The translations under genes were made by a program, and so were the position numbers. From a virus (taxonomy: Duplodnaviria; Caudoviricetes), in the IMG/VR virus record IMGVR_UViG_3300006467_000282, positions 18,032 through 82,031 of that record: a DNA stretch of 64,000 nt, one strand, 5' to 3'. Below the pieces are notes generated by a model. That model did not search any database. It was not told the DNA's origin and worked only from the letters and a program-made list of their open reading frames with translations. Of the stretch, positions 1 through 64,000 are shown piece after piece (positions within the stretch are counted from its first letter, which is position 1; every line of letters starts with the position of its first letter).

Positions 1-2066
1 ACTTGTTGATGATCAGATGGCGAATAATCTCCGATTCCACAATCAGTAAGTGCTCCTCCAATTGCACCATCAAAAGTAAAACTATACCTTTGAGGAGTAT
101 CAGTAAGCCTTAGTGCACTAAGACCAATATCAGCTCCTAAAAACACAAATCTATATTCTCTTCCCGAAATATCAGGATTAATAACTGCTGAAGCAGTAAA
201 AGAAAGAGTGTATACATGATCTTCTTCAGTGAAAACACGTTGTGCTACGCGATCTCCAGCAGAATCAACTGTGAATTTATCAGTTCCTACAACAGTAACT
301 CCACCGGATTTAAGCCAAATTGCATTACTTATATCTCGATTTTGTATGAATAAGTTTGTAACTATTCTTGAACCATATAAAGGTACAACATTTTCAGTAA
401 TAGTTTTCAGCTTATGTTCAAAATCTTTTACATAAAAATTATTAGCTCCAGTATATGAACCATCTTGATCTGACAGAAAAGTATTAACATCATCAGTGTT
501 ATTAAAGGGGAGGGAAACACCCGGTCTATTTCCTATAGGAGCTCCGGAACAAACTCCGTCTATTGTAAATTGATCCCATTCCTCTACTGTATATCTTTGG
601 TCTGGAACAAATAATATGCATTCAATATACCCATTTACATCCTGGCCAATTCTCAAATCACTATTAGTGTTTTCCCATAGTCCAGTAAAAATCCCCCCAG
701 GCGAATGCAATCCGTTTGCACTTAATTGTTTTTCATTTGGGTTTGTTTCCCAGAAACTTACAACCTTTGAATTTTCAATTAACGCATTATCTAATTCGAG
801 ATTATTTACTCCATCATTTGATAGAATATCATTATCATTCGCTTTTGTGCCGAGTATTGTATCACCATCTCCTACAATTATACCATCAATAATTGATAAG
901 TCATCTGGTAATAAGCTGAGTTCTGCATAAATTGCTCCGAATAGCGCTAAAATCGGATCTTCATCCAAGTTTATATCGCTCAATAGTTGTGCCTGAATAT
1001 CATCGTTATTATTCCAAGAAGCACAGATATCTCTAAAAGCCACATGCGCATAATCTGCAAATCCGTCAGAGAAATCAATTGCAATGGGGAGTTGCCATTC
1101 ATAGGCATGACCATAATAAGCAGAATTATACGCAGTGTCAGCTGGACCGTGACCTCTTGGAATTGGTACATAGGGAATTGCACTTCCCTGATTTATTTCT
1201 GTAAATCCGTATATTGTCTTCAATAATGCTTCAAAAACTTCGCCGTATGCTTTCTGTTGTGCAACACCCCCTGATAATTCATCGTGAGTCCCAATAAAGC
1301 ATGTTGTAGCGAAGTTCTGTAGTAAGTTCAGTAGATTATAATCCTGTGCTGTAAAACCAGCATCAGCATCCCCTAACGTGTGCCTATCCTTGGATACTGT
1401 TACATCGAGCATTATGACGAATAGCCAGTTTTCATCGCTCGGATATTTAGTATAAATTTCTTTTGCTCTTTCATAATCGGCAGCAGCTGCAACTCGTACT
1501 CGATTAACAATTTGTAATCCAGTTATAAGCTCATTTGGAAACTCAGGCACACCAGTAAATTCAATCGTAAAATTATCTGTATCTATAACAGAAGCTACTT
1601 GATGCATTCCGGTTATTCCTGCTGATCTGACTTCAACCAGGCGTTCATTTCCGTTTAAAGTTGGTGCTTCAGTTTCATCATTCGGTAAATTAATTGATAA
1701 GTTCAGTCGATTTGGTACACCAGTAAGTTCATGTGTTGTATTATAAGCAACATTTGTAAATCCGCTAAATACAATAAACCTTTGCCCATATATAGCTGGA
1801 TCCGGATAATTTTGATCATGTCCATCGTCAATAGTAAACGTCAGTTGATCTTCCTCCAATGAAACTGAAGAAATCGGAACATTAAAATCACCTTGTTTAA
1901 CTATTACTACTCTACTGGTAGTTAAACCATGTGAAGGTGCATTTACAGTCAAAATATTCCCCTCAGAAATAGTTCCACTATTAACAGTTAAGAACTGAGT
2001 AAACAAATCAGTTGACGATGGTAAATATGTTTGTAAATGCAATACTATTTGCTCTGGTGTTAACAT
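1..2066 (-). CDS. Virion protein in the tail-completion/terminator position with a long C-terminal extension (at least 688 aa, runs off the window edge)
   Basis: Manual translation from ATG at 2066 (MLTPEQIVLHLQTYL...) has no stop down to base 1. Missing from the ORF track. Follows the HK97 gp10-like gene. Confidence 0.75.
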   Translation of the reverse strand, partial: MLTPEQIVLHLQTYLPSSTDLFTQFLTVNSGTISEGNILTVNAPSHGLTTSRVVIVKQGDFNVPISSVSLEEDQLTFTIDDGHDQNYPDPAIYGQRFIVFSGFTNVAYNTTHELTGVPNRLNLSINLPNDETEAPTLNGNERLVEVRSAGITGMHQVASVIDTDNFTIEFTGVPEFPNELITGLQIVNRVRVAAAADYERAKEIYTKYPSDENWLFVIMLDVTVSKDRHTLGDADAGFTAQDYNLLNLLQNFATTCFIGTHDELSGGVAQQKAYGEVFEALLKTIYGFTEINQGSAIPYVPIPRGHGPADTAYNSAYYGHAYEWQLPIAIDFSDGFADYAHVAFRDICASWNNNDDIQAQLLSDINLDEDPILALFGAIYAELSLLPDDLSIIDGIIVGDGDTILGTKANDNDILSNDGVNNLELDNALIENSKVVSFWETNPNEKQLSANGLHSPGGIFTGLWENTNSDLRIGQDVNGYIECILFVPDQRYTVEEWDQFTIDGVCSGAPIGNRPGVSLPFNNTDDVNTFLSDQDGSYTGANNFYVKDFEHKLKTITENVVPLYGSRIVTNLFIQNRDISNAIWLKSGGVTVVGTDKFTVDSAGDRVAQRVFTEEDHVYTLSFTASAVINPDISGREYRFVFLGADIGLSALRLTDTPQRYSFTFDGAIGGALTDCGIGDYSPSDHQQ

Positions 2067-2067
2067 A

Positions 2068-2490
2068 TTAGAATTTCCTCAATGATTCTAAGCCAACTCG
2101 TAAGCTCTGAGTTTCTTTAGTCACTGCTCTGACTAAATGTGGTCTTGGTGCCATTTTTACTGTTCCCTCTTCCAGAAAAAGTGCATAATCTGCTGTTTCC
2201 CCGACTTCCATCTGCGTATAATCTCTTACATTATAACTCGAACTTCCTGCAAGTCTCCCCGTTCTATTTGCAGGTGCTTCACCTGGGGCGGATGCTTGGT
2301 GTGCTCGCCCCCGGAAAGTATATATTCTACCTGATCTTTTCCCTGTTTTAATTATATTTCGAACATTTTTAACTACATTGTGACCTGTCACATGTAGTTG
2401 ACTTTTTATATGTTGCTGATGAATACAAACTTGTTTACCTAAATTAATAATAACTCTTCTTGAGGCTGGGTCTACTTTTATTTTTATCAT
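2068..2490 (-). CDS. HK97 gp10-family tail component
   Basis: ASAPGEAPANRTGRLAGS and YALFLEEGTVKMAPRPHL motifs; synteny. Confidence 0.8.
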   Translation of the reverse strand: MIKIKVDPASRRVIINLGKQVCIHQQHIKSQLHVTGHNVVKNVRNIIKTGKRSGRIYTFRGRAHQASAPGEAPANRTGRLAGSSSYNVRDYTQMEVGETADYALFLEEGTVKMAPRPHLVRAVTKETQSLRVGLESLRKF

Positions 2491-2879
2491 GCCTCGGTCG
2501 CCTCCTGAGTATCCTGGCCACGTTCAACAGTTTGAAGCACTATAGAAAATTTTTCAGTAGAAACTTTTAAGATTCTATAATATTTATTATCATAGTGAAC
2601 AAAGAAATTACCGGAATCTAAAGAGGCTAAATCTGGATCGTCTCTGAGAAAGAATAAATCAGTAGTAGATTCTTCAATATTAACACCCTGGAATCTATTA
2701 ACGCCTGATACTTCATCTGTACCTGCCCAAACATTCTTTAATAGGGTAAATTCTTCGGACGGTTGAACCTCACCAGGTAATGGGGACTGTAAAACTCGTT
2801 CCTCAATAGCAATATATGCATCTAAATCACCAGAACATAATTTTGTCTGAGTTAATCTTTTTATTTTGCAAACAGCCAT
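2487..2879 (-). CDS. Head closure / head-tail joining protein (SPP1 gp16-like)
   Basis: Size and position; IAIEERV...W...GV...F pattern. Confidence 0.65.
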   Translation of the reverse strand: MAVCKIKRLTQTKLCSGDLDAYIAIEERVLQSPLPGEVQPSEEFTLLKNVWAGTDEVSGVNRFQGVNIEESTTDLFFLRDDPDLASLDSGNFFVHYDNKYYRILKVSTEKFSIVLQTVERGQDTQEATEA

Positions 2880-2893
2880 TTAAAATCCCCTAT

Positions 2894-3523
2894 TTATATT
2901 ACAGCAAATGTATTTAAAATTCGATACTTAGCTATTGGTGCAGCGATAAATAATGGAACAGAAGTTGTAAATGATCCACGATCTCCTCCCCCTCCGCAAT
3001 TCGGCACGCAATCTCCCCGATTTAAGTATAAATAATTAACCATTTGTTTTATAGCAACTTTGATTGCTTCTGGAACATCATCAATATCACCAAATCCCGC
3101 GTCGAATGTTACTTTTAATGGATATGCTTTCTCGTAATCAGCGCTGATTGAGTCATAAATTAATATTCTACTGAAAGATGACATTCTTTTTACTTCATAA
3201 TCATCATCGACTGTCAAGACAGTATAAGCATCATTATCAAACACTTCAACACTTGCAACAGATATTAAGGGGGAACGGCGAACCTCGAGAAATGAAAAGC
3301 ATTCACTATTGGAAATTCGGATAGAATCAAACTCACCCACGACATCTGTCCTGGTTAAAAACCATCTATGAAGATATTCCTCAATTATATTCGTAGCAGC
3401 AGCAATTAGCCCGTCAAGTAAATCATCTTCAACAGTATTTGTTATTTTAGAGAATAGTTTTACTTCGTCTAATGTTACTGGATAGCCTGTAGGTTCCGTC
3501 CCCACTGTATAAATATCTGTCAT
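2894..3523 (-). CDS. Head-tail connector (HK97 gp6 / phiE125 gp8-like)
   Basis: PVTLDEVK...EDDLLDGLIAAAT...EEYL and VPEAIKVAIKQMVNYLYLNRG. Confidence 0.8.
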   Translation of the reverse strand: MTDIYTVGTEPTGYPVTLDEVKLFSKITNTVEDDLLDGLIAAATNIIEEYLHRWFLTRTDVVGEFDSIRISNSECFSFLEVRRSPLISVASVEVFDNDAYTVLTVDDDYEVKRMSSFSRILIYDSISADYEKAYPLKVTFDAGFGDIDDVPEAIKVAIKQMVNYLYLNRGDCVPNCGGGGDRGSFTTSVPLFIAAPIAKYRILNTFAVI

Positions 3524-3544
3524 TTTATTTAATCCGTTTTAGAA

Positions 3545-3874
3545 TTATTTTTTATCAGATTTTTCTTTAGAATCTTTACTTGATTCTTTTTTAACTTTTT
3601 TATCTGATTCTTTTTTATCTGATTCTTTTTTATCTGATTCTTTTTTATCTGATTTTTTATCATCGTCTTTCTCTTTCTTTACTTTTTTCTCTTTCTTCTC
3701 TTCTTTCTCTTTCTTCTCTTCTTTTTTAAGATCATCAGTGAATAAATCCGTTTTCATTGCACGAACAGCTTGTGCATCAGAAACTTCAAAAGATTCACCT
3801 TTTTTAAATGTACTTGCTTTTTTAATCCCATCAAATGAATAACTTCCATCTCTCTCTGCTATTAAAACTTTCAT
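3545..3874 (-). CDS. Small head-module protein with a Lys/Glu/Asp/Ser-rich tail
   Basis: KKESD repeats; RBS (GAGG) upstream; lies between capsid and connector genes. Confidence 0.6.
   Translation of the reverse strand: MKVLIAERDGSYSFDGIKKASTFKKGESFEVSDAQAVRAMKTDLFTDDLKKEEKKEKEEKKEKKVKKEKDDDKKSDKKESDKKESDKKESDKKVKKESSKDSKEKSDKK
3596..3654. repeat. 15-bp tandem repeat TTTTTTATCTGATTC, three perfect copies plus one partial
   Basis: Direct reading; encodes ESDKK on the minus strand. Confidence 0.9.
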
Positions 3875-3976
3875 AATTTTATTTTACCTCATATTATTAA
3901 TTATTAATATTAAATATACCTTACTTTAAAAATAAAGCGAAAATAATTGTCTTTTTCCGTTTTATTCAGCAATAAC

Positions 3977-4366
3977 CTACTGATCTGGAGTAGGTTGATG
4001 GTGTGCAGTTCCAAGTATAGCTATAATACCAAAAAGAGCATTTCCAGCTGTTTGTCTTACTCTTACATATCTTTTCTTGCCAATATAACCGGTTTTGCCG
4101 GGCATATCATCCGCTGCAGTAATATGGGCAAGTGATCCAAGTACTTCTTCTGAATCAACAGTAGTTGCATCTGATAAATCAGATTCATCCCCATGTTGTA
4201 GAATAAACGTCGGTATAACAGTAACTGTATTACTCCCGGTAAATATAAACTCTAATGCCTCAAAACCTGCTGTATCTATTATATCAAAATTTTCAGGACC
4301 AGTTCCTGGGCCAATATCTTTTGCGACTACTAAAGAAATTCCATGGTGCATATCAAATATTTGCAT
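3977..4366 (-). CDS. Capsid decoration-like protein, paralog 3
   Basis: IIDTAGFEALEF...LQHGDESDLSDA...GYIGKKRYVR; shared with 4378 and 4836; downstream of the capsid gene. Confidence 0.7.
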   Translation of the reverse strand: MQIFDMHHGISLVVAKDIGPGTGPENFDIIDTAGFEALEFIFTGSNTVTVIPTFILQHGDESDLSDATTVDSEEVLGSLAHITAADDMPGKTGYIGKKRYVRVRQTAGNALFGIIAILGTAHHQPTPDQ

Positions 4367-4377
4367 TTTTGTTCTCC

Positions 4378-4767
4378 CTATATATCCGCAGTTGGTTGTG
4401 TATGTGCATTTCCCAGTACAGCTATAACAATATATAGGGATTGTCCTGCTTCTTGCCGAATCCTAACATATTGTTTTTTACCAATATAGCCAACTTTACC
4501 AACAGCCAATGGTACAGGAACATTTGCAAATGATCCGAGAACTTCTTCAGCATCAACTTCAGTTGCATCTGATAAATCAGATTCATCCCCATGTTGTAAA
4601 ATTACAACAGGAGCAATACTTGTAAAAGGTCCTACTTGAAATAAGAATTCTAAGGATTCAAAGCCAGCAGTATCAATAATTTCCCCATTCCCCGCTCCGG
4701 ATGGGATTGAAGCTCCTGCTTTTGCAATTCCGAGTGTAATTCCATGATGTATATCAAATGTCTGCAT
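4378..4767 (-). CDS. Capsid decoration-like protein, paralog 2
   Basis: Same motifs as 3977 and 4836. Confidence 0.7.
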   Translation of the reverse strand: MQTFDIHHGITLGIAKAGASIPSGAGNGEIIDTAGFESLEFLFQVGPFTSIAPVVILQHGDESDLSDATEVDAEEVLGSFANVPVPLAVGKVGYIGKKQYVRIRQEAGQSLYIVIAVLGNAHTQPTADI

Positions 4768-4782
4768 TTTTAATCACCTACT

Positions 4783-4821
4783 AATTTAGCATGCAATGTT
4801 ATTAGTATTGCATGCTAAATT
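4783..4821. terminator. Perfect 15-bp stem-loop AATTTAGCATGCAAT-9nt-ATTGCATGCTAAATT
   Basis: Inverted repeat 4783-4797/4807-4821. T-run follows on the plus strand only. Confidence 0.7.
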
Positions 4822-4835
4822 TTATTTAAAAAGGT

Positions 4836-5219
4836 TTAGTCATCAGTTGGCTGATGGTGTGCAGTTCCAAGAACTGCGACAATGCCATAAATGGCATTTC
4901 CAGCTGACTGGGCTACACGTACATACCTTTCCTTACCAATATAACCCACTTTTCCAACATCATCGGCTGCTTCAACTTGAACAAGCGTACCGAGAACTTC
5001 TTCAGCATCAACTTCAGTTGCATCTGATAAATCAGATTCATCCCCATGTTCCAAGGTAAGGGTTGGAGCTACTGTAACTGTTGCTCCTGCCTGAAAAATA
5101 AATTCCAATGATTCATAACCAGCTGTGTCAATTATTTCACCGTCTACAACTCCAGATGCTACAACATTCTCTTTTCCCATCAGAACGGTAATTCCATGGT
5201 GCATATCAAATACTTGCAT
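4836..5219 (-). CDS. Capsid decoration-like protein, paralog 1
   Basis: Same motifs; immediately after the major capsid gene. Confidence 0.7.
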   Translation of the reverse strand: MQVFDMHHGITVLMGKENVVASGVVDGEIIDTAGYESLEFIFQAGATVTVAPTLTLEHGDESDLSDATEVDAEEVLGTLVQVEAADDVGKVGYIGKERYVRVAQSAGNAIYGIVAVLGTAHHQPTDD

Positions 5220-5275
5220 TTTGTTCTCCTTATTTATTTATTTATTTAAATTTATACTAATTTACTATACATTAA

Positions 5276-6520
5276 TTAGCTTTTAATTTCTAATAGTTTG
5301 AAAGCTTCAGGAAGAACTACCTGGCCAGTATTCCATCGATGGAAAGTAAGCTCAATAACTGCTTGGCGTTTCCTGGTTACTTCATCACGAATAATTTCCA
5401 GTCCAGTTCTATCAATAATAGTATATCCTCTCATAAAGTCAGCAAATACAACTGGGAATGTACCATTGCCGCCGGAAGTGCCATCATAATCAGGCATATC
5501 TTCAATTAATATGTAAGGATAACCTGCAAGAGTGTTCGGTGCTCCTCCTCCAAGTCCAGTTTGCCATAAGTACTGACCATCCACTGCCCCTTTAAAAGTT
5601 CTGAATCTGGCAAGTGATTGACGACTGAAACCATAGTAAGGTTGGTAACCAACTTTTAAGTCACCAGTTAACAAGATAAGATCATCACCTGTAATTGTAC
5701 TTGCAGTGGCAGTTTCTCTGGCATCTGCTTGTAATCCAGCGGCAAGTGACAAGAAACCTTCAGGCTGTTTTGCCCCAGTTCCAAGAACGAATCCACGACC
5801 TTCTGCTTGTGCAAATGACTCAGCAACATCTCCTGTAATCTCATTTTCAAGATTAAACTCAGAGTCCATCATCATATCACGAGTAAATGGAACTGTAACA
5901 GATAGCCTGTAAGCAGTTACAGTCTCAAGCCCGTAGTCGCTTGTATCCAGGACGTCTTCTGCTGCTTCACCCTCATATGCAGCCTGTGGAATTCCTGTTC
6001 TGACTGGAATTTCAAGAGTTTTACTTCCAGTTGATTTAACACGGGCAAGCGAACGTATAGGAGAAACCTCAGTAATTTGCTTGAGAATCATACTATCCAT
6101 TTCAGGCATAGTTAGGTAACCACCCTGAGTAGCATTATCTGTTCTAAGAAGTTGTTTCTGATCAAGATCAAGCGCAGTAACACCTTCTTGGCAAAATATC
6201 TGAAGTGCTTTATACTCTGGTGTTTCTTTGTAGTTAATATTTTTTGTCTGAGTTTGTTCAACGATCTCTTTTTCAAGAGTTTCCATTCGCTCTTCCATTT
6301 CAAGAGCTTTCTTTTCTTTCTCAGCATTTTCAGCAATAAGTTTCTGATTCTGTTTTTCCTGTGTTTCGAATAATTCAATAGTTTTTGCTTCAAATTCTTT
6401 GAAATCTACAGACTCTTCCCCATATTTTTCAAGATTTTCCTGAAACCCTTTTACTGCTTCCATTATCTGCTCAGTTGTTACTTCTTCTGTTGTATCTTTT
6501 TTCTCTTTTGAATCTGGCAT
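5276..6520 (-). CDS. HK97-family major capsid protein
   Basis: N-terminal coiled-coil delta domain; GGYLTMP, G.G.KQPEGFL and FADF...Y.IIDR motifs. Confidence 0.93.
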   Translation of the reverse strand: MPDSKEKKDTTEEVTTEQIMEAVKGFQENLEKYGEESVDFKEFEAKTIELFETQEKQNQKLIAENAEKEKKALEMEERMETLEKEIVEQTQTKNINYKETPEYKALQIFCQEGVTALDLDQKQLLRTDNATQGGYLTMPEMDSMILKQITEVSPIRSLARVKSTGSKTLEIPVRTGIPQAAYEGEAAEDVLDTSDYGLETVTAYRLSVTVPFTRDMMMDSEFNLENEITGDVAESFAQAEGRGFVLGTGAKQPEGFLSLAAGLQADARETATASTITGDDLILLTGDLKVGYQPYYGFSRQSLARFRTFKGAVDGQYLWQTGLGGGAPNTLAGYPYILIEDMPDYDGTSGGNGTFPVVFADFMRGYTIIDRTGLEIIRDEVTRKRQAVIELTFHRWNTGQVVLPEAFKLLEIKS

Positions 6521-6522
6521 TT

Positions 6523-8037
6523 TTAGTTCTCCTTATTATTTTTGGTTTTAATTGTGTTATTTGCTTTTTTGATTGAATCCATAAAATCGGATAAGAATTC
6601 AGTATCTACCTGTGGCTCGACATCAACGTCGTCCTTTGGAGTTTCTCTCACTTCGCGTTTAAGAAATTCCTTCATTTTAGATGCTAATATCTTAGCGTTT
6701 TTACTATTCAATCGAATACCTTCCCGTGCCAATTTCTCGAATTCCCTTACATTAAGAGATTCCAAATCATCAATTCGGAAGGACGAACTTTCATCAAATG
6801 GAGAATCCATATCCATTTTTCTGTAATATCTTTTGACGTGATTAATAACAGCTTGTCGTTCATCTGATGGTAAATCTACTCCACCACGTGCTCCTCTTAA
6901 AGCAGCAGCGGCAGCGAATACACCACGAGGAATTGCCATTAATTTACCGTCAATAACATCAGTAAATGGAAGTTTGTAAGCTCCAAATTTATCTTTTTCC
7001 TCTGCATCATACCAGAAAAAAGCTTTTTTATAATCTGTGCCTGGTTCTTCTACTGAATCTGTTAATGAACGAATTCTTTTGTTTCTTTCAGAAGCAGGAG
7101 CAAATGGTTTGTCCCTTGGAGCCAGGGGTAAATCCTGGTAGGGAGTTGCTGCTTTTTGCTTCATTCCAGTTACTAAAGCTAATTCATTCATTGGAACAGT
7201 TATCAAAGAAGTCTCAAACAACTTCAACTCATTTAGATAACGTGCATCATTTTCAAGGTCATAATCAACAGCTGAATAGCCAATACTCATCGAATCAATG
7301 GAACCGACTTTCATTTGAGGGATAACTCGATCTGTGACAAAACTATCAGTCTTTGGCATTTTACCTTCAACATATAATCCGTGAGGATCTTCCTTTAGAG
7401 TAGTAAATACGCCTAAAGGCATATCAGTTTTGTGTTGCCATAAAATCGGCAATTTACCTTCTTTTTGTTTTGACATCAGTTCAGCAGCAGTTTTAGTAAA
7501 TGCGCCTGGACGAATAATGTCTCCTCCACGATCCAGGTTATTAAAGGTTGCAGCATAGCCCGAAAAAGTAAAGTATAAATCTTCCTCTTCGTATTCTTTA
7601 ATCTCAAATGGAAAGCTTAGTTGTTTAATTTCTGAATCCATTTTACAAGCTCCTTTTATTTTATCAGTATTGTCTTTTATTTTAAAAGATTTATTCATTC
7701 TTTCGACTGCTTTCATTGCCCATTCGACACAAGCTGTTCCACCCCAGAGTAACCAAGCAATTGTACCGGATGTTGGTCCACCATCGTCATCTCTTTTACT
7801 TGGTTGATAACCTTCGCGATATTGATTAAATTCTGCAATACTTTTAATAGTTGCATTGCTTAATGGTCTACCTTTTATTAACTGATTTGCACGTACTACT
7901 CCAGATTCAAGTCCTTCCCTTCGGGATTGCTGTCGGGTTAATCCACCACGTTTCCATTTTCTTTTTATTTCCAAACCTGCTTTAGCATTTTCCTTAGCAG
8001 ATTTCGGTGGAGTTCTTTCCTCTGGTGTAAGAGTCAT
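6523..8037 (-). CDS. HK97-family prohead protease with extra N- and C-terminal domains
   Basis: Core FSGYAATFNNLDRGGDII, LWQH, MSIGY, LFETSLITVPMN; flanking domains of about 130 aa and about 200 aa. Confidence 0.9.
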   Translation of the reverse strand: MTLTPEERTPPKSAKENAKAGLEIKRKWKRGGLTRQQSRREGLESGVVRANQLIKGRPLSNATIKSIAEFNQYREGYQPSKRDDDGGPTSGTIAWLLWGGTACVEWAMKAVERMNKSFKIKDNTDKIKGACKMDSEIKQLSFPFEIKEYEEEDLYFTFSGYAATFNNLDRGGDIIRPGAFTKTAAELMSKQKEGKLPILWQHKTDMPLGVFTTLKEDPHGLYVEGKMPKTDSFVTDRVIPQMKVGSIDSMSIGYSAVDYDLENDARYLNELKLFETSLITVPMNELALVTGMKQKAATPYQDLPLAPRDKPFAPASERNKRIRSLTDSVEEPGTDYKKAFFWYDAEEKDKFGAYKLPFTDVIDGKLMAIPRGVFAAAAALRGARGGVDLPSDERQAVINHVKRYYRKMDMDSPFDESSSFRIDDLESLNVREFEKLAREGIRLNSKNAKILASKMKEFLKREVRETPKDDVDVEPQVDTEFLSDFMDSIKKANNTIKTKNNKEN

Positions 8038-8038
8038 T

Positions 8039-8413
8039 TTAATTCTCCATACCTACTAATGGAATTAAATTGATTGCTTGATCATCCAAACGGAAAACTA
8101 ACTGTATTCGACTATCATCTTCGTCAGTATTATTTGTGAAGTTCCATTTAATAGATCTAAAATCATCTGATACTAATTCCAATAATGGTTGTTTATTAGT
8201 AAAATAGAATCTTATCTTTCCGATTTCTTTAAAGCCATGTTTTGATTCATCCTCTTTTACTATTCCCCGAATAACAAATTGGGACTCAATACCAAACTTA
8301 CACCCAATTTCTCGAAGTTTAACCTTAATTCTCTTTTTGCTATTTTTCTCCGTAATATCTACATACATAATAGACATAGCGTTCTCCCCTGCATTATTGA
8401 ACAAGTCTCCCAT
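8039..8413 (-). CDS. Hypothetical protein in the head module
   Basis: In-operon ORF; start may be 8377. Confidence 0.55.
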   Translation of the reverse strand: MGDLFNNAGENAMSIMYVDITEKNSKKRIKVKLREIGCKFGIESQFVIRGIVKEDESKHGFKEIGKIRFYFTNKQPLLELVSDDFRSIKWNFTNNTDEDDSRIQLVFRLDDQAINLIPLVGMEN

Positions 8414-9227
8414 TAATATTATATTGCAGTCTGCATCTGCAATTTATAATTTCTTTCAAAGCTGCTCCCAATGATCCATCACCAGGGAATCGTACTGAGC
8501 TGCCCCCGACTATAAAATTTTGATTTATATCAATAGTTGTTCCTTCAAGAGCCATATGTGTTGGTCTTACTTTACTATCATTCCTTGTCAGCCATGTTTT
8601 TGTATCTAAAGGAACAATGACTGTTGGACGTGCTGCCCGTATTGCTGATCCAGATTCAGTTGCTTCTATATCTTTCGATTTTTCTGCCGGCAATTGAGTC
8701 TCATACATTGTTATTGAAGGGATTCTACCTTTTACTTTCCGCTTTAAAAGAACTCCTGCTAATAATGCAATCGATACATTATCAGTTGGTGTGTCTTCTT
8801 CCCTTGATATTTTAATTGCTTCCTGTACACTATCATCCATTTGTCTAATTGTTGTATCATTAATAATTTTGGCATGTTCAGCAGTAATTGTAGCTGTCCA
8901 ATTATCAAATGCTGTATCAGCAATTTCTTCTAATTCGTCTCTGGTGATTATATCTTCATCTAAATCTATATTATTTATAACTGAATTCCTAAACTTTCGC
9001 CGAACTCTTTTGAAATGTTTAGTTAGGGATTCCTGCCAACTCTCAATAAATTCATCTTCTGGTGTTGGTAATCCAGTATTTGCATATCTTTGTCGGAAAT
9101 CTTTAACCATTGCTAATAATAATGTAGTTACTTCCCTTTTGTAAGTATCCTCAAGACGTATCTTTTCCCGTATATCCTTACGAGTTTCACGATTTTGAGC
9201 TGCAGTTTGTTTTTTGTCAATGGCCAT
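8394..9227 (-). CDS. Mu gpF / SPP1 gp7-like head morphogenesis protein
   Basis: KTWLT..DSKVRPTH..LEG.......F.VGG....FPGD......EIINCRC. Confidence 0.88.
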   Translation of the reverse strand: MAIDKKQTAAQNRETRKDIREKIRLEDTYKREVTTLLLAMVKDFRQRYANTGLPTPEDEFIESWQESLTKHFKRVRRKFRNSVINNIDLDEDIITRDELEEIADTAFDNWTATITAEHAKIINDTTIRQMDDSVQEAIKISREEDTPTDNVSIALLAGVLLKRKVKGRIPSITMYETQLPAEKSKDIEATESGSAIRAARPTVIVPLDTKTWLTRNDSKVRPTHMALEGTTIDINQNFIVGGSSVRFPGDGSLGAALKEIINCRCRLQYNINGRLVQ

Positions 9228-9228
9228 A

Positions 9229-10638
9229 TTAATTTTCTAAGTTTGGTATCTCTTCGTTATCATTATTATCTTCAGAAGTTGCTCGGGCGAGTCTTCTCAT
9301 TTCTTCTTCAGATGTTGTCGTATTATCATCAGTGAACAAGTCTTCCCCAATTGGGACAAGGTTAGCAGGTTGATATAAAGTATCTCCCCCTTGTATTGGT
9401 TCCCTGTTAGGTAGTCCTTCTCTAATCTCATTTGTTGTTTCAATACCGAGATCTTTTCTTTTTTGAAGTTGTTCGATTCTTCTTGTTTTAAGCGCTTCAA
9501 TCTCTTCTGGATTAATTGTTAATGAAACAACATCCGGATCTAACCCATATCTTGGGAGTATCATTTTTGATAAGCCCGCCATTAATCTTTTGTATAATGG
9601 AATAACAGCAAAATCATATAAATGAAAAACAGCGCTTTGCATATTATTAAATGTTGTTGCATCTGGAGTAACTAATGGAAGAGGAATTTTATATCTGGTG
9701 AAAATAGCATCACGAGCAATCTTTTCTAGATTAAGGAAATCCATATCTCTATTTGATTTACCAAATTCATTTATATCCATATCAGCAGAGGAGATCACAG
9801 CAATTTTGCCGGCATTATCTGGTCCTGCTAATTGTTCTCTTATCTTTTTTGCTCGGTCTTGGTGTTCATCTTCTGTTGTAGTATCCTTGAATTGAACAAC
9901 TAAGGATAAACGCCCACCATTTTCTAATACTGATACATTATGAACTTTCGAAAGAACTTGTTGAGATACCTCTAAAGAAGCAGCAATTAACGGGCTATCG
10001 CCTGTTGTATTACTATATCCACTGCTGTATCTCATTATCGGAAACATTTCTCTTAAGTTTCCGTCATAATAACGGATTCCTTTTTTTGGAGTTCTTTTTC
10101 TTGTGTAAGATCCTGTGCCCATTCCCCGATATATAAGATATTCCTGGGAATAAGAATTTACACCCTCAATTATATTCACGTTTTGTGGTTTCTCAGTAAA
10201 CAATGCTGCAGGTTTTCTATTGATATTTCCAGCAGCAAAAAAATAAACATCCCCTGTAATCAAATACGATCGCGCAGCTTGTCCAATAAAATCAGTCCAC
10301 ATCTCATAATCATTAGGATTCTTTAATAGTCTAAGAACTTCTTGTTCAGACGAGATCTTCCCATTTTCAAGTTTTATTGCAGGATTAATATTTTCTATCT
10401 CATCAGCAATAAGGTCTACAGCAGTTGCAACAGAACTTGATTGTCGATATAAGGTCATCGCTTGTGAATTAGAAAGACTATTAAATCCTCCAGCACCAAG
10501 ATTAAACCCTAAAGCAAATTCAAGAAAGGAACCAGGTTGTAAGGGGAAACTACGCGTTGAACTAGATCCTTTTTTCTCAGTAATGCTCTCTTGTTTTCTA
10601 TTAAAAAACGGGATTAGATTTTTAAATGAGAAGTTCAT
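9229..10638 (-). CDS. HK97-family portal protein
   Basis: SVATAVDLIADEI, ENGGRLS, AGKIAVI, DMDFL, IF..YKIP.PL motifs. Start set at MNFSFK, behind an AAGGA RBS. Confidence 0.9.
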   Translation of the reverse strand: MNFSFKNLIPFFNRKQESITEKKGSSSTRSFPLQPGSFLEFALGFNLGAGGFNSLSNSQAMTLYRQSSSVATAVDLIADEIENINPAIKLENGKISSEQEVLRLLKNPNDYEMWTDFIGQAARSYLITGDVYFFAAGNINRKPAALFTEKPQNVNIIEGVNSYSQEYLIYRGMGTGSYTRKRTPKKGIRYYDGNLREMFPIMRYSSGYSNTTGDSPLIAASLEVSQQVLSKVHNVSVLENGGRLSLVVQFKDTTTEDEHQDRAKKIREQLAGPDNAGKIAVISSADMDINEFGKSNRDMDFLNLEKIARDAIFTRYKIPLPLVTPDATTFNNMQSAVFHLYDFAVIPLYKRLMAGLSKMILPRYGLDPDVVSLTINPEEIEALKTRRIEQLQKRKDLGIETTNEIREGLPNREPIQGGDTLYQPANLVPIGEDLFTDDNTTTSEEEMRRLARATSEDNNDNEEIPNLEN

Positions 10639-10648
10639 TATATTTTCC

Positions 10649-11938
10649 TTATGCAAAGAATAAACCGGATTTCATTAGTGGCTCAACTGCATATCGAATT
10701 GGATCAATGCAATGGTTCCACGAATCTTCTATATCCGGTAATATTTCCTCTGTATGTTTGTCCACCTTATATGAATAATTTTCGAACTCTTCAATTGTTT
10801 TAACGCATCTTTTATGAATTATAATCTCATGATTCTTTAAAAAAGCAACGCCATCTTCAATTGATCCCTTACCTTTTTTGCAAGAAACTATTTTAAATCC
10901 TTTTTTCTTTACATGCGATATAGTATCTGGTCGTGAATTATCCGCTCGTATTACCCATTTCTTTACATCTGGGTGGACTTTTTCAAAGTTAGGTGCAATA
11001 TCATCTAATTCTACATGATTACCATAAAATTCATGAGTAATACATATCTTCTTATTATCTACATCTGCCCAAAGTCTTATAAGAGTACAAGCATCAGTGG
11101 AGAATCCCCAGTCAGATCCGTATCTTACAGCAATATTCTTTGGTCGTTCCGGAATATCACTTACAACTTTATAATACCCGAAGAATACACTTTTCTTTGA
11201 ATGCTTTTCAGTTTTGCCTAACCAAATATGAGCATGCTTATCTGGATCGATCTTCAAATCCCACTCCATATCACGTCTTAATTCTTCTGGAAAATATGGA
11301 TTTTGATCATAATTGATTTCTCGAACAATAGAAGAAGGCGGGGGTGGACCGATAACAAACATTTTGTATACTGGGTCTTTTTCGTTCTTAGGATTAAAAC
11401 TGAACCATAATTCAGATTCTTTTAAGAATTCTTTATCTTTCTCAGTCTGATATTCCTCCTCTGTTTCATCACCTAATGAAGTACCCGTTCTTATTGTAGG
11501 TATTAGTATATCTAAAGATTTTTGACTAAGCGACTGTGCTTCTTCACCCCAACAGATTGTTACGCCTTCAATTGATTTAACACTATCTATATTCTGGTAT
11601 AATCCATGGAAAATAAATATTGTACCAGTGAGTAAACATCTTATCTCTGTCTGAGTAGAATGAAAGTAGTCTTCAACTCCCATTCTTTTAATCTGATTAT
11701 CTAATAATCTTTTAACTGAATCTTTAATTGATTTTTGAACTTCACGCACGCATAGTATTAAATGTTGATCTTGCATTGCTAAAATAATCAGAGAAGAACC
11801 AATTGATCTGGACTTAGCTCCGGCACGCCCACCATGCATAACTTTATATCGTGCTTGTTCTTGTAACAAAAAATCGAACGCTTTTGGTATTCTAACTACA
11901 GGCTCTAATGGTTCTATGATATTTGCTAAGGAATACAT
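10649..11938 (-). CDS. terL: Terminase large subunit, PBSX/XtmB family
   Basis: HGGRAGAKS Walker A, CVREVQKSIKDS, WGEEA Walker B, FNP, DWGF, NHCIDPIRYA. Confidence 0.93.
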   Translation of the reverse strand: MYSLANIIEPLEPVVRIPKAFDFLLQEQARYKVMHGGRAGAKSRSIGSSLIILAMQDQHLILCVREVQKSIKDSVKRLLDNQIKRMGVEDYFHSTQTEIRCLLTGTIFIFHGLYQNIDSVKSIEGVTICWGEEAQSLSQKSLDILIPTIRTGTSLGDETEEEYQTEKDKEFLKESELWFSFNPKNEKDPVYKMFVIGPPPPSSIVREINYDQNPYFPEELRRDMEWDLKIDPDKHAHIWLGKTEKHSKKSVFFGYYKVVSDIPERPKNIAVRYGSDWGFSTDACTLIRLWADVDNKKICITHEFYGNHVELDDIAPNFEKVHPDVKKWVIRADNSRPDTISHVKKKGFKIVSCKKGKGSIEDGVAFLKNHEIIIHKRCVKTIEEFENYSYKVDKHTEEILPDIEDSWNHCIDPIRYAVEPLMKSGLFFA

Positions 11939-11942
11939 TTAG

Positions 11943-12704
11943 TTATACGTACTCCACTTTTATGCCTTTAAGTCGGCCACCATCTAATATTGAACCGGAA
12001 TGCTCTGTCTTACTTTTGCTTGCTGGATATTTATCAAGAAGTTTACCGATTTCTGTTACTGCTCGTATTTTATCGGAATCGGATTTTGATGAATTGGAAA
12101 TTTCTCTTAAATTTAGGATTAATTCATGACGTTCTAAGTCGACTTCATTCTCTACAAAGAATTTAATCTTCTGTATCAGAAGTGCTATATCTTCTTTTAC
12201 AAGTAGTGAGGATGCTTTCGCATTAGCCAGGTTATTTTTTATGCCCGGCTCATTAAATGCTTTACGATATAAATCGCCATTTCTAACGGAACCTTTTTTC
12301 GAGGAGGGCAAATATTCCTTTTCGAATACTAATTTTACAAAATTTTGCTCTTCTTCGGAAAGCGGAAGAAAGTTTTCATCTTCATCGAAAGGAAATTCAT
12401 TTAATATTTCAATATCGTCATTCGATTCTTTCTTTCTTTCAATATCAAGAGCCCATGATTCATTTCGAATGGCCGCCATTTTGACATTTATATCTATAAC
12501 ATCACTGATTGCTGCTTCAAATGTATCGATTTTATCTTTAACTGCTTTTTGGATTTGACTATCGGAATTGATTATTTTTTTAAGATCATTTATTGGTATA
12601 TTAGTTTTCAATGACACTAAACCGAGCTTGCCGTTTAAACGATTAATCGTTTGCAACAACTCTTCTTTTTCTGTCTCATCGATTAATGTGGCTACATTAT
12701 CCAT
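11943..12704 (-). CDS. terS: Terminase small subunit
   Basis: Directly upstream of terL; KSDSDKIRAVTEIGKLL...KTEHSG C-terminus. Confidence 0.7.
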   Translation of the reverse strand: MDNVATLIDETEKEELLQTINRLNGKLGLVSLKTNIPINDLKKIINSDSQIQKAVKDKIDTFEAAISDVIDINVKMAAIRNESWALDIERKKESNDDIEILNEFPFDEDENFLPLSEEEQNFVKLVFEKEYLPSSKKGSVRNGDLYRKAFNEPGIKNNLANAKASSLLVKEDIALLIQKIKFFVENEVDLERHELILNLREISNSSKSDSDKIRAVTEIGKLLDKYPASKSKTEHSGSILDGGRLKGIKVEYV

Positions 12705-13184
12705 AATAAATTAAAAATCCTCCGCTATATAAACTTAACATATACTTATAGCGTTTGTAAATAGTTTTTAACCTTTATAAGCCAGAAAAGACCGAAAACA
12801 CCAATTTGTTAATATATTGTTAACAAATGGTTAACTAATTGTTAACCCTAATAAATGATAAATAGTGGGAACGGTTGATATCGGATAGTGTTCACTTTTT
12901 CGGAAACATAAATATTTTGCCGATTATTTATATACATTTGTAAAACCCGGAAATATGCACTAATAGTCTCCCCCTATTTTTTAGGGTAAATACTACTTTA
13001 TAAAATAATACTTAATAAAGAACGTGCTTTTAATTCTTTTGTCCTTTATATAATGTTTCATATACATCATAGTACTATTATTATGTAAACCTTTATTTCA
13101 TAAAATTTGAATATAATTTGGAAGTTCTTCTATATATAATGGAGATGTTCTATTTCATATTTTTTAAATCAACCAGGTATAAAC

Positions 13185-13223
13185 AAAAAATCGGTGTAAG
13201 ACAATATATCCTACACCGATTTT
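13185..13223 (-). terminator. Intrinsic terminator AAAATCGGTGTA-loop-TACACCGATTTT
   Basis: 12-bp stem 13187-13198/13212-13223 with a 6-T run on the minus strand. Confidence 0.8.
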
Positions 13224-13375
13224 AACTTAACTTTAGTAAAGTACGAGTAAAGTAATCTGCTCTATGTGGTTTTTTATTAGAACATACCGTTTCTCCCTTT
13301 CAGCTTGTAATCGTTAATTACCTTAATTTAGTGTAATTAAACCTTTACTTAATAAATTATTAAACAAACATAATG

Positions 13376-13408
13376 ATTATATTACAAAGTAATACATATG
13401 TAAACCCC
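13376..13408 (-). promoter_or_regulatory. Sigma70-type promoter GGGGTTTACA-N17-TATAAT
   Basis: -35 at 13399-13404, -10 at 13376-13381. Confidence 0.75.
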
Positions 13409-13731
13409 TAAATCATATTTATTTTACTATATACACAACAGTACAATATATACACAATTTTAGTACAATATATTTATAATAATATTATATACTTATATAT
13501 ATTGTACTAATTGTACTATATAATATAAGTAGTAGGGGAGAGAAAAAATAATTTTAGAAGAAATTTAGGTGATTTAAAAAAAATCCTGTATATAAACTTT
13601 CAGCGTTTCACAAGTGTACATTTTGTACAACTTGGATAAACCCCTGGTATCATTAAAAATACTTTGTTTTACAAAAATACACAATTTACGTGTTTTTCAC
13701 AATAAAACCTGATAATTGTCGTTCACACAGT

Positions 13732-13758
13732 AATAGGTATCACAATGTGATACCTATT
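13732..13758. promoter_or_regulatory. Perfect palindrome AATAGGTATCACA-A-TGTGATACCTATT (operator-like)
   Basis: 13-bp arms with a 1-nt spacer. Confidence 0.55.
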
Positions 13759-13793
13759 TATGTATTTATAAATATAATTTAGGAATTCAGTTT

Positions 13794-16010
13794 TTAGAAA
13801 GGATATTCATCTTTGTAGATAGAATAACCCTCAATATAATCTTTTTTAATTTCTTCTTCATTGTAAGTCTGCGGGATTATGGGGTCTTCCCAATCTCTCG
13901 GCATTCCATTATCAAATCTATCACGAGCACCCTTAAGCGATCCTATTCCAAAAACAGCTAACGGATATCTACCACTACCTCTCGTTGCTTTACCAAACCT
14001 TAATCGTGTTCGTTTAACAGCTAAATACTTAACAATATCTTTTCTGAAGTTAAATCCTTTATGATGTATATTCTTCTCATTACACCAGATATTATATGAT
14101 TCTTCTAATTTTTCTACTAATATTACATGTTTCCATCCCCCTTTATGCATGGAGTGGAGCTGACCCAGTTCTAAGCATTCTCTTGCAAATTGTTTTATAG
14201 GATCGTTCATTCGATCCATTTGATCTGATAAAGCTATTGTTTTCGGTGAGTCTTTCAGTTTCTTCAAACATACTTCTGTTTTTAACATATCATATAACAT
14301 AGCTTCATAACCACCATTATCCATTTGCTTCTGGATCTTTTCAAAGTAATCATAATCTTCAGCATGTTTCGGATCTACATCAAACATAACGAAACGTCTG
14401 TCATTATCTTGAGCAGGTACTACCCAATCTTCGTTTGAGTTCATCCATATGTTTAGATGGGAAGCAACAGTTATTATATCAATTCCTTTTTTCTCAATGG
14501 ATTGTGTTCTTGAAGTGATTCGTTCTTTAAGTTTTCCTACTTGACTCTTATCGCCTGCCCACATTGCTTCTTCAAGGGCAAGGAATACTGTGTTTGCAAC
14601 TACTGTGTTAAATCTGCCTATCAAATGTTGAATATCGTCTGTCTTATAATAATGGAGGCCAAAGAATTCTCCAATTATTCTTCTTGCAAATGATTTACCT
14701 GTTCCAGTTCTTCCCCGGAACACTAATACTTTTCCAGGTCTTTCCCCACCAGGGTCTTGAAACATACGAGCAATCCACATTAATACGTAATCGCCATGAC
14801 CTGGAGCCATAATTTCTGTTAAGTGATTCCTGAATAGTGACCAATCACCTTCTTTCGGTTCAAATTTTAAACCTCTCCATAAATTATAAGCACCATTATC
14901 CTCATCTTTAAATCCGTGCTGTGCTTCTTCTGAAGGTTCAAATATTATCCCTTTATATCTTCTTCTATATGCGCTCTCTGCCCATATATCATATACAGAT
15001 TTCTTTTTGCCTTTGACAAATTTAATCATATGCTTTGTTTCAGTTCGCATCGCAGCAGGTTGTATAAACTCATATTCTTCTTCATCTTCTTTATCAAATC
15101 GCATAACCATAGGTTTACCACCAATAGTTATCTGTGCGTATTCCGTATTCATATTGAAGATTTCATCCTTTAAATCACTAAATGCAGCTATGTCATCATC
15201 ATGAGTATCAATAAATCTATTAATTAATGACCGCATTTGAGATTCCAACTCACCTTCTCGGAGGGGAACTTCACTTTTATCATTTATCGTTCTGCAAATA
15301 ACCTGAATCGTATCGGCATTCATTCCCTGACGAATAAGCATTCCGACAGTCTTCTTGAGCATTTCTACACGTTCACCGTCTTGCCAGCCATTCTCCTGAA
15401 TTCTACTGAACCAATCGTCTTTCTTCTTTTTCCCTTTTTTACCCTTACCATTCGCACGGTCTTTCTTGTTTTGCACAAGATATTCCATGAGTTCCGGTGG
15501 CATAACAGCGACTTCAGAATTATCCATAACTGCATATGTCTTACCGGCACAGGATTTAGATCCAGCACCAACAACATAACCACCTTGAGTTCTGATATCA
15601 ATACCACTCACACCAAATCCAACGTAGTTCTCAAAACCATTAACATGTCTGAAGTAAAAGTGTTTACCTCCCCGCGGAGTAGCTACTACAAATGTACGCG
15701 TGTCTTTAATAAGATCCTGAATAATAATAGTAGCTTCATCTGTATCAGTATCAACTACGAACAGATTAGATAACTCACCACAAAGAACAGCATATCCATA
15801 AGCATTTTGATCCCGGAAATGCTTTGCTTTATTCCAGTTTAAAAGATCTAACTTTTTAACCCTGGTTGTTATGTATTGTTTCCATTCGAATTTATAGGGG
15901 GGAGCTTTCTTTTCTTTGCCATCTTGCGGGATGTAACATTTAATAGGTATGATATTCCAACCGCGATCTACTGCTTGTGAAGCAGTTGTGAAGATTTGAG
16001 AATTATTCAT
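13794..16010 (-). CDS. Primase-helicase (Prim-Pol + PriCT + D5-like SF3/DUF5906 helicase)
   Basis: FVVDTD, ATPRGGKHFYF, DIRTQGGYVVGAGS; GRTGTGKS Walker A; LALEEA Walker B. Confidence 0.9.
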   Translation of the reverse strand: MNNSQIFTTASQAVDRGWNIIPIKCYIPQDGKEKKAPPYKFEWKQYITTRVKKLDLLNWNKAKHFRDQNAYGYAVLCGELSNLFVVDTDTDEATIIIQDLIKDTRTFVVATPRGGKHFYFRHVNGFENYVGFGVSGIDIRTQGGYVVGAGSKSCAGKTYAVMDNSEVAVMPPELMEYLVQNKKDRANGKGKKGKKKKDDWFSRIQENGWQDGERVEMLKKTVGMLIRQGMNADTIQVICRTINDKSEVPLREGELESQMRSLINRFIDTHDDDIAAFSDLKDEIFNMNTEYAQITIGGKPMVMRFDKEDEEEYEFIQPAAMRTETKHMIKFVKGKKKSVYDIWAESAYRRRYKGIIFEPSEEAQHGFKDEDNGAYNLWRGLKFEPKEGDWSLFRNHLTEIMAPGHGDYVLMWIARMFQDPGGERPGKVLVFRGRTGTGKSFARRIIGEFFGLHYYKTDDIQHLIGRFNTVVANTVFLALEEAMWAGDKSQVGKLKERITSRTQSIEKKGIDIITVASHLNIWMNSNEDWVVPAQDNDRRFVMFDVDPKHAEDYDYFEKIQKQMDNGGYEAMLYDMLKTEVCLKKLKDSPKTIALSDQMDRMNDPIKQFARECLELGQLHSMHKGGWKHVILVEKLEESYNIWCNEKNIHHKGFNFRKDIVKYLAVKRTRLRFGKATRGSGRYPLAVFGIGSLKGARDRFDNGMPRDWEDPIIPQTYNEEEIKKDYIEGYSIYKDEYPF

Positions 16011-16112
16011 TTAAAATAATCCTCCTTTGTATTTTGAGCAAACATAATAGCCATAGACTATCTCCTTATTCGTCGTATAAACACAGTAAAATGAATAATA
16101 ACTAAGGGTAAT

Positions 16113-16358
16113 CTAAATGCGTAATCCAGCTTCCTTAGTAGACCTGTCCATCTCCGAATGATAAATTTCATTCCAGAGATCAACCTGGGCTTCTTTGCTC
16201 ATCTCGCTGATCTTTCTTAATTCTTGATCTGCGACATTCACAGCAGTGTCCATAAAAGTTTTTAGGATGCGTTTCTTAGATTTGCTGATGAGTTGCCCAC
16301 TGCTTTTCATGGATTTGTGAACTACTTTATACTCTTCAGGTATATTCCTCGAGCTCAT
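16113..16358 (-). CDS. Hypothetical protein
   Basis: GGAG RBS; downstream of the promoter at 16436-16464. Confidence 0.65.
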   Translation of the reverse strand: MSSRNIPEEYKVVHKSMKSSGQLISKSKKRILKTFMDTAVNVADQELRKISEMSKEAQVDLWNEIYHSEMDRSTKEAGLRI

Positions 16359-16435
16359 TATTCTCTCCTTTCGTGCACAATAAGTTATTGTTCCTCTGTC
16401 TTTGCCAATCGCTGTCTAACTCTAACTTAAGCCTT

Positions 16436-16464
16436 ATTATAAAATAATTAATAAATAATGTAAA
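16436..16464 (-). promoter_or_regulatory. Promoter TTTACA-N17-TATAAT for the primase operon
   Basis: Direct reading. Confidence 0.7.
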
Positions 16465-16518
16465 TAAAAATATAATAATATAAAATAGCGAAATATAGTC
16501 AATTATCGGCTTTTACTA

Positions 16519-16547
16519 TTTACAAAATAATGTAATTGCATTATAGT
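16519..16547 (+). promoter_or_regulatory. Promoter TTTACA-N17-TATAGT
   Basis: Direct reading; divergent from the 16436 promoter. Confidence 0.7.
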
Positions 16548-16553
16548 TTACTT

Positions 16554-16660
16554 GTATTTGGATTTATTCTATCTCCAGTCCTCGTACAGACCGAGACGGC
16601 GTATTGTAGTATGCAACACACAGAAATCCCGGTAGACCTGAGCAATCTATCGGGATTTTT
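16554..16660 (+). ncRNA. Candidate small RNA (about 105 nt) ending in an intrinsic terminator
   Basis: Consensus promoter upstream; hairpin AATCCCGGTAGA...TCTATCGGGATTTTT; no RBS or ORF. Confidence 0.45.
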
Positions 16661-16666
16661 GCTTGT

Positions 16667-16936
16667 TTAATATTTATTCATGATCGTCATATAGATTGTA
16701 TTATCATCCCCATTTATTTCAGTAATTAAATATTCGTCTGCTATAATTGGTAATGGATCGCCTTTATCATATACCATTATTACATATAAACGGCGTAAAT
16801 CTAATTCCATAAGTATTTGGTATTCATAATATTTAGGCAATAGATTTAAACTTATATGATATAATATTGCGGATTTGTAATTATCCTTTACAAAGCTTTC
16901 TACTTCATACTTTCTACCTTCGATTATACAATGCAT
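16667..16936 (-). CDS. Hypothetical protein
   Basis: In operon with the J-domain gene. Confidence 0.55.
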   Translation of the reverse strand: MHCIIEGRKYEVESFVKDNYKSAILYHISLNLLPKYYEYQILMELDLRRLYVIMVYDKGDPLPIIADEYLITEINGDDNTIYMTIMNKY

Positions 16937-16945
16937 AATTACATC

Positions 16946-17614
16946 TTATCTTGTATTTGTAGTATATTTGAATGTTCCTGAAGTTCCAGAGCTTTCAACA
17001 TTCCCATGAATAAAATGATCAAATGTTTCTTCTCGTTCCAACGGATTAAACTCGTAATCATCTATAATAACTATTAATGCTTCAAATACTTTGATATTCT
17101 TTTCAGTGTTGGATATGGAATTTTCTATATTTAACTTTTCATTCTTGATCATTTCTAAGAAAAGACTTTTAGCTGCGCCTTTATATTTAACGCGCCCTTC
17201 CATTTTTATAAGAACTTCATATCGTTTTTGGTGTTCTTCGATTTGCATTTCTGCATTTTCTATTTGAGCATTAATCTGGTCTTCAAGCCGGTCAAATATA
17301 TCAGCATATAGTATGCTATCATTGCTTGTATTATTCTTTAATATATTATCAATAATAACTCGAAGATTTTCCATTGCTAATTCTTGAATGGAAAGCTCTC
17401 TCTTTTCATCAGTATCGCCCGTTTCATCGTACCTTTTCTTTCGTTCAGGGTTGATTAAAATAGAATATGCAACGTTTACCTTATTAAATAATTCTGGATC
17501 TCCTCCGTGTTTATCCGGATGAGTTTTCTTTGCTCTTGCTCGGTAAGCTTTTTTGATTTCCTCCGGTGAAGCATCCTTTTTCACTCCCAGCTCTTCGTAA
17601 AGCTTCATTTCCAT
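16946..17614 (-). CDS. J-domain (DnaJ-like) protein
   Basis: LYEELGVKKDASPEEIKKAYR...THPDK...F.KVNVAYSIL..P..KKRYDETG; HPD motif intact. Confidence 0.9.
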   Translation of the reverse strand: MEMKLYEELGVKKDASPEEIKKAYRARAKKTHPDKHGGDPELFNKVNVAYSILINPERKKRYDETGDTDEKRELSIQELAMENLRVIIDNILKNNTSNDSILYADIFDRLEDQINAQIENAEMQIEEHQKRYEVLIKMEGRVKYKGAAKSLFLEMIKNEKLNIENSISNTEKNIKVFEALIVIIDDYEFNPLEREETFDHFIHGNVESSGTSGTFKYTTNTR

Positions 17615-17639
17615 CTCCTTTGTTAAAAATTATAAAAAG

Positions 17640-17718
17640 ATCCTATCATAAAAAATAACCATTGTAAATATAAAATAATTATTTTTCATTTTACAAATAA
17701 GAATTTATGTGTTATTAT
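17640..17718. promoter_or_regulatory. Divergent promoter pair: minus TTTACA 17663-17668; plus TTTACA 17690-17695 with TATTAT 17713-17718
   Basis: Marks the strand switch of the genome. Confidence 0.65.
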
Positions 17719-17749
17719 CTATTTGTAAAATAAACTTGTAGGAGGTTAA

Positions 17750-17857
17750 ATGAAAAAATTTCTAATAAAAATAATTCAAGCAATCATCCTTACAGCAGTT
17801 ATGGTAATCGGTAGTCATTTATTATATAAACTTTTAAGCTCAATCAGTTCAATATAA
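17750..17857 (+). CDS. 35-aa membrane peptide
   Basis: AGGAGG RBS; MKKFLIKIIQAIILTAVMVIG...; not in the track. Confidence 0.6.
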   Translation: MKKFLIKIIQAIILTAVMVIGSHLLYKLLSSISSI

Positions 17858-17873
17858 TTGGAGGAACCAGATA

Positions 17874-18113
17874 ATGGAACAAGATAACATATTAATTAAG
17901 TTATTGAAGTCACTATTTATTTTTATTATAGTAATAGGCTTAAGCATTGCTATTAGTTTAATTACGGATTGGTATTTCAGATTACCAGTTATTCATCAGT
18001 CATATTCATCTAAGGAATGTATCAAGATCATGATCGAAGGTGAAGAGTATGACTGTTCCAGGTTTGAGGAACTCACTAATAATCTTAAATACAGACGAGA
18101 ATGGGTGAAATAA
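17874..18113 (+). CDS. Small membrane protein
   Basis: GGAGG RBS; one transmembrane segment. Confidence 0.65.
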   Translation: MEQDNILIKLLKSLFIFIIVIGLSIAISLITDWYFRLPVIHQSYSSKECIKIMIEGEEYDCSRFEELTNNLKYRREWVK

Positions 18114-18177
18114 GATATTTACAAAATAATTAAATTGTGTTATATTTATATCATAAATTAATGCTTAAGGAGTGTTT

Positions 18178-18576
18178 ATGTTAAGAGTAAGATTTAAAGC
18201 AAATCATGATGATTATCGGCCAGTGAATTGGCCAGTAAAACATCCATATTGGTGTTCAGGCTATGGGGATGATTATTCTATCGTTATTTCATATGCTGAT
18301 AATACCGATTATATTTATGAGAATTGGCCTGAGGCAAAAGATTTAGACTCGGAAGAAGTTGAAGGTTATACATTTACAGACCGGTTTCCAAAACCGGAAT
18401 GGTTTGACGAAATAAAAACATATTGCAATATCTGTGAGCGAAGATTAAACAATCCAGAAGACCCAACAACTAAGGATTGCGGTGGGGATTGTTTAAAATG
18501 TATGGCAGAAGTTGCAGAAGACCCCGATTGTATTATTGAATTAAATAAATTAAGGAGAAGCGATGACAAAAATTGA
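18178..18576 (+). CDS. Hypothetical protein with a C-terminal Cys cluster
   Basis: AAGGAG RBS; promoter at 18118-18146; CNIC...CGGDCLKC. Confidence 0.7.
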   Translation: MLRVRFKANHDDYRPVNWPVKHPYWCSGYGDDYSIVISYADNTDYIYENWPEAKDLDSEEVEGYTFTDRFPKPEWFDEIKTYCNICERRLNNPEDPTTKDCGGDCLKCMAEVAEDPDCIIELNKLRRSDDKN

Positions 18577-18763
18577 TGGTTATTTAACAACAGATGAAGT
18601 AGCAGAATTACATGGAGTTTCAAGAGGCAATGTTATCCACTGGATAACTGCTGGGGATCTTCAAGCAGTAAAGGTGAATCAGATTTGGCTAATCAAAAAA
18701 GAAGATGCTGAGAATTATGAAAGGCGTCCAATCCCGGGGAGACCAAAAAAGAATGAAAAATAA
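18563..18763 (+). CDS. Excisionase/MerR-like HTH DNA-binding protein
   Basis: YLTTDEVAELHGVSRGNVIHWITAGDLQAVKV. Confidence 0.8.
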   Translation: MTKIDGYLTTDEVAELHGVSRGNVIHWITAGDLQAVKVNQIWLIKKEDAENYERRPIPGRPKKNEK

Positions 18764-18971
18764 AAGCATTGAAGTTTGCATTCATGTTTTAGGAACCAGT
18801 GAACAAGCAATCTTTACTTGTGAAGATATCGAGAAAAAACATATTAAAATTGTGATTCCCAAATCGCAAGTCGAGCTAATCAGTGTAGGTTCATATAGTG
18901 ACATTAGTTATGGCGATGCAGTTGATATAAAACTCCCCCGCTGGTTAGCAATTGATAAAGGATTAGTATGA
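18753..18971 (+). CDS. Hypothetical protein
   Basis: ...IKLPRWLAIDKGL; start moved from 18705. Confidence 0.65.
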   Translation: MKNKSIEVCIHVLGTSEQAIFTCEDIEKKHIKIVIPKSQVELISVGSYSDISYGDAVDIKLPRWLAIDKGLV

Positions 18972-19228
18972 AAGAATTTACTATAAAAGTCGAAACAGAA
19001 GTAAAGATCGTTATTGATGAAGATAAATGGGACCAAAAATCATTATCTGAATGGGCTAAGAATTTCCGTTCCTTCGATCAGTTTTATCCAGTAGTACAAA
19101 GTCTTGGATTATTAATTAATCGTTCCCTCTTAAGCCAAGATCCTGAAAAGACAACAAAGGGAAAACTTAAACAAAACAGTTTACTGATTAATGTCGGAAA
19201 CGGCACTATGGATATTAGACTGATATAA
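18968..19228 (+). CDS. Hypothetical protein
   Basis: ATGA overlap with the previous gene. Confidence 0.55.
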   Translation: MKEFTIKVETEVKIVIDEDKWDQKSLSEWAKNFRSFDQFYPVVQSLGLLINRSLLSQDPEKTTKGKLKQNSLLINVGNGTMDIRLI

Positions 19229-19242
19229 CTGGAGGGATCTTA

Positions 19243-19467
19243 ATGGAATTTGATATTTGGACCGAAGGTTATAGTGCTACTGGAGATTCATCTACTGCTC
19301 AGTTTCATGGAACATTTGAAGGTGAAAACTTCTCTGATGCAGTTAAGGCATTTAGGGATTCTTTATCAGATCAGCATTCAATACAATGTATTAATTTAAA
19401 AAACTTAACATTTTGGGGATGTAGATTTTTTGATAATGAAAATGATGCAAGAAAATCTTTCGGATAA
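19243..19467 (+). CDS. Hypothetical protein
   Basis: GGAGG RBS. Confidence 0.7.
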   Translation: MEFDIWTEGYSATGDSSTAQFHGTFEGENFSDAVKAFRDSLSDQHSIQCINLKNLTFWGCRFFDNENDARKSFG

Positions 19468-19492
19468 TAATTAATATGACTGGAGATACTTA

Positions 19493-19654
19493 ATGGAATA
19501 CGGAATAGGTTATTATTGGGTGAAGTTCTATAATCATGATAAGCAAATGATTATGTATTTTAATGGTTTACATTTTGAAAGTTTTAAATCGGACGAAGTC
19601 CCTCATGATGAAATTGATCATGCATCCGTTAAAAAGGTTGAGTTTCCTATATGA
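19493..19654 (+). CDS. Hypothetical protein (53 aa)
   Basis: GGAG RBS; MEYGIGYYWVKF...; not in the track. Confidence 0.6.
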   Translation: MEYGIGYYWVKFYNHDKQMIMYFNGLHFESFKSDEVPHDEIDHASVKKVEFPI

Positions 19655-19917
19655 AATTATTCCTATTATGCATTCTTATTTTCTTTTATTTGGCGATATT
19701 AATTTGGACTTTTTGGGAAGATCGAACAGGAACATATTGGAGTTGGGATAGCGGAGAACTAACCCGTACAACAACATATGCTGATAAAACTACAAAAGGT
19801 TTTTGGTGGGCTGCTATATGGCCTCTTCGATTTGTTTATTTCTTTATAAATAATCTCTTATACCTAATAAAAGAATTAGGTAAATTAGTTTTATTAGGAA
19901 TCGGAATTAAACTATGA
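19651..19917 (+). CDS. Membrane protein
   Basis: Hydrophobic segments; coupled overlap. Confidence 0.65.
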   Translation: MKLFLLCILIFFYLAILIWTFWEDRTGTYWSWDSGELTRTTTYADKTTKGFWWAAIWPLRFVYFFINNLLYLIKELGKLVLLGIGIKL

Positions 19918-21581
19918 AATACGAATTCAAAATGCAGCCTTGGGATCATCAGAGAAATGCGTTGTTGGTTTCCTGGAATAAATATTACTTTGCACTATTA
20001 ATGGAATATGGTACAGGGAAAACCAAAGTAATAATAGATACTACGGGAATTCTTTATGAACGGGATGAGGTTGAAGCTTTATTTGTAATTGCACCAAATG
20101 GAGTGCATGAACAATGGATTAATGAGCAAGTACCTGAACACCTTCCAGAACGTATTCCATATATTGCACGTATCTGGACCGGATCCCGTTCCAAAAAGTT
20201 TAAACGTTCATTGGAAGAATTCTGGGATGAAAAGAATAAGGGTAAGCTCAAGATTTTTACAATGAATGTTGAAGCTTTACAATCAAGTAAAAATGCAAGA
20301 AACTTTGCCATTAAATTCTTAAAGGATTTTGATACATTATTGACTGTAGATGAATCAACAAGGATTAAAACTCCTGGAGCCAAACGAACAAAGTTCATAG
20401 TAAATCGCTTAGGCATAATTGCCAAATACAGAAGAACATTGACCGGTAATGAGATTACTCGTTCACCATTTGATGTCTATTCACCCTATACATTTTTATA
20501 CAAAGATTTCTGGAATCCAATTCCAAACCACCATATTTTTACACATAGATTTGGTGAATGGAAAACTCAGAAGTTCCCAAAGAAATCTGTTAAGGTTTCA
20601 TCTTTTACTTGCCCGCACTGTCTTGATACACCAGAGCAAATTCTTTTAAAAAGACAGTCGGGCATTATCTTTCCGACATGTAATATATGTGATAAAATTG
20701 TTCGGGAGAATAATCGTTATCCGTTATGTTCTAATATTGCGCTTAAGGCCAAAACTCCAGTATATCCTAAAAATTTAAAAAAGTTAATCAATAATGACGG
20801 CGTATTTGAATTTCCAAAATTAATCAAATACAAAAACATGGAACAGCTCAGGGCAATGACCAAAGAGCACTCCTTCCTGGTTAGGAAAGAAGATTGCATG
20901 GATCTGCCGCCAAAGATTTATCAGCCAATATATTGTGAGATGAACGATGAACAAACCAGGATTTATAAGGAATTAAAGGAAGAATTATATACTGAATATA
21001 ATGGTGTAGAACTTTCTGTTCCAAATAAGATTGCTTTAATGGTGCGATTTCAACAAATCGTTGGTGGATTCTTCCCCGAGACTGGTGATCCAATCGGAAA
21101 GAAAAATCCTAAGATCGAATCAATGCTATATGATTTAGAAGATATTGATTGTGCTAATCCTATTATAATATGGTCGCGTTTCACTGCTGAAATAAAAGCT
21201 ATTACTCATAGATTGAAACAAGAATATCATGATAGAAGCGTTGTTTCATTCTTCGGTGAAACTCCAAAAGAAAAGCGACCACAGATTAAAGAAGACTTTA
21301 AAGCAGGAAAGATCCGCTATTTTGTAGCAAATCAAGCAGTTGGTGGAACAGGATTAAACCTGCAATTAGCTTATATGATGTATTATTATTCTAATTCGTT
21401 TAATGCTGAAGATAGATGGCAAAGCGAAGATAGAATACATCGTGGTGGTCAAACTAAAACTTGTCTTTACAAGGATATCTTCATGCGGGGAACAGTAGAC
21501 GATACTCTTAAAAAAGCAAACGATGATAAGAAGAACATCGCTGAATATTTTAAAGGTAACGAGATACAGGACTTAGTATAA
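19914..21581 (+). CDS. SNF2-family helicase
   Basis: MEYGTGKT, VDEST, LTGNEI, IIWSRF, GGTGLNL, QSEDRIHRGGQ. Confidence 0.92.
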   Translation: MKYEFKMQPWDHQRNALLVSWNKYYFALLMEYGTGKTKVIIDTTGILYERDEVEALFVIAPNGVHEQWINEQVPEHLPERIPYIARIWTGSRSKKFKRSLEEFWDEKNKGKLKIFTMNVEALQSSKNARNFAIKFLKDFDTLLTVDESTRIKTPGAKRTKFIVNRLGIIAKYRRTLTGNEITRSPFDVYSPYTFLYKDFWNPIPNHHIFTHRFGEWKTQKFPKKSVKVSSFTCPHCLDTPEQILLKRQSGIIFPTCNICDKIVRENNRYPLCSNIALKAKTPVYPKNLKKLINNDGVFEFPKLIKYKNMEQLRAMTKEHSFLVRKEDCMDLPPKIYQPIYCEMNDEQTRIYKELKEELYTEYNGVELSVPNKIALMVRFQQIVGGFFPETGDPIGKKNPKIESMLYDLEDIDCANPIIIWSRFTAEIKAITHRLKQEYHDRSVVSFFGETPKEKRPQIKEDFKAGKIRYFVANQAVGGTGLNLQLAYMMYYYSNSFNAEDRWQSEDRIHRGGQTKTCLYKDIFMRGTVDDTLKKANDDKKNIAEYFKGNEIQDLV

Positions 21582-21608
21582 TAATAATAATAATAAAGAG
21601 GAAGGAAA

Positions 21609-22298
21609 ATGAAAAATCTATTTACAGGTATATTAATTGGAGGTGCTATTCTGTTCTTTTTAGTGATTATTTTTAGTCTTAATGAAGCAAGAAAAGCTCC
21701 CAATAAGGAAGTTGTATATTTCAAAGCTAATAAAACGGAGATCTTAAGCCAAATTAATAAATATCTGGAAGAAAAAGATTTCTTGAATGCTGAAATTTTA
21801 TTAGCAACATATCAAGTATCTGGCGATCCCGATTTGTTAGATCTTGATCGAAAAGTTCAAACAGATTCTTTATTATATGCATTAAAATCAACCGATAAAG
21901 ATGATTATCATGCTTTGAAAGTTACTTATAAACAATTGATTGGTATTCATCCGAGTAATAGAAAATATCAAACGAATTACAGGATTTATAACAATAAATA
22001 TATAAAGCAGCAAAAAGAAATCAACAGAAAAGAGAATCGTAAACAAGAAATTGCATCTCAATTCAGTAGTTGGGACGGATCTCATTATAATCTCGAAACA
22101 GTTATCAAACAATCGATGAATGATCCAAAAAGTTATAAGCATGTTAGAACCTGGTATTGGGATAAAGGTGATTATTTAGAAGTAACAACTACTTTTAGAG
22201 GCAAGAATGCTTTCGGTGGGATTGTTAAGAATTCCATAACAGCAAAAGTTACTATACAGGGCTTAGTCTCTGAAATTATTAGTCAGGGAGCTATTTAA
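21609..22298 (+). CDS. Membrane-anchored hypothetical protein
   Basis: N-terminal TM segment; QFSSWDGSH...FRGKNAFGG. Confidence 0.75.
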   Translation: MKNLFTGILIGGAILFFLVIIFSLNEARKAPNKEVVYFKANKTEILSQINKYLEEKDFLNAEILLATYQVSGDPDLLDLDRKVQTDSLLYALKSTDKDDYHALKVTYKQLIGIHPSNRKYQTNYRIYNNKYIKQQKEINRKENRKQEIASQFSSWDGSHYNLETVIKQSMNDPKSYKHVRTWYWDKGDYLEVTTTFRGKNAFGGIVKNSITAKVTIQGLVSEIISQGAI

Positions 22299-22799
22299 AT
22301 GAAAGCAATGGAATATATCGTAAGAACCAGGGAATATCTGGACTATCTGGAAGAACATATCTTAAATGTACAAAGAGCTTGGAATGAAATCCAGGAAAAA
22401 TGTAAGGATATGGCATTTATATCGGATGATTTTACTTTTTTCACACTTGATAAAGAAATAAAAGACCATGATTTATCAAAGTTCTCTGAAGAAGAATTCG
22501 TTCAATATAGAAAAGCGTTTTATCCTATTAATAAAGCTCCAAAAGGTGTTTTAGATTCTGCATGGGAACATCATAAAAATAATAATCCCCATCATTGGGA
22601 AAATTGGACTCAAAAAACTGGAGTAGCTGACATTATTTGGATACCTAATTGTGTTCACATGATAGTCGACTGGCTCGCAATGAGTTACAAGTTTGGTGAT
22701 AGTCCAAAAGAGTATTATGAAAGTAATACAGATACTATTAAAATACCAGATTTTGCAATTAAATTTATGTATCAGATATTTGAAAGGTTGGAGAAATAG
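22299..22799 (+). CDS. HD-like phosphohydrolase (DUF5662-like)
   Basis: HDLSK, AWEHH..NNPHHWE, MIVDWLAMS. Confidence 0.7.
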   Translation: MKAMEYIVRTREYLDYLEEHILNVQRAWNEIQEKCKDMAFISDDFTFFTLDKEIKDHDLSKFSEEEFVQYRKAFYPINKAPKGVLDSAWEHHKNNNPHHWENWTQKTGVADIIWIPNCVHMIVDWLAMSYKFGDSPKEYYESNTDTIKIPDFAIKFMYQIFERLEK

Positions 22800-23089
22800 T
22801 GAGACGCAAAATAAAACAAAAATATAAAAAGCTTTGGCCACATTTCGGAATTTTCTTTTGGCAAACATGTGATAAATGCGGATATGAATTCGTAAGAGAA
22901 TCTGGATGGTATGCTATAACTGGACCAATTTTTAAAGGCCATGGACGTGGTCGGTATTTATGTAAAAAATGTGCGCCTACTTTAGAAATTGCAGATGATT
23001 ACTTTTATAATAATGAGTTTATTGGTAAAAGACCACCTCCACCGCCTGCCCCACCTAAAAAACGAACTATAAAGGAATCTCTTTCATGA
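22799..23089 (+). CDS. Zinc-binding hypothetical protein
   Basis: CDKC...CKKC; poly-Pro tail. Confidence 0.6.
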   Translation: MRRKIKQKYKKLWPHFGIFFWQTCDKCGYEFVRESGWYAITGPIFKGHGRGRYLCKKCAPTLEIADDYFYNNEFIGKRPPPPPAPPKKRTIKESLS

Positions 23090-23361
23090 AAGATAATACG
23101 AATAATTTAGTACCAGAAGAATGTTGTGATTTTGGGGAGTTTAAATGTCAAGTTCCAATTCCGATAAGTGGTAAAGTACAATTTGTTGATATATGTATCG
23201 CTCATATTGTATCTGCATTGAACGCTGCTAATATCACAACAGTTGCGAGTTGTTGTGGACATGGTAAAATTAATGCGAGCATTATTTTAGAAGACGATAA
23301 AGAGTTAGTTCTCCGGAAGTTTGATGAGTCAAACTATAATTCAAATAGAGTAATGGAGTAA
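23086..23361 (+). CDS. Conserved phage protein with an SCCGHG motif
   Basis: DICIAHIVSALNAANITTVASCCGHG. Confidence 0.7.
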   Translation: MKDNTNNLVPEECCDFGEFKCQVPIPISGKVQFVDICIAHIVSALNAANITTVASCCGHGKINASIILEDDKELVLRKFDESNYNSNRVME

Positions 23362-23363
23362 TT

Positions 23364-23585
23364 ATGGACGGATTCTATATTTGCTTTGAGCATACAACTT
23401 ATTGGTTTGAGTTTCATCATATGTTTGGTCCGTTTTTCTATCGAATTGAAAAAGGGGAAGAGATAGACATCATGGATGAGTTCGAATTTGATGAGAATAA
23501 CGATTATAAATGTACATCTAATAAATTCCTATGGGATTTCTTTGATAAATGGCATAAAGAATATCTATTGAAGGAGAAAAAATAA
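23364..23585 (+). CDS. Hypothetical protein
   Basis: GGAG RBS; in operon. Confidence 0.6.
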   Translation: MDGFYICFEHTTYWFEFHHMFGPFFYRIEKGEEIDIMDEFEFDENNDYKCTSNKFLWDFFDKWHKEYLLKEKK

Positions 23586-23815
23586 TGGAACGATTTTTTG
23601 TTAATAAATTCCCTATAAATATTCCTACTAATACGGGAGATGTTATTCCGATTGGAACTATATTTACAATTGACAGTATAAGCGGAGATTTTTTTAATTT
23701 AAAACCTATTGTTGAAATTAAAGGGCTTGAATATGATCTTATGTTTGGTGCATTAATGATGGAACATGCTTTTACTGAACAAGAACATATTTCAAATAAG
23801 GAAGAAGAGAAATAA
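23585..23815 (+). CDS. Hypothetical protein
   Basis: TAATG coupling. Confidence 0.6.
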   Translation: MERFFVNKFPINIPTNTGDVIPIGTIFTIDSISGDFFNLKPIVEIKGLEYDLMFGALMMEHAFTEQEHISNKEEEK

Positions 23816-23827
23816 CGGAGAAATAAA

Positions 23828-23959
23828 ATGCAAATACAACGTCAGGGAAGATCTGAGGACAGAGCTCAACTCAGTGATATCTTAAATACATACGGCATGG
23901 GAGATTGGATAGAAGACTGGGTATGGCATGCTATTTTTGAAATGTATACTCATAAATAA
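23828..23959 (+). CDS. Hypothetical protein (43 aa)
   Basis: GGAG RBS; not in the track. Confidence 0.5.
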   Translation: MQIQRQGRSEDRAQLSDILNTYGMGDWIEDWVWHAIFEMYTHK

Positions 23960-23971
23960 TTAACATAAATG

Positions 23972-24000
23972 TTTACAAAATAAATATTTTATGATAAAAT
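23972..24000 (+). promoter_or_regulatory. Promoter TTTACA-N17-TAAAAT with extended TG
   Basis: Direct reading. Confidence 0.7.
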
Positions 24001-24034
24001 GCTTCTATAAAATTAATTAACAGGAGATAGAAAA

Positions 24035-24640
24035 ATGGTAGATGATATTTTTGCAGACATCGAGGAAGCAGCAGATAAAGATAAAGAGGACAAAACTATT
24101 GACCTTGGTCCAATATCTCGTCTCGTTGATCAGCAAGCAATGCTCGAAAGAACAGCTTTAGAAACACATGTACAAAATCTATACTCATTTATTAAACTAA
24201 ATAATATGTCAATAGAAACTATTGAAGAAGCAATGAAGCTACGGGCTAAAGATCTATTTAAGGTTCGTCAGGTTCAGATTCCTGAAATGATGAAAGAATT
24301 TGGTTTAAATGCTATTGAAAGCACATCTGGAACTGCTATTAAAATAATGGACGGGTTATCCGTTACTATTAAAGATGCAGACAAATTGCATGCTTTCCTC
24401 CGAAAAAATGAAGCAGGGGATTTAATCAAAAATAAGATAACTATCGAAGTTGAAAATGAAGAAAAAAGAAAGGAGGTGGTTAAACTATTAGAAAGTAAAG
24501 AATTAAATTATGAAGTGAAGGAAGCGGTTCATAATGCAACTCTTAAAAAACACGTAAAAGATCTACGTAAAGATGGAAAAGATTTGCCGAATGAATCAGT
24601 AAAAATTTACGAGTACGAATACTCAAAAATCAAAAAGTAA
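24035..24640 (+). CDS. Conserved phage replication-module protein
   Basis: IPEMMKEFG...G..I.I...LS...AFLRKNEAGDLIK...VHNATLKK; typically paired with the next gene. Confidence 0.7.
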   Translation: MVDDIFADIEEAADKDKEDKTIDLGPISRLVDQQAMLERTALETHVQNLYSFIKLNNMSIETIEEAMKLRAKDLFKVRQVQIPEMMKEFGLNAIESTSGTAIKIMDGLSVTIKDADKLHAFLRKNEAGDLIKNKITIEVENEEKRKEVVKLLESKELNYEVKEAVHNATLKKHVKDLRKDGKDLPNESVKIYEYEYSKIKK

Positions 24641-24650
24641 AGGAAAAATT

Positions 24651-25529
24651 ATGGCTAAAAAATCAGAGACAACTACTGAAAACAAATCAGTTGTAAAAAA
24701 AGACGAAGCCGCATTGCCAATCTCGGTAGAAGAACTGGAAGCAATGTCAGGACAAGGGTTTGAGGGCGCAGACAAAGATTCTTATGCAATACCTTTTTTA
24801 AGAATCTTGCAAAGTACATCACCTCAAATTAATGAAGATGAACCAGCTTATATTGAAGGTGCTAAAGTTGGTATGTTCTTTAATACTATTACAGGTGAGT
24901 TATTTGGTAAAGAGTTAGATGTAATTCCTGCTCATTATGCAAGGGATTTCATTGAGTGGATGCCAAATCGTGGAGGATTTGTTACAACTCACGGCTCAGA
25001 TCCAGTTATTTTGGATCGTATTGTAAAAATTGATGATAACAATAATTCCATCCTTGATAATGATAATGTTATTCAGGATACACGCAACCATTATGTATTA
25101 CTTGCCGATCACCTTGAACAAGGTCCGATCATTCTTTCACTTACATCAACTGGTATCAAGCATTCCAAAAAGTGGATGACTCTAATGAATACCTTGATGA
25201 TTCCAAATAGTAAAAAACAAGCACCAATGTTTGCAGGAGTTTGGAAAATTGAAAGTGTACAGAACAAAAATGATGATGGTACCTGGTATCAAGTAGGTGA
25301 CAAATCTGCAACTTGCATTAAATTCAAAAATTGGGTTGATAAAGATCAACTCGAAGCAGCAACTTCCTTCAGAAAATTACTTGCAGCAGGGGAAGCAAAA
25401 GCGGATTGGGATTCAGCAGATGGCGAATCAAATAAATCCGGTGTAACTCAAACTGGATCTCCTTCAGCAGGGGGCTATGAAAAAGATGGTAAACAGTTTG
25501 ATAGCGAGGGGAATGAAATTCCCTTTTAA
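24651..25529 (+). CDS. Putative single-stranded DNA-binding protein
   Basis: GQGFEG...IPFLRILQSTSPQ; acidic C-terminus ending EIPF. Confidence 0.65.
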   Translation: MAKKSETTTENKSVVKKDEAALPISVEELEAMSGQGFEGADKDSYAIPFLRILQSTSPQINEDEPAYIEGAKVGMFFNTITGELFGKELDVIPAHYARDFIEWMPNRGGFVTTHGSDPVILDRIVKIDDNNNSILDNDNVIQDTRNHYVLLADHLEQGPIILSLTSTGIKHSKKWMTLMNTLMIPNSKKQAPMFAGVWKIESVQNKNDDGTWYQVGDKSATCIKFKNWVDKDQLEAATSFRKLLAAGEAKADWDSADGESNKSGVTQTGSPSAGGYEKDGKQFDSEGNEIPF

Positions 25530-25563
25530 TTAACTGATTATCCAAACAAAAATTCTATTATAT

Positions 25564-25596
25564 TATCCGGGAGCATAAAAACTCCCGGATATTTTT
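25564..25596 (+). terminator. Intrinsic terminator TATCCGGGAG-loop-CTCCCGGATA-TTTTT
   Basis: 10-bp stem plus T-run. Confidence 0.8.
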
Positions 25597-25616
25597 AACA
25601 AAAGCGAGGTGTTAAT

Positions 25617-26591
25617 ATGAATAGGAGAAGAATAGCAAATCATCTAAAGAAAATCCACAACAATTGGGTAGAATCAATTCAAGATGAAAATGTTCGTACT
25701 CTTGCTCGAAACAATTCTATTATAACTGGTGGTGCTATAGTTTCTTTACTTACTGGGGAACAACCAAAAGATTATGATATTTACTTTACAAATAAAGAAA
25801 CTGTTCTGGAAATTGCTAAATATTATGTAAATATATTTAATATAAAAGAAGGCAATAATAATGCATCTGTTATTGATGGTGCAGATTACCAGGATGAAAC
25901 AGAACAACAAGAAAAATATGAGATCCGTGGTACAATGTATGCAAATCTTACTGAAGATCGAGTAAAGATTATTACCGGTGGTGCAGGTGTACTGGAAGAT
26001 GAGGATGAAACACAATCTTTAAATGTATATGAGATCTTAAATGATACTGATGACGCAATAATTGATCCTCCTGTTGAAGAAAAGAAAAAAGGTAAGGATA
26101 AACCCGAACCATATCGTCCAGTATTTCTATCAACAAATGCAGTAACTCTTTCTGACCGAATCCAACTTATCATACGATTCTATGGCGAGCCAGATGAAAT
26201 TCATGACACCTTTGATTTCGTCCATACGTTTAGTTATTGGCGTTCTGGAGACTTCGATGAACTACATCTAAATGCTGAAGCATTAGAAGCAATACTCGAT
26301 AAGAACCTGGTTTATAAAGGATCTAAGTATCCCTTATGTTCCATCATACGTCTTAGAAAATTCTTGAAACGTGGATGGAAAATCAATGCAGGTCAAATAC
26401 TGAAGATTTGTTTTCAATTATCTGATTTAGATCTGTCAAATCCCGATGTTTTGGAAGATCAATTGATTGGTGTTGACACAGCTTACTTTATGAAATTGGT
26501 AAGAGATATACGTGAGCAAATGGATGCGAATGATGAGTTCATTATTGACCAGAACTATGTCACAACTATTGCTGAAAAAATATTCGGTTAG
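25617..26591 (+). CDS. Nucleotidyltransferase-fold protein (pol beta superfamily-like)
   Basis: GGAIVSLL...KDYDIYF (GG...DxD); FDFVHT; RLRKFLKRGW. Confidence 0.65.
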   Translation: MNRRRIANHLKKIHNNWVESIQDENVRTLARNNSIITGGAIVSLLTGEQPKDYDIYFTNKETVLEIAKYYVNIFNIKEGNNNASVIDGADYQDETEQQEKYEIRGTMYANLTEDRVKIITGGAGVLEDEDETQSLNVYEILNDTDDAIIDPPVEEKKKGKDKPEPYRPVFLSTNAVTLSDRIQLIIRFYGEPDEIHDTFDFVHTFSYWRSGDFDELHLNAEALEAILDKNLVYKGSKYPLCSIIRLRKFLKRGWKINAGQILKICFQLSDLDLSNPDVLEDQLIGVDTAYFMKLVRDIREQMDANDEFIIDQNYVTTIAEKIFG

Positions 26592-26607
26592 TGAAAGGCG
26601 GGAATAA

Positions 26608-26928
26608 ATGAAAATACATCTGCTCGAGGAATGTCCTCATTGCGAATTTACAATGGGGGAAATAACAAGGGTTGGTAATCAAAATAAACTAACATGTTCC
26701 AGTTGTAAAAAATATATTAAATTTCTTGGCAGGAAAGAAATAGCAACTATTGCTCGTAGAAGAGGAGCAACAGTTGACACTGTTTATAATGAAATTATTG
26801 TCGGAGATGCAGCAGTTGCTTATGATCCTAAGGGATTACCGGATGATGAGACTGATCGAATTGAAAAGCTGCATTTTAAAATAGATCTATTATTAGATCA
26901 CTTTGGAATAATAAATGACAACAGTTAA
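26608..26928 (+). CDS. Zinc-ribbon protein
   Basis: CPHC...CSSC. Confidence 0.65.
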   Translation: MKIHLLEECPHCEFTMGEITRVGNQNKLTCSSCKKYIKFLGRKEIATIARRRGATVDTVYNEIIVGDAAVAYDPKGLPDDETDRIEKLHFKIDLLLDHFGIINDNS

Positions 26929-27286
26929 TGAACATATAAGAAACCATTTATTAGAACGAGTAGGAATATTTAAACCTGATCCAAAACCTTCTTTAGAATC
27001 TTTAAAGAAAACAGAATGGAGTTCTAAATTCGAGCAGTTAATGAGAAATCGTTTAATTGTAGGTGCTTTCCGTTATGGATTAATAAATGAACCAGGTAAA
27101 AAGCGTTACGACAGGACAGATAGTATTCGGCAAAGACTGGATTTATATAACGAAACTGGAAATGCTGAACATTTAGTTGATATAGCTAATTTATGTTTGA
27201 TGGAATTTGAGGAACCAAACCACAAACGTTTTCATTTTAAGGCTCAAGATGATGTAATTCATGCAGAAGAGTCGAAAGGAAGATAG
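26915..27286 (+). CDS. MazG-like (all-alpha NTP pyrophosphatase-like) protein
   Basis: LMRNRLIVGAFRYG...EHLVDIANL. Confidence 0.55.
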   Translation: MTTVNEHIRNHLLERVGIFKPDPKPSLESLKKTEWSSKFEQLMRNRLIVGAFRYGLINEPGKKRYDRTDSIRQRLDLYNETGNAEHLVDIANLCLMEFEEPNHKRFHFKAQDDVIHAEESKGR

Positions 27287-27291
27287 AAATT

Positions 27292-27963
27292 ATGGAAGAA
27301 CTGAAAAATGCAATTGTAAAATCTTTTAATAAAATGGCGGACAGCGGTAAAATACAGGAGATTATTGATAAAAAATTGGAAGCAACTGTTACCAGTGTTT
27401 TAGATGATTGTCTTCGTGATTGGTCTGATTTTGGAAAAGCTCTGAAAGAAGTTGTAAAGACTAATCTTAATATTAATATGGATGATTTGAAAATTGCAGG
27501 CTATAATGATTTAATTTTAAAAATTATTCAGCAGAAAATTGATAGTAATATTTCAGCAATTAGTACAGAACAAATTGAAAAACAAATGGCTGAACTGTTG
27601 AAAAATCCTCCTACGGAAATCAAACTCTCGGAACTCATTGCTGATTTTATTGAATATAATTGTGATGAGGATAATCCATATGAAAATCCTGAAGAGATTA
27701 CCTTCATATATGAAAATAAACATTATCCTTATGTTTATTTTGATAAAGAACCAAACCAAGAAAAATATCGATGCGAATTTAGATTTGGTATTTCTGATGA
27801 AAAAATGTTTAATTGCAAAATAGATGGTGAAGAATTAGATAAATCTCTTTTCCATGGAGCAATGTTTAATTTTGAAAAGAAATTGTTCCATATGTATGCA
27901 GCTGGTACAAAGATAATAATGGATGTTGATGATGTTGAAACATATTATCCTTCTCCAGATTAA
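27292..27963 (+). CDS. Hypothetical protein
   Basis: Long in-operon ORF. Confidence 0.75.
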   Translation: MEELKNAIVKSFNKMADSGKIQEIIDKKLEATVTSVLDDCLRDWSDFGKALKEVVKTNLNINMDDLKIAGYNDLILKIIQQKIDSNISAISTEQIEKQMAELLKNPPTEIKLSELIADFIEYNCDEDNPYENPEEITFIYENKHYPYVYFDKEPNQEKYRCEFRFGISDEKMFNCKIDGEELDKSLFHGAMFNFEKKLFHMYAAGTKIIMDVDDVETYYPSPD

Positions 27964-27979
27964 AAAATGGATAAAACGA

Positions 27980-28008
27980 TTTACAAAATAATATTTCTAT
28001 GATATAGT
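27980..28008 (+). promoter_or_regulatory. Promoter TTTACA-N17-TATAGT with extended TG, heading the base-modification cluster
   Basis: Direct reading. Confidence 0.75.
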
Positions 28009-28039
28009 GTTTATTATTTAACCAAATACGAGAGGTATT

Positions 28040-28549
28040 ATGGAACACGCATTTTTAGTAGAAATAAATACAATGAATTATCGGAAATGGGATTCTAATA
28101 AAAATGAAATTCATGGACGATTTGTAATAATGGAAAGTCCGACACAGCTAAGCGATTATTTTCCGCAAGAAAAATTAGTTCAGCTAAGAACAAATATTCG
28201 TGGTAAAGAAAGCAAGTCAGATATCAGTAAATCAGCTAAAAAGTTAGCAAAAGAATGTTATAATGCAATCATAAAAATTAAACCACAAGTTCAATCTACA
28301 GTTAACCCTAAAGTTAACTCCACAGAAAAGAAAGTAACTAAATCTGGCCGCTTAAGAGAGTATTTTCTAATGAATGAAAGCGGTTCTGTATCGGATTTAG
28401 TTGCTTTTACAGGTTTTGATGAGAAAAATCTCAGAACAGCAGTTAGTATTTTAGCAAATCCTGGTAGAACAAAATATCCAATAGTTATTCAGTATGATTC
28501 CGACAATAAAATATATAAATTAGAAAAGGAGGATGAATGCCAAGCATAA
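28040..28549 (+). CDS. Hypothetical protein with a possible C-terminal winged helix
   Basis: GAGG RBS; SVSDLVAFTGFDEKNLRTAVSIL. Confidence 0.65.
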   Translation: MEHAFLVEINTMNYRKWDSNKNEIHGRFVIMESPTQLSDYFPQEKLVQLRTNIRGKESKSDISKSAKKLAKECYNAIIKIKPQVQSTVNPKVNSTEKKVTKSGRLREYFLMNESGSVSDLVAFTGFDEKNLRTAVSILANPGRTKYPIVIQYDSDNKIYKLEKEDECQA

Positions 28550-29028
28550 TATTTGAAGGACCAGATGGAGCTGGTAAAAGTTATATTGCAAGTTATATAA
28601 GTACAGTATCTAAAATTCCAATTTATCATGCTGGAGGACCACCAAAAACTCCGGAAGAAATAGTGGAACGTGCTAATAAAATGGTGAAAATGGAAAACAA
28701 GATATTTGATAGATTTCCTATAATTTCTGAACAAATATATGGAACTATCGTCAGGGATAATAATCCCTTTAACTTTGGAGATTTAAAAGATATTCCTTTT
28801 CCCGTTGTATATTGCAGACCTTTTCGAGAGACATTGCTTTCATCAGAAAAAATTGAAAAGGATTATAAAGCAGGTAAACATATGAAGAGTGTCCTGGAAA
28901 AATATGAACAAATTATCGACAAATATGACGAACTTATGAGTTCGTTACCACATTTAACCTTTAATAGGGATTTAGAATCATGTGCGGACTTTCTTACACG
29001 ATTGGAAAGAACAATATTGAGAAAATGA
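28537..29028 (+). CDS. Thymidylate-kinase-like dNMP kinase
   Basis: IIFEGPDGAGKS P-loop; DRF...SEQIYG. Confidence 0.85.
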   Translation: MPSIIFEGPDGAGKSYIASYISTVSKIPIYHAGGPPKTPEEIVERANKMVKMENKIFDRFPIISEQIYGTIVRDNNPFNFGDLKDIPFPVVYCRPFRETLLSSEKIEKDYKAGKHMKSVLEKYEQIIDKYDELMSSLPHLTFNRDLESCADFLTRLERTILRK

Positions 29029-30314
29029 ACGAAACCCTCAGGCATCGAGGAATACGTTCAAGTTATAAAAAATTAAATGATAATGATTTATATCTCGGCC
29101 ATACCCGACTTCCAATTCAGGGGGTTGATAAAAGATATGACCAACCATCTGTATATGGAAATTATACAGCAGCAATGGTTGGAGAATTGTTTAATTTCAG
29201 AGCAATGGACCCAAGTGCAAGGACTGATTTATCTGTTTTAATGGATCAATATTCAATGAACGGGTCAAATGTATTTATGAATTTTGATGGGTTTTGGTCA
29301 GTCATTATTTATAATGAATTTACGGGTTATACTGATATTTTCACAGATCATCTTGCAAAGAAACCCTTATACTATAGAACTGATCTGTGCGCATTTGCTT
29401 CAGAAATAAAAGCATTAACTGTATTAGGTGAAAATACATTTGATAAAACTTATTTCTCAGCTGTTGCTAAATGGGGATACTGCCCTGAAGATCGTACACC
29501 CTTTAGCGAAATCAAAAAGTTGCCCGGTGGAGCACATATCCAGTTGAATTCTATGGGTTATGTAATTAATTCTAAGTCCTATCTAAGTCTATTACCAAGT
29601 CCATCCGCAAGTTTAGAACTTATTATGGAAGATGCAGTTCGAAATCGTTTGGTATCTGATGTTCCAGTTTCCTTGCTCATGAGTGGTGGTTTGGATAGTA
29701 CAATTATATATTATCTTATGAGAAAACATACAGATTCGATGACTATTTTTCATATAGATAATGATGAAGCAGAATATTTGAATTATATTGACTTTCGCCC
29801 ACAAGACAAACTTATTTCCTTATCCATTGATGATACCTTATACGATACAGATGAAGTACTTTGGCATAATGATGGACCTGTTGATCTTGGATCGTTAATG
29901 CCTCAGTATCTTCTTGCAAAGGAAATTAAAAAACATGGATTTAACGTGTGCTTATCAGGTGATGGTGCTGATGAATTGTTCGGTGGATATAAAAGGATAA
30001 CTGAATATGATTCACAGTATTCTGATATATTTCATGAGCTTGCTTATTATCATTTACCAAGGCTGGATAAAATGATGATGGCTCATACAATTGAATTGCG
30101 TTCACCATTTCTTGCCCATTATGTAATTGAACACGCGCTGTCTATGAAGTATGAAGACAGGATTAATAAAATAGGATTAAAAGAAGCATTCAAACATATT
30201 GTTCCTGAAGAAATAGTTAATCGTAAGAAAAAACCATTAAGATATCGTACCGATTGGCGGCACGATTTGATTAAACAATATAAAGATCTAATAATCAAGC
30301 GAGGTTTAGTATGA
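28980..30314 (+). CDS. Asparagine-synthetase B-like amidotransferase (Ntn-GAT + PP-loop)
   Basis: MCG N-terminus, RHRG, GHTRL, MSGGLDS, SGDGADELFGGY, RLDKMMMAHTIELRSPFL. Confidence 0.9.
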   Translation: MCGLSYTIGKNNIEKMNETLRHRGIRSSYKKLNDNDLYLGHTRLPIQGVDKRYDQPSVYGNYTAAMVGELFNFRAMDPSARTDLSVLMDQYSMNGSNVFMNFDGFWSVIIYNEFTGYTDIFTDHLAKKPLYYRTDLCAFASEIKALTVLGENTFDKTYFSAVAKWGYCPEDRTPFSEIKKLPGGAHIQLNSMGYVINSKSYLSLLPSPSASLELIMEDAVRNRLVSDVPVSLLMSGGLDSTIIYYLMRKHTDSMTIFHIDNDEAEYLNYIDFRPQDKLISLSIDDTLYDTDEVLWHNDGPVDLGSLMPQYLLAKEIKKHGFNVCLSGDGADELFGGYKRITEYDSQYSDIFHELAYYHLPRLDKMMMAHTIELRSPFLAHYVIEHALSMKYEDRINKIGLKEAFKHIVPEEIVNRKKKPLRYRTDWRHDLIKQYKDLIIKRGLV

Positions 30315-30961
30315 ATGTAAATGATGTAGAAGAAATTGAAATTGAAGGTGATATGCTCGAAGCAATATTTGCGAAACAGAAATCATTGATGGATAAATAT
30401 CATGTGATTGAAGAAAAGCAGGGAGTTGGGTATGGAATATTGAAAGGTAATCCTTTTGATATCAATGAAATCCGCTCTCAATGTTTGGTAAAAGATTTTG
30501 CTTGGCGGTTTACAGAAGAAATTACTGAAGCTTCCGAGGGATTATTGAATGGGGAAACGGCGCATTTTCTAGAAGAACTTGCTGATGCTCTTCATTTCAT
30601 AACTGAACTTTGTATTATGGTTGAGATTACTCCGAAAGATCTTATTGGCGAATTCCTCGGTTATAATCCTGATCAGGATATGTTTTATAAGTTATTTTTT
30701 GTTTGTGGTATGCCTAGAAAAGCTCTTCCGGATACATACAAACCAATTTACCATATGGGTTTGGCAATGAATTGCTTGAAACAAAAACCATGGAAGCAAA
30801 CACACATTCTTACAGACCAAACTGCTTTTAAAAAACATATAATAGATTCCTACAGAGCTTTTTGTGAATATATGTCCCATTTTGAAGATGACAAAACTAT
30901 GGCCAGTTATTATTTCAAAAAGAACGTTGTAAATCAATTCCGTCAAGACACACAATACTAA
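30311..30961 (+). CDS. All-alpha dimeric dUTPase/dCTPase-like pyrophosphatase
   Basis: TEEITEA, EELADALHF, KPWK, Y.KKN.VN.FRQ...Y. Confidence 0.8.
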   Translation: MNVNDVEEIEIEGDMLEAIFAKQKSLMDKYHVIEEKQGVGYGILKGNPFDINEIRSQCLVKDFAWRFTEEITEASEGLLNGETAHFLEELADALHFITELCIMVEITPKDLIGEFLGYNPDQDMFYKLFFVCGMPRKALPDTYKPIYHMGLAMNCLKQKPWKQTHILTDQTAFKKHIIDSYRAFCEYMSHFEDDKTMASYYFKKNVVNQFRQDTQY

Positions 30962-30971
30962 TGGAGGTAAT

Positions 30972-31334
30972 ATGGGTTCTGTGATTGCAAGAATAAATGG
31001 TAATCGGTGTAAGTTCAATAATAACAAACATTTCGCTTTATATTTAATCGAAATATTGATTTACTCAGTTTCTCCCTTAGACGTTAAACTTAAAACCCTG
31101 GCTGAAATAATGGAAATGTCCGGACATAAAAGACGAATTAAATCCTGGGGTAAGGTTGATACTGATGAAAAATTTTCTAAATTATATTCAGAAACAATTC
31201 TTGCAATGGAAAATCTTTCCCCATTACCCGGTTTCAGTTCTTCAAAACCGAATGCTGTAAAAGCTGGATATAATAACCCGGAAAGAGGTCGGATATCGAC
31301 TGATTGGACAAAAGATAAGAATCTTAACAAATAA
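30972..31334 (+). CDS. Hypothetical protein inside the modification cluster
   Basis: GGAGG RBS. Confidence 0.7.
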   Translation: MGSVIARINGNRCKFNNNKHFALYLIEILIYSVSPLDVKLKTLAEIMEMSGHKRRIKSWGKVDTDEKFSKLYSETILAMENLSPLPGFSSSKPNAVKAGYNNPERGRISTDWTKDKNLNK

Positions 31335-31336
31335 AT

Positions 31337-31543
31337 ATGTTTGAAGAGTTTGATAAAATACAGCGTGAAAATGCAGAGGGTAACACTTGCCGTACATGTA
31401 AATATTGTGCTAAATCAAACTTACTTACTAATCATTACTATTATTATTGCCACGTTCTACGATCAAAAAGAACGCGTTCTAAAATGATGAGAGTTAAACT
31501 AAAAGACAGAGCATGCGTAAATTACAAGGAGAAGAAAAAATGA
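31337..31543 (+). CDS. Small Cys-rich protein
   Basis: CRTCKYC...C...AC. Confidence 0.55.
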   Translation: MFEEFDKIQRENAEGNTCRTCKYCAKSNLLTNHYYYYCHVLRSKRTRSKMMRVKLKDRACVNYKEKKK

Positions 31544-32391
31544 CATACGAAATTGAACACGTAAATCTAAAGAAACAAGAAATTCCAGATGATTATCATT
31601 GCGATTGTGACTTTTGCAAAGAATTCGGTGGAGTACTAATTCGTGAAGACGGAACAAAATACAACAAACTCGAACGCCGTAAATACTATGATACTGAAAA
31701 TGAAAAGACTCATATTGCAAAAACACCATTGCACGTTGCTCGCTGGGCAATTCAGGAATATAGCGATGAAGCTGAAAATGTTCTTGATCCAACAATGGGT
31801 GCAGGTACAACTGCAGTAGAAGCTCTTATGCAGAAGAGAAATGCATTCGGAGTTGAAATTCAGTTCATTGACGTTATTAAAGCTAATATTGCAAAATGTA
31901 ATCCATATGATATGCATGCAAAAATATATCATGGTGATGCTCGTGGTATTGCAGATTACTTCAGGGGTGAATCATTTGATTTGATTATTAATAATCCACC
32001 ATATTCTGGGGATGAAAATCAAACAAGTTTTGGCGGGGATAAACGCAACATGATGGAATACGATAAAACCCTGGCTAAGAATCTTGCTTTCATGAAAGAA
32101 AATGAGGCGTATTGGGGTACAATGTCAGATATCTATCGGGCTGCAACCAGGAGATTAAAAGTAGGTGGGCGTCTGGTAATTGGTGTTAAAGATATGGTGA
32201 AAAATAAAGCTCCATTCCTGATTCATAAACATTACGGCGAAGGTATAATGCGAATTGAAGATATGAGATTTGAAAAAATGGTTCTTCTTCCACATTATCC
32301 GACAACACTTTTCATGAATACATACAATAAACGCTTTCCAGATGTCAAAGTTCCACAATACCAAACAATACTTGTGTTTATAAAAGTTTAA
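31540..32391 (+). CDS. N6-adenine/N4-cytosine amino-methyltransferase family protein
   Basis: HIAKTP, VLDPTMGAGTT (motif I) before NNPPY (motif IV), LKVGGRL. Start set at 31540 behind AAGGAG. Confidence 0.85.
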   Translation: MTYEIEHVNLKKQEIPDDYHCDCDFCKEFGGVLIREDGTKYNKLERRKYYDTENEKTHIAKTPLHVARWAIQEYSDEAENVLDPTMGAGTTAVEALMQKRNAFGVEIQFIDVIKANIAKCNPYDMHAKIYHGDARGIADYFRGESFDLIINNPPYSGDENQTSFGGDKRNMMEYDKTLAKNLAFMKENEAYWGTMSDIYRAATRRLKVGGRLVIGVKDMVKNKAPFLIHKHYGEGIMRIEDMRFEKMVLLPHYPTTLFMNTYNKRFPDVKVPQYQTILVFIKV

Positions 32392-32398
32392 ATAGATA

Positions 32399-32427
32399 TT
32401 TACAAAATAATGTTTTTATAATATAAT
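32399..32427 (+). promoter_or_regulatory. Promoter TTTACA-N17-TATAAT
   Basis: Directly upstream of the TS homolog. Confidence 0.75.
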
Positions 32428-32454
32428 GTATCATTATTAATTAACGGAGGTACA

Positions 32455-33168
32455 ATGAGAATATTTACAAATCCAGTAGAAATGGTTAAAGAAGTTGAAC
32501 GAGATTTATTTGAAATGGGAACTCGTTATCAGTCATCAACAGTGCAGGATCAAGACGTGGCAGATGATCCTGATTTCCAAACAATGGAATTATGTGGATA
32601 TGCTTATATGTTGACTGAATTTGATTCAAACAATATGTTTGATATGCTTGATCATTCCGGGAAAATTAACGCAGAATGGTTGAACTACGAAGACCAGGAA
32701 CGTCGATATGGAACTACTGACAGACCACTAAATCCAGGATTAGCTTATACATTTAATGGTGAATTCTGGGAGAAATTTATTAGAAATGGCGTATTCTCTT
32801 ATTCATATGCTGAGCGTTTCCAAGCACAACTCCCCTATATTATTCGGGAATTAAAAGCTAAACCGAATACTCGCCAAGCAGTTATGACAATGTATGATCG
32901 TCACCAAGATATGATGCATTGGGGCGGACGAGATCGTGTTCCTTGCTCATTGACTTATCAGTTTATGTTGAGAGAAGATAAACTTGTTCTGATTTATAAC
33001 CAAAGATCTTGTGATTTTGTTAAGTTTTTCCCATCAGATGTTTGGTTAACAGTTAATCTGCTTAAACATGTTGCAAGAGAAATTGGTAAAGAACCAGGGC
33101 AGTTTATCCATATGCTTGGATCACTCCATGCATTTGCAGGTGATCTTAAAGGTAAAGAGATATTCTGA
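32455..33168 (+). CDS. dCMP hydroxymethylase-like thymidylate-synthase homolog
   Basis: ELKAKPNTRQA, VPCSLTYQF, QRSCDFVKFFPSD (Asp at the ThyA Asn177 / T4 gp42 Asp179 site), GSLHAF. Confidence 0.85.
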   Translation: MRIFTNPVEMVKEVERDLFEMGTRYQSSTVQDQDVADDPDFQTMELCGYAYMLTEFDSNNMFDMLDHSGKINAEWLNYEDQERRYGTTDRPLNPGLAYTFNGEFWEKFIRNGVFSYSYAERFQAQLPYIIRELKAKPNTRQAVMTMYDRHQDMMHWGGRDRVPCSLTYQFMLREDKLVLIYNQRSCDFVKFFPSDVWLTVNLLKHVAREIGKEPGQFIHMLGSLHAFAGDLKGKEIF

Positions 33169-33347
33169 TGAAAAAGAAAGATAGATACTGGGCAGTTTTT
33201 TCTCCAACTGGAGCAATGTTTACATCTACAATTAGAAAAAGAGAGGGAGATTGTAAACCTGCCTTTTTTAAAAACTATATTATGCGCCGGCATGAGTACG
33301 ATAGTTGTAGTACTCGGGAAGTACTTATCACTGAAATAAAAAAATAA
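33168..33347 (+). CDS. Hypothetical protein (59 aa)
   Basis: TGATG coupling; not in the track. Confidence 0.5.
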   Translation: MKKKDRYWAVFSPTGAMFTSTIRKREGDCKPAFFKNYIMRRHEYDSCSTREVLITEIKK

Positions 33348-33388
33348 GAATATATTTTAATTTAATTTTAAAAGCAGAGGAAAGAAGA

Positions 33389-33799
33389 ATGAAAAAAATT
33401 AACGTAACGAATGTATTATTTTTATTGGCAATTCTATTTGTATTAAGTATTTTAACCCTCAATGGTTGTGGAAATGAAGATGCTCGAGTTGCATCCAATA
33501 ATCTATCAAAAGCTGCAGATATGTTTGAGATTAATAGAAGAGTTGTTTTTTACAACGGCATTACTGATAAGTATATCTTATCAATTGAAGGACGTTGCGC
33601 AGTAGAGTTTTTTCCAAATAAATTTACTGTAACTATAAAAACTGGTCCGAATGAATTCAAAAAGCATTACTTGGGAAGAGCTGATAATGTTTTCCCTTTC
33701 GTTGAACAACTTGATGCTGTACCAGTGGATGTTTATCATTATAAAGTCATCTTCAAACCACAGTCAATTATTCCAGATATAGATATGAAAGTAAAGTAG
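33389..33799 (+). CDS. Conserved phage lipoprotein
   Basis: Signal peptide with lipobox-like LNGC; DARVASNNLSKAADMFEINRRVVFYNGITD. Confidence 0.8.
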   Translation: MKKINVTNVLFLLAILFVLSILTLNGCGNEDARVASNNLSKAADMFEINRRVVFYNGITDKYILSIEGRCAVEFFPNKFTVTIKTGPNEFKKHYLGRADNVFPFVEQLDAVPVDVYHYKVIFKPQSIIPDIDMKVK

Positions 33800-33837
33800 G
33801 GGCTAATAAATTAATTATAATTACAGGAGAGAAACAC

Positions 33838-33875
33838 TAATCCTGAAGGCTTTTCAGTCCCGGTTTTCAGGATTA
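33838..33875. other. Stem-loop TAATCCTGAA...TTCAGGATTA
   Basis: Perfect 10-bp inverted repeat in an intergenic gap. Confidence 0.6.
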
Positions 33876-33899
33876 ATAATCACTAAAGGAAATATAATA

Positions 33900-34223
33900 A
33901 TGAAAATGCCAAGAGAAAAACGCAGAAAATCTGAAAATGGATTATGCGCAACAGATCAAATCATGTATATGCCACAACATGTTAAAGGTGATGTTGATCA
34001 TCCAGACGTTGAAATCGGTTTTATTGTCGGAATTACTTATGATCGAACTGAAGCTTTTTGCCGATATTTCCAAAAGGGAAGTAAGACTGAATTCAGAACA
34101 AGAGCAAATAGTGAGTGTACTCCAGTTAATTGCTTAAGTAAATTAGATCATAAAGATCGAATTGACCAAGAAATCGTGGATGAATGGCTTGAAGATATAG
34201 TTAACGGGAGGGATTTACCATGA
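33900..34223 (+). CDS. Hypothetical protein
   Basis: AAGGA RBS. Confidence 0.65.
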   Translation: MKMPREKRRKSENGLCATDQIMYMPQHVKGDVDHPDVEIGFIVGITYDRTEAFCRYFQKGSKTEFRTRANSECTPVNCLSKLDHKDRIDQEIVDEWLEDIVNGRDLP

Positions 34224-34483
34224 CCCATTACTCGGAAGACCCAAGAAGAGTAAGAGTTGATTTCTTTAAACCTTCCGGAAAATGGTATGCAACTGAAGCT
34301 GTATTATGGACAGGAAGATACGGAGGCAAAGACCAACTAATTCATGACGCATTTAAAACAAGTTTACAAAAGCATTTCGAAGATCATCCTAACAGCCTAA
34401 AAGAAATGGATGCAATTTGTTTAAAACCTTATCATGAAAATGCTCACCCGATTCAAATTAAAGCAGGAGGATGGAATAAATGA
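34220..34483 (+). CDS. Conserved small phage protein
   Basis: VRVDFFKPSGKWY. Confidence 0.7.
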   Translation: MTHYSEDPRRVRVDFFKPSGKWYATEAVLWTGRYGGKDQLIHDAFKTSLQKHFEDHPNSLKEMDAICLKPYHENAHPIQIKAGGWNK

Positions 34484-34716
34484 TGTTAGAATTTTTCATT
34501 GGCAATATACAAGAAACTTCCCTTGAAAATACAGCAGGAACAGTATTGAATAGGAAAGCAATAGAAAATATTGTCACAGAAATAATTCGTACAGGAAATA
34601 TTAGTATTAATTTTATTGATATCCTTATAAATGAAAACGAATCAGATAAAGGTCATCTTGTTAAAGCATCTACTTTCAGAAATGAATTAAAAGAATATAT
34701 AGAGGGAATAGATTAA
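34480..34716 (+). CDS. Hypothetical protein
   Basis: GGAGG RBS; overlap. Confidence 0.6.
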   Translation: MMLEFFIGNIQETSLENTAGTVLNRKAIENIVTEIIRTGNISINFIDILINENESDKGHLVKASTFRNELKEYIEGID

Positions 34717-35172
34717 ATGAAAAGACCATCGCAAGATAAATATTTCATGTCAATGGCGATGCTTGCTGCAACACGCTCAAATTGTTATCGTCGGCAAGTA
34801 GGTTGTGTAATTATTGATAAAGAAAATCGTGTACTTGCCACAGGCTACAATGGCGTTCCTTCAGGATATCCCCACTGCGAAATCGGGGAATGCCCAAGAG
34901 ATAAACCTGGGGCGGATTTACATTTATGTCTTGCAATACATGCAGAACAGAATGCTCTATTGCAGTGTTCAGATGTAGATAAGATTCATAAAGTATATGT
35001 AACTGATAGTCCGTGTTTGACTTGCACAGTAATGTTGATGAATACTAATTGCAAGCAAATCCTATACAACAAGCCATATCCTGGGCATGAAACATCAAAA
35101 GATGCGTGGAAGAAACTAAATCGAATCTGGAGACAATATGACTTTCGTTCAAGCACCATTATTCCCAACTAA
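34717..35172 (+). CDS. dCMP deaminase
   Basis: RSNCYRRQVGCVI, TGYNG, IHAEQNAL, SPCLTC. Confidence 0.92.
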   Translation: MKRPSQDKYFMSMAMLAATRSNCYRRQVGCVIIDKENRVLATGYNGVPSGYPHCEIGECPRDKPGADLHLCLAIHAEQNALLQCSDVDKIHKVYVTDSPCLTCTVMLMNTNCKQILYNKPYPGHETSKDAWKKLNRIWRQYDFRSSTIIPN

Positions 35173-37153
35173 AGCAAAATGGGAATTGCCCAAGGAATTA
35201 CCGAATCTATCTGGAGCTAAAGTAATCGGACTCGATACTGAGACACGCGATCCACAGCTTATAGAAAAAGGTCCGGGGGTAAGACGAGATGGATACCTGG
35301 TTGGAATATCAGTTGCAGTTCCAGAAGGTGATACCTGGTATTTGCCATTTGGCCATGCTGAAGGTAAACAATTTGAACGTGAAAATGTGTTACGTTGGGC
35401 AAAAGATAATCTATGCAATCCAAATCAACCAAAAGTCGGAGCAAATATATTATATGATTTAGATTATCTATATCATGCAGGAGTAAAAGTAGCAGGATCT
35501 TTCTTTGATATCCAAAATGCAGAACCGTTAATAGATGAAAATGCATATAGTTATTCTCTTGACACTTTAGCCAGGAAATATTTAGGTGAGAGCAAGCGGG
35601 AAGATATCTTAGATGATGTTTGTCGAGATTACGGATTAAAGGGTAAATCTCAAAAGCATTTATGGAGATTCGGTGCTGAATATACCGGAACATATGCTGA
35701 GGGTGATGCAATCCAAGCTCTGCGAATATTTGAAAAACAGAAACCTGTTATTGCAGCGCAGGGATTAGAAACAGTGTTTGATATGGAAACACGTCTTATA
35801 CCAATGCTTTTGCATATGAGACAACTCGGTGTACCAATTGATGTTGATCGATTAATGGGTTTACATGATCAAATGACAGGTGAGCTTGATCAGCACAAGC
35901 TCGATCTTGATAATATTGCAGGTAGTCATATTGATTACTGGGCAGCAGAGTCAATTGCTAAAGTATTTGATAAATCAGGGATTGATTATCCATTAACACC
36001 CAAATCTAAAAAGCCATCATTCACAAAAGATTGGCTTGATAATCATGGAAGTGATCTTTCCAGAAAGATATTGAAATGTAGAGAAGTCGACAAATTTGTA
36101 GGAACATTTCTTGAAGGTTCACTATTAGAAATGTTAGTTGGGGATCGGATTCATTGTCAATTTAATCAATTAAGGTCAGATGAATTTGGAACAGTAACAG
36201 GTAGATTCTCATCCTCAAATCCCAACTTACAATTTATTCCTACAAGAACAGCTTTAGGGAAACTTTGCCGAAAATTATTCATACCAGACGAAGGTTATGG
36301 GTGGTGTAAAGCAGATTATTCTCAAATCGAAATAAGAATATTAGCACATTATGCAATGGGGAACGGAGCAGATGACGTTCGTCAAACTTTTATAGATAAT
36401 CCCAGAGTCGATTATCACCAATGGTGTGCTGATATTGCAGGAGTTAGTCGTAGTGCTGCAAAGACTATTAACTTTGGAATTGTTTATGGAATGGGAGCTG
36501 AAAAGCTTGGCCGATCATTAGGAATTCCAACACATGAAGCTAAGAAATTCATCGACAACTACTTTATAGAATTACCTTTTGTAAAACATACTGTAGGTCA
36601 AGCAACACAAGCAGCAGAAAAACGTGGATATATTAAAACTATTCTTGGTCGCCGTAGAAGATATGATCTTTGGGAACCAAATGATTTTGATCTTGGTAAA
36701 ATAATAAAAGCAGACCGTAGTCCGAAAGTAGTTGAGAAAAGAATAGAAAAATATATCTCAGAAAATAAAGGTAACCTCGGTAGAAAAGTTCGTCGGGGAG
36801 TAAAACGAGCAGGATGCTATCGAGCATTTAATGCTGCTGATCAGGGATCTGCAGCTGATATTATGAAACTTGCTTTAGTTGATATTTGGGAAAGTGGAGT
36901 CTGCGATGTTATTAAACCATATATAACTGTACACGATGAATTAGATTTTGGTTATCCACTTTCAAAAATCGGTAAAGAGGCAATTTATGAAGTTAAACAT
37001 ATCATGGAAGATGTTTATGAACTGAAAGTTCCAATGATCTGCGATATTGAAACCGGCCCGAATTGGGGCAATGTAAATGAACAGTGGAATTTATGTAATA
37101 AATATACTGAGGCAGGTCATAAATTTGCAGTAAAACAAGCGGAGATAGGATAA
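35138..37153 (+). CDS. DNA polymerase family A with 3'-5' exonuclease domain
   Basis: GLDTET, TGRFSSSNPNLQ, ADYSQIEIR, RSAAKTINFG, VHDEL. Confidence 0.95.
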   Translation: MTFVQAPLFPTKAKWELPKELPNLSGAKVIGLDTETRDPQLIEKGPGVRRDGYLVGISVAVPEGDTWYLPFGHAEGKQFERENVLRWAKDNLCNPNQPKVGANILYDLDYLYHAGVKVAGSFFDIQNAEPLIDENAYSYSLDTLARKYLGESKREDILDDVCRDYGLKGKSQKHLWRFGAEYTGTYAEGDAIQALRIFEKQKPVIAAQGLETVFDMETRLIPMLLHMRQLGVPIDVDRLMGLHDQMTGELDQHKLDLDNIAGSHIDYWAAESIAKVFDKSGIDYPLTPKSKKPSFTKDWLDNHGSDLSRKILKCREVDKFVGTFLEGSLLEMLVGDRIHCQFNQLRSDEFGTVTGRFSSSNPNLQFIPTRTALGKLCRKLFIPDEGYGWCKADYSQIEIRILAHYAMGNGADDVRQTFIDNPRVDYHQWCADIAGVSRSAAKTINFGIVYGMGAEKLGRSLGIPTHEAKKFIDNYFIELPFVKHTVGQATQAAEKRGYIKTILGRRRRYDLWEPNDFDLGKIIKADRSPKVVEKRIEKYISENKGNLGRKVRRGVKRAGCYRAFNAADQGSAADIMKLALVDIWESGVCDVIKPYITVHDELDFGYPLSKIGKEAIYEVKHIMEDVYELKVPMICDIETGPNWGNVNEQWNLCNKYTEAGHKFAVKQAEIG

Positions 37154-37578
37154 TGGAATGCTCATGTACTATATCAAACTGGGATTACGATTCTGAGGAT
37201 CATTGCTATGAAGATTTAATCTTTAAAGAAGATTATCAAGCACCAAGGGAAAGAGAGTGTAATGAATGTCATGAATTTATGCAGCCAAATGAACCACACT
37301 TTTGTCGAACTACAATCTATTTTGATGAAAATGAGAATTTTGAAAGTTTAGATAGATATCGTCATTGTAATGAATGTGATGAAATCATTACAATATTCTT
37401 CGATGGATATTTTATGGGGATGGCCTGGGAAGATCTAAGAAGAAGTATCTTAGATGAAGAAATTGTTGCAACTGAATCATGTCTTTCTAAATTATCACCA
37501 AAGAATCTTGCTAAGGTCTGCGAAATAGTAGAGGAAATGTGGGAAAATAATTACGATGAGGATGAGAATGATTATTAA
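37153..37578 (+). CDS. Cys-rich hypothetical protein
   Basis: CSC, CNEC, HCNEC. Confidence 0.65.
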   Translation: MECSCTISNWDYDSEDHCYEDLIFKEDYQAPRERECNECHEFMQPNEPHFCRTTIYFDENENFESLDRYRHCNECDEIITIFFDGYFMGMAWEDLRRSILDEEIVATESCLSKLSPKNLAKVCEIVEEMWENNYDEDENDY

Positions 37579-37601
37579 AAAATTAATTAAGGAGAAGAAT
37601 T

Positions 37602-37826
37602 ATGGGTAAAATGTCAATCATTGATAACACAGGCGATACAAAAGTAATTTGGGACAAAGACAATGCTGATGAAGTTGAAGCAGCAGAGGATCAGTTTGAT
37701 ACTTTAATCAATAAAGGTTTTGTAGCTTATGCAGTAACAAAAAGTGGTGAAGCTGGAAAAAAGATTAAAAAATTTCTTGCTAAAGCTGGTAAAATCATAA
37801 TGATACCACCAATAGCTGGAGGTTAA
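37602..37826 (+). CDS. Small protein ending PPIAGG; candidate ubiquitin-like (ThiS/MoaD-like) beta-grasp protein
   Basis: AAGGAG RBS; 74 aa; KIIMIPPIAGG-stop. Confidence 0.6.
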   Translation: MGKMSIIDNTGDTKVIWDKDNADEVEAAEDQFDTLINKGFVAYAVTKSGEAGKKIKKFLAKAGKIIMIPPIAGG

Positions 37827-37827
37827 T

Positions 37828-38454
37828 ATGACTACTACAGCAACATGTACTATTTCAAGTGATGATTCTACTTGGTATACTTGGGCAGATTCAACTGCTA
37901 CTACTTCAGTTGAAAAGTCTACTTGGACTTCTTGGACAAGCGCAGCTTCAACTACTTCAACAATGCCCGAAACAACCACTTACACAGATGATGGTGGAAC
38001 TGTTTGGGTACAGTGGGTAGGAGAACTTACGATTGAAACTTCTGTAGAAGAACCTGATAGATATGACATCAGTCATAGAGAAGTTGAAGAGGAATCAGAT
38101 TACAAAAAAAGAGAAAAAGAAAGAGAAATTGCAGAAGATGTGGCGAAAGAACTTTTACTTGACTTAATTGGCAAGAAAGAACTTAAAGTTTATGAAGAAA
38201 CAGGCAGGCTTTTTGTCAAAGGAAAGAAGTTTGATTATATTGTACAAAAAGATTCATTTGTTCAAAAGATTGAGAAAGATAAAATTACAGATTTATGCGT
38301 ACATCTTGATAATAAGTATAAATTTCCAGATACGGATAATGTAGTTGCAATGAAACTACTTCTTGAAACAGACGAAGACATTATACTTGATCTTGCAAAC
38401 GAACATGGATCGGATGATCGACCCGAAAAGTTACCTTTAGCTGCATGTATGTAA
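37828..38454 (+). CDS. Partner of the GG-ending protein; T/S/W-rich N-terminus plus LCVH domain
   Basis: Starts 1 nt after the upstream stop; TWxxW-like repeats; DLCVHL...FPDTDNVVAMKLLLETDE. Confidence 0.7.
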   Translation: MTTTATCTISSDDSTWYTWADSTATTSVEKSTWTSWTSAASTTSTMPETTTYTDDGGTVWVQWVGELTIETSVEEPDRYDISHREVEEESDYKKREKEREIAEDVAKELLLDLIGKKELKVYEETGRLFVKGKKFDYIVQKDSFVQKIEKDKITDLCVHLDNKYKFPDTDNVVAMKLLLETDEDIILDLANEHGSDDRPEKLPLAACM

Positions 38455-38479
38455 TAACCAGATAATAGATGAGGGATAA

Positions 38480-38830
38480 ATGGAACAACTACCAGAATTA
38501 ATGTTTGCTTTATTGAATGATAAAAAATCAGGATTGAAATCAATACTTGTTGATATAACAACAATTGAAAATCAAATCAGAGGAGTTGACCATTTTCTTA
38601 AAAATATAGATGAAGCTGATATGGAAGAAGCTGATATCAGGAAAAAGTTTAAGACAATGATGAAGGTCTCAAATAAGCAGAATAAGATAATAATGAAATT
38701 ATTGTACCTTGTCATTGTCTATATGCAGGGGAATAACTTTGATTCCGATGTTGCTCATATGTTGATGAAATTCGGCAAAGGTGAGGAAGCTTTACAGGCA
38801 ATGGTTAGAAATAAATTTAAAGGTATATAA
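38480..38830 (+). CDS. Hypothetical protein
   Basis: GAGG RBS. Confidence 0.7.
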   Translation: MEQLPELMFALLNDKKSGLKSILVDITTIENQIRGVDHFLKNIDEADMEEADIRKKFKTMMKVSNKQNKIIMKLLYLVIVYMQGNNFDSDVAHMLMKFGKGEEALQAMVRNKFKGI

Positions 38831-38832
38831 AT

Positions 38833-39132
38833 ATGAAAGATAAAATAGTACTGGATAGTAGTGATTGTGATTTATCCACTGTCTTGACAATTAAAGACAC
38901 AGAATATGCAAGGATATCACCTGATGGAAAACTTGAAAAATTTAATAATAAGATATGTCGTGAGGTTGCTGATGAGTTTGATGAAGATAATACACAAACG
39001 TATCTGGCATTTGCAAAGCTATGCATCTTATTATTAGAAGAAGCAGCAAGTATTGTTGATCATATTAACAAACAGGGCGGCGTATCTTATGGAGACTTAA
39101 TCAGAAATCTTGAAGTAGAGGAGGAAAAATAA
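38833..39132 (+). CDS. Hypothetical protein
   Basis: In operon. Confidence 0.65.
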   Translation: MKDKIVLDSSDCDLSTVLTIKDTEYARISPDGKLEKFNNKICREVADEFDEDNTQTYLAFAKLCILLLEEAASIVDHINKQGGVSYGDLIRNLEVEEEK

Positions 39133-39237
39133 ATGGATGGTAATTTTGGACTTACTTGGGTGTCTTTAATAATACCCATATTAGTTATAATAGGGCTTAT
39201 CATCGGTGTTTGGGAGTTTTTAAAATTGTTGTTTTAG
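39133..39237 (+). CDS. 34-aa membrane peptide
   Basis: GGAGG RBS; MDGNFGLTWVSLIIPILVIIGLIIGVWEFLKLLF; not in the track. Confidence 0.55.
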   Translation: MDGNFGLTWVSLIIPILVIIGLIIGVWEFLKLLF

Positions 39238-39254
39238 CTTAAAGGATAATAAAG

Positions 39255-39497
39255 ATGACTAAAATTAAGGGAATGTATGCAAGAAACACTTCTGGAATTA
39301 CTGGAGTTTCAAAGCATAATCGTGAAAACAAATGGTGTGCAAGTGTATCATCTAAAAACGTTCGATATCAACTTGGCTACTTCGATGAATTCGACGATGC
39401 AGTAATGGCCAGGTTTAAAGGAGAACAAAAATATGGTTGCTACAATAAGGACGGTTCTTCTGCTAAGTTATATTTGAAAGATAAGGGATTGATATAA
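39255..39497 (+). CDS. Stand-alone AP2 DNA-binding domain protein
   Basis: NTSGITGVS...KWCASV...YQLGYF...DAVMAR...E. Confidence 0.8.
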   Translation: MTKIKGMYARNTSGITGVSKHNRENKWCASVSSKNVRYQLGYFDEFDDAVMARFKGEQKYGCYNKDGSSAKLYLKDKGLI

Positions 39498-39706
39498 TGA
39501 AGGGCAATTGTGTTATAACTGAGGATAATACAATAATATTTCCAACATCGAAACATAAAGATGTATTATTTAAATGCCCGAATTGTGAAGGATGGCATTT
39601 TAATATAACTAATGGTGGAGAATTACTCTGTACCACCCGCAAAAGGGAAAGCGAGGGTTTTGGTTGTGGATGGAGTGGACAAATAGTTATGAAGGAGGGA
39701 AAATGA
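39497..39706 (+). CDS. Zinc-ribbon protein
   Basis: CPNC...C...CGW. Confidence 0.6.
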   Translation: MKGNCVITEDNTIIFPTSKHKDVLFKCPNCEGWHFNITNGGELLCTTRKRESEGFGCGWSGQIVMKEGK

Positions 39707-39921
39707 CTGACAGATTTAGTTCGTTAACTGTAGTTCTTGAAAAAGACATTAGAGAGGATGATGCTGAACATATTTTGAATGCTATTCGTATGATTAAGGG
39801 TGTTCTTTCTGTTAAAGGTAATGTTACAGATATAAATTTATATATAACTGAAACGAGGGTTCAGTCTAAATATAGAGATAAACTGTGGAATATGTTTAAT
39901 GAAGAGGATAAAAACGAATAG
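39703..39921 (+). CDS. Conserved small phage protein
   Basis: LTVVLEKDIREDDAEHILNAIRMIKGVLSV; start reset to the ATG behind GGAGG. Confidence 0.7.
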   Translation: MTDRFSSLTVVLEKDIREDDAEHILNAIRMIKGVLSVKGNVTDINLYITETRVQSKYRDKLWNMFNEEDKNE

Positions 39922-39950
39922 AGAAAGAACTTGAAAAGGATAAATAAATC

Positions 39951-40325
39951 ATGAAAGTTATAACTTTATGCGGATCAACAAAATTCAAATCAGTATTTGA
40001 AAGAGAATCAGCACGTTTGACTTTAGAAGGAAACATTGTCATTTCTGTAGGAATGTTTGGCCATAAAATCGGGATGGATATGAATAGCGATACCAAGCGG
40101 ATGCTCGATCGATTACATTTCAGAAAGATAGATCTTGCTGACGAAATCTTCGTAATAAATCCTGCTGGATATATTGGATTATCAACTTGTGATGAAATTC
40201 ATTATGCAATGGTTAATGATAAGAAAATAAAGTTTCTTGTTGATTGTGCTTGTATGGATGAATCCGATATTTGTCCATTATGTAAACTACAGCAGCAAAT
40301 AATGGTATATGATATGGAGAAATAA
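39951..40325 (+). CDS. Nucleoside 2-deoxyribosyltransferase-like protein
   Basis: ITLCGS, KIDLADEIFVIN..GYIG.ST.DEI.YA. Confidence 0.65.
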   Translation: MKVITLCGSTKFKSVFERESARLTLEGNIVISVGMFGHKIGMDMNSDTKRMLDRLHFRKIDLADEIFVINPAGYIGLSTCDEIHYAMVNDKKIKFLVDCACMDESDICPLCKLQQQIMVYDMEK

Positions 40326-40327
40326 CT

Positions 40328-40744
40328 ATGGGAAGTGAATCAAGTCTTTGGAAAACACTTTATACGAATATGAAACCATTCTGGGAAGCTGAACGAATTG
40401 AAAATGCAGTTGGAATTGGTGTTCCTGATGTATATGCAACAATGAACTCGGGGAGAATGGTCTGGATAGAATTAAAACATGTTCATTATTGGCCTAAAAA
40501 AGAAACTACTCAACTAAAAATCAAACATTATACGCCTCAGCAAAGATCTTTCATTCGTCGACATGGTAAAAAAGGAGCAAATGTTTATATTCTTCTGCAA
40601 GTTGAGCGAGACTACTTCCTTTTAACCTGGCAAGCAGCTTTAAGAATTGGCGAAATGGTTCCAAATGATTATTATAATTCTGATGATATTGCTTATTGGA
40701 AAAATAGAATCAACTACGAACAACTAATTGATATTTTAAGTTAA
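40328..40744 (+). CDS. PD-(D/E)xK nuclease (VRR-NUC / resolvase-like)
   Basis: SESSLW...RIEN..GIGVPDV...WIELK...PQQ. Confidence 0.82.
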   Translation: MGSESSLWKTLYTNMKPFWEAERIENAVGIGVPDVYATMNSGRMVWIELKHVHYWPKKETTQLKIKHYTPQQRSFIRRHGKKGANVYILLQVERDYFLLTWQAALRIGEMVPNDYYNSDDIAYWKNRINYEQLIDILS

Positions 40745-40830
40745 AAAGCCAGGAAATTATATAATTTGGCTAAAATGGTTTACATTAATAATTGTTTTTT
40801 ATTATAATATTTATATTAGGGGAGTAAAAT

Positions 40831-41007
40831 ATGACTATAAACGTAAATGATCCACAGGAATTAACAACAGCAATTGAAGAGTTATATGATAAATGTAATA
40901 TATTAGAGGATGAAAGAGCTTCTCTCCTAAATCGCATTGAAGAACTTGAACAAAAATTGGAGGGTTTAAATGAAACAAGTGTATCTATTCCGGACAACCA
41001 GTCATGA
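40831..41007 (+). CDS. Coiled-coil protein (58 aa)
   Basis: GGAG RBS; promoter at 40779-40808; not in the track. Confidence 0.55.
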   Translation: MTINVNDPQELTTAIEELYDKCNILEDERASLLNRIEELEQKLEGLNETSVSIPDNQS

Positions 41008-41401
41008 TCAAGGAACAGAAGGAGTACTCGCAACTGATGGATTTACTTGCTATAGCATGGAACTTCCTTGGAGAAATAATAAGAAAGGATTGTCCTGCGT
41101 TCCAGCAGGAACGTATCTTGTAAAAATTCGAAAGTCCCCTAAATTCGGATTCACTTATTGGGTGACTAATATAAATGGACGCGAGTTTATTCTTATTCAT
41201 GGCGGTAATTTTGCAGGGGATGTAACAAAAGGTTGGAAAAGTAATGTTCTTGGATGTATTGAATTAGGGAAAAGATTTGGAACCATCGGAAATCAAAGAG
41301 CAATTCTTACTTCCAAACCAACAGTCCGGAAATTTAAAAATCATATGCAGAGTGACGATTTTATGTTAACAATAATCGGAAATATGAAGGAGGCAGCATA
41401 A
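40970..41401 (+). CDS. DUF5675-like putative peptidoglycan-active enzyme (candidate endolysin)
   Basis: ELPWRNN....SCVPAGTY, SPKFG, ILIHGGN, GCI. Confidence 0.7.
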   Translation: MKQVYLFRTTSHDQGTEGVLATDGFTCYSMELPWRNNKKGLSCVPAGTYLVKIRKSPKFGFTYWVTNINGREFILIHGGNFAGDVTKGWKSNVLGCIELGKRFGTIGNQRAILTSKPTVRKFKNHMQSDDFMLTIIGNMKEAA

Positions 41402-42045
41402 TGTTAGCAACAGTTTTAGGTGGTGTTACAGGTTTACTCGGGAATGTCGTCGGTGGTTGGTTCAAAATGAAAGAACGTAAAATGAAAATCGAAGAGAATA
41501 AGGTTCAGAATCAACATGAACTCGCTATGGTTGATGCTGAAACCAGGGCAATGATTGAAGAAGCTAAGGCAAATATACGTATTGCTCAGACACAAGTTGA
41601 AGGTGCAATTGATCTAAAAGAAGCTGATGCTTATATTCAATCTCAGAAAGAAGGTAATAAGCAAATGTTCAGCAATAAATGGATTGATCGCCTTATGGGA
41701 CAGGAAGGATGGATCAGGTATTTTACTATTCCTTTAGCCAGTTTAATTGCAGTGCTATTTGGTCTGACTGATTTCTTAAGAGGGATCTTACGACCTACTT
41801 TAACTATTTATTTATGTGGAATTACAACTTGGGTAACTTGGATGGCGTGGCAAATAATGCAGAAAGAAGGTGTTGCTTTAGATGGAATACAAGCTGCAGC
41901 AATCTTTTCAGAAATTACTTCTATTGTAACTTACTTAACAGTTTCTTGTGTAACCTGGTGGTTTGGTGATAGAACAATGGCTAAAAATATAATGAAGACT
42001 AAAGGCATAGATAATTCACGTTTGAATGATAAGATTGATTTGTAA
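41401..42045 (+). CDS. Putative holin (multi-TM)
   Basis: N-terminal GVTGLLG helix; RGILRPTLT; several TM segments; WWFGDR. Confidence 0.65.
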   Translation: MLATVLGGVTGLLGNVVGGWFKMKERKMKIEENKVQNQHELAMVDAETRAMIEEAKANIRIAQTQVEGAIDLKEADAYIQSQKEGNKQMFSNKWIDRLMGQEGWIRYFTIPLASLIAVLFGLTDFLRGILRPTLTIYLCGITTWVTWMAWQIMQKEGVALDGIQAAAIFSEITSIVTYLTVSCVTWWFGDRTMAKNIMKTKGIDNSRLNDKIDL

Positions 42046-42072
42046 AAATACTCCGTAGTTATTCTTCCTTAG

Positions 42073-42104
42073 CCCGTTTGTGATTAAATTCACAAGCGGG
42101 TTTT
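42073..42104 (+). terminator. Intrinsic terminator after the lysis pair
   Basis: CCCGTTTGTGA/TCACAAGCGGG stem plus TTTT. Confidence 0.8.
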
Positions 42105-42130
42105 CTATTTTCAAAAAAAGTCAAAATAAA

Positions 42131-42190
42131 TCGAAAAAAGATCGAAAAAGGGGTTTACAAAAGAATTATTTTATATTATAGTACTTACAT
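42131..42190 (+). promoter_or_regulatory. Repeated early promoter copy 1 (A-tracts, GGGGTTTACA-N17-TATAGT-ACTTACA)
   Basis: -35 at 42154, -10 at 42177. Confidence 0.85.
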
Positions 42191-42227
42191 GATCAAAACA
42201 AAACATAACTCAAACAAGGAGAATAAT

Positions 42228-42572
42228 ATGACAACAACAACAATTAAATTCGAAGATTATGAATCAGAAAGAGAAACTCAGAATCAAGGATCAGTAATAT
42301 TAGCTATTCGTAGAATGCAATCAGAATTAGGTGCAGATTGTGATGAAATAGAAATTACTGAAACTCAAAATAACGTAGAAATTAGTATGACTGCTACTGA
42401 ATATCTTGACCAATTTGAAGGTCATGAAATAGCAATGATCCTTCAGAAAGTTAAAAGAGAAAAAATGATTAATCAGATTAAAGCTACAGATTTTGATAAT
42501 ATTTCCCTTACAACTTTAAGTAATGTTATTAAACTTATAAATGAAAATGACCAAAAATTAACTTTAGGATAA
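42228..42572 (+). CDS. Hypothetical early protein
   Basis: AAGGAG RBS; start reset from 42189. Confidence 0.7.
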   Translation: MTTTTIKFEDYESERETQNQGSVILAIRRMQSELGADCDEIEITETQNNVEISMTATEYLDQFEGHEIAMILQKVKREKMINQIKATDFDNISLTTLSNVIKLINENDQKLTLG

Positions 42573-42582
42573 GGAGATTAAA

Positions 42583-43044
42583 ATGACTAAATGCAAATCA
42601 AACGTAAAAACTTTAAATGATGTTCTTAACAATTGTCTCGAATGTAAAGTTGATAAAGTAGAAGGTACAAATACTTGCCAGGTTGGTAAAGATATTCTTA
42701 ATAAAGCTATTGAAGATGGTAAAAATTTTAAACCCAAAGAAATTCCAAGAAGAACACAAAATTCTTTAATAACTGAACTTAAAAAAGGTAATTTCGTAGC
42801 TTGTCCTAATGACAAAATACTTATAATTCATATTCCAAATTTAATTTCAAGTTCGATTCACCTTATTCTTGTTAATAAGGAAAGAGAAGAACATATTGAT
42901 TTTTCAGTTGATAATAAAATGGCGTCTTGGAGATGGTTAAAGAAGTTTAACGAAATCACGGGACGTGAAGTAATTTATAAAAAACCAGATGTAGAAATAC
43001 CATTTAAAGATTCAGTTCCATATCAACATAGATTTACTGCTTAA
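42583..43044 (+). CDS. Hypothetical protein with an N-terminal Cys cluster
   Basis: AAGGAG RBS. Confidence 0.7.
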   Translation: MTKCKSNVKTLNDVLNNCLECKVDKVEGTNTCQVGKDILNKAIEDGKNFKPKEIPRRTQNSLITELKKGNFVACPNDKILIIHIPNLISSSIHLILVNKEREEHIDFSVDNKMASWRWLKKFNEITGREVIYKKPDVEIPFKDSVPYQHRFTA

Positions 43045-43115
43045 TTAACTCTTCATCTTGCCTCCGATTGGATATCGGGGGCAGGGTAAATGGTTAACTT
43101 AAAAAGGAGAATCAA

Positions 43116-43304
43116 ATGACAAAAACAATCAAAATCAAAAAATCACCAGAAGGTAAATGGAATCCAAATGAAGTTGATAGAGTTTTTAAAGAATTAAAAA
43201 AGGGTTTTAATGGTATTGAATTAGCTAATCTATGCGAAACGCTTATTGCGAATAACTATATTAATCAAGTATGTGTTGATTTAATGAAAGCAAAACTTAA
43301 ATAG
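43116..43304 (+). CDS. Hypothetical protein
   Basis: AAGGAG RBS. Confidence 0.7.
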   Translation: MTKTIKIKKSPEGKWNPNEVDRVFKELKKGFNGIELANLCETLIANNYINQVCVDLMKAKLK

Positions 43305-43313
43305 GAGAATAAA

Positions 43314-43658
43314 ATGGAAGATTTCTTAACTGTTGAATATGTATCAGCATATATTATCGTTTCTTTTTTCATCGTAGTAGCTTCGTGTAAATTTGTTGAT
43401 CGAAAAAGAATTGAGGGAAAACCATGTAGTGGAAGCGATCTTGTAGATATATTTTCCAGAGGACTTGCAGTTAGAGGTGGCGGACGTGGCCCGACATACT
43501 ATGAAGATTCTACAAATGGCGATGCTTTTTGGGGAATGATTAGAATATTATTTTACATGACTGTATGGCCTGTCGCTTTTTCAGCGATCATTCTTTTCTT
43601 CATTTGTAAATATATAATATGTATATTGAGTTTTTTATTAGAAATTATTTTTAATTAA
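43314..43658 (+). CDS. Membrane protein
   Basis: Two hydrophobic segments; AGGAG RBS. Confidence 0.7.
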   Translation: MEDFLTVEYVSAYIIVSFFIVVASCKFVDRKRIEGKPCSGSDLVDIFSRGLAVRGGGRGPTYYEDSTNGDAFWGMIRILFYMTVWPVAFSAIILFFICKYIICILSFLLEIIFN

Positions 43659-43660
43659 AA

Positions 43661-43737
43661 ATAAATCGAAAAAAGTTGAAAAAAGATCGAAAAAGGGGTT
43701 TACAAAATAATTCTTTTGTATTATAGTATTTATAACG
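43661..43737 (+). promoter_or_regulatory. Repeated early promoter copy 2
   Basis: -35 at 43699, -10 TATAGT at 43722. Confidence 0.85.
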
Positions 43738-43761
43738 ATAACAATTAAGGAGAATTTAAAT

Positions 43762-43968
43762 ATGACAAACTCAACTCAAACAAAATTAAATTTCGATAAC
43801 TTTCTTTCAGCAGTCATAAGAAATGATTTTATTACAAAAACACAATTAAGAAATCAGTTTGATTTAACTGATAAAGAAATAAATAAAAATATTGAAAAAA
43901 TAAGAAACGCAAACTTCATTATCGTTTATAATGAAAAACTTGAAACTTATACATATGGAGGATTCTAA
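43762..43968 (+). CDS. Small HTH-like protein
   Basis: TKTQLRNQFDLTDKEINKNIEKIR. Confidence 0.65.
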   Translation: MTNSTQTKLNFDNFLSAVIRNDFITKTQLRNQFDLTDKEINKNIEKIRNANFIIVYNEKLETYTYGGF

Positions 43969-44306
43969 TGACAAACCTCAAAATAGAAGATCTAACAACA
44001 GAAGATAATAACAATTATTACATCGTAATTTTTCATAATAATCAGTTTGCAGAAGGTATAACAGGCGCAAATCTTTATGTTCATATTATAAGTGGTAATG
44101 AGCAAAAGGGATTCAAATATATTAAAGATGCAAAAAAATATTTTTCAACTATACGTTCTGAATATAAATCTAAAACTATACAAAAAGACAGAGGATATGG
44201 AGCATTAGGAAATTTTTATACAAAACCCAATTATATTAAAGGTAAAGATTTAAAAAAACATACAGATAATGCTAATAGTTTATATTTTACTAAAATAATT
44301 AAATAG
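43968..44306 (+). CDS. Hypothetical protein
   Basis: TAATG coupling. Confidence 0.65.
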   Translation: MTNLKIEDLTTEDNNNYYIVIFHNNQFAEGITGANLYVHIISGNEQKGFKYIKDAKKYFSTIRSEYKSKTIQKDRGYGALGNFYTKPNYIKGKDLKKHTDNANSLYFTKIIK

Positions 44307-44315
44307 GAGAATATT

Positions 44316-44504
44316 ATGAAAGAGATAATAACGTTTGAATTAGTAGATGAAACTAATGAATTAACCATGCATATCGGTTCTGAAAGATCTATCGTGATCG
44401 GGAAATTTTTACAAGGTGATATCGGTAAACTGTTAACCTTGTCCGGTGATAAACTGGATCATTTTCATAAACTAATATTGCAAGCAATTGCTAATAATTT
44501 ATAG
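44316..44504 (+). CDS. Hypothetical protein
   Basis: AGGAG RBS. Confidence 0.65.
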   Translation: MKEIITFELVDETNELTMHIGSERSIVIGKFLQGDIGKLLTLSGDKLDHFHKLILQAIANNL

Positions 44505-44513
44505 GAGAGTAAA

Positions 44514-44915
44514 ATGGATTTCGATAAAATGATAGAAACTTTAGAACAAGAGTTTAGTAAAGACCGAGACGGATGGGATGATATAACTAATGCTATAGAG
44601 GCAATTGATACTCTTCAAGGCTGTCGTGCTTTTTATGGATCTTTCAATCAAATTAAGTTCGAAGCATTTAAAGGAATGTTAGAAGCAGCACGGAGAGAAC
44701 TTTGTGTATCGGAAGAATTTATAGAAAATAAGAAAGAAAAAGATGAGTATGAAGAATCAGATGATTTCATCTTTTCTGAAATTAGAAATATGAATAAGCA
44801 AATAGATGTTCTTCAGCATAAACGTGACAAAATAATTGATAAATACAGAGAAGACAATGATTTAGACCATAAGCAACATATAAAAAATTACCTGGAATGG
44901 GAGAAAAAGCAATGA
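44514..44915 (+). CDS. Hypothetical coiled-coil protein
   Basis: AGGAG RBS. Confidence 0.7.
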   Translation: MDFDKMIETLEQEFSKDRDGWDDITNAIEAIDTLQGCRAFYGSFNQIKFEAFKGMLEAARRELCVSEEFIENKKEKDEYEESDDFIFSEIRNMNKQIDVLQHKRDKIIDKYREDNDLDHKQHIKNYLEWEKKQ

Positions 44916-45142
44916 AAATCAAAAAAGATCAATTGGTAAAAGTTAATCATGTACGTAAAGGTAGATTTAATGCAATTGCAGATAATGATTTCGATACAGA
45001 TACAACAACATGGTATCCACTATCGGTAGCTCAGGAAGATCCAATTAATGGTTTTTCTACAGTAGCAAAGTGGAGAAAAGGCGAATCAATTCCATGTAGA
45101 AATTCACTCTGTGAGATTTCAATAATTGAGAAAGGTAAATAA
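44912..45142 (+). CDS. Hypothetical protein
   Basis: ATGA overlap; start reset from 44897. Confidence 0.65.
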   Translation: MKIKKDQLVKVNHVRKGRFNAIADNDFDTDTTTWYPLSVAQEDPINGFSTVAKWRKGESIPCRNSLCEISIIEKGK

Positions 45143-45143
45143 A

Positions 45144-46340
45144 ATGAAAAGCATAATAGTTTATTCGGGCAAGGGCGGAGTTGGGAAGACAACTACTACT
45201 GCAAACTTGGCAAAAGCACTTGTTGATAAAGGGAAAAGCGTATTTATATTGGACGCGGATATAAATACTCCATCCATGCATGTTGTTTTCCCAGATAAAA
45301 CTGTTAATAAGAACTTATACGTACATTCCATGGGGTATGATACTCGTGGATTAGTTTATATTCAAGGTAGTATGGTAAAAAAATACATCAGACAAGCAAA
45401 AACAAAAGTTAATAAGATGAAACCTGATATTGTATTGATTGATACTCCACCCTCTATAACAGATATTCATCTTAATTTAATTGAATCTTTGGAAGTATCT
45501 GGAGTTATTTTTGTAACTCAACCTAATAAACTAAGTATGGAAGATGTCGGTCGAACTTCTGGATTTTTTAAAACAAAAGAGATACCAGTAATTGGTATAA
45601 TTGAAAATATGAGTCAGGGAGAAGCTATTGATTATACAGTTTCTTTACTTGGCAAAATAAAATTCGAATCATCTTTTGATATTGAAAAAGTATTCAAGCT
45701 TAATTATAAAACTTATGATGAAATTTCTAATATAGTAATGGATGCGGAAGATGCAATATATGAAAGTAGTACAAAACAATTTACCGATGAATCTATTTCT
45801 GAAGAAGCTGTACAGGAAATGATGCGTTCTAAATTAATGCCTAAATTAAAGTTCGTTAATTTAGCAACTTGGGATTACCTGGTTGAATATTTCTTAGAAA
45901 ATGATTTTGCTGGATTATATTCTTTGGATAGATTTATAGATCATAATACAACAGAGAAAATAGGTAGAATGTTAAAAGCATTTGAGCATGATAAAGAAGC
46001 TTATTTTATGGTAATCAATGCTCCTTGTACACCTATTCCGATAATCACTGGCGAAATTGGTCAAGCAACTTTGATATTAGATAATCCATCACACTATGGT
46101 GTACCTTCAGTTGATTACCAAACCAACCAGGGAACAGTTAGATTATTTCCACATGAGATAATGCCGTTGGATTTGAAGGAATTGAATATTCATACACAGG
46201 AAGAAGGCGTCGTAATGACAACTGATGGTAGATATTTACCGTCAAAAGAAACTGTCGAAGCTTGTTATCATGCATATGGCAATCTTGCTGGATTATCAAG
46301 TAACTGGGAAGAAACTTACAATAAAATAGTGGCAGAATAA
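45144..46340 (+). CDS. Mrp/ApbC-like (ParA/MinD superfamily) ATPase with a C-terminal extra domain
   Basis: SGKGGVGKTT, LDADINTPS, IDTPP, VTQP, GIIENMS. Confidence 0.82.
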   Translation: MKSIIVYSGKGGVGKTTTTANLAKALVDKGKSVFILDADINTPSMHVVFPDKTVNKNLYVHSMGYDTRGLVYIQGSMVKKYIRQAKTKVNKMKPDIVLIDTPPSITDIHLNLIESLEVSGVIFVTQPNKLSMEDVGRTSGFFKTKEIPVIGIIENMSQGEAIDYTVSLLGKIKFESSFDIEKVFKLNYKTYDEISNIVMDAEDAIYESSTKQFTDESISEEAVQEMMRSKLMPKLKFVNLATWDYLVEYFLENDFAGLYSLDRFIDHNTTEKIGRMLKAFEHDKEAYFMVINAPCTPIPIITGEIGQATLILDNPSHYGVPSVDYQTNQGTVRLFPHEIMPLDLKELNIHTQEEGVVMTTDGRYLPSKETVEACYHAYGNLAGLSSNWEETYNKIVAE

Positions 46341-46370
46341 AAAATAAATAAGGCGAAAAGGAGAAAAGAA

Positions 46371-46748
46371 ATGAATAGAAAGCAATTTATAAAATCACAG
46401 GGCGGTACTTGTGCAAACTGGACTTGGAGTTGGTCCTTTATTAATGAAGAAGCAGAAATCATCATTTTTGGAGTATGGGATATTTATGAGGATTTAGGTA
46501 AAACCATGATTTTTTCCGAAGAATGGAAAACAAATAATAAAGGTAGAAAGCAAAAAGGTTACGATGAAACAAAAGAGCATTTGAGGCTTATTGAGGAAGA
46601 AGGATATATTCTTAAAGTATTTAAAATGGAATATAGTAACATTGATCCTGATGACGAAACATCAAGAGCTAAAATAAAGAGCTTTGATCCTGTATTATAT
46701 CGTAAAACTCTTATTAAAATAGATGAAAATTATTATGCTGTAAATTGA
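46371..46748 (+). CDS. Hypothetical protein (NWTWSWSFIN motif)
   Basis: AAGGAG RBS. Confidence 0.7.
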   Translation: MNRKQFIKSQGGTCANWTWSWSFINEEAEIIIFGVWDIYEDLGKTMIFSEEWKTNNKGRKQKGYDETKEHLRLIEEEGYILKVFKMEYSNIDPDDETSRAKIKSFDPVLYRKTLIKIDENYYAVN

Positions 46749-46816
46749 AAAAAGTTAAAAAAAGATGCGAAAAGGGGTTTACAAAATAATTATTATGGGT
46801 TATAGTACTTATAACG
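46748..46816 (+). promoter_or_regulatory. Repeated early promoter copy 3
   Basis: -35 at 46778, -10 TATAGT at 46801. Confidence 0.85.
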
Positions 46817-46840
46817 ATAACACATAACAGGAGATCAAAT

Positions 46841-47029
46841 ATGTCACAGGCAGAAAAAATAATATACGGAAATGATGGAGAATTAATTGCAGCCAAGGGT
46901 AATCTAATAACTGTATACTCACAAAAAAATATTACTATAATTTCTGAAAAACTTTTAAAAGCTTATCCAGGCAGCACAATAGAATCAGAATATAGAAAAG
47001 AAGCCGTAATACAGCTTGTGATATCTTAG
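46841..47029 (+). CDS. Hypothetical protein
   Basis: AGGAG RBS. Confidence 0.7.
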   Translation: MSQAEKIIYGNDGELIAAKGNLITVYSQKNITIISEKLLKAYPGSTIESEYRKEAVIQLVIS

Positions 47030-47055
47030 TTACTAATTTAAGTAAGGAGATCCGA

Positions 47056-47313
47056 ATGAATCCAAAAATATTAGGATATAACAAAAGAAGACAGAATGAA
47101 AATAATAGAAGAGTTGTTCAAGTACCAAGAAGAGTAACTCAATGTGGATCTTGTATTATTCGTCAAAAGATTTCTGAAACAAAGTATGCTTGTACAATGG
47201 GGCAAGATATGGAAAGCTCAAAGATTTGTAACTATTGTAGAGATAAAATAGAAGGAATGGGTGATACTCAGTCCCCAGATTTGATGGGAGATTGGCACGG
47301 AATAAACGAATAG
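47056..47313 (+). CDS. Cys-containing hypothetical protein
   Basis: CGSC...C...CNYC. Confidence 0.6.
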   Translation: MNPKILGYNKRRQNENNRRVVQVPRRVTQCGSCIIRQKISETKYACTMGQDMESSKICNYCRDKIEGMGDTQSPDLMGDWHGINE

Positions 47314-47322
47314 GAGATATGT

Positions 47323-47595
47323 ATGATAAAAATAAATGAGATCAAAGAAACAACAGCAAAGCTTTATAATGGGGAAGATCTTGTTGGAGAAATTACTTCC
47401 TATGTTCAATTAACTGATGTCCGAATTCAGATAAAGGAAAAGGAAGTTAGTGGATACCATATCCTTTGGAAAAATCAAATGATTCTTATTGATAAATATG
47501 GAAAGCTCGATAATTGGCCTAAAGGGTTTTTTGATATTGTAGATGAACAATTGGATAAATTAATAGACTGGGGGAGCTCAAATGCAAAAAGTTAA
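47323..47595 (+). CDS. Hypothetical protein
   Basis: AGGAG RBS. Confidence 0.7.
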   Translation: MIKINEIKETTAKLYNGEDLVGEITSYVQLTDVRIQIKEKEVSGYHILWKNQMILIDKYGKLDNWPKGFFDIVDEQLDKLIDWGSSNAKS

Positions 47596-48196
47596 TATTC
47601 CAGAAGGTAAAAGTGGTGATTGGGAAGTTGAGAAATTTACCATCAGTAAAAAAGAAGCTCGCATGTCGGTATTTAACTATGGTCACCGCATGCCATCAGC
47701 TGGAACTTATACACGGCTGATGGAAAAACGTCATACTATTATGTCTGATACTGGAGCAGAGCAACGTGATCATCGAGAACCTGTCAGGGAAGCTAAAGAC
47801 CATATATTGATAAATGGTTTAGGAATCGGTATGGTTTTAATGAATTGCATGCTCAAACCTGAAGTTACTAAAGCAACTGTAATCGAACTATCTGAGGATG
47901 TTATAAACCTGGTTGGTCCGGTCTATAAAGAAATATATGGGGATCGTTTGGAAATTATTCAAGCAAATGCTCTTGACTGGAAACCACCAAAAGGTATTCG
48001 CTATGGAATGGTTTGGCATGACATTTGGCCAGAGATTTCAATGTGTAATCATCCAGAAATGAAACGTCTTCATTTAAGATATGGGCGTCGGGCAGATTGG
48101 CAAGGATCTTGGTGCAGAGCAGAAGTAAATAATATGGTTCGCCAGGATAAATACGAAGAAAAACAACGGCAAATGTTTGAAAATCTTTTTAAATAG
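47582..48196 (+). CDS. Class I SAM-dependent transferase, spermidine-synthase-like
   Basis: ILINGLGIG, VIELSEDV, ANALDW, WHDIW. Confidence 0.7.
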   Translation: MQKVNIPEGKSGDWEVEKFTISKKEARMSVFNYGHRMPSAGTYTRLMEKRHTIMSDTGAEQRDHREPVREAKDHILINGLGIGMVLMNCMLKPEVTKATVIELSEDVINLVGPVYKEIYGDRLEIIQANALDWKPPKGIRYGMVWHDIWPEISMCNHPEMKRLHLRYGRRADWQGSWCRAEVNNMVRQDKYEEKQRQMFENLFK

Positions 48197-48205
48197 GAGA
48201 AGCTA

Positions 48206-48442
48206 ATGCCGAAATTAAAGATAATAAAACTTAAAAACGGAAAATATATTGTCAGACAGTTTGTCCCGGAACGGAAGTATTTGTATTTCTTCACAAAATC
48301 TGCCCATTGGAAAGGTATTCTATTTTCCATGTGGACGAATAATGAAATAGAATTTAAATCGTTTGATGCAGCATTAAGCTGTGCAAAGCAATATATGAAA
48401 GAACCATTTAAACTTTTACCGATGGAGGGGGAAGATGCATAA
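48206..48442 (+). CDS. Hypothetical protein
   Basis: AGGAG RBS. Confidence 0.6.
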   Translation: MPKLKIIKLKNGKYIVRQFVPERKYLYFFTKSAHWKGILFSMWTNNEIEFKSFDAALSCAKQYMKEPFKLLPMEGEDA

Positions 48443-48629
48443 AACAGATATTGAAATAGTAACTTTTAAAAGGAAACTATATAGCAAAAATTGTCCGTTC
48501 AATATTAATTATACTGACCCGATATCTGAAATCCAGCATATTAGAAAAGTTGGTAGTACTCTTTGTAGAGAATGCGATTATTTTGAAAAAGTAGAAGGTA
48601 GTACTGTTCATTGCAGGGAGGTAGAATAA
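48435..48629 (+). CDS. Small Cys-containing protein
   Basis: KVGSTLCRECDYF. Confidence 0.6.
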   Translation: MHKTDIEIVTFKRKLYSKNCPFNINYTDPISEIQHIRKVGSTLCRECDYFEKVEGSTVHCREVE

Positions 48630-48829
48630 TGTCGAATATTATTACGAGTTTGATATGTTCTATTGCAATATATATTGTGATGTCACGCGAGACTACCTTT
48701 AATGTAAGTCCTATATTTTTCTTAATCATTTGTTTTTGTTTTTGTCATACAATCAACTCAATTGGATATTCATTTACGAAATGGATTACTAATAAAATTA
48801 AACAAAGGAGGATTAAATGGAAAAATTAA
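48629..48829 (+). CDS. Small membrane protein
   Basis: GGAGG RBS; start reset from 48611. Confidence 0.55.
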   Translation: MSNIITSLICSIAIYIVMSRETTFNVSPIFFLIICFCFCHTINSIGYSFTKWITNKIKQRRIKWKN

Positions 48830-48969
48830 CAGTAACAATCACATTACATGGAATACCTGCTGATGAATATGAAGATATAATAAGCGATATTGACTCAGAC
48901 ATTCAATCAATGGCGAGTGAAACCCCTGGCATGTCGGTTGATATCGGCATTGCAGAACCAGATTATTAG
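48817..48969 (+). CDS. Acidic 50-aa protein
   Basis: AAGGAGG RBS; MEKLTVTITLHGIPADEY...; not in the track. Confidence 0.6.
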   Translation: MEKLTVTITLHGIPADEYEDIISDIDSDIQSMASETPGMSVDIGIAEPDY

Positions 48970-48977
48970 GAGGTAAA

Positions 48978-49358
48978 ATGCTAGATAATAGTAAAGTAAA
49001 ACCAACTGAATGGATGGATCAAATTGATGAAGCTGTGAATAAAAATGTAATCGAGGGTTTAGCAATAGTCGCTTATCAAATGACAAATGCTATTAGCATT
49101 TTGCAAACTGATCTGGAAATCAAGCAACTTACTCCGATTGAAGCCACAAAAAAAGAAATTGAATTAGCAACAAAGGATAAGTTGTTCATAACTGAGATTC
49201 TAAATGACCTTTATAGAAATGGTTTTCAAAGGGTTGGAAAAGCAGAAACGATGCTGAAGGACTGGTCAAGAGAATTGAAACGATCAGCTATAAAGAAGTT
49301 TCCAGCATCGCGACTTAAAAGATATTTCTATAAAATAGTCGGAAAGGAGCAATGGTAA
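48978..49358 (+). CDS. Hypothetical protein
   Basis: AGGAGG RBS. Confidence 0.7.
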   Translation: MLDNSKVKPTEWMDQIDEAVNKNVIEGLAIVAYQMTNAISILQTDLEIKQLTPIEATKKEIELATKDKLFITEILNDLYRNGFQRVGKAETMLKDWSRELKRSAIKKFPASRLKRYFYKIVGKEQW

Positions 49359-49822
49359 TGTCAGGTGATCTTAAGTATAAGGAAATGTTTTTTAATTTAA
49401 TTGTCGAGTATGATTTAAAATATAATATCCCGACAGTTAGTCATCCCGATTTAGGTGGGATTAATTTTTCATATATGGATAGTCCAAAAAGAGATTATGA
49501 GCGACTGAAAGAATGGTGTGGGGGTATACCAAAAGATGATAATGATGATATAAACCTTCGGTTAGTTATCCAGAAATCAGATAATAGTTATTTATATCAG
49601 AATCTTTTTGTAAAAGCAGCAAAGATTCTTATTGATGGTGGACAATTTAAACTCGACGATTTTAAATATTCTAATGGTTGGTCACAATCAATTACTGAAG
49701 ATGATTGCTATTATATTTATCCGAGAGATTATGCGCATGCAACATTTGAGAAAAAGTATTATTTAAATATTAAAACCAAAAAGTTATATAATATCACAGA
49801 ACGCACAGAGTATAAACTATAA
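49352..49822 (+). CDS. Hypothetical protein
   Basis: AAGGAG RBS. Confidence 0.65.
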   Translation: MVMSGDLKYKEMFFNLIVEYDLKYNIPTVSHPDLGGINFSYMDSPKRDYERLKEWCGGIPKDDNDDINLRLVIQKSDNSYLYQNLFVKAAKILIDGGQFKLDDFKYSNGWSQSITEDDCYYIYPRDYAHATFEKKYYLNIKTKKLYNITERTEYKL

Positions 49823-49842
49823 TAATAGAAAAGGAGAAAAAG

Positions 49843-51846
49843 GTGGAATTCAAAGATTTTAAACGGGGAGTTAAAAATCAAATGAAGGAAATGACTAAGG
49901 GGGAAATGTTTAAGACAAATATTTCTAAATCGGAATTATGGGAAACTTATTTGGAAAGTTTTCCTGAAGGTACTAATGAGATCTTTCAAGAAAGAAGAGA
50001 ATATGACTGCCAAGCTTGCAAGCAATTTATTAAAGGTTGCGGAAATGCCGTCTCAATTGTTGATAGTTGTCTTATATCAATTTGGGATATAGAAATTGGC
50101 GGGCATTATCAAGTAGTTGCAGATGCACTTTCTGCCCTCGTAAAATCTCAACCAATCCGAGATAGGTTTTATCACTTCCAGCAAGAAGTCGGAATTGATA
50201 ATAACCATTCCCTGGTTGACGGGGAACCTATTACTTGGGAGCATTTTCATTACTCGCTTCCATTAAAATTTGTTATGCCAGATTCAGGAACAGCTCTATC
50301 ACATGCCAGGAGTAATCAGCAAGTATTTAAAAGAAGTTTAGAGGAAATTTCTTTAGATGCAGCTGATACTGTTCTGGAATTGATTGAGCAAGGTTCACTA
50401 TACCGTGGTGATGAACATAAAAATGTAGTTACACTTTTTGTTCATCATAAAACACAGTTTAATAGTATTCCAGAAGATGAACGAGATAACTACTGCTGGG
50501 AAGTTTCTACAGTACTTGGCGGAGCTTCAAAGATCAAAAACACTGTAATGGGTACTTTGCTCGTTGATATTTCAAACAATGTTGGTCTTGATGCATCAGT
50601 GAGGATGTTTGAATCAAAAGTTGCTCCCACTAATTACAAAAGACCTTCAGCTATTGTTACAAAAAGTATGATTGAAAATGCTGAAAAATTTGTAACTGCA
50701 CTGGGAATTGGAAATTCTTTACCTCGACGTTATGCAGTAACTGAAGATATTACTATCACTAATGTTAAGTTTGCAAATCGTGAAGCAAAAAAAGCAATGA
50801 GTGTTTTTGATGAAATGAAAGAATCAGCTCCAGTTAATATTAAGAATCTCGATAAAGTTGATGAGGTTGATATAGAAACTTTCCTGAATGACATTCTACC
50901 TAAGGTTAATAATGTAGAATTAATGGTGGAAAACAAACATCAAGATAATCTAATGAGCTTAATAGCTCCAATAAATGACGATTCCAAAAATATCTTTAAA
51001 TGGGATAATAATTTTTCCTGGGCATATAAAGGTGAAGTTGCTGATTCATTAAAAGCTCGAGTCAAAAAAGCAGGTGGTAATGTTGATGGAGTTTTGAGAT
51101 TCAGTATTCAATGGAATGATGGTGATAATAATCAGAATGATTTTGATGCTCATTGTATTGAACCTAATGGAAATTTAATCCATTATCCATTACAAAAAAT
51201 AGTTCAGCCCTCATCTGGTATTCTGGACGTTGATATTGTCCATCCTGATAAGAAAGTTGCAGTTGAAAATATTACCTGGTCAAATATTAACAAGATGCAA
51301 GAGGGTGAGTATAGGTTTCTTGTCCATAATTATAATCATTGTGGGGGAAAGACCGGGTTTTCAGCTGAGATTGAATATGGTGGGAAAATTTATTCCTATG
51401 TATATGATAAAGAATTAAGGCATAATGAGAAAGTTATTGTTGCTGATATTGAATTTTCAAAAGAAAAAGGGATTAAATTTCTGCATTCATTGCCAACAAC
51501 AACATCTTCAAAAGAAGTATGGGGGATTAATACTCATACTTTCAGTAAGGTTTCAATGATCATGAATTCTCCAAATCATTGGGATGGAAAAACAACTGGT
51601 AATAAGCATCACTTTTTTATCCTGGAAGATTGTTTGAATCCGGATAAAGCCAGGGGATTCTTTAATGAATTTCTAAAAGAGGATCTTACAGAACATCGAA
51701 AAGTTTTTGAAGTTCTTGGATCTAAAATGAAGGTAGAAAGAACTGATAATCAGTTAAGCGGTATTGGATTTTCTTCAACGCAGAGAAATAGTGTACTTTG
51801 TAAACTTGAGGGGAGTTTTTCACGTATAATTAAAATTAATTTTTAG
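49843..51846 (+). CDS. Large conserved phage protein (667 aa) with a YfaP/DUF2135-like segment
   Basis: EYDCQACKQF; LRFSIQW...DFDAHCIEPNG; LDVD...VAVENITW; SPNHWD...GNKHHFF. Confidence 0.6.
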   Translation: MEFKDFKRGVKNQMKEMTKGEMFKTNISKSELWETYLESFPEGTNEIFQERREYDCQACKQFIKGCGNAVSIVDSCLISIWDIEIGGHYQVVADALSALVKSQPIRDRFYHFQQEVGIDNNHSLVDGEPITWEHFHYSLPLKFVMPDSGTALSHARSNQQVFKRSLEEISLDAADTVLELIEQGSLYRGDEHKNVVTLFVHHKTQFNSIPEDERDNYCWEVSTVLGGASKIKNTVMGTLLVDISNNVGLDASVRMFESKVAPTNYKRPSAIVTKSMIENAEKFVTALGIGNSLPRRYAVTEDITITNVKFANREAKKAMSVFDEMKESAPVNIKNLDKVDEVDIETFLNDILPKVNNVELMVENKHQDNLMSLIAPINDDSKNIFKWDNNFSWAYKGEVADSLKARVKKAGGNVDGVLRFSIQWNDGDNNQNDFDAHCIEPNGNLIHYPLQKIVQPSSGILDVDIVHPDKKVAVENITWSNINKMQEGEYRFLVHNYNHCGGKTGFSAEIEYGGKIYSYVYDKELRHNEKVIVADIEFSKEKGIKFLHSLPTTTSSKEVWGINTHTFSKVSMIMNSPNHWDGKTTGNKHHFFILEDCLNPDKARGFFNEFLKEDLTEHRKVFEVLGSKMKVERTDNQLSGIGFSSTQRNSVLCKLEGSFSRIIKINF

Positions 51847-51855
51847 GAGGTAGTT

Positions 51856-52242
51856 ATGTTCGAAAAAGCGGCAAGATTAAAAGTAAGATTTGGAACAGAA
51901 GTTGGTAATGTGGCAGCGGAAGATTTATGGGATATGCCATTGCTAAGTCAAAATGGGGTGTGTCTGGATAATGTTGCAAAATTTATTAACAAAGCTTTGA
52001 AAGAAAGCAGTGAAGAAAGTTTTGTTACAGTAAAAAATCCAGTAAATAAACTTCTCGAACTGAAACTTGATATTGTAAAACACATTATCAAAGTAAAATT
52101 GGACGAGAGAAAAACTGCTAAAGATGTATTGCTTAAAAAGCAGCAGAAAGAAAAGATTCTTGCTATTATTTCTGATAAAGAAGACGAATCTTTAAAAGGT
52201 ATGGACGTTGAAGACCTTAAAAAGATGGTAGCTGATTTATAA
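51856..52242 (+). CDS. Conserved partner of the 667-aa protein
   Basis: MFEKAARLKVRF...AEDLWDMPL...KLDIVKHIIKVK. Confidence 0.7.
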   Translation: MFEKAARLKVRFGTEVGNVAAEDLWDMPLLSQNGVCLDNVAKFINKALKESSEESFVTVKNPVNKLLELKLDIVKHIIKVKLDERKTAKDVLLKKQQKEKILAIISDKEDESLKGMDVEDLKKMVADL

Positions 52243-52257
52243 GAATTGAGTATTATT

Positions 52258-52289
52258 AAAACTCACGATTTAATCGTCGTGAGTTTTTG
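52258..52289 (+). terminator. Intrinsic terminator AAAACTCACGA...TCGTGAGTTTTT
   Basis: 11-bp stem plus T-run. Confidence 0.8.
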
Positions 52290-52303
52290 TAAATACTTTA
52301 TTT

Positions 52304-52362
52304 AAAAAAGTTCATTTAGGGGGTTTACATAAATATTATTTTGTATTATAGTACTTACATGA
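52304..52362 (+). promoter_or_regulatory. Repeated early promoter copy 4
   Basis: -35 at 52324, -10 TATAGT at 52347. Confidence 0.85.
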
Positions 52363-52391
52363 TTAAGACAAATACAAAAAAGGAGATCAAA

Positions 52392-52757
52392 ATGGAAAAC
52401 GAAATAAGCTCAAAAGCAATGGATAAAATTCGAGAAACAATTCAGACTGAACTTTTGAAAAGAGGTTTTACAGCTCAGATTAAACATTTTTGCCAAACAA
52501 ACGACGGTAAACATATTCAATTTGAAACTGAGCCTTTCCAGACAGTTCCTGTTCTTTTTAAAAGTATTCAGATCAGTCAGTTCAGTACAAGCGTATCTGT
52601 AGACAAAGAAGAAGAGGAAGGGTTTAATATTTTAAAAGTGTGGGTTCAAGTTAGTGCTCGTTATGAAAATTTTGATTGTGGCAGCAATGGAACTCATCTT
52701 TTTACATTAAATTGTAATTCATATAAAGATGATGCTTATAGATTTGTAATTAGATAA
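52392..52757 (+). CDS. Hypothetical early protein
   Basis: AAGGAG RBS; start reset from 52341. Confidence 0.7.
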   Translation: MENEISSKAMDKIRETIQTELLKRGFTAQIKHFCQTNDGKHIQFETEPFQTVPVLFKSIQISQFSTSVSVDKEEEEGFNILKVWVQVSARYENFDCGSNGTHLFTLNCNSYKDDAYRFVIR

Positions 52758-52781
52758 TTAATCAATAATAAAGGAAAAACC

Positions 52782-53000
52782 ATGGAAAACCCATCATTCT
52801 CAGTAAGATTACCGGAAAAAGAAATTGAATGTGAAAGTATAGCTGAAGTACAGCAAATTCTTAATCTTGCAACAGACAAGTTCGAAATGGAACCCGAAGA
52901 TATTGAAGTTGATATTTATGAAGGTCCTGGAGTTATGGCAGAGACAATAACAGCAGATGAGTTATTTGAGCGATGGCGGATGGACGGGAAAATTCTCTAA
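52782..53000 (+). CDS. Acidic hypothetical protein
   Basis: AAGGA RBS. Confidence 0.65.
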   Translation: MENPSFSVRLPEKEIECESIAEVQQILNLATDKFEMEPEDIEVDIYEGPGVMAETITADELFERWRMDGKIL

Positions 53001-53005
53001 TGATG

Positions 53006-53034
53006 TTTACAAAACAATTATTCTGTAATAGAGT
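53006..53034 (+). promoter_or_regulatory. Promoter TTTACA-N17-TAGAGT
   Basis: Direct reading; overlaps a GC-rich hairpin at 53032-53059. Confidence 0.55.
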
Positions 53035-53080
53035 GCGAGTGAGCAATAACGCTCGCACTAATTCTTATAAGGAGAATAAG

Positions 53081-53941
53081 ATGAAGAAAATTGTTTTGTT
53101 TTTAGCAGTAGCATTTATTATTGGATCGGCATTTCCGGCATATTGCGGTGGTTATGGTGGTAATGATCAGGATCAGCAGCAGCAGCAAGGTCAGCAACAA
53201 GGGCAGCAGCAGGGGCAGGAACAGGAACAAGAGCAAATCCAGGGTCAGCAACAAGGGCAAATTCTCAATAATGATAATAGTATTAGTAATCTTGTTGGTG
53301 TTGGAGTTCTGACAGCTGTTGATGCAAGTAACGAAATCAATATTGAAGGTGATCCGCTTCAGTATTTAAATGCACAGAATATGACGTTTCCTGATATGGT
53401 GAGCTTTACTGAGAAGTATAGAAGAACTCGTCAATATACGAATATCAAAACATTACTCAGAACAGGGAATAACAGATCTTCTGAAGTATTTACCAGAGAT
53501 AATGGTAAATATATGATGAGAGATAAAAGACTGGGTAGACGTAATCATATTCGTCCTATGTTTAAAAAAGATACATATACTGCTACTGACAAAGTAACCG
53601 TGTTCATGGAAAATGAACTGATTCTCTCCTGTGAAACAGACGAAGAAATTATTATTGTTGGATTTGGACCTGTCAGTGCTAAAGGTAAAAACAATAATAC
53701 AGCTGATATTTTAGGAGATATTATTGATGACTCCTGTAAGAATGGTGCTACTCATGTAGGTATTGTACGTCAAGGAGCTGATAGAAGACTTGGTGGTCCT
53801 GGTATTAATATTGGTGGTGGACATGCAGAAGCTACTCCAAACTCAACTGGACAGGGACTATTGCAGATCCAATTCTCTGACCGTGGTTATACTACCAAAC
53901 CATTTGTATGGGTGATTCAGTACAGAGTACAGGAAAAGTAA
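53081..53941 (+). CDS. Secreted protein with a Gln/Gly-rich repeat
   Basis: AAGGAG RBS; signal peptide MKKIVLFLAVAFIIGSAFPA; QQQQQGQQQGQQQGQEQEQ. Confidence 0.75.
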   Translation: MKKIVLFLAVAFIIGSAFPAYCGGYGGNDQDQQQQQGQQQGQQQGQEQEQEQIQGQQQGQILNNDNSISNLVGVGVLTAVDASNEINIEGDPLQYLNAQNMTFPDMVSFTEKYRRTRQYTNIKTLLRTGNNRSSEVFTRDNGKYMMRDKRLGRRNHIRPMFKKDTYTATDKVTVFMENELILSCETDEEIIIVGFGPVSAKGKNNNTADILGDIIDDSCKNGATHVGIVRQGADRRLGGPGINIGGGHAEATPNSTGQGLLQIQFSDRGYTTKPFVWVIQYRVQEK

Positions 53942-53945
53942 CAAA

Positions 53946-54027
53946 TTAGGGATTAGTAAACCGTCATTCGCTGGGCGTTGAACCGGTTGCAAACGGAGCG
54001 GAGAATATCAACGTATCTAATCCCTAA
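53946..54027 (+). ncRNA. Candidate structured RNA element closed by an 11-bp stem
   Basis: TTAGGGATTAG/CTAATCCCTAA enclosing a CGTTGA/TCAACG stem and an inner GCAA-loop hairpin. Confidence 0.4.
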
Positions 54028-54051
54028 AAACAAAAAAAGGCAGAGGAAATT

Positions 54052-54483
54052 ATGACACTTATAGCGAATGAGTGTAGTTCAACAAAAATCTTTATAATTG
54101 GTGACTCGAAGACAATCAATATTGATTTTGCAGCACTTGAACTAAAAGTATTAGCTTCACATCTTGCAGTTGCTTTCAGTGGACTTGAAATTCCTACAAA
54201 GGAATTAACACGCGCTTTTCAAGCATTTGAAGAAGTACATATTGAACCAATATTACCTATTGCAGAATTAGCATTAGAATTAAAAAGTCATGTCCGTGAT
54301 TATTGGCCAATGGATTTTGATTTATTCCCCGACAAATTAAAAGAATATGCAGCTGATTATTTTTATCCCCAAAAATCTCCTAAGAAACTACATGCAAAAA
54401 ACAAAACAATTAATATAAAACCAATAGTTATAAACAGACAACCGATCTCACGCTCAGGATTTAAGCGAGGTCAAAGGAGGTAG
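54052..54483 (+). CDS. Hypothetical protein
   Basis: GAGG RBS. Confidence 0.6.
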   Translation: MTLIANECSSTKIFIIGDSKTINIDFAALELKVLASHLAVAFSGLEIPTKELTRAFQAFEEVHIEPILPIAELALELKSHVRDYWPMDFDLFPDKLKEYAADYFYPQKSPKKLHAKNKTINIKPIVINRQPISRSGFKRGQRR

Positions 54484-54485
54484 TT

Positions 54486-54953
54486 ATGCCATTATTAGAA
54501 GATGATAAATTTATCGTTATTAACAAAAAGCATTTAAAAAGTAAGTTTGAAGGAGATGTCGAAGATTTAGATTGTGCAATTGAGAAGTTACAGTTACCGG
54601 ATAACAAGTATTTTGTATGCAACCAGGATGAAGAATATGCTCAGACGATCATAGGAATAATCCTGGCAGGCGAAAAGAAAAAAGAATTGTCGGATGAAAC
54701 TTACAAACGATTGAATAAAGAAGCGAGGGAAAAGTTATTATCTACTGGTCGTAAGGATATCACTGGTAAGATTATTCGTGAAGGAGATGTTATCGAAGGT
54801 ACACTTGACGATAATTATTCGTTACCAACAAGAGGAACAGTTGTTTATTTTGAAAAAGACTGTGCTTTTTGTAACAAAAATGATGCAGGTCTTACCCTAC
54901 TAATGAAAATAACTGATATTGAAATCGTTGAGGAAGCTCCGATATGCATATAG
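54486..54953 (+). CDS. YopX-like domain-containing protein
   Basis: TGRKDITGKIIREGDVI. Confidence 0.7.
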   Translation: MPLLEDDKFIVINKKHLKSKFEGDVEDLDCAIEKLQLPDNKYFVCNQDEEYAQTIIGIILAGEKKKELSDETYKRLNKEAREKLLSTGRKDITGKIIREGDVIEGTLDDNYSLPTRGTVVYFEKDCAFCNKNDAGLTLLMKITDIEIVEEAPICI

Positions 54954-55222
54954 AAGATATAGAGATATTTCGGAAAGTAAAGGGCAAATGGAAAGGTCCT
55001 GATGGGCAATGGTTTGATGAATTAGAAGGAGTTTCCCTTTATTCAAAAGTTGCTATATTCGAATGTGGTGAATTAGCAATGGAATTAAATCAAACAGATT
55101 ATTCAAAAGCTCAATTAATTGAACTAATTCAGGAATGCACTCGTCATTACGAAATGGGCAAGCAAGTCGGTCAGATGCAGAAAATAAATGAAATTAAAAA
55201 AGTATTGGAGATTAAAACATGA
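54944..55222 (+). CDS. Hypothetical protein
   Basis: In operon. Confidence 0.6.
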   Translation: MHIEDIEIFRKVKGKWKGPDGQWFDELEGVSLYSKVAIFECGELAMELNQTDYSKAQLIELIQECTRHYEMGKQVGQMQKINEIKKVLEIKT

Positions 55223-55407
55223 AAAAACTGCTCAAACGAATATTTAAGTTTATTGTCTGTGATAGATGGATAGTAGTTCGGAGTAAATGGCCGTATCCTG
55301 CTGGATATGCAACATATAATCCCTATAAAAAAACGTACCTTGATTTTGTCAAGAATAAATCATATGCAAAACAAATATGTGAGGAGTTAAACAATGACTC
55401 TGTATAA
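55219..55407 (+). CDS. Hypothetical protein
   Basis: GGAG RBS. Confidence 0.6.
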   Translation: MKKLLKRIFKFIVCDRWIVVRSKWPYPAGYATYNPYKKTYLDFVKNKSYAKQICEELNNDSV

Positions 55408-55822
55408 TATGGTAAATGGCGTAAATGAAACGTGTGTATTTTTTATTTTACCAATGCTCGATAAACATCCAGAGAGTTATCCACGATTCAGGGATTGCTT
55501 CTTGAATGATGATGAACATCCCGAATACGATAATCATATCCATATTTATACGAGAGTTGGGGGTAATAATCGTGGATGTGACTATGGTGAAGAAGAACTT
55601 ATGAAGCATCCAAACTTTGTTGCTACTTTAGATGATTCATTTGATAATACATATGCAAGTTATATATTTTCAGTTCCAGATGAATGGAAAAAAGATTTTG
55701 ATAAAATCATGGAGGGTAAAGTTGCAGATATTTCTGATGAATATAAGAATCAAATACGCAAAATTTATCCTAAGCTCGAGGAACAATGGGATGAACTTTG
55801 GGGGGAGGATAATTCTAAATGA
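55394..55822 (+). CDS. Conserved phage protein
   Basis: PRFRDCF...IYTRVGGNNR...DDSFDNTYA. Confidence 0.7.
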   Translation: MTLYNMVNGVNETCVFFILPMLDKHPESYPRFRDCFLNDDEHPEYDNHIHIYTRVGGNNRGCDYGEEELMKHPNFVATLDDSFDNTYASYIFSVPDEWKKDFDKIMEGKVADISDEYKNQIRKIYPKLEEQWDELWGEDNSK

Positions 55823-56268
55823 AAGAACAAAAATACGCAATATATTTCATGGGTGCATCCTGGAAACAAGACGACTTAGATTATACTAATGGGACTGGTC
55901 ACTCCCGGATGTATGGAGTAGATCCTGGTATTGCTGCAGTTCGACAAAAAGCTATAGAATGGGTTGAAGATCTTTTGGAACAACCGAAATATAAAAATGT
56001 TAATGCTCAATTAGTAAGATTAGATTGTAGATTCGTTGAATATGAAACCTGGTGTCTCAACTGGTTTAATCATTATACTTATAATATCCATTTGACGGAT
56101 AGGGAACTGCTCGATTCTTTTGAAGATTTCGTTGAACGAAAACAATTGCAACAGCTGGAAGGATCTAACGAGGTGGCTTTAATGGGAGCAGATGATTATT
56201 GGCGATGGGAAGGTCCATGTAGATGTGACAAATGTCAGAAATACGGAAAAACTTATATAGACCATTAA
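55819..56268 (+). CDS. Hypothetical protein
   Basis: GGAGG RBS. Confidence 0.65.
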   Translation: MKEQKYAIYFMGASWKQDDLDYTNGTGHSRMYGVDPGIAAVRQKAIEWVEDLLEQPKYKNVNAQLVRLDCRFVEYETWCLNWFNHYTYNIHLTDRELLDSFEDFVERKQLQQLEGSNEVALMGADDYWRWEGPCRCDKCQKYGKTYIDH

Positions 56269-56283
56269 TTACCCGGAGGTAGT

Positions 56284-56457
56284 TTGAAAGAGAATACGTT
56301 TGCAAAAATGAATAGAACAAGCCTTTTCGAGCATATAAATGCTCTTGAAAAGATAAATGAAGATAAACAGAATATGATTGATTCTCTCGAACGATCTAAT
56401 AAAATGAAGAATAATATGATCGATAGATTAATCATAAAAAAGAATGGAGGAAAGTAA
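56284..56457 (+). CDS. Hypothetical protein (57 aa, TTG start)
   Basis: GGAGG RBS; TAATG coupling to thyX; not in the track. Confidence 0.45.
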   Translation: MKENTFAKMNRTSLFEHINALEKINEDKQNMIDSLERSNKMKNNMIDRLIIKKNGGK

Positions 56458-57092
56458 TGAAAGTCATTGAACAAAGTTTTGAAATTATTAGTTTGCCGGA
56501 AAATCTGCTTCAGACATTGGAAAAAGCAGGTAGAACATGTTACAAATCAGAAGATAAAATTACTGAAGATTCTGCAGCAAAATTCGTTGAAATGTTAATC
56601 AAACGGGGTCATCATGCAATGATTGAATTTGGGGATATCATTGTTAAGTGTATTACTAATCGTGGGGTTACTCATGAAATTGTAAGACATCGATTAAGTT
56701 CTTATGCACAGGAATCAACCCGATATGTTAATTATAAGGGCGGTATGGAATTTATAAGACCTGTTTGGATGAACAAGCTTTTAACTGATCCCGAATATGA
56801 TTCTTCATTTAAGAATCTTCCCGATAGTGATATAATATGGTTAAAAGCTATGGCACAATCTGAAAATTCATATCTTAATTTATTAGATGAAGGTTGGCGT
56901 CCAGAACAAGCACGAGAAGTATTGCCAAACTCATTAAAGACAGAAATTGTATGGAAAGCAAATATCCGGGAATGGAGACATATCTTCACCCTGAGAACAT
57001 CCCCAAAAGCACATCCACAAATGGTTGCTTTAATGACTCCTCTGCTGAAATATTTGCAGTCGGAAATTCCAGTAGTATTTGATGATTTATAA
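56457..57092 (+). CDS. thyX: Flavin-dependent thymidylate synthase
   Basis: RGHHAMIEF, RGVTHEIVRHRLSSYAQESTRY, ARE.LP, NIREWRH. Confidence 0.93.
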   Translation: MKVIEQSFEIISLPENLLQTLEKAGRTCYKSEDKITEDSAAKFVEMLIKRGHHAMIEFGDIIVKCITNRGVTHEIVRHRLSSYAQESTRYVNYKGGMEFIRPVWMNKLLTDPEYDSSFKNLPDSDIIWLKAMAQSENSYLNLLDEGWRPEQAREVLPNSLKTEIVWKANIREWRHIFTLRTSPKAHPQMVALMTPLLKYLQSEIPVVFDDL

Positions 57093-57169
57093 AAAAAGTT
57101 AAAAAAAGCGAAAAAAGTTCGATTTAGGGGTTTACAAAATAATTATTATACATTATAGTACTTACATGA
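57092..57169 (+). promoter_or_regulatory. Repeated early promoter copy 5
   Basis: -35 at 57131, -10 TATAGT at 57154. Confidence 0.85.
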
Positions 57170-57201
57170 TAAAAAATAAACAACACAAAAAGGAGACTAT
57201 A

Positions 57202-57495
57202 ATGAAAGAAATAATTTTAAATTCAAAAGTAATCGGAACATCAGAAGGTAAAGATATTGACGGCGAATATAGACTGATTATCTTTAACAAGAATGGAACT
57301 TTAGAAATCAGACCTGAACAAGCTTTTGATGGTGAGTTTAATGAATACTCTGGACTTCCAGCATGGCCACTTGATTCTTTTATGTCTCACGAGCACGACG
57401 AGCTTTATATTGATATGGGACAGAAATGGGGAATAAGAAATTTGACATATGCAAGAAAAGAAATCCTAAGCATTCAACAATCGGGAAGATTATAA
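57202..57495 (+). CDS. Hypothetical early protein
   Basis: AAGGAG RBS; start reset from 57166. Confidence 0.7.
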   Translation: MKEIILNSKVIGTSEGKDIDGEYRLIIFNKNGTLEIRPEQAFDGEFNEYSGLPAWPLDSFMSHEHDELYIDMGQKWGIRNLTYARKEILSIQQSGRL

Positions 57496-57505
57496 ATTGA
57501 ATTTT

Positions 57506-57533
57506 GATTGCCCCCGAATTATCGGGGGCAATC
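57506..57533. other. Perfect hairpin GATTGCCCCCGA-ATTA-TCGGGGGCAATC
   Basis: 12-bp stem; no T-run. Confidence 0.65.
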
Positions 57534-57565
57534 ATAAATAAAAAACCTAAATCGAGGAGATTAAA

Positions 57566-58048
57566 ATGACACATTTAAAAGTAAATCTAAAAGGTCAAGT
57601 AAAAAGAGAAATCAAAGAAATTATTGATGGAGATGATTTAGTAAGTAATTGGACAGTCTCAGAATTACATGGAATCATTAATAAAGAAATATCTTGTTCA
57701 GTTGATACAATAAGAACAGCAGTTTCAGAACTTGTTAATGAAGAATTTGTTATTAAATTGAAGGAGGAAAAGGGGCGTGGTTTTTACTACGTTAAATCGA
57801 TTGAAGAAGAAAAAGAAGAAAAAGAAGAAAAACCTGTTAAAAAATACGGGTGGCGAACAAAAGCTATTAGAAAGATATTCCGAGAAGCAGTAAAAGATCT
57901 TACAGTAATTTCTCGTTCAGCACTAATGGCAGAATTGGAATACGATAATGAGAGAGCGACTCATATCCTATTTAATAAAGTAGCACAAGCTGATCAAATG
58001 GAACTTTTATTCTGTTATGATCGAACACAAAGAACTTATAATTTTTAG
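57566..58048 (+). CDS. Winged-helix-like DNA-binding protein
   Basis: TVSELH...SVDTIRTAVSELVNEEFV...GFYYV. Confidence 0.6.
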   Translation: MTHLKVNLKGQVKREIKEIIDGDDLVSNWTVSELHGIINKEISCSVDTIRTAVSELVNEEFVIKLKEEKGRGFYYVKSIEEEKEEKEEKPVKKYGWRTKAIRKIFREAVKDLTVISRSALMAELEYDNERATHILFNKVAQADQMELLFCYDRTQRTYNF

Positions 58049-58061
58049 CAGAGGAGGCAGT

Positions 58062-58448
58062 ATGATTGTTAAGTATAAAACGCATAAAGAATTTGTAATA
58101 GATTATGATACTAAAAAGGAAACAGTCAAAGGGAAAATAATCTTTATTGAAGAAGATCCGGAGACTGTTTTCATTGTCGGGGCGAAAACACTTATAAAAT
58201 TGAATGCAATAGAATATGAAAATTTTCTGGAAAGGTTCTCGACATTAACCGAAATAAGATCTGTTAGTTATACATCGGGTATAATGCGCTATATAAAAGC
58301 CGAGACTATGCGTTTTGCTTTGGTTGTTCGATCTGCCAATGGTAAACAAGAGGTATTGGACGCCGTGGATAAAGCATCAGAAGATATGTTCTATTTGGTA
58401 AAGGAACTTACTCCAGAACCCGCAAAGGAGGACAGTGATGGAGAATGA
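58062..58448 (+). CDS. Hypothetical protein
   Basis: GAGGAGG RBS; start reset from 58017. Confidence 0.65.
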   Translation: MIVKYKTHKEFVIDYDTKKETVKGKIIFIEEDPETVFIVGAKTLIKLNAIEYENFLERFSTLTEIRSVSYTSGIMRYIKAETMRFALVVRSANGKQEVLDAVDKASEDMFYLVKELTPEPAKEDSDGE

Positions 58449-59784
58449 ATCATCTGCAGAAAATATAAAAACACTCGATGAAATAGTAAAGGAAGATGAA
58501 AAATTTTTATCCATCCCAGAACATTTACTATCTCCGGGGGGATTCTTGGAAGAATATATGCGATATTATGAAGCTAATTCAGTCTATCATTATCCTGAAT
58601 TAGCTCTAATGACTTCCCTGGTTGTAATGGGAACTGTTTTTGGTAATCGTATAACTACTGAAACTGGCCTAAGAACAAATATGATGCTGGCAGTTCTTGC
58701 TCCACCAGGGTTTGGTAAGAATCCATCCTTAGAAACAGCATCACGATTTTTTAATCCTACATCACTTGATCATATGGGAAATTCTTCCAATTCAAAATTA
58801 GTTAATCTATATACTGCTAAAAGATTATTGGGAGCAACTTCCTTCACAAGCAAAGAAGCTATTCTATTTGATCTTAATGAATATCCGACTAAATTATTAG
58901 TCATTGATGAAGCAGGTCATATCTTTAAACAAATCAAATCCAGCACTAAAATGCAGGGAGTACCTGCAATATTGAATGATTTGTTTACAAAAACAGGTCA
59001 TATCTATAAAAAAGTATTACGGAAAGGTAAAAAGCGTGTTAATGTAGAAATATCTTGTCCACACTTATCTGTTATACTTGCAGCAACACCTAAATCTTTT
59101 TGGCCAAGCATTGATTATTCCGATTTTGAAATGGGATTTATTCCCCGAATTCTCATCATGCAATTATCGGAAAAAGCTGAAAGAAAAGATTTGTCAGAAT
59201 TCGATTTGGATAAGTTCAGGAAAGAAGTGTTCGATTATAGTTACATCCACAAATACCAGGATCCTACTATAATTGGGAAGAGTAAAGAAGCATCAGAATA
59301 TTTCTATAAATGGGCAGATAACTTGGAACATGCATATAAAATGGATACTTTCCAATATGCGGCAACAACTCGTGTTGCTGAATATGCAAGTAAATTTGCT
59401 ATTCTCCACGCTGTTTCAAGGAAAAGAGGAGTAGTTGGATTAGATTCTGTTAAATGGGCGATTGAATTGTCTATGTATCTATTGGATGTAAAATTAAATA
59501 ATAGTGAAGAGCACATGAAACAGAGTAAATTCACGCAGAGTGTTAACGAATTCTATAAAAGAATGGTACAATCAATGAAAAGGCGGAAGAAAAATCATTT
59601 GACAAGTACAGACCTTAGCCGGGAATTTGGAACAATCTGGCATAGTCCTGTGAGAGCTGATATGCTAAAAACACTAATTGAATCTGAAAAGATAATACTT
59701 GTTAAGAGTAACGAGGGAAGCAGAAGAAAACCACAAAAGCAGTACTATCTTTATACTAAAAGAAGATTAGGGGGAGCAAAATGA
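58435..59784 (+). CDS. DUF3987/YfjI-like P-loop ATPase
   Basis: GLRTNMMLAVLAPPGFGK, IDEAG, CPHLSVILAATP, GFIPR. Confidence 0.7.
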   Translation: MMENESSAENIKTLDEIVKEDEKFLSIPEHLLSPGGFLEEYMRYYEANSVYHYPELALMTSLVVMGTVFGNRITTETGLRTNMMLAVLAPPGFGKNPSLETASRFFNPTSLDHMGNSSNSKLVNLYTAKRLLGATSFTSKEAILFDLNEYPTKLLVIDEAGHIFKQIKSSTKMQGVPAILNDLFTKTGHIYKKVLRKGKKRVNVEISCPHLSVILAATPKSFWPSIDYSDFEMGFIPRILIMQLSEKAERKDLSEFDLDKFRKEVFDYSYIHKYQDPTIIGKSKEASEYFYKWADNLEHAYKMDTFQYAATTRVAEYASKFAILHAVSRKRGVVGLDSVKWAIELSMYLLDVKLNNSEEHMKQSKFTQSVNEFYKRMVQSMKRRKKNHLTSTDLSREFGTIWHSPVRADMLKTLIESEKIILVKSNEGSRRKPQKQYYLYTKRRLGGAK

Positions 59785-60149
59785 CAAAAAAGAAAAATTT
59801 ATCCGACATAACTGATGAGTTAATACAATTAGGTTATCGAATTATAGTATGTCGTGGAAAAATGGCGTTCGGAGAAGACGTGGACGACAAGATTAATGAG
59901 CCGGAACAAAATAGAATCCTGGATTTAATTAAGCCATTAATAAAAGATTCTGAACATACTAAAAAAGTTCAAGCAGATTCAGTAAAAGATGTTGTTACAA
60001 TGTTGAGTAATGGTAAAATCACTGTAACTGAAGCAATAAAATTTATGACTCTGATTAAATCGAAACTTGAAGTCGAAGAAAAAGAAATAAGCGTTCAATT
60101 ACAAAAAACTGTTTCTGGTCTTATCACTGGTATGGAAGATAAGTCATAA
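59781..60149 (+). CDS. Hypothetical protein
   Basis: ATGA coupling; last plus-strand gene. Confidence 0.7.
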   Translation: MTKKKNLSDITDELIQLGYRIIVCRGKMAFGEDVDDKINEPEQNRILDLIKPLIKDSEHTKKVQADSVKDVVTMLSNGKITVTEAIKFMTLIKSKLEVEEKEISVQLQKTVSGLITGMEDKS

Positions 60150-60163
60150 CAATATAATACAGT

Positions 60164-60195
60164 ACATATGAGAGATTCATTGATCTCTCATATGT
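60164..60195. terminator. 13-bp hairpin at the convergence of the two transcription arms
   Basis: ACATATGAGAGAT/ATCTCTCATATGT. Confidence 0.7.
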
Positions 60196-60208
60196 TAGCA
60201 TTAGTTTT

Positions 60209-60565
60209 CTATAAATTAGCTGAAATCAAGTAATACCGAAGCGTATTTGTATCGATTATTACAGTATTACCTACTATTAAAGTTATGAAATTATTTAATA
60301 CCCCTAAAGTAAAAGTTAAACTCATAGGAGTACCAATGGCAGTTCGAGTCACATCTAATTCTGAACTGATAATACCGTTGCTTACTACTTCAATATTTAG
60401 CTTTTCAATTTTTGTTCCATCAGTTATTCTGCCAATAAGAGATGTTGAATTATATAGGGTTGCATCATATAAAGTAAGAACTTCTGTATCCGTAAATACT
60501 GCTTGATTAATTTGATGATCCAAGAAATCATGAATACTATGATTGCTATGTATTGGAATAGTCAT
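60209..60565 (-). CDS. Hypothetical protein at the end of the virion operon
   Basis: GGAGG RBS. Confidence 0.65.
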   Translation of the reverse strand: MTIPIHSNHSIHDFLDHQINQAVFTDTEVLTLYDATLYNSTSLIGRITDGTKIEKLNIEVVSNGIISSELDVTRTAIGTPMSLTFTLGVLNNFITLIVGNTVIIDTNTLRYYLISANL

Positions 60566-60643
60566 CTTTCCTCCAAATTATTTTCTATTGTCACCAGTCA
60601 TTAACCTTAAATCCGCAATTGTAATAGTCATGACTATCCTTTT

Positions 60644-60814
60644 TTACTCGCTTTTAATAGTGTCTTCTTTAATTTGCTTTTGCTTCAATTTTTCATTACA
60701 TTTGTTAATAATGCTTTCTGATAAAATCACAGCTCGACTTTGGCCTGTTTTAAAACTTACTTGTTGTAAAATCTGACCAATAAACCCAAGCTCCTCCAGT
60801 GTGAATTCTTCCAT
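60644..60814 (-). CDS. Small protein after the tail fibre (56 aa; possible fibre chaperone)
   Basis: AGGAG RBS; MEEFTLEELGFIGQILQQV...; not in the track. Confidence 0.55.
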   Translation of the reverse strand: MEEFTLEELGFIGQILQQVSFKTGQSRAVILSESIINKCNEKLKQKQIKEDTIKSE

Positions 60815-60850
60815 TTTGTTCTCCTTTTTTTAATTAATTATTATGTTATA

Positions 60851-63800
60851 CTACAATGAAAAATCAGTTATAGTTATAGTTGATCCTGTTAGTGTTGCTT
60901 TTACCTCCAATCTGAACTCATCCCCGGGATTAAGGAAAGCAGAACAGTTTAATGATGCTGCACCCGTAACAGTTGATATACTTCTTTTAACCGTATGCGG
61001 ATCAAAAGCAGGTGTTCCAGTTGTTTTAAACAGTCTAAATTGATGCTCTACAGCGCCACCACCTTTAAGCATTGAAATAGATGGTGTAAATTTTATAGTA
61101 AGTGGATCAAGCCCTTCATATCGTATTAAACCAGTAACATCATCAAGTAATGCAAAGTTCTGATTTGTATTACCAGTTACAAGAGCACTTCCAGTAGTAC
61201 CAAACGCAACAGCTCCCCAACCTGTAGTTGTGGTTGTTGTTGTCCCATTATCCGCAACATTAAACGATGGCGCTGGATTACTGTCTTGCTGTGTACCATT
61301 ATTGAAGCTGGTCACATATTTGCTTGAATGATCTAATGAACCATCATTCCATGTTCCACTTGTTTCTGCAGTATGCCACTCCATGTTAGCTTGGAATGAA
61401 CCAGCAAGCACATTATAGATACAGCTACCATGATTATATTCCATGGTGTCGGTTATCAGTATATCATCACCTTCAGATAATCCATGTGCTGCTGAAGTTA
61501 CAGTAACTGAATCAGATACAAAACTACCAGTATCAGCACCGTTGTAATCAACATCAGTTTCAAAATAACCTGCGCCAGTCGCTGTGATTGTTGCCGTTAC
61601 ATTGTCATAATTTGTAAACGTAGACATCACAACTTTTTGGCCAACATAGAGGGTTGGAGGAGCAGAAAAATTAAATCTCGCAGTACCAGAATTATCTGTA
61701 ACACTCGTTACTGCTTCTGCTGCAACTGAAGCATCTGCAAAAAGAGTTATTGCCCCTGTATCACCTGTTGTAAAGAATGATTGTCCATCAGCTAAAGTTA
61801 CACCTAAACAAGTAATTGGAGCTTCAGTGATAGGAGAAATATACAAGAAGTCAGAAGTTGCACTTGCCATTGTTACTTCAGTAGCTTCTATTACACCTGC
61901 TTTTCCCATTCCAATAACACTAAGCATTGGTCCAACAGCGTCATCTGAATCATAAAAGAATGAAATATCAATATGAATATTGCCAGGATTTACTAATGTT
62001 AATCCAGTTTTAAAACCTTGGAATAAAGACCTTGTGGAAATGAACCTTGCCCCTAATAATGGGTCAGTTACAGATGGAGCCACAATTGTACCTAATGAAC
62101 AATTATCACCTGTGGTCATTAGGGTAGAATAATCCATACCCCAGCCACCTGCAGTGATATCAAACATGGTTGCATTATCACCAGTCATCTTCCAAGTCAT
62201 TCCATTACCCACGCAACGAATAGTTCCTTCACCATAAATCCAAGGGTCTGTTCCTGAGTAAGTCTGTGAAGTAACAAAAACATCAGTTCCTTCAAATAAG
62301 GCATAAGCATCATTCTCAAGTTTCAATCGAGTTGTTCCCCAATCAATCTCTTGCATGAATCTGTAAAGCTTATACTCTGGAATTACATCTCCTGTTCCAC
62401 CAACTCGTGGCATATCATCAAGTGACCATACTTCAACTACTTCTGGGCCATTTGTTGCAACTTCTCTTGCATCTTTGATATAAAGGCTATTATTTACACT
62501 TGCTCCTGTAGTCGCTGTAAGTAATGGAGTTTCAGCAGTTTTAAGATAAGGCTTAGAACCAGCCCCGTCTGAAATTTGCAAGCCCCAAACTTCAAAGACT
62601 GCTGGGGCATGTGCTTCAAAAACAAATAGATCAAACCACGCCCCACCCGCCCCTTGAACAATATCTGAGTCAAATCGTTTCCATCTTGAATCAGCAATCC
62701 ATGCGTCTGTGTTATCTGTATCTAATCTTGCTGTAAGTTGAGTTCCACCGCTAACGTGTCGAACCCATCCACTCACATTATAGGTATCGTCTTCAATAAG
62801 TCCCAACGACCCTTGTCTAATCAATCCAGCACCAGGACCACCGAAAGAAAGAGTATCAGCAGTCATTGTTCCGTCAGGAGCAATTGCATTATTAGCTGTT
62901 ACGACAGGAGGGTTTGTTGATCCAGGAACCCATTCAGCATTATCTAATTCCTGCGAATAAGCTAAACGGTTTTGGATTTGACCTCTACCACCATACGGAG
63001 TATTAGTTGAATTAACTATTTCAGCATGAGCTGGTTTAACGATTAAAGCGTGGTCTTCAAATCCGTTCGCATCTGTAGCACCAAATATAATATGAGCATA
63101 GTCTGCTGAGTAGTCATCGTTTTTAAACAATATGCCAGCAGCTATATTTGTTGCGCCACGATTAACCAAGCTTGTATAAGTATCATCAGCAGTGTTATGG
63201 TTATGCATTTCAATACCAGCACGCAATGCCCAATTATCTGTACTTGAATTGCTAATATGCAGATCCATACCATTTGTGTCATCAAGAATAAAATTGTCAG
63301 TTGTGCCCACCAGAGAGTTACCTAAATTTATCTTGAATCTATCATCATCATCATTATCAATACCCATTACCCAACGTGTACCGCCAGTTAACAAGAATTG
63401 TAGCATTGCATCTCCACCACCATCTTGCTCAATAGTGATTCCACCACCTGTTCCAGTAACAGCATCGTCTTGATAAACGTGAAGTTTAGAAGCTGGGTCT
63501 GATACTGTACCAACAGAAAGTGAGTTTGTAATCTTAGTTTCACCTGTTGTATTAATTACAAACCTTGTATCTGAGCCTAAATTAATACTTGAAGCTATCT
63601 CAAAAGCGTCGCCTCCAGCATTAGAAAGTCCCATTACCCAACGTTGACCACTAGTTAACAAGAACTGAGCAATTGCATCGCCAGTTCCTCCTTGTTCTAT
63701 AGTTAAACCTGCTTGATCTCCTGTCTCATTATCACTTTGATAAACGTGTAATTTAGAATCAGGCGCTATGCCAATTCCAACTTCATTATCTGGATTTATT

Positions 63801-64000
63801 TGAATAGCTGCTGCGGTGGATAAGAATCCACCATACTCTAATTTAAAAAGATCAGAATCACTATTATCAATACCTGCTAAATAACGTACACCACCTGATA
63901 GATGCCATTGAGCCAGAGCATCGCCTGTTCCATCCTGCTCAATGGTTAATCCTATGGAAGAACCGACTGTTGTGGTATCATCATAAACATGGAGGGTAGA
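60851..64000 (-). CDS. Tail fibre / receptor-binding-like virion protein (at least 1049 aa, 5' end outside the window)
   Basis: The track translation matches the reverse complement, so the track's '+' is wrong. The frame is open to 64000. Three LHVY...TIEQ.G.GDA repeats. Confidence 0.75.
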   Translation of the reverse strand, partial: STLHVYDDTTTVGSSIGLTIEQDGTGDALAQWHLSGGVRYLAGIDNSDSDLFKLEYGGFLSTAAAIQINPDNEVGIGIAPDSKLHVYQSDNETGDQAGLTIEQGGTGDAIAQFLLTSGQRWVMGLSNAGGDAFEIASSINLGSDTRFVINTTGETKITNSLSVGTVSDPASKLHVYQDDAVTGTGGGITIEQDGGGDAMLQFLLTGGTRWVMGIDNDDDDRFKINLGNSLVGTTDNFILDDTNGMDLHISNSSTDNWALRAGIEMHNHNTADDTYTSLVNRGATNIAAGILFKNDDYSADYAHIIFGATDANGFEDHALIVKPAHAEIVNSTNTPYGGRGQIQNRLAYSQELDNAEWVPGSTNPPVVTANNAIAPDGTMTADTLSFGGPGAGLIRQGSLGLIEDDTYNVSGWVRHVSGGTQLTARLDTDNTDAWIADSRWKRFDSDIVQGAGGAWFDLFVFEAHAPAVFEVWGLQISDGAGSKPYLKTAETPLLTATTGASVNNSLYIKDAREVATNGPEVVEVWSLDDMPRVGGTGDVIPEYKLYRFMQEIDWGTTRLKLENDAYALFEGTDVFVTSQTYSGTDPWIYGEGTIRCVGNGMTWKMTGDNATMFDITAGGWGMDYSTLMTTGDNCSLGTIVAPSVTDPLLGARFISTRSLFQGFKTGLTLVNPGNIHIDISFFYDSDDAVGPMLSVIGMGKAGVIEATEVTMASATSDFLYISPITEAPITCLGVTLADGQSFFTTGDTGAITLFADASVAAEAVTSVTDNSGTARFNFSAPPTLYVGQKVVMSTFTNYDNVTATITATGAGYFETDVDYNGADTGSFVSDSVTVTSAAHGLSEGDDILITDTMEYNHGSCIYNVLAGSFQANMEWHTAETSGTWNDGSLDHSSKYVTSFNNGTQQDSNPAPSFNVADNGTTTTTTTGWGAVAFGTTGSALVTGNTNQNFALLDDVTGLIRYEGLDPLTIKFTPSISMLKGGGAVEHQFRLFKTTGTPAFDPHTVKRSISTVTGAASLNCSAFLNPGDEFRLEVKATLTGSTITITDFSL

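Follow-up and report, generated by a model that had tools for sequence, protein, structure and literature searches.

The gene block described here most likely replaces the cytosine of phage DNA with an undescribed nitrogen-bearing cytosine, a base predicted from genes. It lies in the complete 82,031-bp genome of an uncultured phage (IMG/VR record IMGVR_UViG_3300006467_000282), of which positions 18,032 to 82,031, a stretch of 64,000 nt, form the window analysed here. A sequence-only reading of the window had proposed a T4-like cytosine-replacement pathway with unusual tailoring enzymes, an interpretation that survives in part. All the genes that it named were recovered at their coordinates by profile searches and motif checks, in a single co-oriented block on the + strand. 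The features of the block, together with ThyX, are as follows:

27980..28008, + strand: promoter-like site TTTACA-17-TATAGT with a TG, in the gap ahead of the block's first gene (consensus match only)
28040..28549, + strand: conserved 169-aa protein, a usual neighbour upstream of the kinase
28537..29028, + strand: thymidylate-kinase-like dNMP kinase (phrog_761 thymidylate kinase, 1e-14; EGPDGAGKS P-loop)
28980..30314, + strand: AsnB-like Ntn-glutaminase/PP-loop amidotransferase, which sets the module apart (Asn_synthase, 7e-49, plus GATase_6/7)
30311..30961, + strand: all-alpha NTP pyrophosphatase, dUTPase_2/T4 gp56-like (dUTPase_2, 33 bits against a cut-off of 22.9)
30972..31334, + strand: conserved 120-aa protein
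31513..32391, + strand (likely true start 31540): permuted amino-methyltransferase (N6_N4_Mtase, 61 bits)
32399..32427, + strand: promoter-like site TTTACA-17-TATAAT, in the gap ahead of the TS homolog (consensus match only)
32455..33168, + strand: thymidylate synthase (TS) homolog of a distinct subclass (Thymidylat_synt, 2e-15; Cys146, Asp169, Asp at N177, Arg at L143)
34717..35172, + strand: dCMP deaminase with an intact zinc site (HAE and PCxxC present)
35138..37153, + strand: family A DNA polymerase (PolA) with 3'-5' exonuclease, which would have to accept the modified dNTP
56457..57092, + strand: ThyX, a flavin-dependent thymidylate synthase that gives the phage a dUMP-to-dTMP route of its own

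The T4-style kit for replacing dC is present as the earlier reading had it, with a pyrophosphatase, a dCMP-type TS homolog, a dNMP kinase and a dCMP deaminase beside the polymerase. In T4, the corresponding enzymes are the gp56 dCTPase, the gp42 dCMP hydroxymethylase, the gp1 dNMP kinase and the cd deaminase, followed by glucosyltransferases; the window pathway follows the same logic and uses the same enzyme families to control the nucleotide pool and modify dCMP at C5. The pyrophosphatase, encoded immediately 3' of the AsnB-like gene in PolA-type loci, is probably a dCTPase/dUTPase supplying dCMP. The kinase, which Clostridium phage CPD4 also encodes, would phosphorylate modified dCMP; of the 88 loci, 22 have its gene immediately before the AsnB-like gene. 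Unlike T4, the source genome has no recognisable glycosyltransferase, an absence first noted for the window and extending to all 82,031 bp, where searches for the GT1, GT2 and T4 beta-glucosyltransferase families returned zero matches (the T4-family search had no positive control); the AsnB-like amidotransferase fills the tailoring slot instead. The deaminase, present in 70 of the 88 loci and immediately after the AsnB-like gene in T4-like cassettes, needs no tailoring role, since dTMP supply through ThyX accounts for it. ThyX was identified by a Thy1 match (1.4e-44) at genome positions 74533-75105, equivalent to window positions 56502-57074, and its presence makes the TS homolog dispensable for dTMP.

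The AsnB-like protein has the same two-domain fold as E. coli AsnB (1ct9), the top fold match to its structure model (pLDDT 93; TMq 0.75). It begins with MCG and conserves the glutaminase-site residues Cys1, R49, G75, E76, N79 and D98, along with the SGGLDS PP-loop and K429/K449. It differs from AsnB by N74V, T322D, E348D and K376E, by a 25-aa insert and by the loss of about 90 C-terminal residues; T322D, E348D and K376E are differences from true AsnB at invariant positions of the acceptor pocket. Asn74, the glutaminase oxyanion residue, is Val in 103 of the 120 members of the family, a change that may weaken or alter the glutaminase activity. The window enzyme scores 237 bits against TIGR01536 (AsnB family), below the cut-off of 267, and the family was found in viruses only in the searches made, with nucleotide enzymes as neighbours. 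Its gene overlaps that of the kinase by 49 nt and that of the pyrophosphatase by 4 nt.

Across viral loci, the AsnB-like gene lies less than 7 kb from a TS homolog in 54 of the 61 that are distinct and untruncated (88 loci in total), an association far above chance; the prediction that AsnB homologs and dCMP-type TS homologs co-occur in related phages, set beforehand as a refutation test, was thus not refuted. The pair, whose genes overlap or abut, is found in two unrelated backbones, PolA phages and T4-like phages, and in the latter the cassette lies between gp43, the polymerase, and uvsX, at the site of T4 gene 42 and beta-gt. These data bear on whether the AsnB-like enzyme belongs to base synthesis at all. 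It might instead supply the infected cell with, e.g., asparagine or a different amide, its position explained by early-gene clustering, while the TS homolog, kinase and pyrophosphatase produce 5mC, 5hmC or another simple base. Many substrates would fit, since the enzyme has the glutaminase and PP-loop motifs of a working amidotransferase; seven AsnB-like loci, forming one clade, have capsid genes close by and no TS homolog in the sequenced fragments; and Clostridium perfringens phages CPD4, CP3 and CPAS-15 carry the same TS subclass, kinase and pyrophosphatase with no AsnB-like gene. However, the fixed and often overlapping order of the pair in two backbones, the virus-only distribution, the sub-threshold AsnB score and altered acceptor site, and the direct precedent of AsnB homologs acting on phage cytosine (PMC12783734) make such a bystander role improbable.

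All 68 AsnB-linked TS homologs form a single subclass, with Asp at E. coli N177 (the cytosine type), Asp169 retained and Arg at L143. When the window enzyme is aligned with E. coli ThyA and T4 gp42, Asp occupies the dUMP/dCMP selectivity position, which bears out the dCMP-type assignment and marks the enzyme as cytosine-specific. This signature weighs against a role for the AsnB-like enzyme as a C4 aminase, adenylating O4 of a 5-substituted dUMP to give a dCMP analogue in the manner of CTP synthase, with the deaminase and TS homolog as suppliers. PP-loop enzymes outside the AsnB family do adenylate base carbonyls (e.g., GMP synthetase, TilS and ThiI), and the TS, AsnB-like and deaminase genes are tightly linked. 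The idea nevertheless seems very improbable: with Asp177 in 68/68 homologs cytosine is already the substrate and a detour through uracil is unnecessary, a deaminase working alongside an aminase would set up a futile cycle, and we know of no AsnB-family member that aminates C4 of a base.

The proposed likeness to gp42 did not hold. The window TS homolog has Arg rather than Asp at L143, has no equivalent of E58/E60 and ends in a short C-terminus. In known enzymes position 143 is Leu for methyl products and Asp or Glu for hydroxymethyl and 5-hydroxy products, so a hydroxymethyl product is not to be assumed. Asp169 of ThyA is a pterin-binding residue, and its retention makes folate binding plausible. 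The top solved relatives (9iqu/9iqc, 1.7e-13) appear, from D169N and N177D, to be of the 5-hydroxy-dCMP synthase type. These synthases (RB69 gp48 and DLP3 gp80) set a precedent for a TS fold that has given up folate in favour of another cofactor (Lee et al., NAR 2026, PMC13326640). They resemble the window enzyme as short TS-fold enzymes for dCMP with non-canonical chemistry, whereas the diagnostic D169N is missing from the latter and its residue 143 is Arg, not Glu.

An amide- or amine-bearing 5-substituted cytosine is still the best guess, predicted from the genes. The accompanying claim that no characterised phage base is made this way is outdated, since the asparagine-synthetase homolog CmoY works on 5-carboxymethylcytosine in phage DNA, adenylating its carboxyl and then amidating it (Yang et al., Nat Commun 2025, PMC12783734). 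The CmoA/CmoX/CmoY system was described for Synechococcus phage S-B43, with a predicted Gln-dependent group including Streptomyces phage TurkishDelight gp123-125; a primary amide is the predicted product of the Gln-hydrolysing CmoY-like subgroup (PMC12783734). TurkishDelight gp124, flanked by a CmoX and a CmoA, is the best isolate-phage relative of the window enzyme and likewise has both glutaminase and synthetase domains, but it retains N74 and E348 where the window family has V74 and D348, and its 27% identity over the whole length hardly exceeds the 23-24% to E. coli AsnB. SpCmoY, which has no glutaminase domain, is barely detectable as a relative (hhalign probability 43%). The resemblance to CmoY suggests ATP-dependent amide formation on a cytosine C5 substituent. 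The partner differs, being a TS-fold enzyme for dCMP accompanied by a kinase and a pyrophosphatase, which points to a pre-replicative route and not to post-replicative carboxymethylation of DNA; TS homologs are not mentioned for the Cmo system (PMC12783734).

We tentatively favour, at somewhat less than even probability, a pre-replicative cytosine-replacement module in which the TS homolog adds an acid handle to dCMP and the AsnB-like enzyme amidates it. The pyrophosphatase would convert dCTP to dCMP, and the TS homolog would place a substituent on C5 by the usual covalent Cys-C6 mechanism. Acting either on the nucleotide or on DNA, the AsnB-like enzyme would then adenylate an oxygen function of this group (most likely a carboxyl), and displacement by glutamine-derived ammonia would give a carboxamide, e.g., a 5-carbamoylmethyl-type cytosine. 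The kinase and host enzymes would form the triphosphate for incorporation by PolA, with dTTP supply kept up by the dCMP deaminase and ThyX. In the matched solved structures and curated families, every AsnB-family member activates a carboxylate. The invariant Arg of the TS subclass, at a position that is Leu, Asp or Glu in other TS homologs, may parallel the carboxylate clamp of SpCmoX, whose Arg350 holds the carboxymethyl group (PMC12783734). Many related modules include C5-methyltransferase homologs with Lys at the SpCmoX R350/HhaI N304 position (KQTGK motif), the same change as in engineered M.MpeI N374K, which accepts carboxy-SAM (PMC12783734). However, CmoA was found neither in the source genome nor in any of the 88 loci, and CmoX and C5-methyltransferases were not found in the genome; without CmoA and a C5-methyltransferase the carboxymethyl donor is unaccounted for, unless carboxy-SAM from the host serves, or a different acid (e.g., glyoxylate or CO2). 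A TS fold with a non-folate acid donor is unprecedented save for the flavin-using 5-hydroxy-dCMP synthases, the pterin-site Asp169 is retained, and the AsnB-like acceptor pocket has gained acidic residues that could speak against a substrate of negative charge.

An alternative is an aminomethyl route. From methylene-tetrahydrofolate, the TS homolog would form 5-hydroxymethyl-dCMP or its exocyclic-methylene intermediate; the AsnB-like enzyme would turn the hydroxyl into an AMP ester, or just deliver glutamine-derived ammonia, to give 5-aminomethyl-dC; and the NPPY methyltransferase would convert this to 5-methylaminomethyl-dC. Leaving-group activation of 5-hydroxymethyl pyrimidines followed by amine attack is established in thymidine hypermodification (PMC8989533). 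The route also parallels the tRNA nm5U/mnm5U (MnmEG, MnmC) and phosphate-activated 5hmdU pathways, and the more acidic pocket (T322D, K376E) fits a neutral or cationic cytosine substrate. Retained Asp169 and the lack of CmoA are in keeping with it, as is the minimal cassette of TS homolog, AsnB-like enzyme and deaminase, which has no source of a second carbon; the amino-methyltransferase gene adjoins that of the TS homolog in both backbones. We nonetheless consider it unlikely. To our knowledge, no AsnB-family or PP-loop enzyme adenylates an alcohol, the TS subclass lacks both the E58/E60 residue on which ThyA and T4 gp42 rely and the Asp/Glu at position 143 typical of hydroxymethyl products, and the Lys-bearing C5-methyltransferase homologs are left unexplained.

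The methyltransferase itself, with motif I (DPTMGAGTT) preceding NNPPY and an N-terminal DYHCxCxxC, matched PrmC, Trm11 and UPF0020 weakly and generic class I methyltransferases in fold searches. Its homologs next to TS genes are 43-53% identical and occur in 25 of the 88 loci, and T4 dam likewise adjoins gene 56. The role proposed for it in tailoring the base is putative: the enzyme may add an N-methyl group to the newly formed amide or amine, or may simply be a DNA methyltransferase of the ordinary kind. The 169-aa protein, with zero matches in Pfam, PHROG and NCBIfam, has homologs in 13 of the 88 loci (in L004 and L008 they precede the kinase) and is possibly a winged-helix/DUF3489-like DNA binder (an Atlas lead at 0.87, under trust level). 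The 120-aa protein gave no family match and no usable fold; its homologs sit between the pyrophosphatase and methyltransferase in L004, L006, L008 and L062. Promoter-like sites across the region were not enriched over shuffled sequence.

Overall, the core gene set is not unique to the source phage. It recurs with a fixed order of genes in hundreds of viral contigs, and the set is common to hundreds of uncultured phages.

The source genome is a complete sequence of 82,031 bp from an uncultured phage with direct terminal repeats; the window covers its bases 18032-82031 (G+C of about 33%), and no near-identical phage genome was found in INPHARED. Throughout the gene block at 28040-37153, every gene lies on the + strand, with short gaps or overlaps. 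A sequence-only reading had named most of these genes as a cytosine-modification module, and each gene that it named proved to be present in family searches.

Genes of the block (window coordinates, strand, description)
28040-28549, +, conserved protein without known family
28537-29028, +, thymidylate-kinase-like dNMP kinase (family search)
28980-30314, +, AsnB-like amidotransferase (family search)
30311-30961, +, all-alpha dUTPase_2 pyrophosphatase (family search)
30972-31334, +, conserved protein without known family
31513 or 31540 to 32391, +, amino-methyltransferase (family search)
32455-33168, +, thymidylate synthase (TS) homolog (family search)
33389-33799, +, Phage_VG64/phrog_478 "recombination directionality factor"-like gene (5e-48), between the TS homolog and the deaminase
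34717-35172, +, dCMP deaminase with HAE and PCxxC intact (family search)
35138-37153, +, family A polymerase (family search)

The pyrophosphatase is assigned by its profile match to the dimeric all-alpha dUTPase/dCTPase family PF08761, to which T4 gp56 is similar (33.4 bits against a cut-off of 22.9), and it also matches phrog_12184 (7e-22); dUTP or dCTP is only its predicted substrate. The zinc motifs of the dCMP deaminase, HAEQNA and SPCLTC, are intact, and the protein matches PF00383 (8e-22) and phrog_174 (6e-41). Family searches and fold leads for the conserved neighbor proteins of 169 and 120 aa returned no family and no usable fold. The Phage_VG64 gene is absent from that position in relatives. 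Outside the block, the early region carries a ParA/NUBPL-type P-loop ATPase of 404 aa (45126-46340; 1e-36) in a phage that otherwise looks lytic.

In alignments of the TS homologs with E. coli ThyA, T4 gp42 and solved structures, Cys146, Arg166 and Asp169 are invariant (E. coli ThyA numbering). An Asp occupies the N177 position in the window protein (QRSCDFVKFFPSD), as it does in each of the 68 related TS homologs; Asp at this position selects cytosine over uracil (PMC8670742; PMC13326640) and is one of two residues that mark dCMP hydroxymethylases of the T4 gp42 type, the other being Asp or Glu at position 143 (PMC13326640). Position 143 differs from both reference enzymes, being an invariant Arg where ThyA has the bulky hydrophobic Leu143 and T4 gp42 has Asp. 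Product type is known to track this position, with Leu giving methyl and Asp or Glu giving hydroxymethyl and 5-hydroxy products (PMC13326640). Glu58/Glu60 of ThyA and gp42 are without a conserved counterpart in the alignment, and position 58 varies among N, S, T and other residues in the N-terminal half, where the alignment is less certain. The combination of Arg143, Asp169 and Asp177 is found in 68 of 68 TS homologs near an AsnB-like gene and also in the Clostridium perfringens phages CPD4, CP3 and CPAS-15. This uniformity sets the TS homolog, by alignment, apart in a TS subclass of its own, for which the known relatives do not reveal the product.

Two assignments to known TS-fold activities were rejected. 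D169N is the diagnostic substitution of 5-hydroxy-dCMP synthases (PMC13326640), and the 9iqu sequence, apparently of that type, reads RSQN, whereas the window protein reads RSCD; the retained Asp169 thus rules out a 5-hydroxy-dCMP synthase. A phage dTMP synthase is ruled out by Asp177 together with the genome's own ThyX (Thy1, 1.4e-44), encoded at 56457-57092, far from the nucleotide cluster. The phage thus has a flavin-dependent thymidylate synthase beside its ThyA-fold enzyme, so that the latter is dispensable for dTMP, and the deaminase can be explained as a supplier of dUMP. The cultured C. perfringens phages have the Arg143/Asp177 subclass along with the kinase and the pyrophosphatase, without an AsnB-like gene; in CPD4, gp74 (249 aa; L001, 48091-49645 region) sits between the pyrophosphatase and the TS homolog and gave a weak TPR-like match only.

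The structure model of the AsnB-like enzyme (pLDDT 93) matches the folds of E. coli AsnB, human ASNS, TsnB9 and beta-lactam synthetase. Among 120 homologs, the SGGLDS PP-loop is invariant, an MCG start is found in 107, and the glutamine-binding residues and ATP-binding lysines are retained. Changes are found at the oxyanion Asn74, which is Val in 103 of the 120, at Glu348, which is Asp in all of them, and at Lys376 and Thr322, which are replaced by acidic residues (E. coli AsnB numbering). The homologs also have a 25-residue insert of their own and lack about 90 C-terminal residues relative to AsnB, and the window protein scores 237.5 bits against TIGR01536, below the curated cut-off of 267.1. 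Because of these changed residues, the insert, the short C-terminus and the low score, we assign the protein as an AsnB-fold amidotransferase with an altered acceptor site rather than an asparagine synthetase, its activity being a prediction. A role as a C4 aminase, which would make the cytosine from a uracil nucleotide, is very improbable. An aminomethyl route, in which the module would yield an amine rather than an amide, is given a better chance than C4 amination and is still unlikely.

Metagenomic searches gave more than 120 homologs of the AsnB-like protein at over 40% identity, and relatives are encoded on at least 392 IMG/VR contigs; among isolate phages, none was found above 30% identity. 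To define its neighborhood, ORFs were called in 88 related viral loci carrying the gene and scored with profiles made from the window proteins and those of the relatives found first. A TS homolog was found near the AsnB-like gene in 68 of the 88 loci, a dCMP deaminase in 70, a C5-methyltransferase homolog in 28 and the amino-methyltransferase in 25; the kinase (22/88) and the pyrophosphatase (19/88) were scored with narrow profiles. Two architectures recur. PolA phages, as in the window, have the order (HTH)-kinase-AsnB-pyrophosphatase-...-methyltransferase-TS-deaminase-PolA, and T4-like phages have a compact cassette, (methyltransferase)-TS-AsnB-deaminase, flanked by the gp43 polymerase and uvsX, in the position that T4 gives to gene 42 and beta-gt.

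By its own terms, the sequence-only reading would have been refuted if AsnB homologs failed to co-occur with dCMP-type TS homologs in related phages. When this was checked on the AsnB-like protein tree, a TS homolog lay within 7 kb of the AsnB-like gene in 54 of 61 distinct untruncated loci, and the proposal was not refuted. The seven TS-less loci form one derived AsnB-like clade and come from incomplete jumbo-phage fragments; the TS profile had no match in five such fragments with the AsnB-like gene alone, but these are 18-47% complete, so that little weight attaches to this negative. A role of the AsnB-like enzyme unrelated to the base, for which these TS-less loci could be cited and which the 54 paired loci disfavor, is quite improbable. 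Members of one derived clade (L094, L058, L071, L073-75, L079, L081, L084, L087, L088 and L092), on incomplete jumbo-phage contigs, have a gp23-type capsid gene near the AsnB-like gene and no TS homolog within the stretch that was sequenced; their substrate may differ, or their partner may lie far away.

Individual cassette carriers differ in their surroundings. In L066, a T4-like contig of 146 kb, the genes that flank the cassette (6967-9361, 11723-12565) are like those for KDO-8-phosphate synthase, CMP-KDO synthetase and UDP-glucose dehydrogenase, along with a cytidylyltransferase gene; they could serve sugar-acid addition to DNA or be unrelated. L095, a marine T4-like carrier, also encodes ribosomal protein S21, Cpn10 and HSP20 (11820-12071, 7158-7451 and 1799-2254); its AsnB-like protein was found in 115 blocks of the metagenome index, indicating that this phage type is abundant.

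AsnB homologs are established as cytosine-tailoring enzymes by a published system. In the Synechococcus phage S-B43, whose Cmo cluster was located in the phage genome, CmoA produces carboxy-SAM, the C5-methyltransferase homolog CmoX transfers the carboxymethyl group onto DNA cytosine with its carboxyl held by Arg350, and the asparagine-synthetase homolog CmoY adenylates the 5-carboxymethyl carboxyl and ligates glycine (PMC12783734). In that study, 5-carboxymethyl-dC was observed at m/z 286.1. Of the CmoY clusters described there, the second largest contains a glutamine-hydrolysing domain; it was predicted to use ammonia and was not obtained in soluble form (PMC12783734). The best isolate-phage relative of the window enzyme, gp124 of Streptomyces phage TurkishDelight, aligns over both domains at 27% identity (pairwise E of 6e-33), hardly closer than E. 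coli AsnB (23-24%), and is flanked by a CmoX (37% to SpCmoX, SPPC motif) and a CmoA homolog. In view of CmoY and the gp124 context, the earlier statement that no phage base made in this way was known is out of date. Beyond that paper, which makes no mention of TS homologs, a literature search for asparagine synthetase in phage base modification found nothing direct. In the MetaGPA supplement, GATase_7 was not enriched in modified contigs, although the study samples may lack these phages.

The window module differs from the Cmo system. gp124 keeps Asn74 and Glu348, whereas the window family is changed at both, and SpCmoY is barely alignable to that family. A CmoY-type assignment calls for a synthetase domain beside CmoX and CmoA; the synthetase domain is present and both partners are absent, with no match to C5-methyltransferase (PF00145) or CmoA (TIGR00740) in the complete genome and no SpCmoA homolog in the 88 loci. 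The regular partner of the AsnB-like enzyme in this module is instead a TS-fold enzyme and, in contrast to the Cmo system, the module has a kinase and a pyrophosphatase, as a pathway acting before replication would require.

Many related modules do carry a C5-methyltransferase homolog (L004:4422-6829, L005:7584-9104, L008:13037-14260 and others), with GHPECG as motif IV in place of PCQ/SPPC, and with Lys at the position of SpCmoX Arg350 and HhaI Asn304 (KQTGK[AF]MP). The engineered M.MpeI N374K has the same Lys substitution and accepts carboxy-SAM (PMC12783734), which suggests that these homologs are natural carboxy-SAM-type transferases distinct from CmoX. An invariant basic residue near C5 in the TS homolog and such an accessory transferase together suggest that both install an acid group. 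The window's amino-methyltransferase is of another kind: motif I (residues 92-99) precedes NNPPY (160-164), the reverse of the PF01555 beta-class order, in which motif IV, (D/S/N)PPY, comes before the target-recognition region and motif I. Its halves match TTHA0409 (2zie) in swapped order, so that, on motif order, it is related to the beta-class DNA amino-methyltransferases in permuted form; in T4-like relatives, GTPY takes the place of NPPY. It weakly resembles PrmC and Trm11, and a fold search with its model returned generic class I methyltransferases only, which cannot separate DNA, RNA and amide targets. Its adjacency alone proves little, since T4 also keeps dam beside gene 56.

Overall, the observations of the sequence-only reading were confirmed, and its interpretation, a 5-substituted cytosine bearing an amine or amide, was supported in part only. 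The module is a widespread variant of T4-style dCMP modification and of Cmo-style amide tailoring. Our tentative reading, which as a whole falls somewhat short of an even chance, is that dCTP would be cleared to dCMP, the TS homolog would attach an acid-bearing group at C5, the AsnB-like enzyme would convert the acid to a primary amide with ammonia from glutamine, and the kinase and polymerase would bring the product into DNA while the deaminase and ThyX maintained the dTTP supply. The remaining probability, beyond this acid-then-amide reading and the aminomethyl, C4-aminase and base-unrelated alternatives, goes to chemistry outside these four. More specifically, and more doubtfully, cytosine could be replaced before replication by an undescribed amide-bearing 5-substituted cytosine, e.g., 5-carbamoylmethyl- or 5-carbamoyl(hydroxy)methylcytosine, N-methylated where the NPPY methyltransferase is present, with the TS-fold enzyme using a non-folate acid donor held by Arg143. 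If true, the non-folate acid-donor step would extend the TS fold to a new type of reaction, widespread in marine T4-like phages.

Modified bases decide the survival of phage DNA under restriction and CRISPR attack and have repeatedly yielded sequencing and DNA-chemistry tools. The module described here is common (at least 392 IMG/VR contigs), yet without a cultured representative, and it pairs two enzymes whose chemistry their known relatives do not reveal, a TS-fold protein whose active site has an Arg without precedent and a glutamine-dependent AsnB-like protein, of the type not obtained in soluble form in the one paper on such systems (PMC12783734). Solving it would probably bring to light a natural DNA base and a TS-fold reaction that are both new, and would show that amide-type cytosine modification is possible before replication and not just on finished DNA.

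Follow-up and report, generated by a model that had tools for sequence, protein, structure and literature searches.

An AsnB-fold enzyme in a phage nucleotide gene cassette: a probable role in nitrogen transfer to modified cytosine nucleotides, not in asparagine synthesis

The complete 82-kb genome of an uncultured phage encodes, within the window analysed here (the whole stretch of 64,000 nucleotides), a two-domain protein of the asparagine-synthetase (AsnB) fold, designated P0001, whose gene lies among genes for nucleotide metabolism (Table 1). The question raised by this locus is whether P0001 makes asparagine or acts on another substrate, and if so which.

The reading frame of P0001 was open and its N-terminus read MCG. 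The motifs that an earlier note on this DNA had listed as intact, MCG, GHTRL (residues 40–44), SGGLDS and SGDGADELFGGY, were each confirmed by translation, and the segment AMVGELFN was encoded at 29172–29195. The public gene call (P0002, 429 aa) begins at Met16 and is without Cys2; the MCG start is kept in homologues, which shows position 28980 to be the real start. Overlaps with the kinase ORF, which ends at 29028, and with the candidate dCTPase ORF, which starts at 30311 (ATGA), were exactly the 49 and 4 nt noted before. P0001 has the architecture of the Asn_synthase superfamily, an Ntn-glutaminase domain plus a PP-loop synthetase domain (PF00733 and GATase class II). Its AF2 model (pLDDT 91.8) had E. 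coli AsnB (1ct9) as the top Foldseek match (E 6e-27), with further matches to ASNS, TsnB9, BLS and CarA; the two-domain fold is the same as that of AsnB and human ASNS (1ct9 and 6gq3; TM 0.75–0.78 by query length). A pseudogene or decaying gene was ruled out by the intact frame, the confident model and the retained family invariants, and an enzyme of the QueC or GAT-QueC type was rejected since Pfam assigns Asn_synthase, not QueC.

Asn74 of E. coli AsnB contributes to the oxyanion hole of the glutaminase. The usual NGEIYN motif had been reported to read VGELFN in P0001, and the missing oxyanion Asn proved real: phmmer alignment with 1ct9 placed Val67, Gly68 and Glu69 on Asn74, Gly75 and Glu76, and the mapping was identical when P0001 was aligned by MAFFT to 28 cellular AsnB-like proteins. 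Among 183 family sequences the residue at this position was Val in 148, Asn in 16, Ala in 11, Thr in 3 and Ser in 3. Asn was present in all 28 cellular relatives, in E. coli AsnB and in gp124 of Streptomyces phage TurkishDelight, and within the phage family it was confined to the jumbo/T4-like subgroup; a second phage subgroup was also without the Arg49 equivalent. Cys2-Gly3 was never lost (169/169 family sequences with a complete N-terminus). Since Val is the family majority and Cys2-Gly3 is retained throughout, the change is not due to chance or decay; judged from the alignments, Val is a lineage trait rather than a one-off. The glutamine site has eroded by degrees and in a lineage-specific way, and the loss of Asn74 is one step of this process.

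Apart from Val67, the glutamine-site residues of P0001 are kept (Arg43 for Arg49, Glu69 for Glu76 and Asp83 for Asp98). Loss of Asn74 alone would not indicate a dead glutaminase, as TsnB9, which has a working N-terminal Cys domain, carries Ser at this position in the alignment. TsnB9 (7ylz), a hydroxyamidotransferase of the AsnB fold, was the second-best solved relative of P0001 (E 4.8e-14); it is longer (623 aa) and is without a nucleotide context. Its reaction, which belongs to a natural-product pathway of an actinomycete, passes hydroxylamine to trichostatic acid with glutamyl hydroxamate as the source (PMC13418202). Cys2 and the equivalents of Arg49, Glu76 and Asp98 argue that P0001 may still bind and cleave glutamine or a glutamine-like amide, while the loss of Asn74 and the erosion in sister lineages argue for a relaxed or altered donor chemistry, with the adenylating domain as the putative conserved core. 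For enzymologists the family forms a natural series, from an intact glutaminase site to one without the oxyanion Asn and one without the Arg clamp too; the Cys nucleophile is always retained, so that the role of the lost residues is directly testable. The series is extended by a distantly related protein (27% identity over 150 residues) that occupies this gene slot in locus L180 and is without the whole glutaminase domain. It was the single clean case when glutaminase-less members were sought among shorter proteins, which were mostly fragments from short contigs.

In the synthetase domain, P0001 shares with AsnB and ASNS the PP-loop and the ATP/PPi lysines (K397 and K417 for Lys429 and Lys449, invariant in the family), just as it shares the Cys1 nucleophile and the equivalents of Arg49, Glu76, Asn79 and Asp98. 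It differs from AsnB, beyond Asn74 to Val, at the aspartate/β-aspartyl-AMP site, where V-D-L-G, Asp328 and His358 replace T-T-I-R, Glu348 and Asp384 and are invariant in the phage family, and its chain is about 110 residues shorter, with most of the difference at the C-terminus. At the position of the PVDLGS loop, cellular relatives have A-D-S and AsnB has T-I-R. An acceptor-site signature (N261, D302-L303-G304, E353, Y357 and H358) was common to the three phage subgroups and absent from cellular relatives.

Family members are compact (about 430–470 aa), have an acidic pI (5.4–6.0) and form a virus-only branch of the asparagine-synthetase fold; one scan gave 459 viral loci. In a quick maximum-likelihood tree (IQ-TREE, midpoint root), 34 phage sequences formed one clade (SH-aLRT 100) apart from the 28 cellular relatives and E. 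coli AsnB; nesting among host housekeeping AsnB proteins, the outcome named beforehand as speaking against a separate function, was thus not seen among the cellular proteins sampled. When 185,579 species were searched, each represented by one genome, no cellular copy exceeded 32% identity to P0001; the Atlas clusters nearest to it were 100% viral. A search of cultured-phage proteins gave no match above 27.5% identity, the best being TurkishDelight gp124 (27.5%, E 5e-20), and the 7-kb region gave no megablast match to cultured phages; from the protein identities, the family is absent from phages whose DNA chemistry is known.

These results bear on the reading of P0001 as a true glutamine-dependent asparagine synthetase that serves the phage as an auxiliary metabolic gene. 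TIGR01536 was its best family match (E 3.4e-70), its homologues are labelled asparagine synthase by their sources and its fold matches AsnB and ASNS. The scores, however, fell under both curated cut-offs (237.5 bits against 267.1 for TIGR01536, and 164.5 against 499 for NF006949). P0001 has also lost Asn74 and about 100 residues at the C-terminus, has other residues in place of the T-T-I-R loop and of Asp384, and belongs to a separate virus-only clade. By these profile scores P0001 is not an AsnB equivalog, and asparagine synthesis is very improbable, as the earlier note had held from the sequence. A host-acquired housekeeping AsnB was likewise ruled out by the cut-off scores, the cellular identity of at most 32% and the separate clade.

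Table 1. Features of the P0001 locus and of the phage's own dTMP route (window coordinates)
Feature	Position	Strand	Evidence or remark
Tmk-like dNMP kinase	28537..29028	+	phrog_761 thymidylate kinase 1e-14; overlaps P0001 by 49 nt
AsnB-fold amidotransferase/amidoligase P0001	28980..30314	+	444 aa, two-domain; Pfam Asn_synthase 7e-49 + GATase_6/7
Cys2 codon	28983..28985	+	N-terminal nucleophile once Met is removed; Cys2-Gly3 in 169/169 complete N-termini
Val67 codon	29178..29180	+	aligns with AsnB Asn74, oxyanion-hole side chain
PP-loop SGGLDS, ATP pyrophosphatase motif	29682..29699	+	S, G, G, D, S invariant in 183 sequences
PVDLGS loop, in place of AsnB T-T-I-R aspartate-site loop	29877..29894	+	D302, G304, S305 invariant (183 sequences)
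SGDGADELFGGY	29955..29990	+	Asp328 where AsnB has Glu348; Asp invariant in 183 sequences
All-alpha NTP pyrophosphohydrolase (dUTPase_2/MazG), candidate dCTPase	30311..30961	+	dUTPase_2 6.8e-8; phrog_12184 nucleotide pyrophosphohydrolase 6.7e-22
120-aa ORF	30972..31334	+	cluster c51, recurs in this slot in related cassettes
Amino-methyltransferase (N6/N4 type)	31513..32391	+	Pfam N6_N4_Mtase 2.5e-16
Thymidylate-synthase homologue, dCMP type	32455..33168	+	Pfam Thymidylat_synt 2.2e-15
dCMP deaminase	34717..35172	+	Pfam dCMP_cyt_deam_1 8e-22
Family A DNA polymerase with 3'-5' exonuclease	35138..37153	+	Pfam DNA_pol_A 4.5e-68
ThyX, phage's own dTMP route	56457..57092	+	PF02511 1.4e-44, G000 74533-75105 = window 56502-57074

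The placement of P0001 in a nucleotide-modification gene set, with a Tmk-like dNMP kinase on one side and a MazG/dUTPase_2 enzyme on the other, held on annotation. The cassette comprises the kinase, P0001, the MazG-type pyrophosphatase, the amino-methyltransferase, the dCMP-type thymidylate synthase (TS) homologue, the dCMP deaminase and PolA, with ThyX encoded separately. The best solved relative of the kinase, which has the P-loop FEGPDGAGKS, was SPbeta YorR (2axp). The TS homologue has the Cys nucleophile, the VPCS and RSCD motifs and Asp169, with Asp at the Asn177/Asn229 position (L. casei residue 229); its closest solved homologue has the PDB codes 9iqu, 9iqc and 9ir2. In phage T4, replacement of dC by hmC depends on the gp56 dCTPase, the gp42 dCMP hydroxymethylase, the gp1 dNMP kinase and the Cd deaminase. 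The same logic is seen here, since the phage has a pyrophosphatase, a TS homologue of the dCMP type, a dNMP kinase and a dCMP deaminase, all of predicted specificity, and ThyX for dTMP. The cassette differs from that of T4 in having a pyrophosphatase of the MazG/dUTPase_2 type and a Tmk/YorR-like kinase; an AsnB-fold enzyme is absent from T4, where the tailoring consists of glucosylation on DNA.

Co-occurrence was counted in the best 80 of 459 AsnB-like and the best 80 of 426 TS-like viral loci. A dCMP-type TS homologue lay near the AsnB-like gene, often directly adjacent, in 57 of 79 related loci, a deaminase was present in 37 of the 79, and a Tmk-like kinase was directly upstream in about 19, in addition to the jumbo-group kinase. 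Linkage to the TS homologue was found in three unrelated phage backbones. In jumbo-phage members the kinase-AsnB pair is located among head genes, its flanking genes gave no PHROG or Pfam match, and the same TS-like type is present elsewhere in the genome. Conversely, the AsnB-like gene was found in only 7 of the 80 nearest TS-homologue loci, so that it appears to be an optional tailoring step; the kinase-MazG-TS-deaminase-PolA cassette also occurs without it, and two such complete genomes had no PF00733 match. The amino-methyltransferase was present in 3 of the 7 TS loci with the AsnB-like gene versus 0 of the 73 without, and in 18 of 55 AsnB-like loci of groups I and II.

The probable role of P0001 is to transfer a nitrogen group onto a modified cytosine nucleotide. 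Its substrate, its level of action (nucleotide or DNA) and its product we infer as follows. In the reading that we favour, with about even confidence, it serves as an optional tailoring enzyme in a pathway by which the phage replaces cytosine, and adds nitrogen most likely to mononucleotides. The MazG-type enzyme would convert dCTP to dCMP, to which the TS homologue would add a C5 substituent; the PP-loop of P0001 would then use ATP to adenylate an oxygen function of the C5-modified nucleotide, a carboxylate by family precedent, and nitrogen from an uncertain donor would displace the AMP ester to give an amide- or amine-bearing cytosine nucleotide. The overlapping kinase would send this product on towards the triphosphate for PolA, and the linked amino-methyltransferase may methylate the new nitrogen. 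Action at the nucleotide level is suggested by the 49-nt overlap with a dNMP kinase and by the acidic pI of the family, although a protein of acidic pI could still act on DNA and co-location with nucleotide genes is circumstantial. A carboxylate-bearing cytosine precursor is not derivable from the genes present in the genome, and the TS-family products known to us (methyl, hydroxymethyl and hydroxyl) carry no carboxylate. In the supplements of the MetaGPA modified-cytosine screen, GATase_7 is listed as not enriched, and Asn_synthase does not appear in the part covered here; GATase_7 is so broad a domain that its result carries no weight against the family.

More tentatively, the cassette may make a cytosine derivative undescribed in any DNA, with P0001 attaching nitrogen to the C5 substituent while the base is still in a mononucleotide. 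The candidates are a C5 carboxamide and 5-aminomethyl, the latter possibly via AMP activation of the oxygen of the TS product, although we know of no PP-loop precedent for activation of an alcohol such as the hydroxymethyl group before amination. The AsnB-linked amino-methyltransferase would N-methylate the product, and the glutamine site, with Val for Asn74 and with Arg49 lost in sister lineages, may be re-tuned for another donor or free ammonia. If the reading from gene context is true, this would be a new route to nitrogen-bearing cytosine; phage DNA hypermodifications govern the action of restriction enzymes, CRISPR nucleases and sequencing chemistries and are a source of useful enzymes.

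Among the other readings, we regard as unlikely that P0001 acts on DNA after replication, adenylating a C5 carboxyalkyl cytosine to form an amide in the manner of CmoY. To our knowledge CmoY, reported in 2025, is the single tested precedent for an AsnB-fold ligase in DNA base modification, and it is the closest precedent here, for the favoured reading as well, being like P0001 a phage AsnB-family member within a cytosine-modification gene set. The AsnB homologue SpCmoY of Synechococcus phage S-B43 joins glycine to the 5-carboxymethylcytosine of phage DNA; it uses glycine and not a glutaminase domain, and needs CmoA and CmoX (PMC12783734). Amidation of a modified base by this ATP-dependent ligase is thus known, whereas amide formation by P0001 is predicted. 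Both partners are absent from the complete P0001 genome, which had no match to PF00145, hence no C5-methyltransferase homologue (CmoX), and none to CmoA (carboxy-SAM synthase; TIGR00740), although the host may supply the cofactor; the partner of P0001 is instead the nucleotide-acting TS homologue. A C5-methyltransferase homologue was present in 22 of 25 related loci of P0001's own subgroup and adjoins the glutaminase-less protein of L180, but none was found in 30 group II and 13 group III loci. No S-B43 match to the P0001 synthetase domain was obtained by tblastn (E up to 1), a comparison limited to the phage collection. Glutamine-type CmoY-like proteins form the A0A7T0Q3R0 cluster (PMC12783734). 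Proteins of this type, like P0001, combine phage GATase II and Asn_synthase domains. TurkishDelight gp124, which from its gene layout we take to belong to that cluster, counts in favour of action on DNA as the middle member of a methyltransferase / GATase-AsnB / methyltransferase trio; its neighbours are ParB-like and methyltransferase genes. It differs from P0001 in keeping Asn74 and Glu348, as well as Arg49, and falls outside the P0001 clade, though on a long branch. The P0001 family is larger than the CmoY precedent, is tied to nucleotide-level TS chemistry rather than carboxy-SAM and has no cultured representative.

Amination of a pyrimidine ring carbonyl, as by GMP synthetase or CTP synthase, would convert, for example, a 5-substituted dUMP to the dCMP via an adenylated lactam oxygen. 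The PP-loop enzymes GuaA, TilS, ThiI, MnmA and ArgG adenylate lactam or ureido oxygens, the AsnB-like gene is often between the TS homologue and the dCMP deaminase, and the invariant Asp302 replaces the aspartate-binding loop. This reading is nevertheless improbable: the dCMP-type Asp of the TS homologue makes cytosine the starting base, such an activity together with the deaminase would form a futile cycle, and we know of no Asn_synthase family member with it. Equally little probability is given to amidation of a glycan, peptide, cofactor or phage protein by an enzyme that is simply transcribed together with early nucleotide genes. In its favour, many carboxylates are substrates for amidation or cyclisation by AsnB paralogues, the jumbo-group pair lies among head genes, and NCBIfam returned XrtA amidotransferase, lasso cyclase and macrolactam cyclase, all far under cut-off; against this are the overlap with the dNMP kinase, the linkage to the TS homologue in unrelated backbones and the finding of no recurring glycan or peptide genes beside the AsnB-like gene.

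The 120-aa ORF downstream of the candidate dCTPase gave no Pfam, PHROG or NCBIfam match. Its cluster, c51, was found in the window and in loci L002, L006, L009 and L052, and the AsnB-like gene was present in all of them.

P0001, the 444-aa AsnB-fold protein, is encoded within a cluster of nucleotide-metabolism genes (see table). The overlapping kinase is Tmk-like, has a P-loop and belongs to phrog_761, its best solved relative being SPbeta YorR. Nearby are a dUTPase_2/MazG-type pyrophosphohydrolase, an N6/N4-type amino-methyltransferase (Pfam), a thymidylate synthase (TS) homologue, a dCMP deaminase and PolA. The TS homologue has the catalytic Cys, an R-S-C-D motif and Asp at the Asn177 position, as in the dCMP type. 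ThyX, encoded elsewhere in the window, supplies dTMP synthesis; since both ThyX and the dCMP-type ThyA homologue are present, dTMP synthesis is separate from cytosine modification. The cassette has the same logic as the T4 cytosine-replacement set, with an AsnB-fold enzyme added. Among 79 related viral loci (from the best 80 of 459 AsnB-like loci), the TS homologue was found in 57, often adjoining the AsnB-like gene, and the deaminase in 37.

Coordinates of features in the window and in related viral loci
Feature	Location	Remarks
SNF2-type helicase	19914-21581	
ORF of 169 aa	28040-28549	No family match
Kinase	28537-29028	
P0001, AsnB-like	28980-30314 (+)	
MazG/dUTPase_2	30311-30961	
ORF of 120 aa	30972-31334	No family match; recurs in this slot in four related cassettes bearing the AsnB-like gene
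Amino-methyltransferase	31513-32391	
TS homologue (dCMP-type ThyA)	32455-33168	
Phage_VG64 family protein	33389-33799	
ParA/MinD-type ATPase	45126-46340	
ThyX	56457-57092	
DUF3987 protein	58435-59784	
Genes flanking group II TS-AsnB pair	L037:1769-2128; L022:6855-7295; L036:7744-8169	
TS cassette of locus L180	L180:6307-10693	339-aa protein in the kinase-dUTPase_2 slot

The viral record is 82,031 bp long, has direct terminal repeats and is rated complete; the window (G+C approximately 33%) is its final 64 kb. The P0001 frame is stop-free and its translation begins with MCG. Pfam domains were Asn_synthase (E 7e-49) and class II glutamine amidotransferase (GATase_6/7). The AlphaFold2 model, with 29 homologues as input, had a mean pLDDT of 91.8 and a pTM of 0.91; the top structural match was E. 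coli AsnB (1ct9; E 6e-27, TM 0.75–0.78 by query length), and human ASNS, the TsnB9 hydroxyamidotransferase, beta-lactam synthetase and carbapenam synthetase were also among the top matches. The public gene call (P0002, 429 aa) begins at Met16, within the 49-nt kinase overlap (28980-29027), and drops Cys2. Because M-C-G begins 28 of the 29 aligned homologues and L-C-G the other, 28980 is the true start. The Ntn nucleophile of this family can thus be hidden by automated annotation.

In AsnB, the oxyanion hole is formed by Asn74 and the Gly75 backbone. The earlier note had described P0001 as apparently lacking this Asn, and its observation was confirmed and extended: all quoted motifs were found in their places in the translation, the overlaps with the kinase (49 nt) and the downstream ORF (ATGA) were reproduced, and a phmmer alignment set A-M-V-G-E-L-F-N of P0001 over A-V-N-G-E-I-Y-N of AsnB, with Val67 at the Asn74 position. 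Aligning P0001 by MAFFT with E. coli AsnB, one Streptomyces phage protein and 28 cellular AsnB-like proteins gave the same pairing. Across 183 non-identical family members, collected from 80 viral loci and a protein search, this position held Val (148), Asn (16), Ala (11), Thr (3) or Ser (3). All 169 sequences whose N-terminus is complete keep Cys2-Gly3; the Glu76 equivalent was invariant and the Asp98 equivalent was present in 180/183. Asn74 and Arg49 were both kept in 28/28 cellular relatives, E. coli AsnB and gp124 of Streptomyces phage TurkishDelight. Val at this position is a lineage trait and one stage of a series; we read the adenylating domain as the constant part, while the side that supplies nitrogen is undergoing relaxation or re-tuning. 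A dead glutaminase cannot be concluded from the loss of Asn74 by itself, because TsnB9, with Ser aligned there, cleaves glutamyl hydroxamate for hydroxylamine transfer (PMC13418202). In human ASNS, Asn74 is also reported to belong to a network around Arg142 at the ammonia-tunnel mouth (PMC10245805).

The claim that P0001 does not make asparagine was borne out by several features. P0001 scored 237.5 bits with TIGR01536 and 164.5 bits with NF006949, under the curated cut-offs of 267.1 and 499, respectively. At the aspartate site, the T-T-I-R loop of AsnB is replaced by V-D-L-G, Glu348 by Asp and Asp384 by His, all invariantly in the 183 members, and P0001 lacks an equivalent of approximately 100 residues at the AsnB C-terminus. 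A signature common to the three groups described below (N261, D302-L303-G304, E353, Y357 and H358) is absent from cellular relatives. The family is not nested among host AsnB proteins, since a branch with SH-aLRT 100 set 34 phage sequences apart (quick ML tree) and no cellular copy above 32% identity was found among 185,579 prokaryotic species, each represented by a single genome, where the only matches were ordinary AsnB-like proteins of 560–660 aa. The nearest ESM Atlas clusters were 100% viral. On these sequence grounds, P0001 is judged not to be an asparagine synthetase.

Residue states at Arg49 and Asn74 sorted by gene context into three groups. Group I (25 loci plus the window) has the order kinase-ASN-MazG-methyltransferase-TS-deaminase-PolA, ASN being the AsnB-like gene, with Arg and Val at the two positions. 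Group II (30 loci) has TS-ASN-deaminase beside UvsX and DnaB-type genes, with Ser or Ala and Val, and additionally encodes a UDG-like protein. Group III (13 loci) has a kinase-ASN pair in T4-like and jumbo phages up to 348 kb, with Arg and Asn; these genomes carry a window-type TS-like gene approximately 90–105 kb away, plus canonical ThyA. Group III was the sister of groups I and II (quick ML tree), and under midpoint rooting the simplest history is a single loss of Asn, then loss of Arg in group II. In group II, a weak Nmad1 (DUF1599) match and a cytidylyltransferase-like protein come before the TS-AsnB pair, and a small P-loop kinase comes after it. In the jumbo-phage records G001 and G002 (loci L168 and L167), where the kinase-AsnB pair is present, canonical ThyA scored 273–317 bits, and a divergent dCMP-type TS homologue (262 aa, 26% identity to that of the window over its full length) lies approximately 90–105 kb from the pair.

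An AsnB homologue acting in DNA modification is known: SpCmoY, from Synechococcus phage S-B43, joins glycine to 5-carboxymethylcytosine, a base that CmoX produces on DNA using carboxy-SAM supplied by CmoA (Yang et al., PMC12783734). The same authors noted a putative CmoY-like cluster with a glutaminase domain. This layout is seen in TurkishDelight (ParB, ParB, methyltransferase, GATase-AsnB, methyltransferase); its GATase-AsnB protein, gp124, is the top cultured-phage match to P0001 (27.5% identity), also keeps Glu348 and falls outside the P0001 clade. In L180, the kinase-dUTPase_2 slot holds an Asn_synthase-only protein of 339 aa without the glutaminase domain, a distant relative only (27% identity over 150 residues); after dUTPase_2 come a UDG-family protein, a C5-methyltransferase homologue and the TS homologue, and the arrangement resembles a CmoY/CmoX-like pair set into a TS cassette. 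A C5-methyltransferase homologue was present in 22/25 group I loci and in none of the 30 group II and 13 group III loci; neither it nor CmoA was found in the complete genome carrying P0001. The family as a whole therefore cannot depend on a CmoX-type handle as its source of substrate.

We put at about even the chance that P0001 is an ATP-dependent tailoring enzyme for a C5-modified cytosine mononucleotide. It would adenylate an oxygen function (a carboxylate, going by other members of the family) and put nitrogen in its place, and the overlapping kinase would phosphorylate the product on its way to the triphosphate. This reading is weakest at the starting material, as the gene content of the P0001 genome points to no carboxylate-bearing precursor. 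Action on DNA in the manner of CmoY is improbable; the acidic pI of the family (5.4–6.0) and the overlap with a dNMP kinase weakly favour the nucleotide level. Amination of a ring carbonyl, in the manner of GuaA or CTP synthase, is somewhat less probable again, a non-nucleotide target is just as doubtful, and true asparagine synthesis, given the replaced aspartate-site loop, is very improbable. The interpretation in the earlier note, adenylation of a nucleotide substituent and addition of an amine, is partly supported.

In the reciprocal search, starting from the TS homologue (best 80 of 426 TS-like viral loci), an AsnB-family gene was present within 10 kb in only 7/80, L180 among them. The kinase-MazG-TS-deaminase-PolA order recurs in many of the remaining 73, where the kinase abuts MazG, and TS identity to that of the window was 47–54% without and 45–62% with the AsnB-like gene. 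PF00733 had no match anywhere in five such viral records lacking the gene, two of which have terminal repeats and are complete genomes. The cassette thus works in the absence of the AsnB-like gene, which is an optional insertion; this would suit a tailoring step that acts on the TS product or alongside it. An amino-methyltransferase of the window type was found in 3/7 TS loci with the AsnB-like gene and 0/73 without; with random placement among the 80, the chance of all three falling in the former is about 4e-4 (hand calculation). This enzyme may methylate the nitrogen installed by the AsnB-like enzyme, or act on DNA containing that base. It was present in 18/55 group I and II loci; in L051 and L053 it immediately precedes the AsnB-like gene.

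Follow-up and report, generated by a model that had tools for sequence, protein, structure and literature searches.

Does a phage gene for a thymidylate-synthase (TS) homolog encode an enzyme for dCMP and not for dUMP, and if so, which modified nucleotide would it make? The gene lies within a 64,000-nucleotide stretch of DNA (the window), which corresponds to bases 18032-82031 of a virus record; this record is complete, 82,031 bp long and bounded by direct terminal repeats. The phage genome contains Mu-like baseplate genes, an HK97-type capsid, a portal and a terminase, and a megablast search with 12 kb around the gene yielded no match among GenBank phages. The open reading frame encodes 237 amino acids, including QRSCDFVKFFPSD, and its product is a TS-fold protein. 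It matched the Pfam family PF00303 with an E value of 2.2e-15 and 57 bits, compared with a curated cut-off of 24.3, as well as PHROG 160 (E 9e-25), and it is the sole PF00303 gene of the complete genome. The gene and its neighbours are listed in Table 1. An earlier note on this DNA had assigned to the gene a consensus promoter of its own. A promoter-like pattern is indeed present, and no site on the + strand matches better within 10 kb. Such sites are, however, no more numerous in this AT-rich region (34% G+C) than the shuffle predicts (49 found versus 46.6 expected), and therefore the pattern match is weak evidence on its own.

Table 1. Features of the TS homolog gene and its surroundings (positions in the window)
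Feature	Position	Strand	Basis
Thymidylate-kinase-like dNMP kinase; candidate kinase for the modified dNMP	28537-29028	+	phrog_761, E 1e-14; 13 of 17 related loci
AsnB-type glutamine amidotransferase	28980-30314		
All-alpha NTP pyrophosphatase (dimeric-dUTPase/MazG type); candidate dCTPase/dUTPase supplying dCMP	30311-30961	+	PF08761, E 6.8e-8; phrog_12184, E 6.7e-22; 14 of 17 related loci
N6/N4 amino-methyltransferase	31513-32391		
TTTACA-17-TATAAT promoter-like site, followed by GGAGG at 32446-32450	32399-32427	+	pattern match only
TS-fold enzyme, predicted to modify dCMP at C5	32455-33168	+	PF00303, AlphaFold2 model, VIA-align
Codons of Asp160-Arg161; Arg161 is Cys minus 3 (E. coli Leu143 by position)	32932-32937	+	MAFFT; low-confidence loop
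Codon TGC, Cys164, catalytic nucleophile (E. coli Cys146), VPC motif	32944-32946	+	alignments; Cys in 119 of 120 relatives
Codon GAT, Asp187 (E. coli Asp169, pterin-binding)	33013-33015	+	MAFFT; Asp in 120 of 120 relatives
Codon GAT, Asp195, base-selectivity site (E. coli Asn177, T4 gp42 Asp179)	33037-33039	+	four alignments; Asp in 120 of 120 relatives
dCMP deaminase, with PolA directly after	34717-35172	+	PF00383, E 8e-22, MafB19-deam; PDB 2hvv, E 3e-20
Family A DNA polymerase (PolA) with 3'-5' exonuclease domain	35138-37153	+	PF00476, E 4.5e-68; PF01612
ThyX, flavin-dependent thymidylate synthase	56457-57092	+	PF02511, E 1.4e-44, at G000:74533-75105

An AlphaFold2 model of the protein reached an overall pLDDT of 89.6, and its weakest part was the loop before the catalytic cysteine (residues 151-160, pLDDT 56). 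The model has the TS alpha/beta fold, with VIA-align Z scores of 19-23 over 205-217 residues and rmsd values of 2.3-2.6. The top match was AfhB of phage HY126, a dCMP hydroxylase that depends on flavin (9IQC, Z 23.0 over 217 residues; 9IQU, Z 22.0), followed by the CMP hydroxymethylase MilA (Z 21.1) and then by many ThyA entries (Z about 20). AfhB was also the best structural match in Foldseek (E 2e-15) and the best sequence match in the PDB (9iqu/9iqc; phmmer, E 1.7e-13), and it is thus the nearest solved structure and the nearest sequence of a solved structure. Residues 1-237 of the model correspond to residues 1-221 of E. coli ThyA in the VIA-align mapping, which supports the assignment at the level of the fold. 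The protein ends there: the C-terminal lid (roughly 43 residues) is missing, and 12-13 residues follow the position of His207 in a MAFFT alignment. The canonical ThyA lid, in contrast, has about 45-55 residues and a conserved end carboxylate. A 59-aa open reading frame that overlaps the TS stop codon (33168-33347) was considered as a split-off lid and rejected, as a homolog was found in none of the related loci and the Pfam match stops short.

The residue on which substrate choice hinges is Asn177 of E. coli ThyA, and the earlier note had placed an Asp at this position. Four independent alignments uphold this claim. In a phmmer search of the PDB, Asp195 fell opposite Asp229 of the L. casei N229D mutant (1njc), the best classical TS match, and BLASTP placed it opposite Asp179 of T4 gp42 (sequence from NC_000866). 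It was opposite Asn177 of E. coli ThyA both in a MAFFT alignment with ten reference enzymes and in an hhalign comparison of the family profile with ThyA (probability 97%). The reference enzymes were E. coli ThyA, RB69 Td, T4 gp42, the dUMP hydroxymethylases of SPO1, M6, ViI and PhiW-14, RB69 gp48, and the Xp12 and PaMx74 enzymes. The ThyA and gp42 motifs that the note had cited in support of the claim (RSCDVFLGLPFN, RSNDVVFGFRND, KTIEIIGA and GSLHVY) were correct when compared with the fetched sequences. For the analysis of conservation, 120 homologs were retrieved, which were 51-100% identical. As all of them carry Asp at this position, it is no chance substitution. Among the references, position 177 is Asn in ThyA, Td and the four dUMP hydroxymethylases, and it is Asp in T4 gp42, the Xp12 and PaMx74 enzymes and RB69 gp48. 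This single residue therefore sets the characterised uracil enzymes apart from the cytosine enzymes in every case that was aligned.

The rule that Asp177 denotes a dCMP substrate (PMC13326640, NAR 2026) is established and has already been applied to mine viromes. In the MetaGPA study, positions 177 and 147 were those most strongly associated with cytosine-modified virome contigs (PMC8670742). Two further rules concern the product: hydroxymethylases carry Asp or Glu in place of Leu143, and Asn169 is diagnostic of 5-hydroxy-dCMP synthases, with nine natural variants, all of which were active (PMC13326640). None of the residue rules is contained in Lee 2018. The residues of the TS homolog at these positions were read from the one MAFFT alignment and are compared with those of the references in Table 2.

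Table 2. Diagnostic positions (E. coli ThyA numbering) and length of the C-terminus
Enzyme	143	147	169	177	Residues after His207
E. coli ThyA	L	H	D	N	58
Xp12	N	P	D	D	64
T4 gp42	D	T	D	D	31
Four dUMP hydroxymethylases	D	N	D	N	>120
RB69 gp48 (5-hydroxy-dCMP synthase)	E	T	N	D	15
CPD4 gp75	R	S	D	D	11
TS homolog family	R	S	D	D	13

The canonical ThyA pair of Asn177 and His147 is replaced by Asp195 and Ser165. The Arg-Ser phosphate-binding motif is present (Arg184-Ser185; E. coli Arg166-Ser167), together with the catalytic Cys after Pro. Trp105 (E. coli Trp80) and Phe227 (E. coli Tyr209) were each found in 120 of 120 homologs. At the position of Arg127 the TS homolog has Gln; this is no argument against a nucleotide substrate, because the SPO1 and ViI enzymes carry Gln, too. 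In ThyA, Asp169 and Trp80 contact the pterin, and the C-terminal lid closes TS for hydride transfer. From the invariant presence of Asp187 and Trp105 we infer that the enzyme uses folate. Position 143 is more difficult to read. MAFFT aligned Arg161, which was invariant in the 120 homologs, with Leu143, whereas hhalign left a gap at the Asp160-Arg161 loop. The adjacent Asp160 was present in 117 homologs. The acidic residue of the hydroxymethylases would thus be matched by an Arg at Cys minus 3 with an Asp next to it, in a loop that is gapped in one alignment and has a pLDDT of 56.

Homologs of the protein are widespread. Seventeen IMG/VR loci contained homologs that were 33-78% identical, and more than 250 close homologs were found in metagenomes. 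The nearest proteins of cultured phages were annotated as 'thymidylate synthase' in the Clostridium perfringens phages CPD4, CP3, CPAS-15 and others, with 38% identity over the full length. In the maximum-likelihood tree, the family and CPD4 gp75 formed a clade of their own with a support of 100/99 and a long stem, apart from the classical TS with Xp12 and PaMx74, the dUMP hydroxymethylases, gp42 and gp48; the deep nodes were unresolved. T4 gp42 had a very long branch. CPD4 gp75 shares Arg143, Ser147, Asp169, Asp177 and the short tail with the TS homolog, and PolA is encoded downstream; it differs by a Tyr at position 209 and a Thr in place of Asp160. Neither a C5 methyltransferase nor a second PF00303 match was found in the CPD4 genome. 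By sequence and phylogeny, the TS homolog belongs to a well-separated, widespread, uncharacterised clade of TS homologs that appear to be of the cytosine type.

The gene neighbourhood is also informative. The pyrophosphatase, kinase, deaminase and PolA genes were kept around the TS homolog in most of the 17 loci, and the AsnB-like gene was present in eight. In MetaGPA, TS genes co-occurred with PRA-PH-type pyrophosphatase and dCMP/MafB19 deaminase domains (PMC8670742). For 70% of the dCMP deaminases in modified contigs, a TS gene was no more than 3 kb away, and PolA and pyrophosphatase were among the commonest co-located domains; the synteny of our locus is exactly that reported for these modified-cytosine contigs (bioRxiv 10.1101/2024.12.05.627091). 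In addition, the phage encodes ThyX, as do two of the five relatives whose full records were examined. ThyX provides the phage with its own route to dTMP, which would make a second enzyme for the methylation of dUMP redundant. Residues 177 and 147, the neighbouring genes, the presence of ThyX and the published synteny support the claim of the earlier note that the enzyme acts on dCMP. The substrate is thus very probably dCMP rather than dUMP, a conclusion based on an established rule that is already in practical use.

The earlier note had further held that sequence does not reveal the product. We agree, but the choice could be narrowed. Judged by its residues and tail, the clade matches none of the three product signatures known for dCMP enzymes. 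Asp177 together with the retained Asp169 and Trp80 is as in gp42, but in the MAFFT alignment an invariant Arg stands where the hydroxymethylases are acidic; Asp177 with a TS-like lid is the Xp12 type, of which the Asp is present and the lid is absent; and the Asn169 that is diagnostic of AfhB and gp48 is replaced by the invariant Asp187. We regard it as about an even call that the protein is a folate-dependent TS-fold enzyme that converts dCMP to 5-hydroxymethyl-dCMP. In the corresponding reaction, Cys164 would attack C6 of the pyrimidine, Asp195 would read and protonate the N3/N4-amino face of cytosine, and Asp187 and Trp105 would hold the pterin of methylene-tetrahydrofolate while one carbon is moved to C5. 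The exocyclic methylene intermediate would then most likely be hydrated to 5-hydroxymethyl-dCMP, because the lid is missing (the protein ends about 43 residues early) and the phage has no DHFR. The link between an open, lid-less folate site, as in gp42, and hydroxymethylase activity is explained in the MilA paper (PMC5175136).

The DHFR family PF00186 had no match in the phage genome, in four relatives or in CPD4. In contrast, DHFR is encoded by Xp12, PaMx74 (a weak match), T4 and RB69, that is, by every one of the four reference phages with a DHF-producing enzyme. ThyX yields no dihydrofolate either, in keeping with a phage that requires no DHFR.

The gene layout mirrors that of T4, with putative functional counterparts of gp56, gp42, gp1 and Cd and a separate thymidylate synthase. 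By analogy, the all-alpha NTP pyrophosphatase would remove dCTP and supply dCMP, as does the gp56 dCTPase, the thymidylate-kinase-like enzyme would phosphorylate the product, as does gp1, and PolA would presumably build the modified cytosine nucleotide into the phage DNA before any further tailoring. The dCMP deaminase, the counterpart of Cd, and ThyX would form the route to dTMP. The protein itself resembles T4 gp42 (PDB 1B5E) in the TS fold, the catalytic Cys, the Arg-Ser phosphate motif, Asp169, Trp80 and Asp177 as well as in the replacement of His147 and the shortened C-terminus. However, the two proteins are only 24% identical over 124 residues and belong to different clades. The TS homolog has Arg, not Asp, at Cys minus 3, Phe for Tyr209 and Gln for Arg127, and its tail is still shorter than that of gp42 (13 versus 31 residues). 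The pathways also differ, as no significant similarity of the pyrophosphatase to T4 gp56 or to any PDB sequence was found, and no glucosyltransferases were found.

Several observations speak against 5-hydroxymethyl-dCMP. Arg161 occupies the position at which every verified hydroxymethylase is acidic, with the reservation that Asp160 is adjacent and the loop alignment is uncertain. A glycosyl-, carbamoyl- or other hydroxyl-decorating transferase was not detected by Pfam in the whole 82-kb genome, an absence that suits a methyl product better; many of the ORFs have no Pfam family, and divergent enzymes could escape. Among solved structures, a flavin hydroxylase comes closest. Finally, a gene that is difficult to square with complete replacement of cytosine adjoins the TS gene in most relatives: across the 17 related loci, 15 ORFs directly upstream of the TS homolog code for a protein with the full-length C5-methyltransferase fold (PF00145, E values as low as 8e-24). 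Its motifs are variants (GIGS, GHPxCG, DNLPK, QxRxR and RERARIQGFPDDF), and in some loci it is fused to an amino-methyltransferase of the kind encoded next to the TS homolog in this phage (Table 1). If all cytosines were substituted at C5, a C5 methyltransferase would be left without a substrate. It is possible that replacement is incomplete in those relatives, or that the C5-methyltransferase-fold protein performs other chemistry. Such a gene is absent from the genomes of this phage, T4, RB69, Xp12, PaMx74 and CPD4.

An unlikely reading, though one with several points in its favour, is that the enzyme is a dCMP methyltransferase of the Xp12 type. It would then make 5-methyl-dCMP, 5-methylcytosine would replace cytosine, and the deaminase would turn part of the pool into thymidine nucleotides. 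The Xp12 and PaMx74 enzymes share Asp177 and Asp169 with the TS homolog, their genes likewise have an adjacent dCMP deaminase gene and a PolA-type replication module, and the deaminase of our phage is 32% identical to that of Xp12. Position 143 is not acidic, in agreement with the Asn of Xp12, and the lack of a detected hydroxyl-decorating enzyme would be expected. Furthermore, the synteny of TS, deaminase and PolA is that of the MetaGPA set, and 5 of 7 tested TS homologs from contigs of this kind made 5-methyl-dCMP (bioRxiv 10.1101/2024.12.05.627091), a result that at the same time counts against 5-hydroxymethyl-dCMP. However, the Xp12 and PaMx74 enzymes are 289-298 aa in length and have kept the TS lid, of which the TS homolog has no equivalent (13 versus 64 residues after His207). 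Their genes lie beside a DHFR gene, they group with the classical TS in the tree, separate from the family with its support of 100/99, and in our phage dTMP is already supplied by ThyX.

In comparison with these readings, a flavin-dependent 5-hydroxy-dCMP synthase of the AfhB/RB69 gp48 kind, which would rely on O2 and reduced flavin and not on folate, is distinctly improbable. AfhB ranks first by sequence, Foldseek and VIA-align, and AfhB and gp48 share with the TS homolog Asp177, the short C-terminus, the Phe at the Tyr209 position and a size of 234-238 aa. Nevertheless, all verified 5-hydroxy-dCMP synthases carry Asn169 (PMC13326640), in contrast to the Asp found throughout the family. Trp80 is retained where gp48 has Val, and position 143 is Arg and not Glu. 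The tree did not join the family and AfhB-type gp48 with support. In addition, no sugar-nucleotide, arabinosyl- or glycosyltransferase genes, and thus no arabinosylation genes as in the AfhB and gp48 phages, were found by Pfam in the whole genome, where divergent ones could escape.

We likewise hold it to be improbable that the pathway serves as a bypass of the nucleotide pool and not for wholesale replacement of cytosine, with dCMP being converted to 5-methyl- or 5-hydroxymethyl-dCMP and then deaminated to dTMP or 5-hydroxymethyl-dUMP. The TS gene and the deaminase gene are tightly conserved together, Xp12 reaches thymidylate by such a route, and deaminases from contigs of this kind converted 5-hydroxymethyl-dC nucleotides to 5-hydroxymethyl-dU in vivo (bioRxiv 10.1101/2024.12.05.627091). 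The C5-methyltransferase-fold genes in most relatives would also imply that unsubstituted C5 positions persist in their DNA. On the other hand, a bypass to dTMP would be redundant with ThyX, the dNMP kinase and the NTP pyrophosphatase, both conserved, are in keeping with base replacement, and enzymes that process 5-hydroxymethyl-dU (a kinase or a pyrophosphorylase) were not seen by Pfam. The deaminase resembles an ordinary dCMP deaminase; its PDB matches are of this type and do not separate 5-methylcytosine-specific from canonical activity.

Finally, it is highly improbable that the protein is an ordinary thymidylate synthase that tolerates Asp while acting on dUMP: annotation pipelines give this name to its relatives, and a dCMP deaminase and a dUTPase-family enzyme would feed a normal TS as well, but Asn177, His147, Arg127 and Tyr209 are all changed, the lid is missing, the NCBIfam thymidylate synthase models score far under their cut-offs (e.g. 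54 versus 174), and ThyX is present.

Beyond 5-hydroxymethyl-dCMP as the preferred product, the companions of the TS homolog raise a broader idea. In other phages, CmoX, a C5-methyltransferase homolog, and CmoY, an asparagine-synthetase homolog, jointly hypermodify cytosine (PMC12783734). By analogy, a tailoring role for the AsnB-like gene is conceivable. The clade might even add a fourth functional class to the dCMP-modifying TS homologs, characterised by Arg143, Asp169, Asp177, Phe209 and the lack of a lid. The product would then be a handle for an undescribed hypermodification of cytosine by the co-travelling AsnB-type amidotransferase and amino-methyltransferase and, in most relatives, the C5-methyltransferase-fold protein. 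The latter would perform covalent C6 chemistry on a 5-substituted cytosine, in a system that would be analogous to, and distinct from, the CmoX/CmoY carboxymethyl-cytosine system. As a whole, we consider this idea quite unlikely.

The identity of the product matters for several reasons. Phages that carry a modified base in place of C evade restriction enzymes and some CRISPR systems, and cytosine-modifying phage enzymes are now tools for epigenetic sequencing. Of the residue rules in use (Asp177 for dCMP, acidic 143 for hydroxymethyl and Asn169 for hydroxy products), the clade appears to break the second, and it sits between the classes. Depending on what its enzymes make, these rules would be widened or a new product would come to light. 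The product also bears on the DNA of CPD4-like phages of C. perfringens, and hence on the use of these phages and on the choice of restriction and sequencing methods for them.

The gene for an AsnB-type amidotransferase overlaps both of its neighbours in the nucleotide-metabolism cluster, the dNMP kinase gene on one side and the NTP pyrophosphatase gene on the other, and it is kept in 8 of the 17 related loci. In other phages, the asparagine-synthetase homolog CmoY amidates carboxymethyl-cytosine (PMC12783734). Two small proteins are also encoded in the cluster; the first has homologs in most of those related loci that contain an AsnB-like gene, and for the second only 3 of these loci yielded a homolog. 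Upstream of the cluster lie homologs of cyanophage Pam3 gp33 and gp34, with an E value of 1.6e-59 for the Pam3_Gp34 match.

Coordinates of the features in the window and in loci of related phages (prefix L).
Feature	Position	Strand	Remarks
Pam3 gp33 and gp34 homologs	24035-25529	+	DUF7307 and Pam3_Gp34
Small cluster protein, first	28040-28549	+	no Pfam or PHROG family
AsnB-type amidotransferase	28980-30314	+	Cys2, GATase and Asn_synthase domains
Small cluster protein, second	30972-31334	+	no Pfam or PHROG family
ThyX (flavin-dependent thymidylate synthase)	56457-57092	+	23 kb downstream of the TS homolog
C5-methyltransferase-fold genes of relatives	L002:4422-5624, L002:5615-6826, L003:8347-9696, L004:8418-9602, L005:8790-10001, L010:8889-10001, L013:8883-10001		and others

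Nearly every related phage has, immediately upstream of the thymidylate synthase (TS) homolog, a gene for a protein with a C5-methyltransferase fold. Its motifs are non-canonical, as GHPxCG replaces PCQ and DNLPK replaces ENV. The gene is duplicated in some of these phages, and in some its product is fused to an N6/N4 methyltransferase (L007:7413-10001 and L015:7749-10001). The genome of the phage studied here does not contain this C5-methyltransferase-fold gene.

A ThyX gene was found in addition to the TS homolog, and therefore the phage codes for both ThyX and a ThyA-fold enzyme. Among the full-length records of related phages, ThyX was present in two of five.

In Clostridium phage CPD4 (record positions 49238-49729), the Pfam TS match continues beyond the annotated stop codon of gp75, a relative of the TS homolog, crosses two TAA codons, and reaches profile position 244. 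The extra stretch could be a vestige of C-terminal sequence that the gene has lost, or it could be due to chance. The metagenomic TS-homolog family member P0119, perhaps a copy that has been inactivated or taken on another role, carries Gly at the catalytic Cys, Asp at Ser165, and His at Tyr118, and its C-terminus differs from that of the family.
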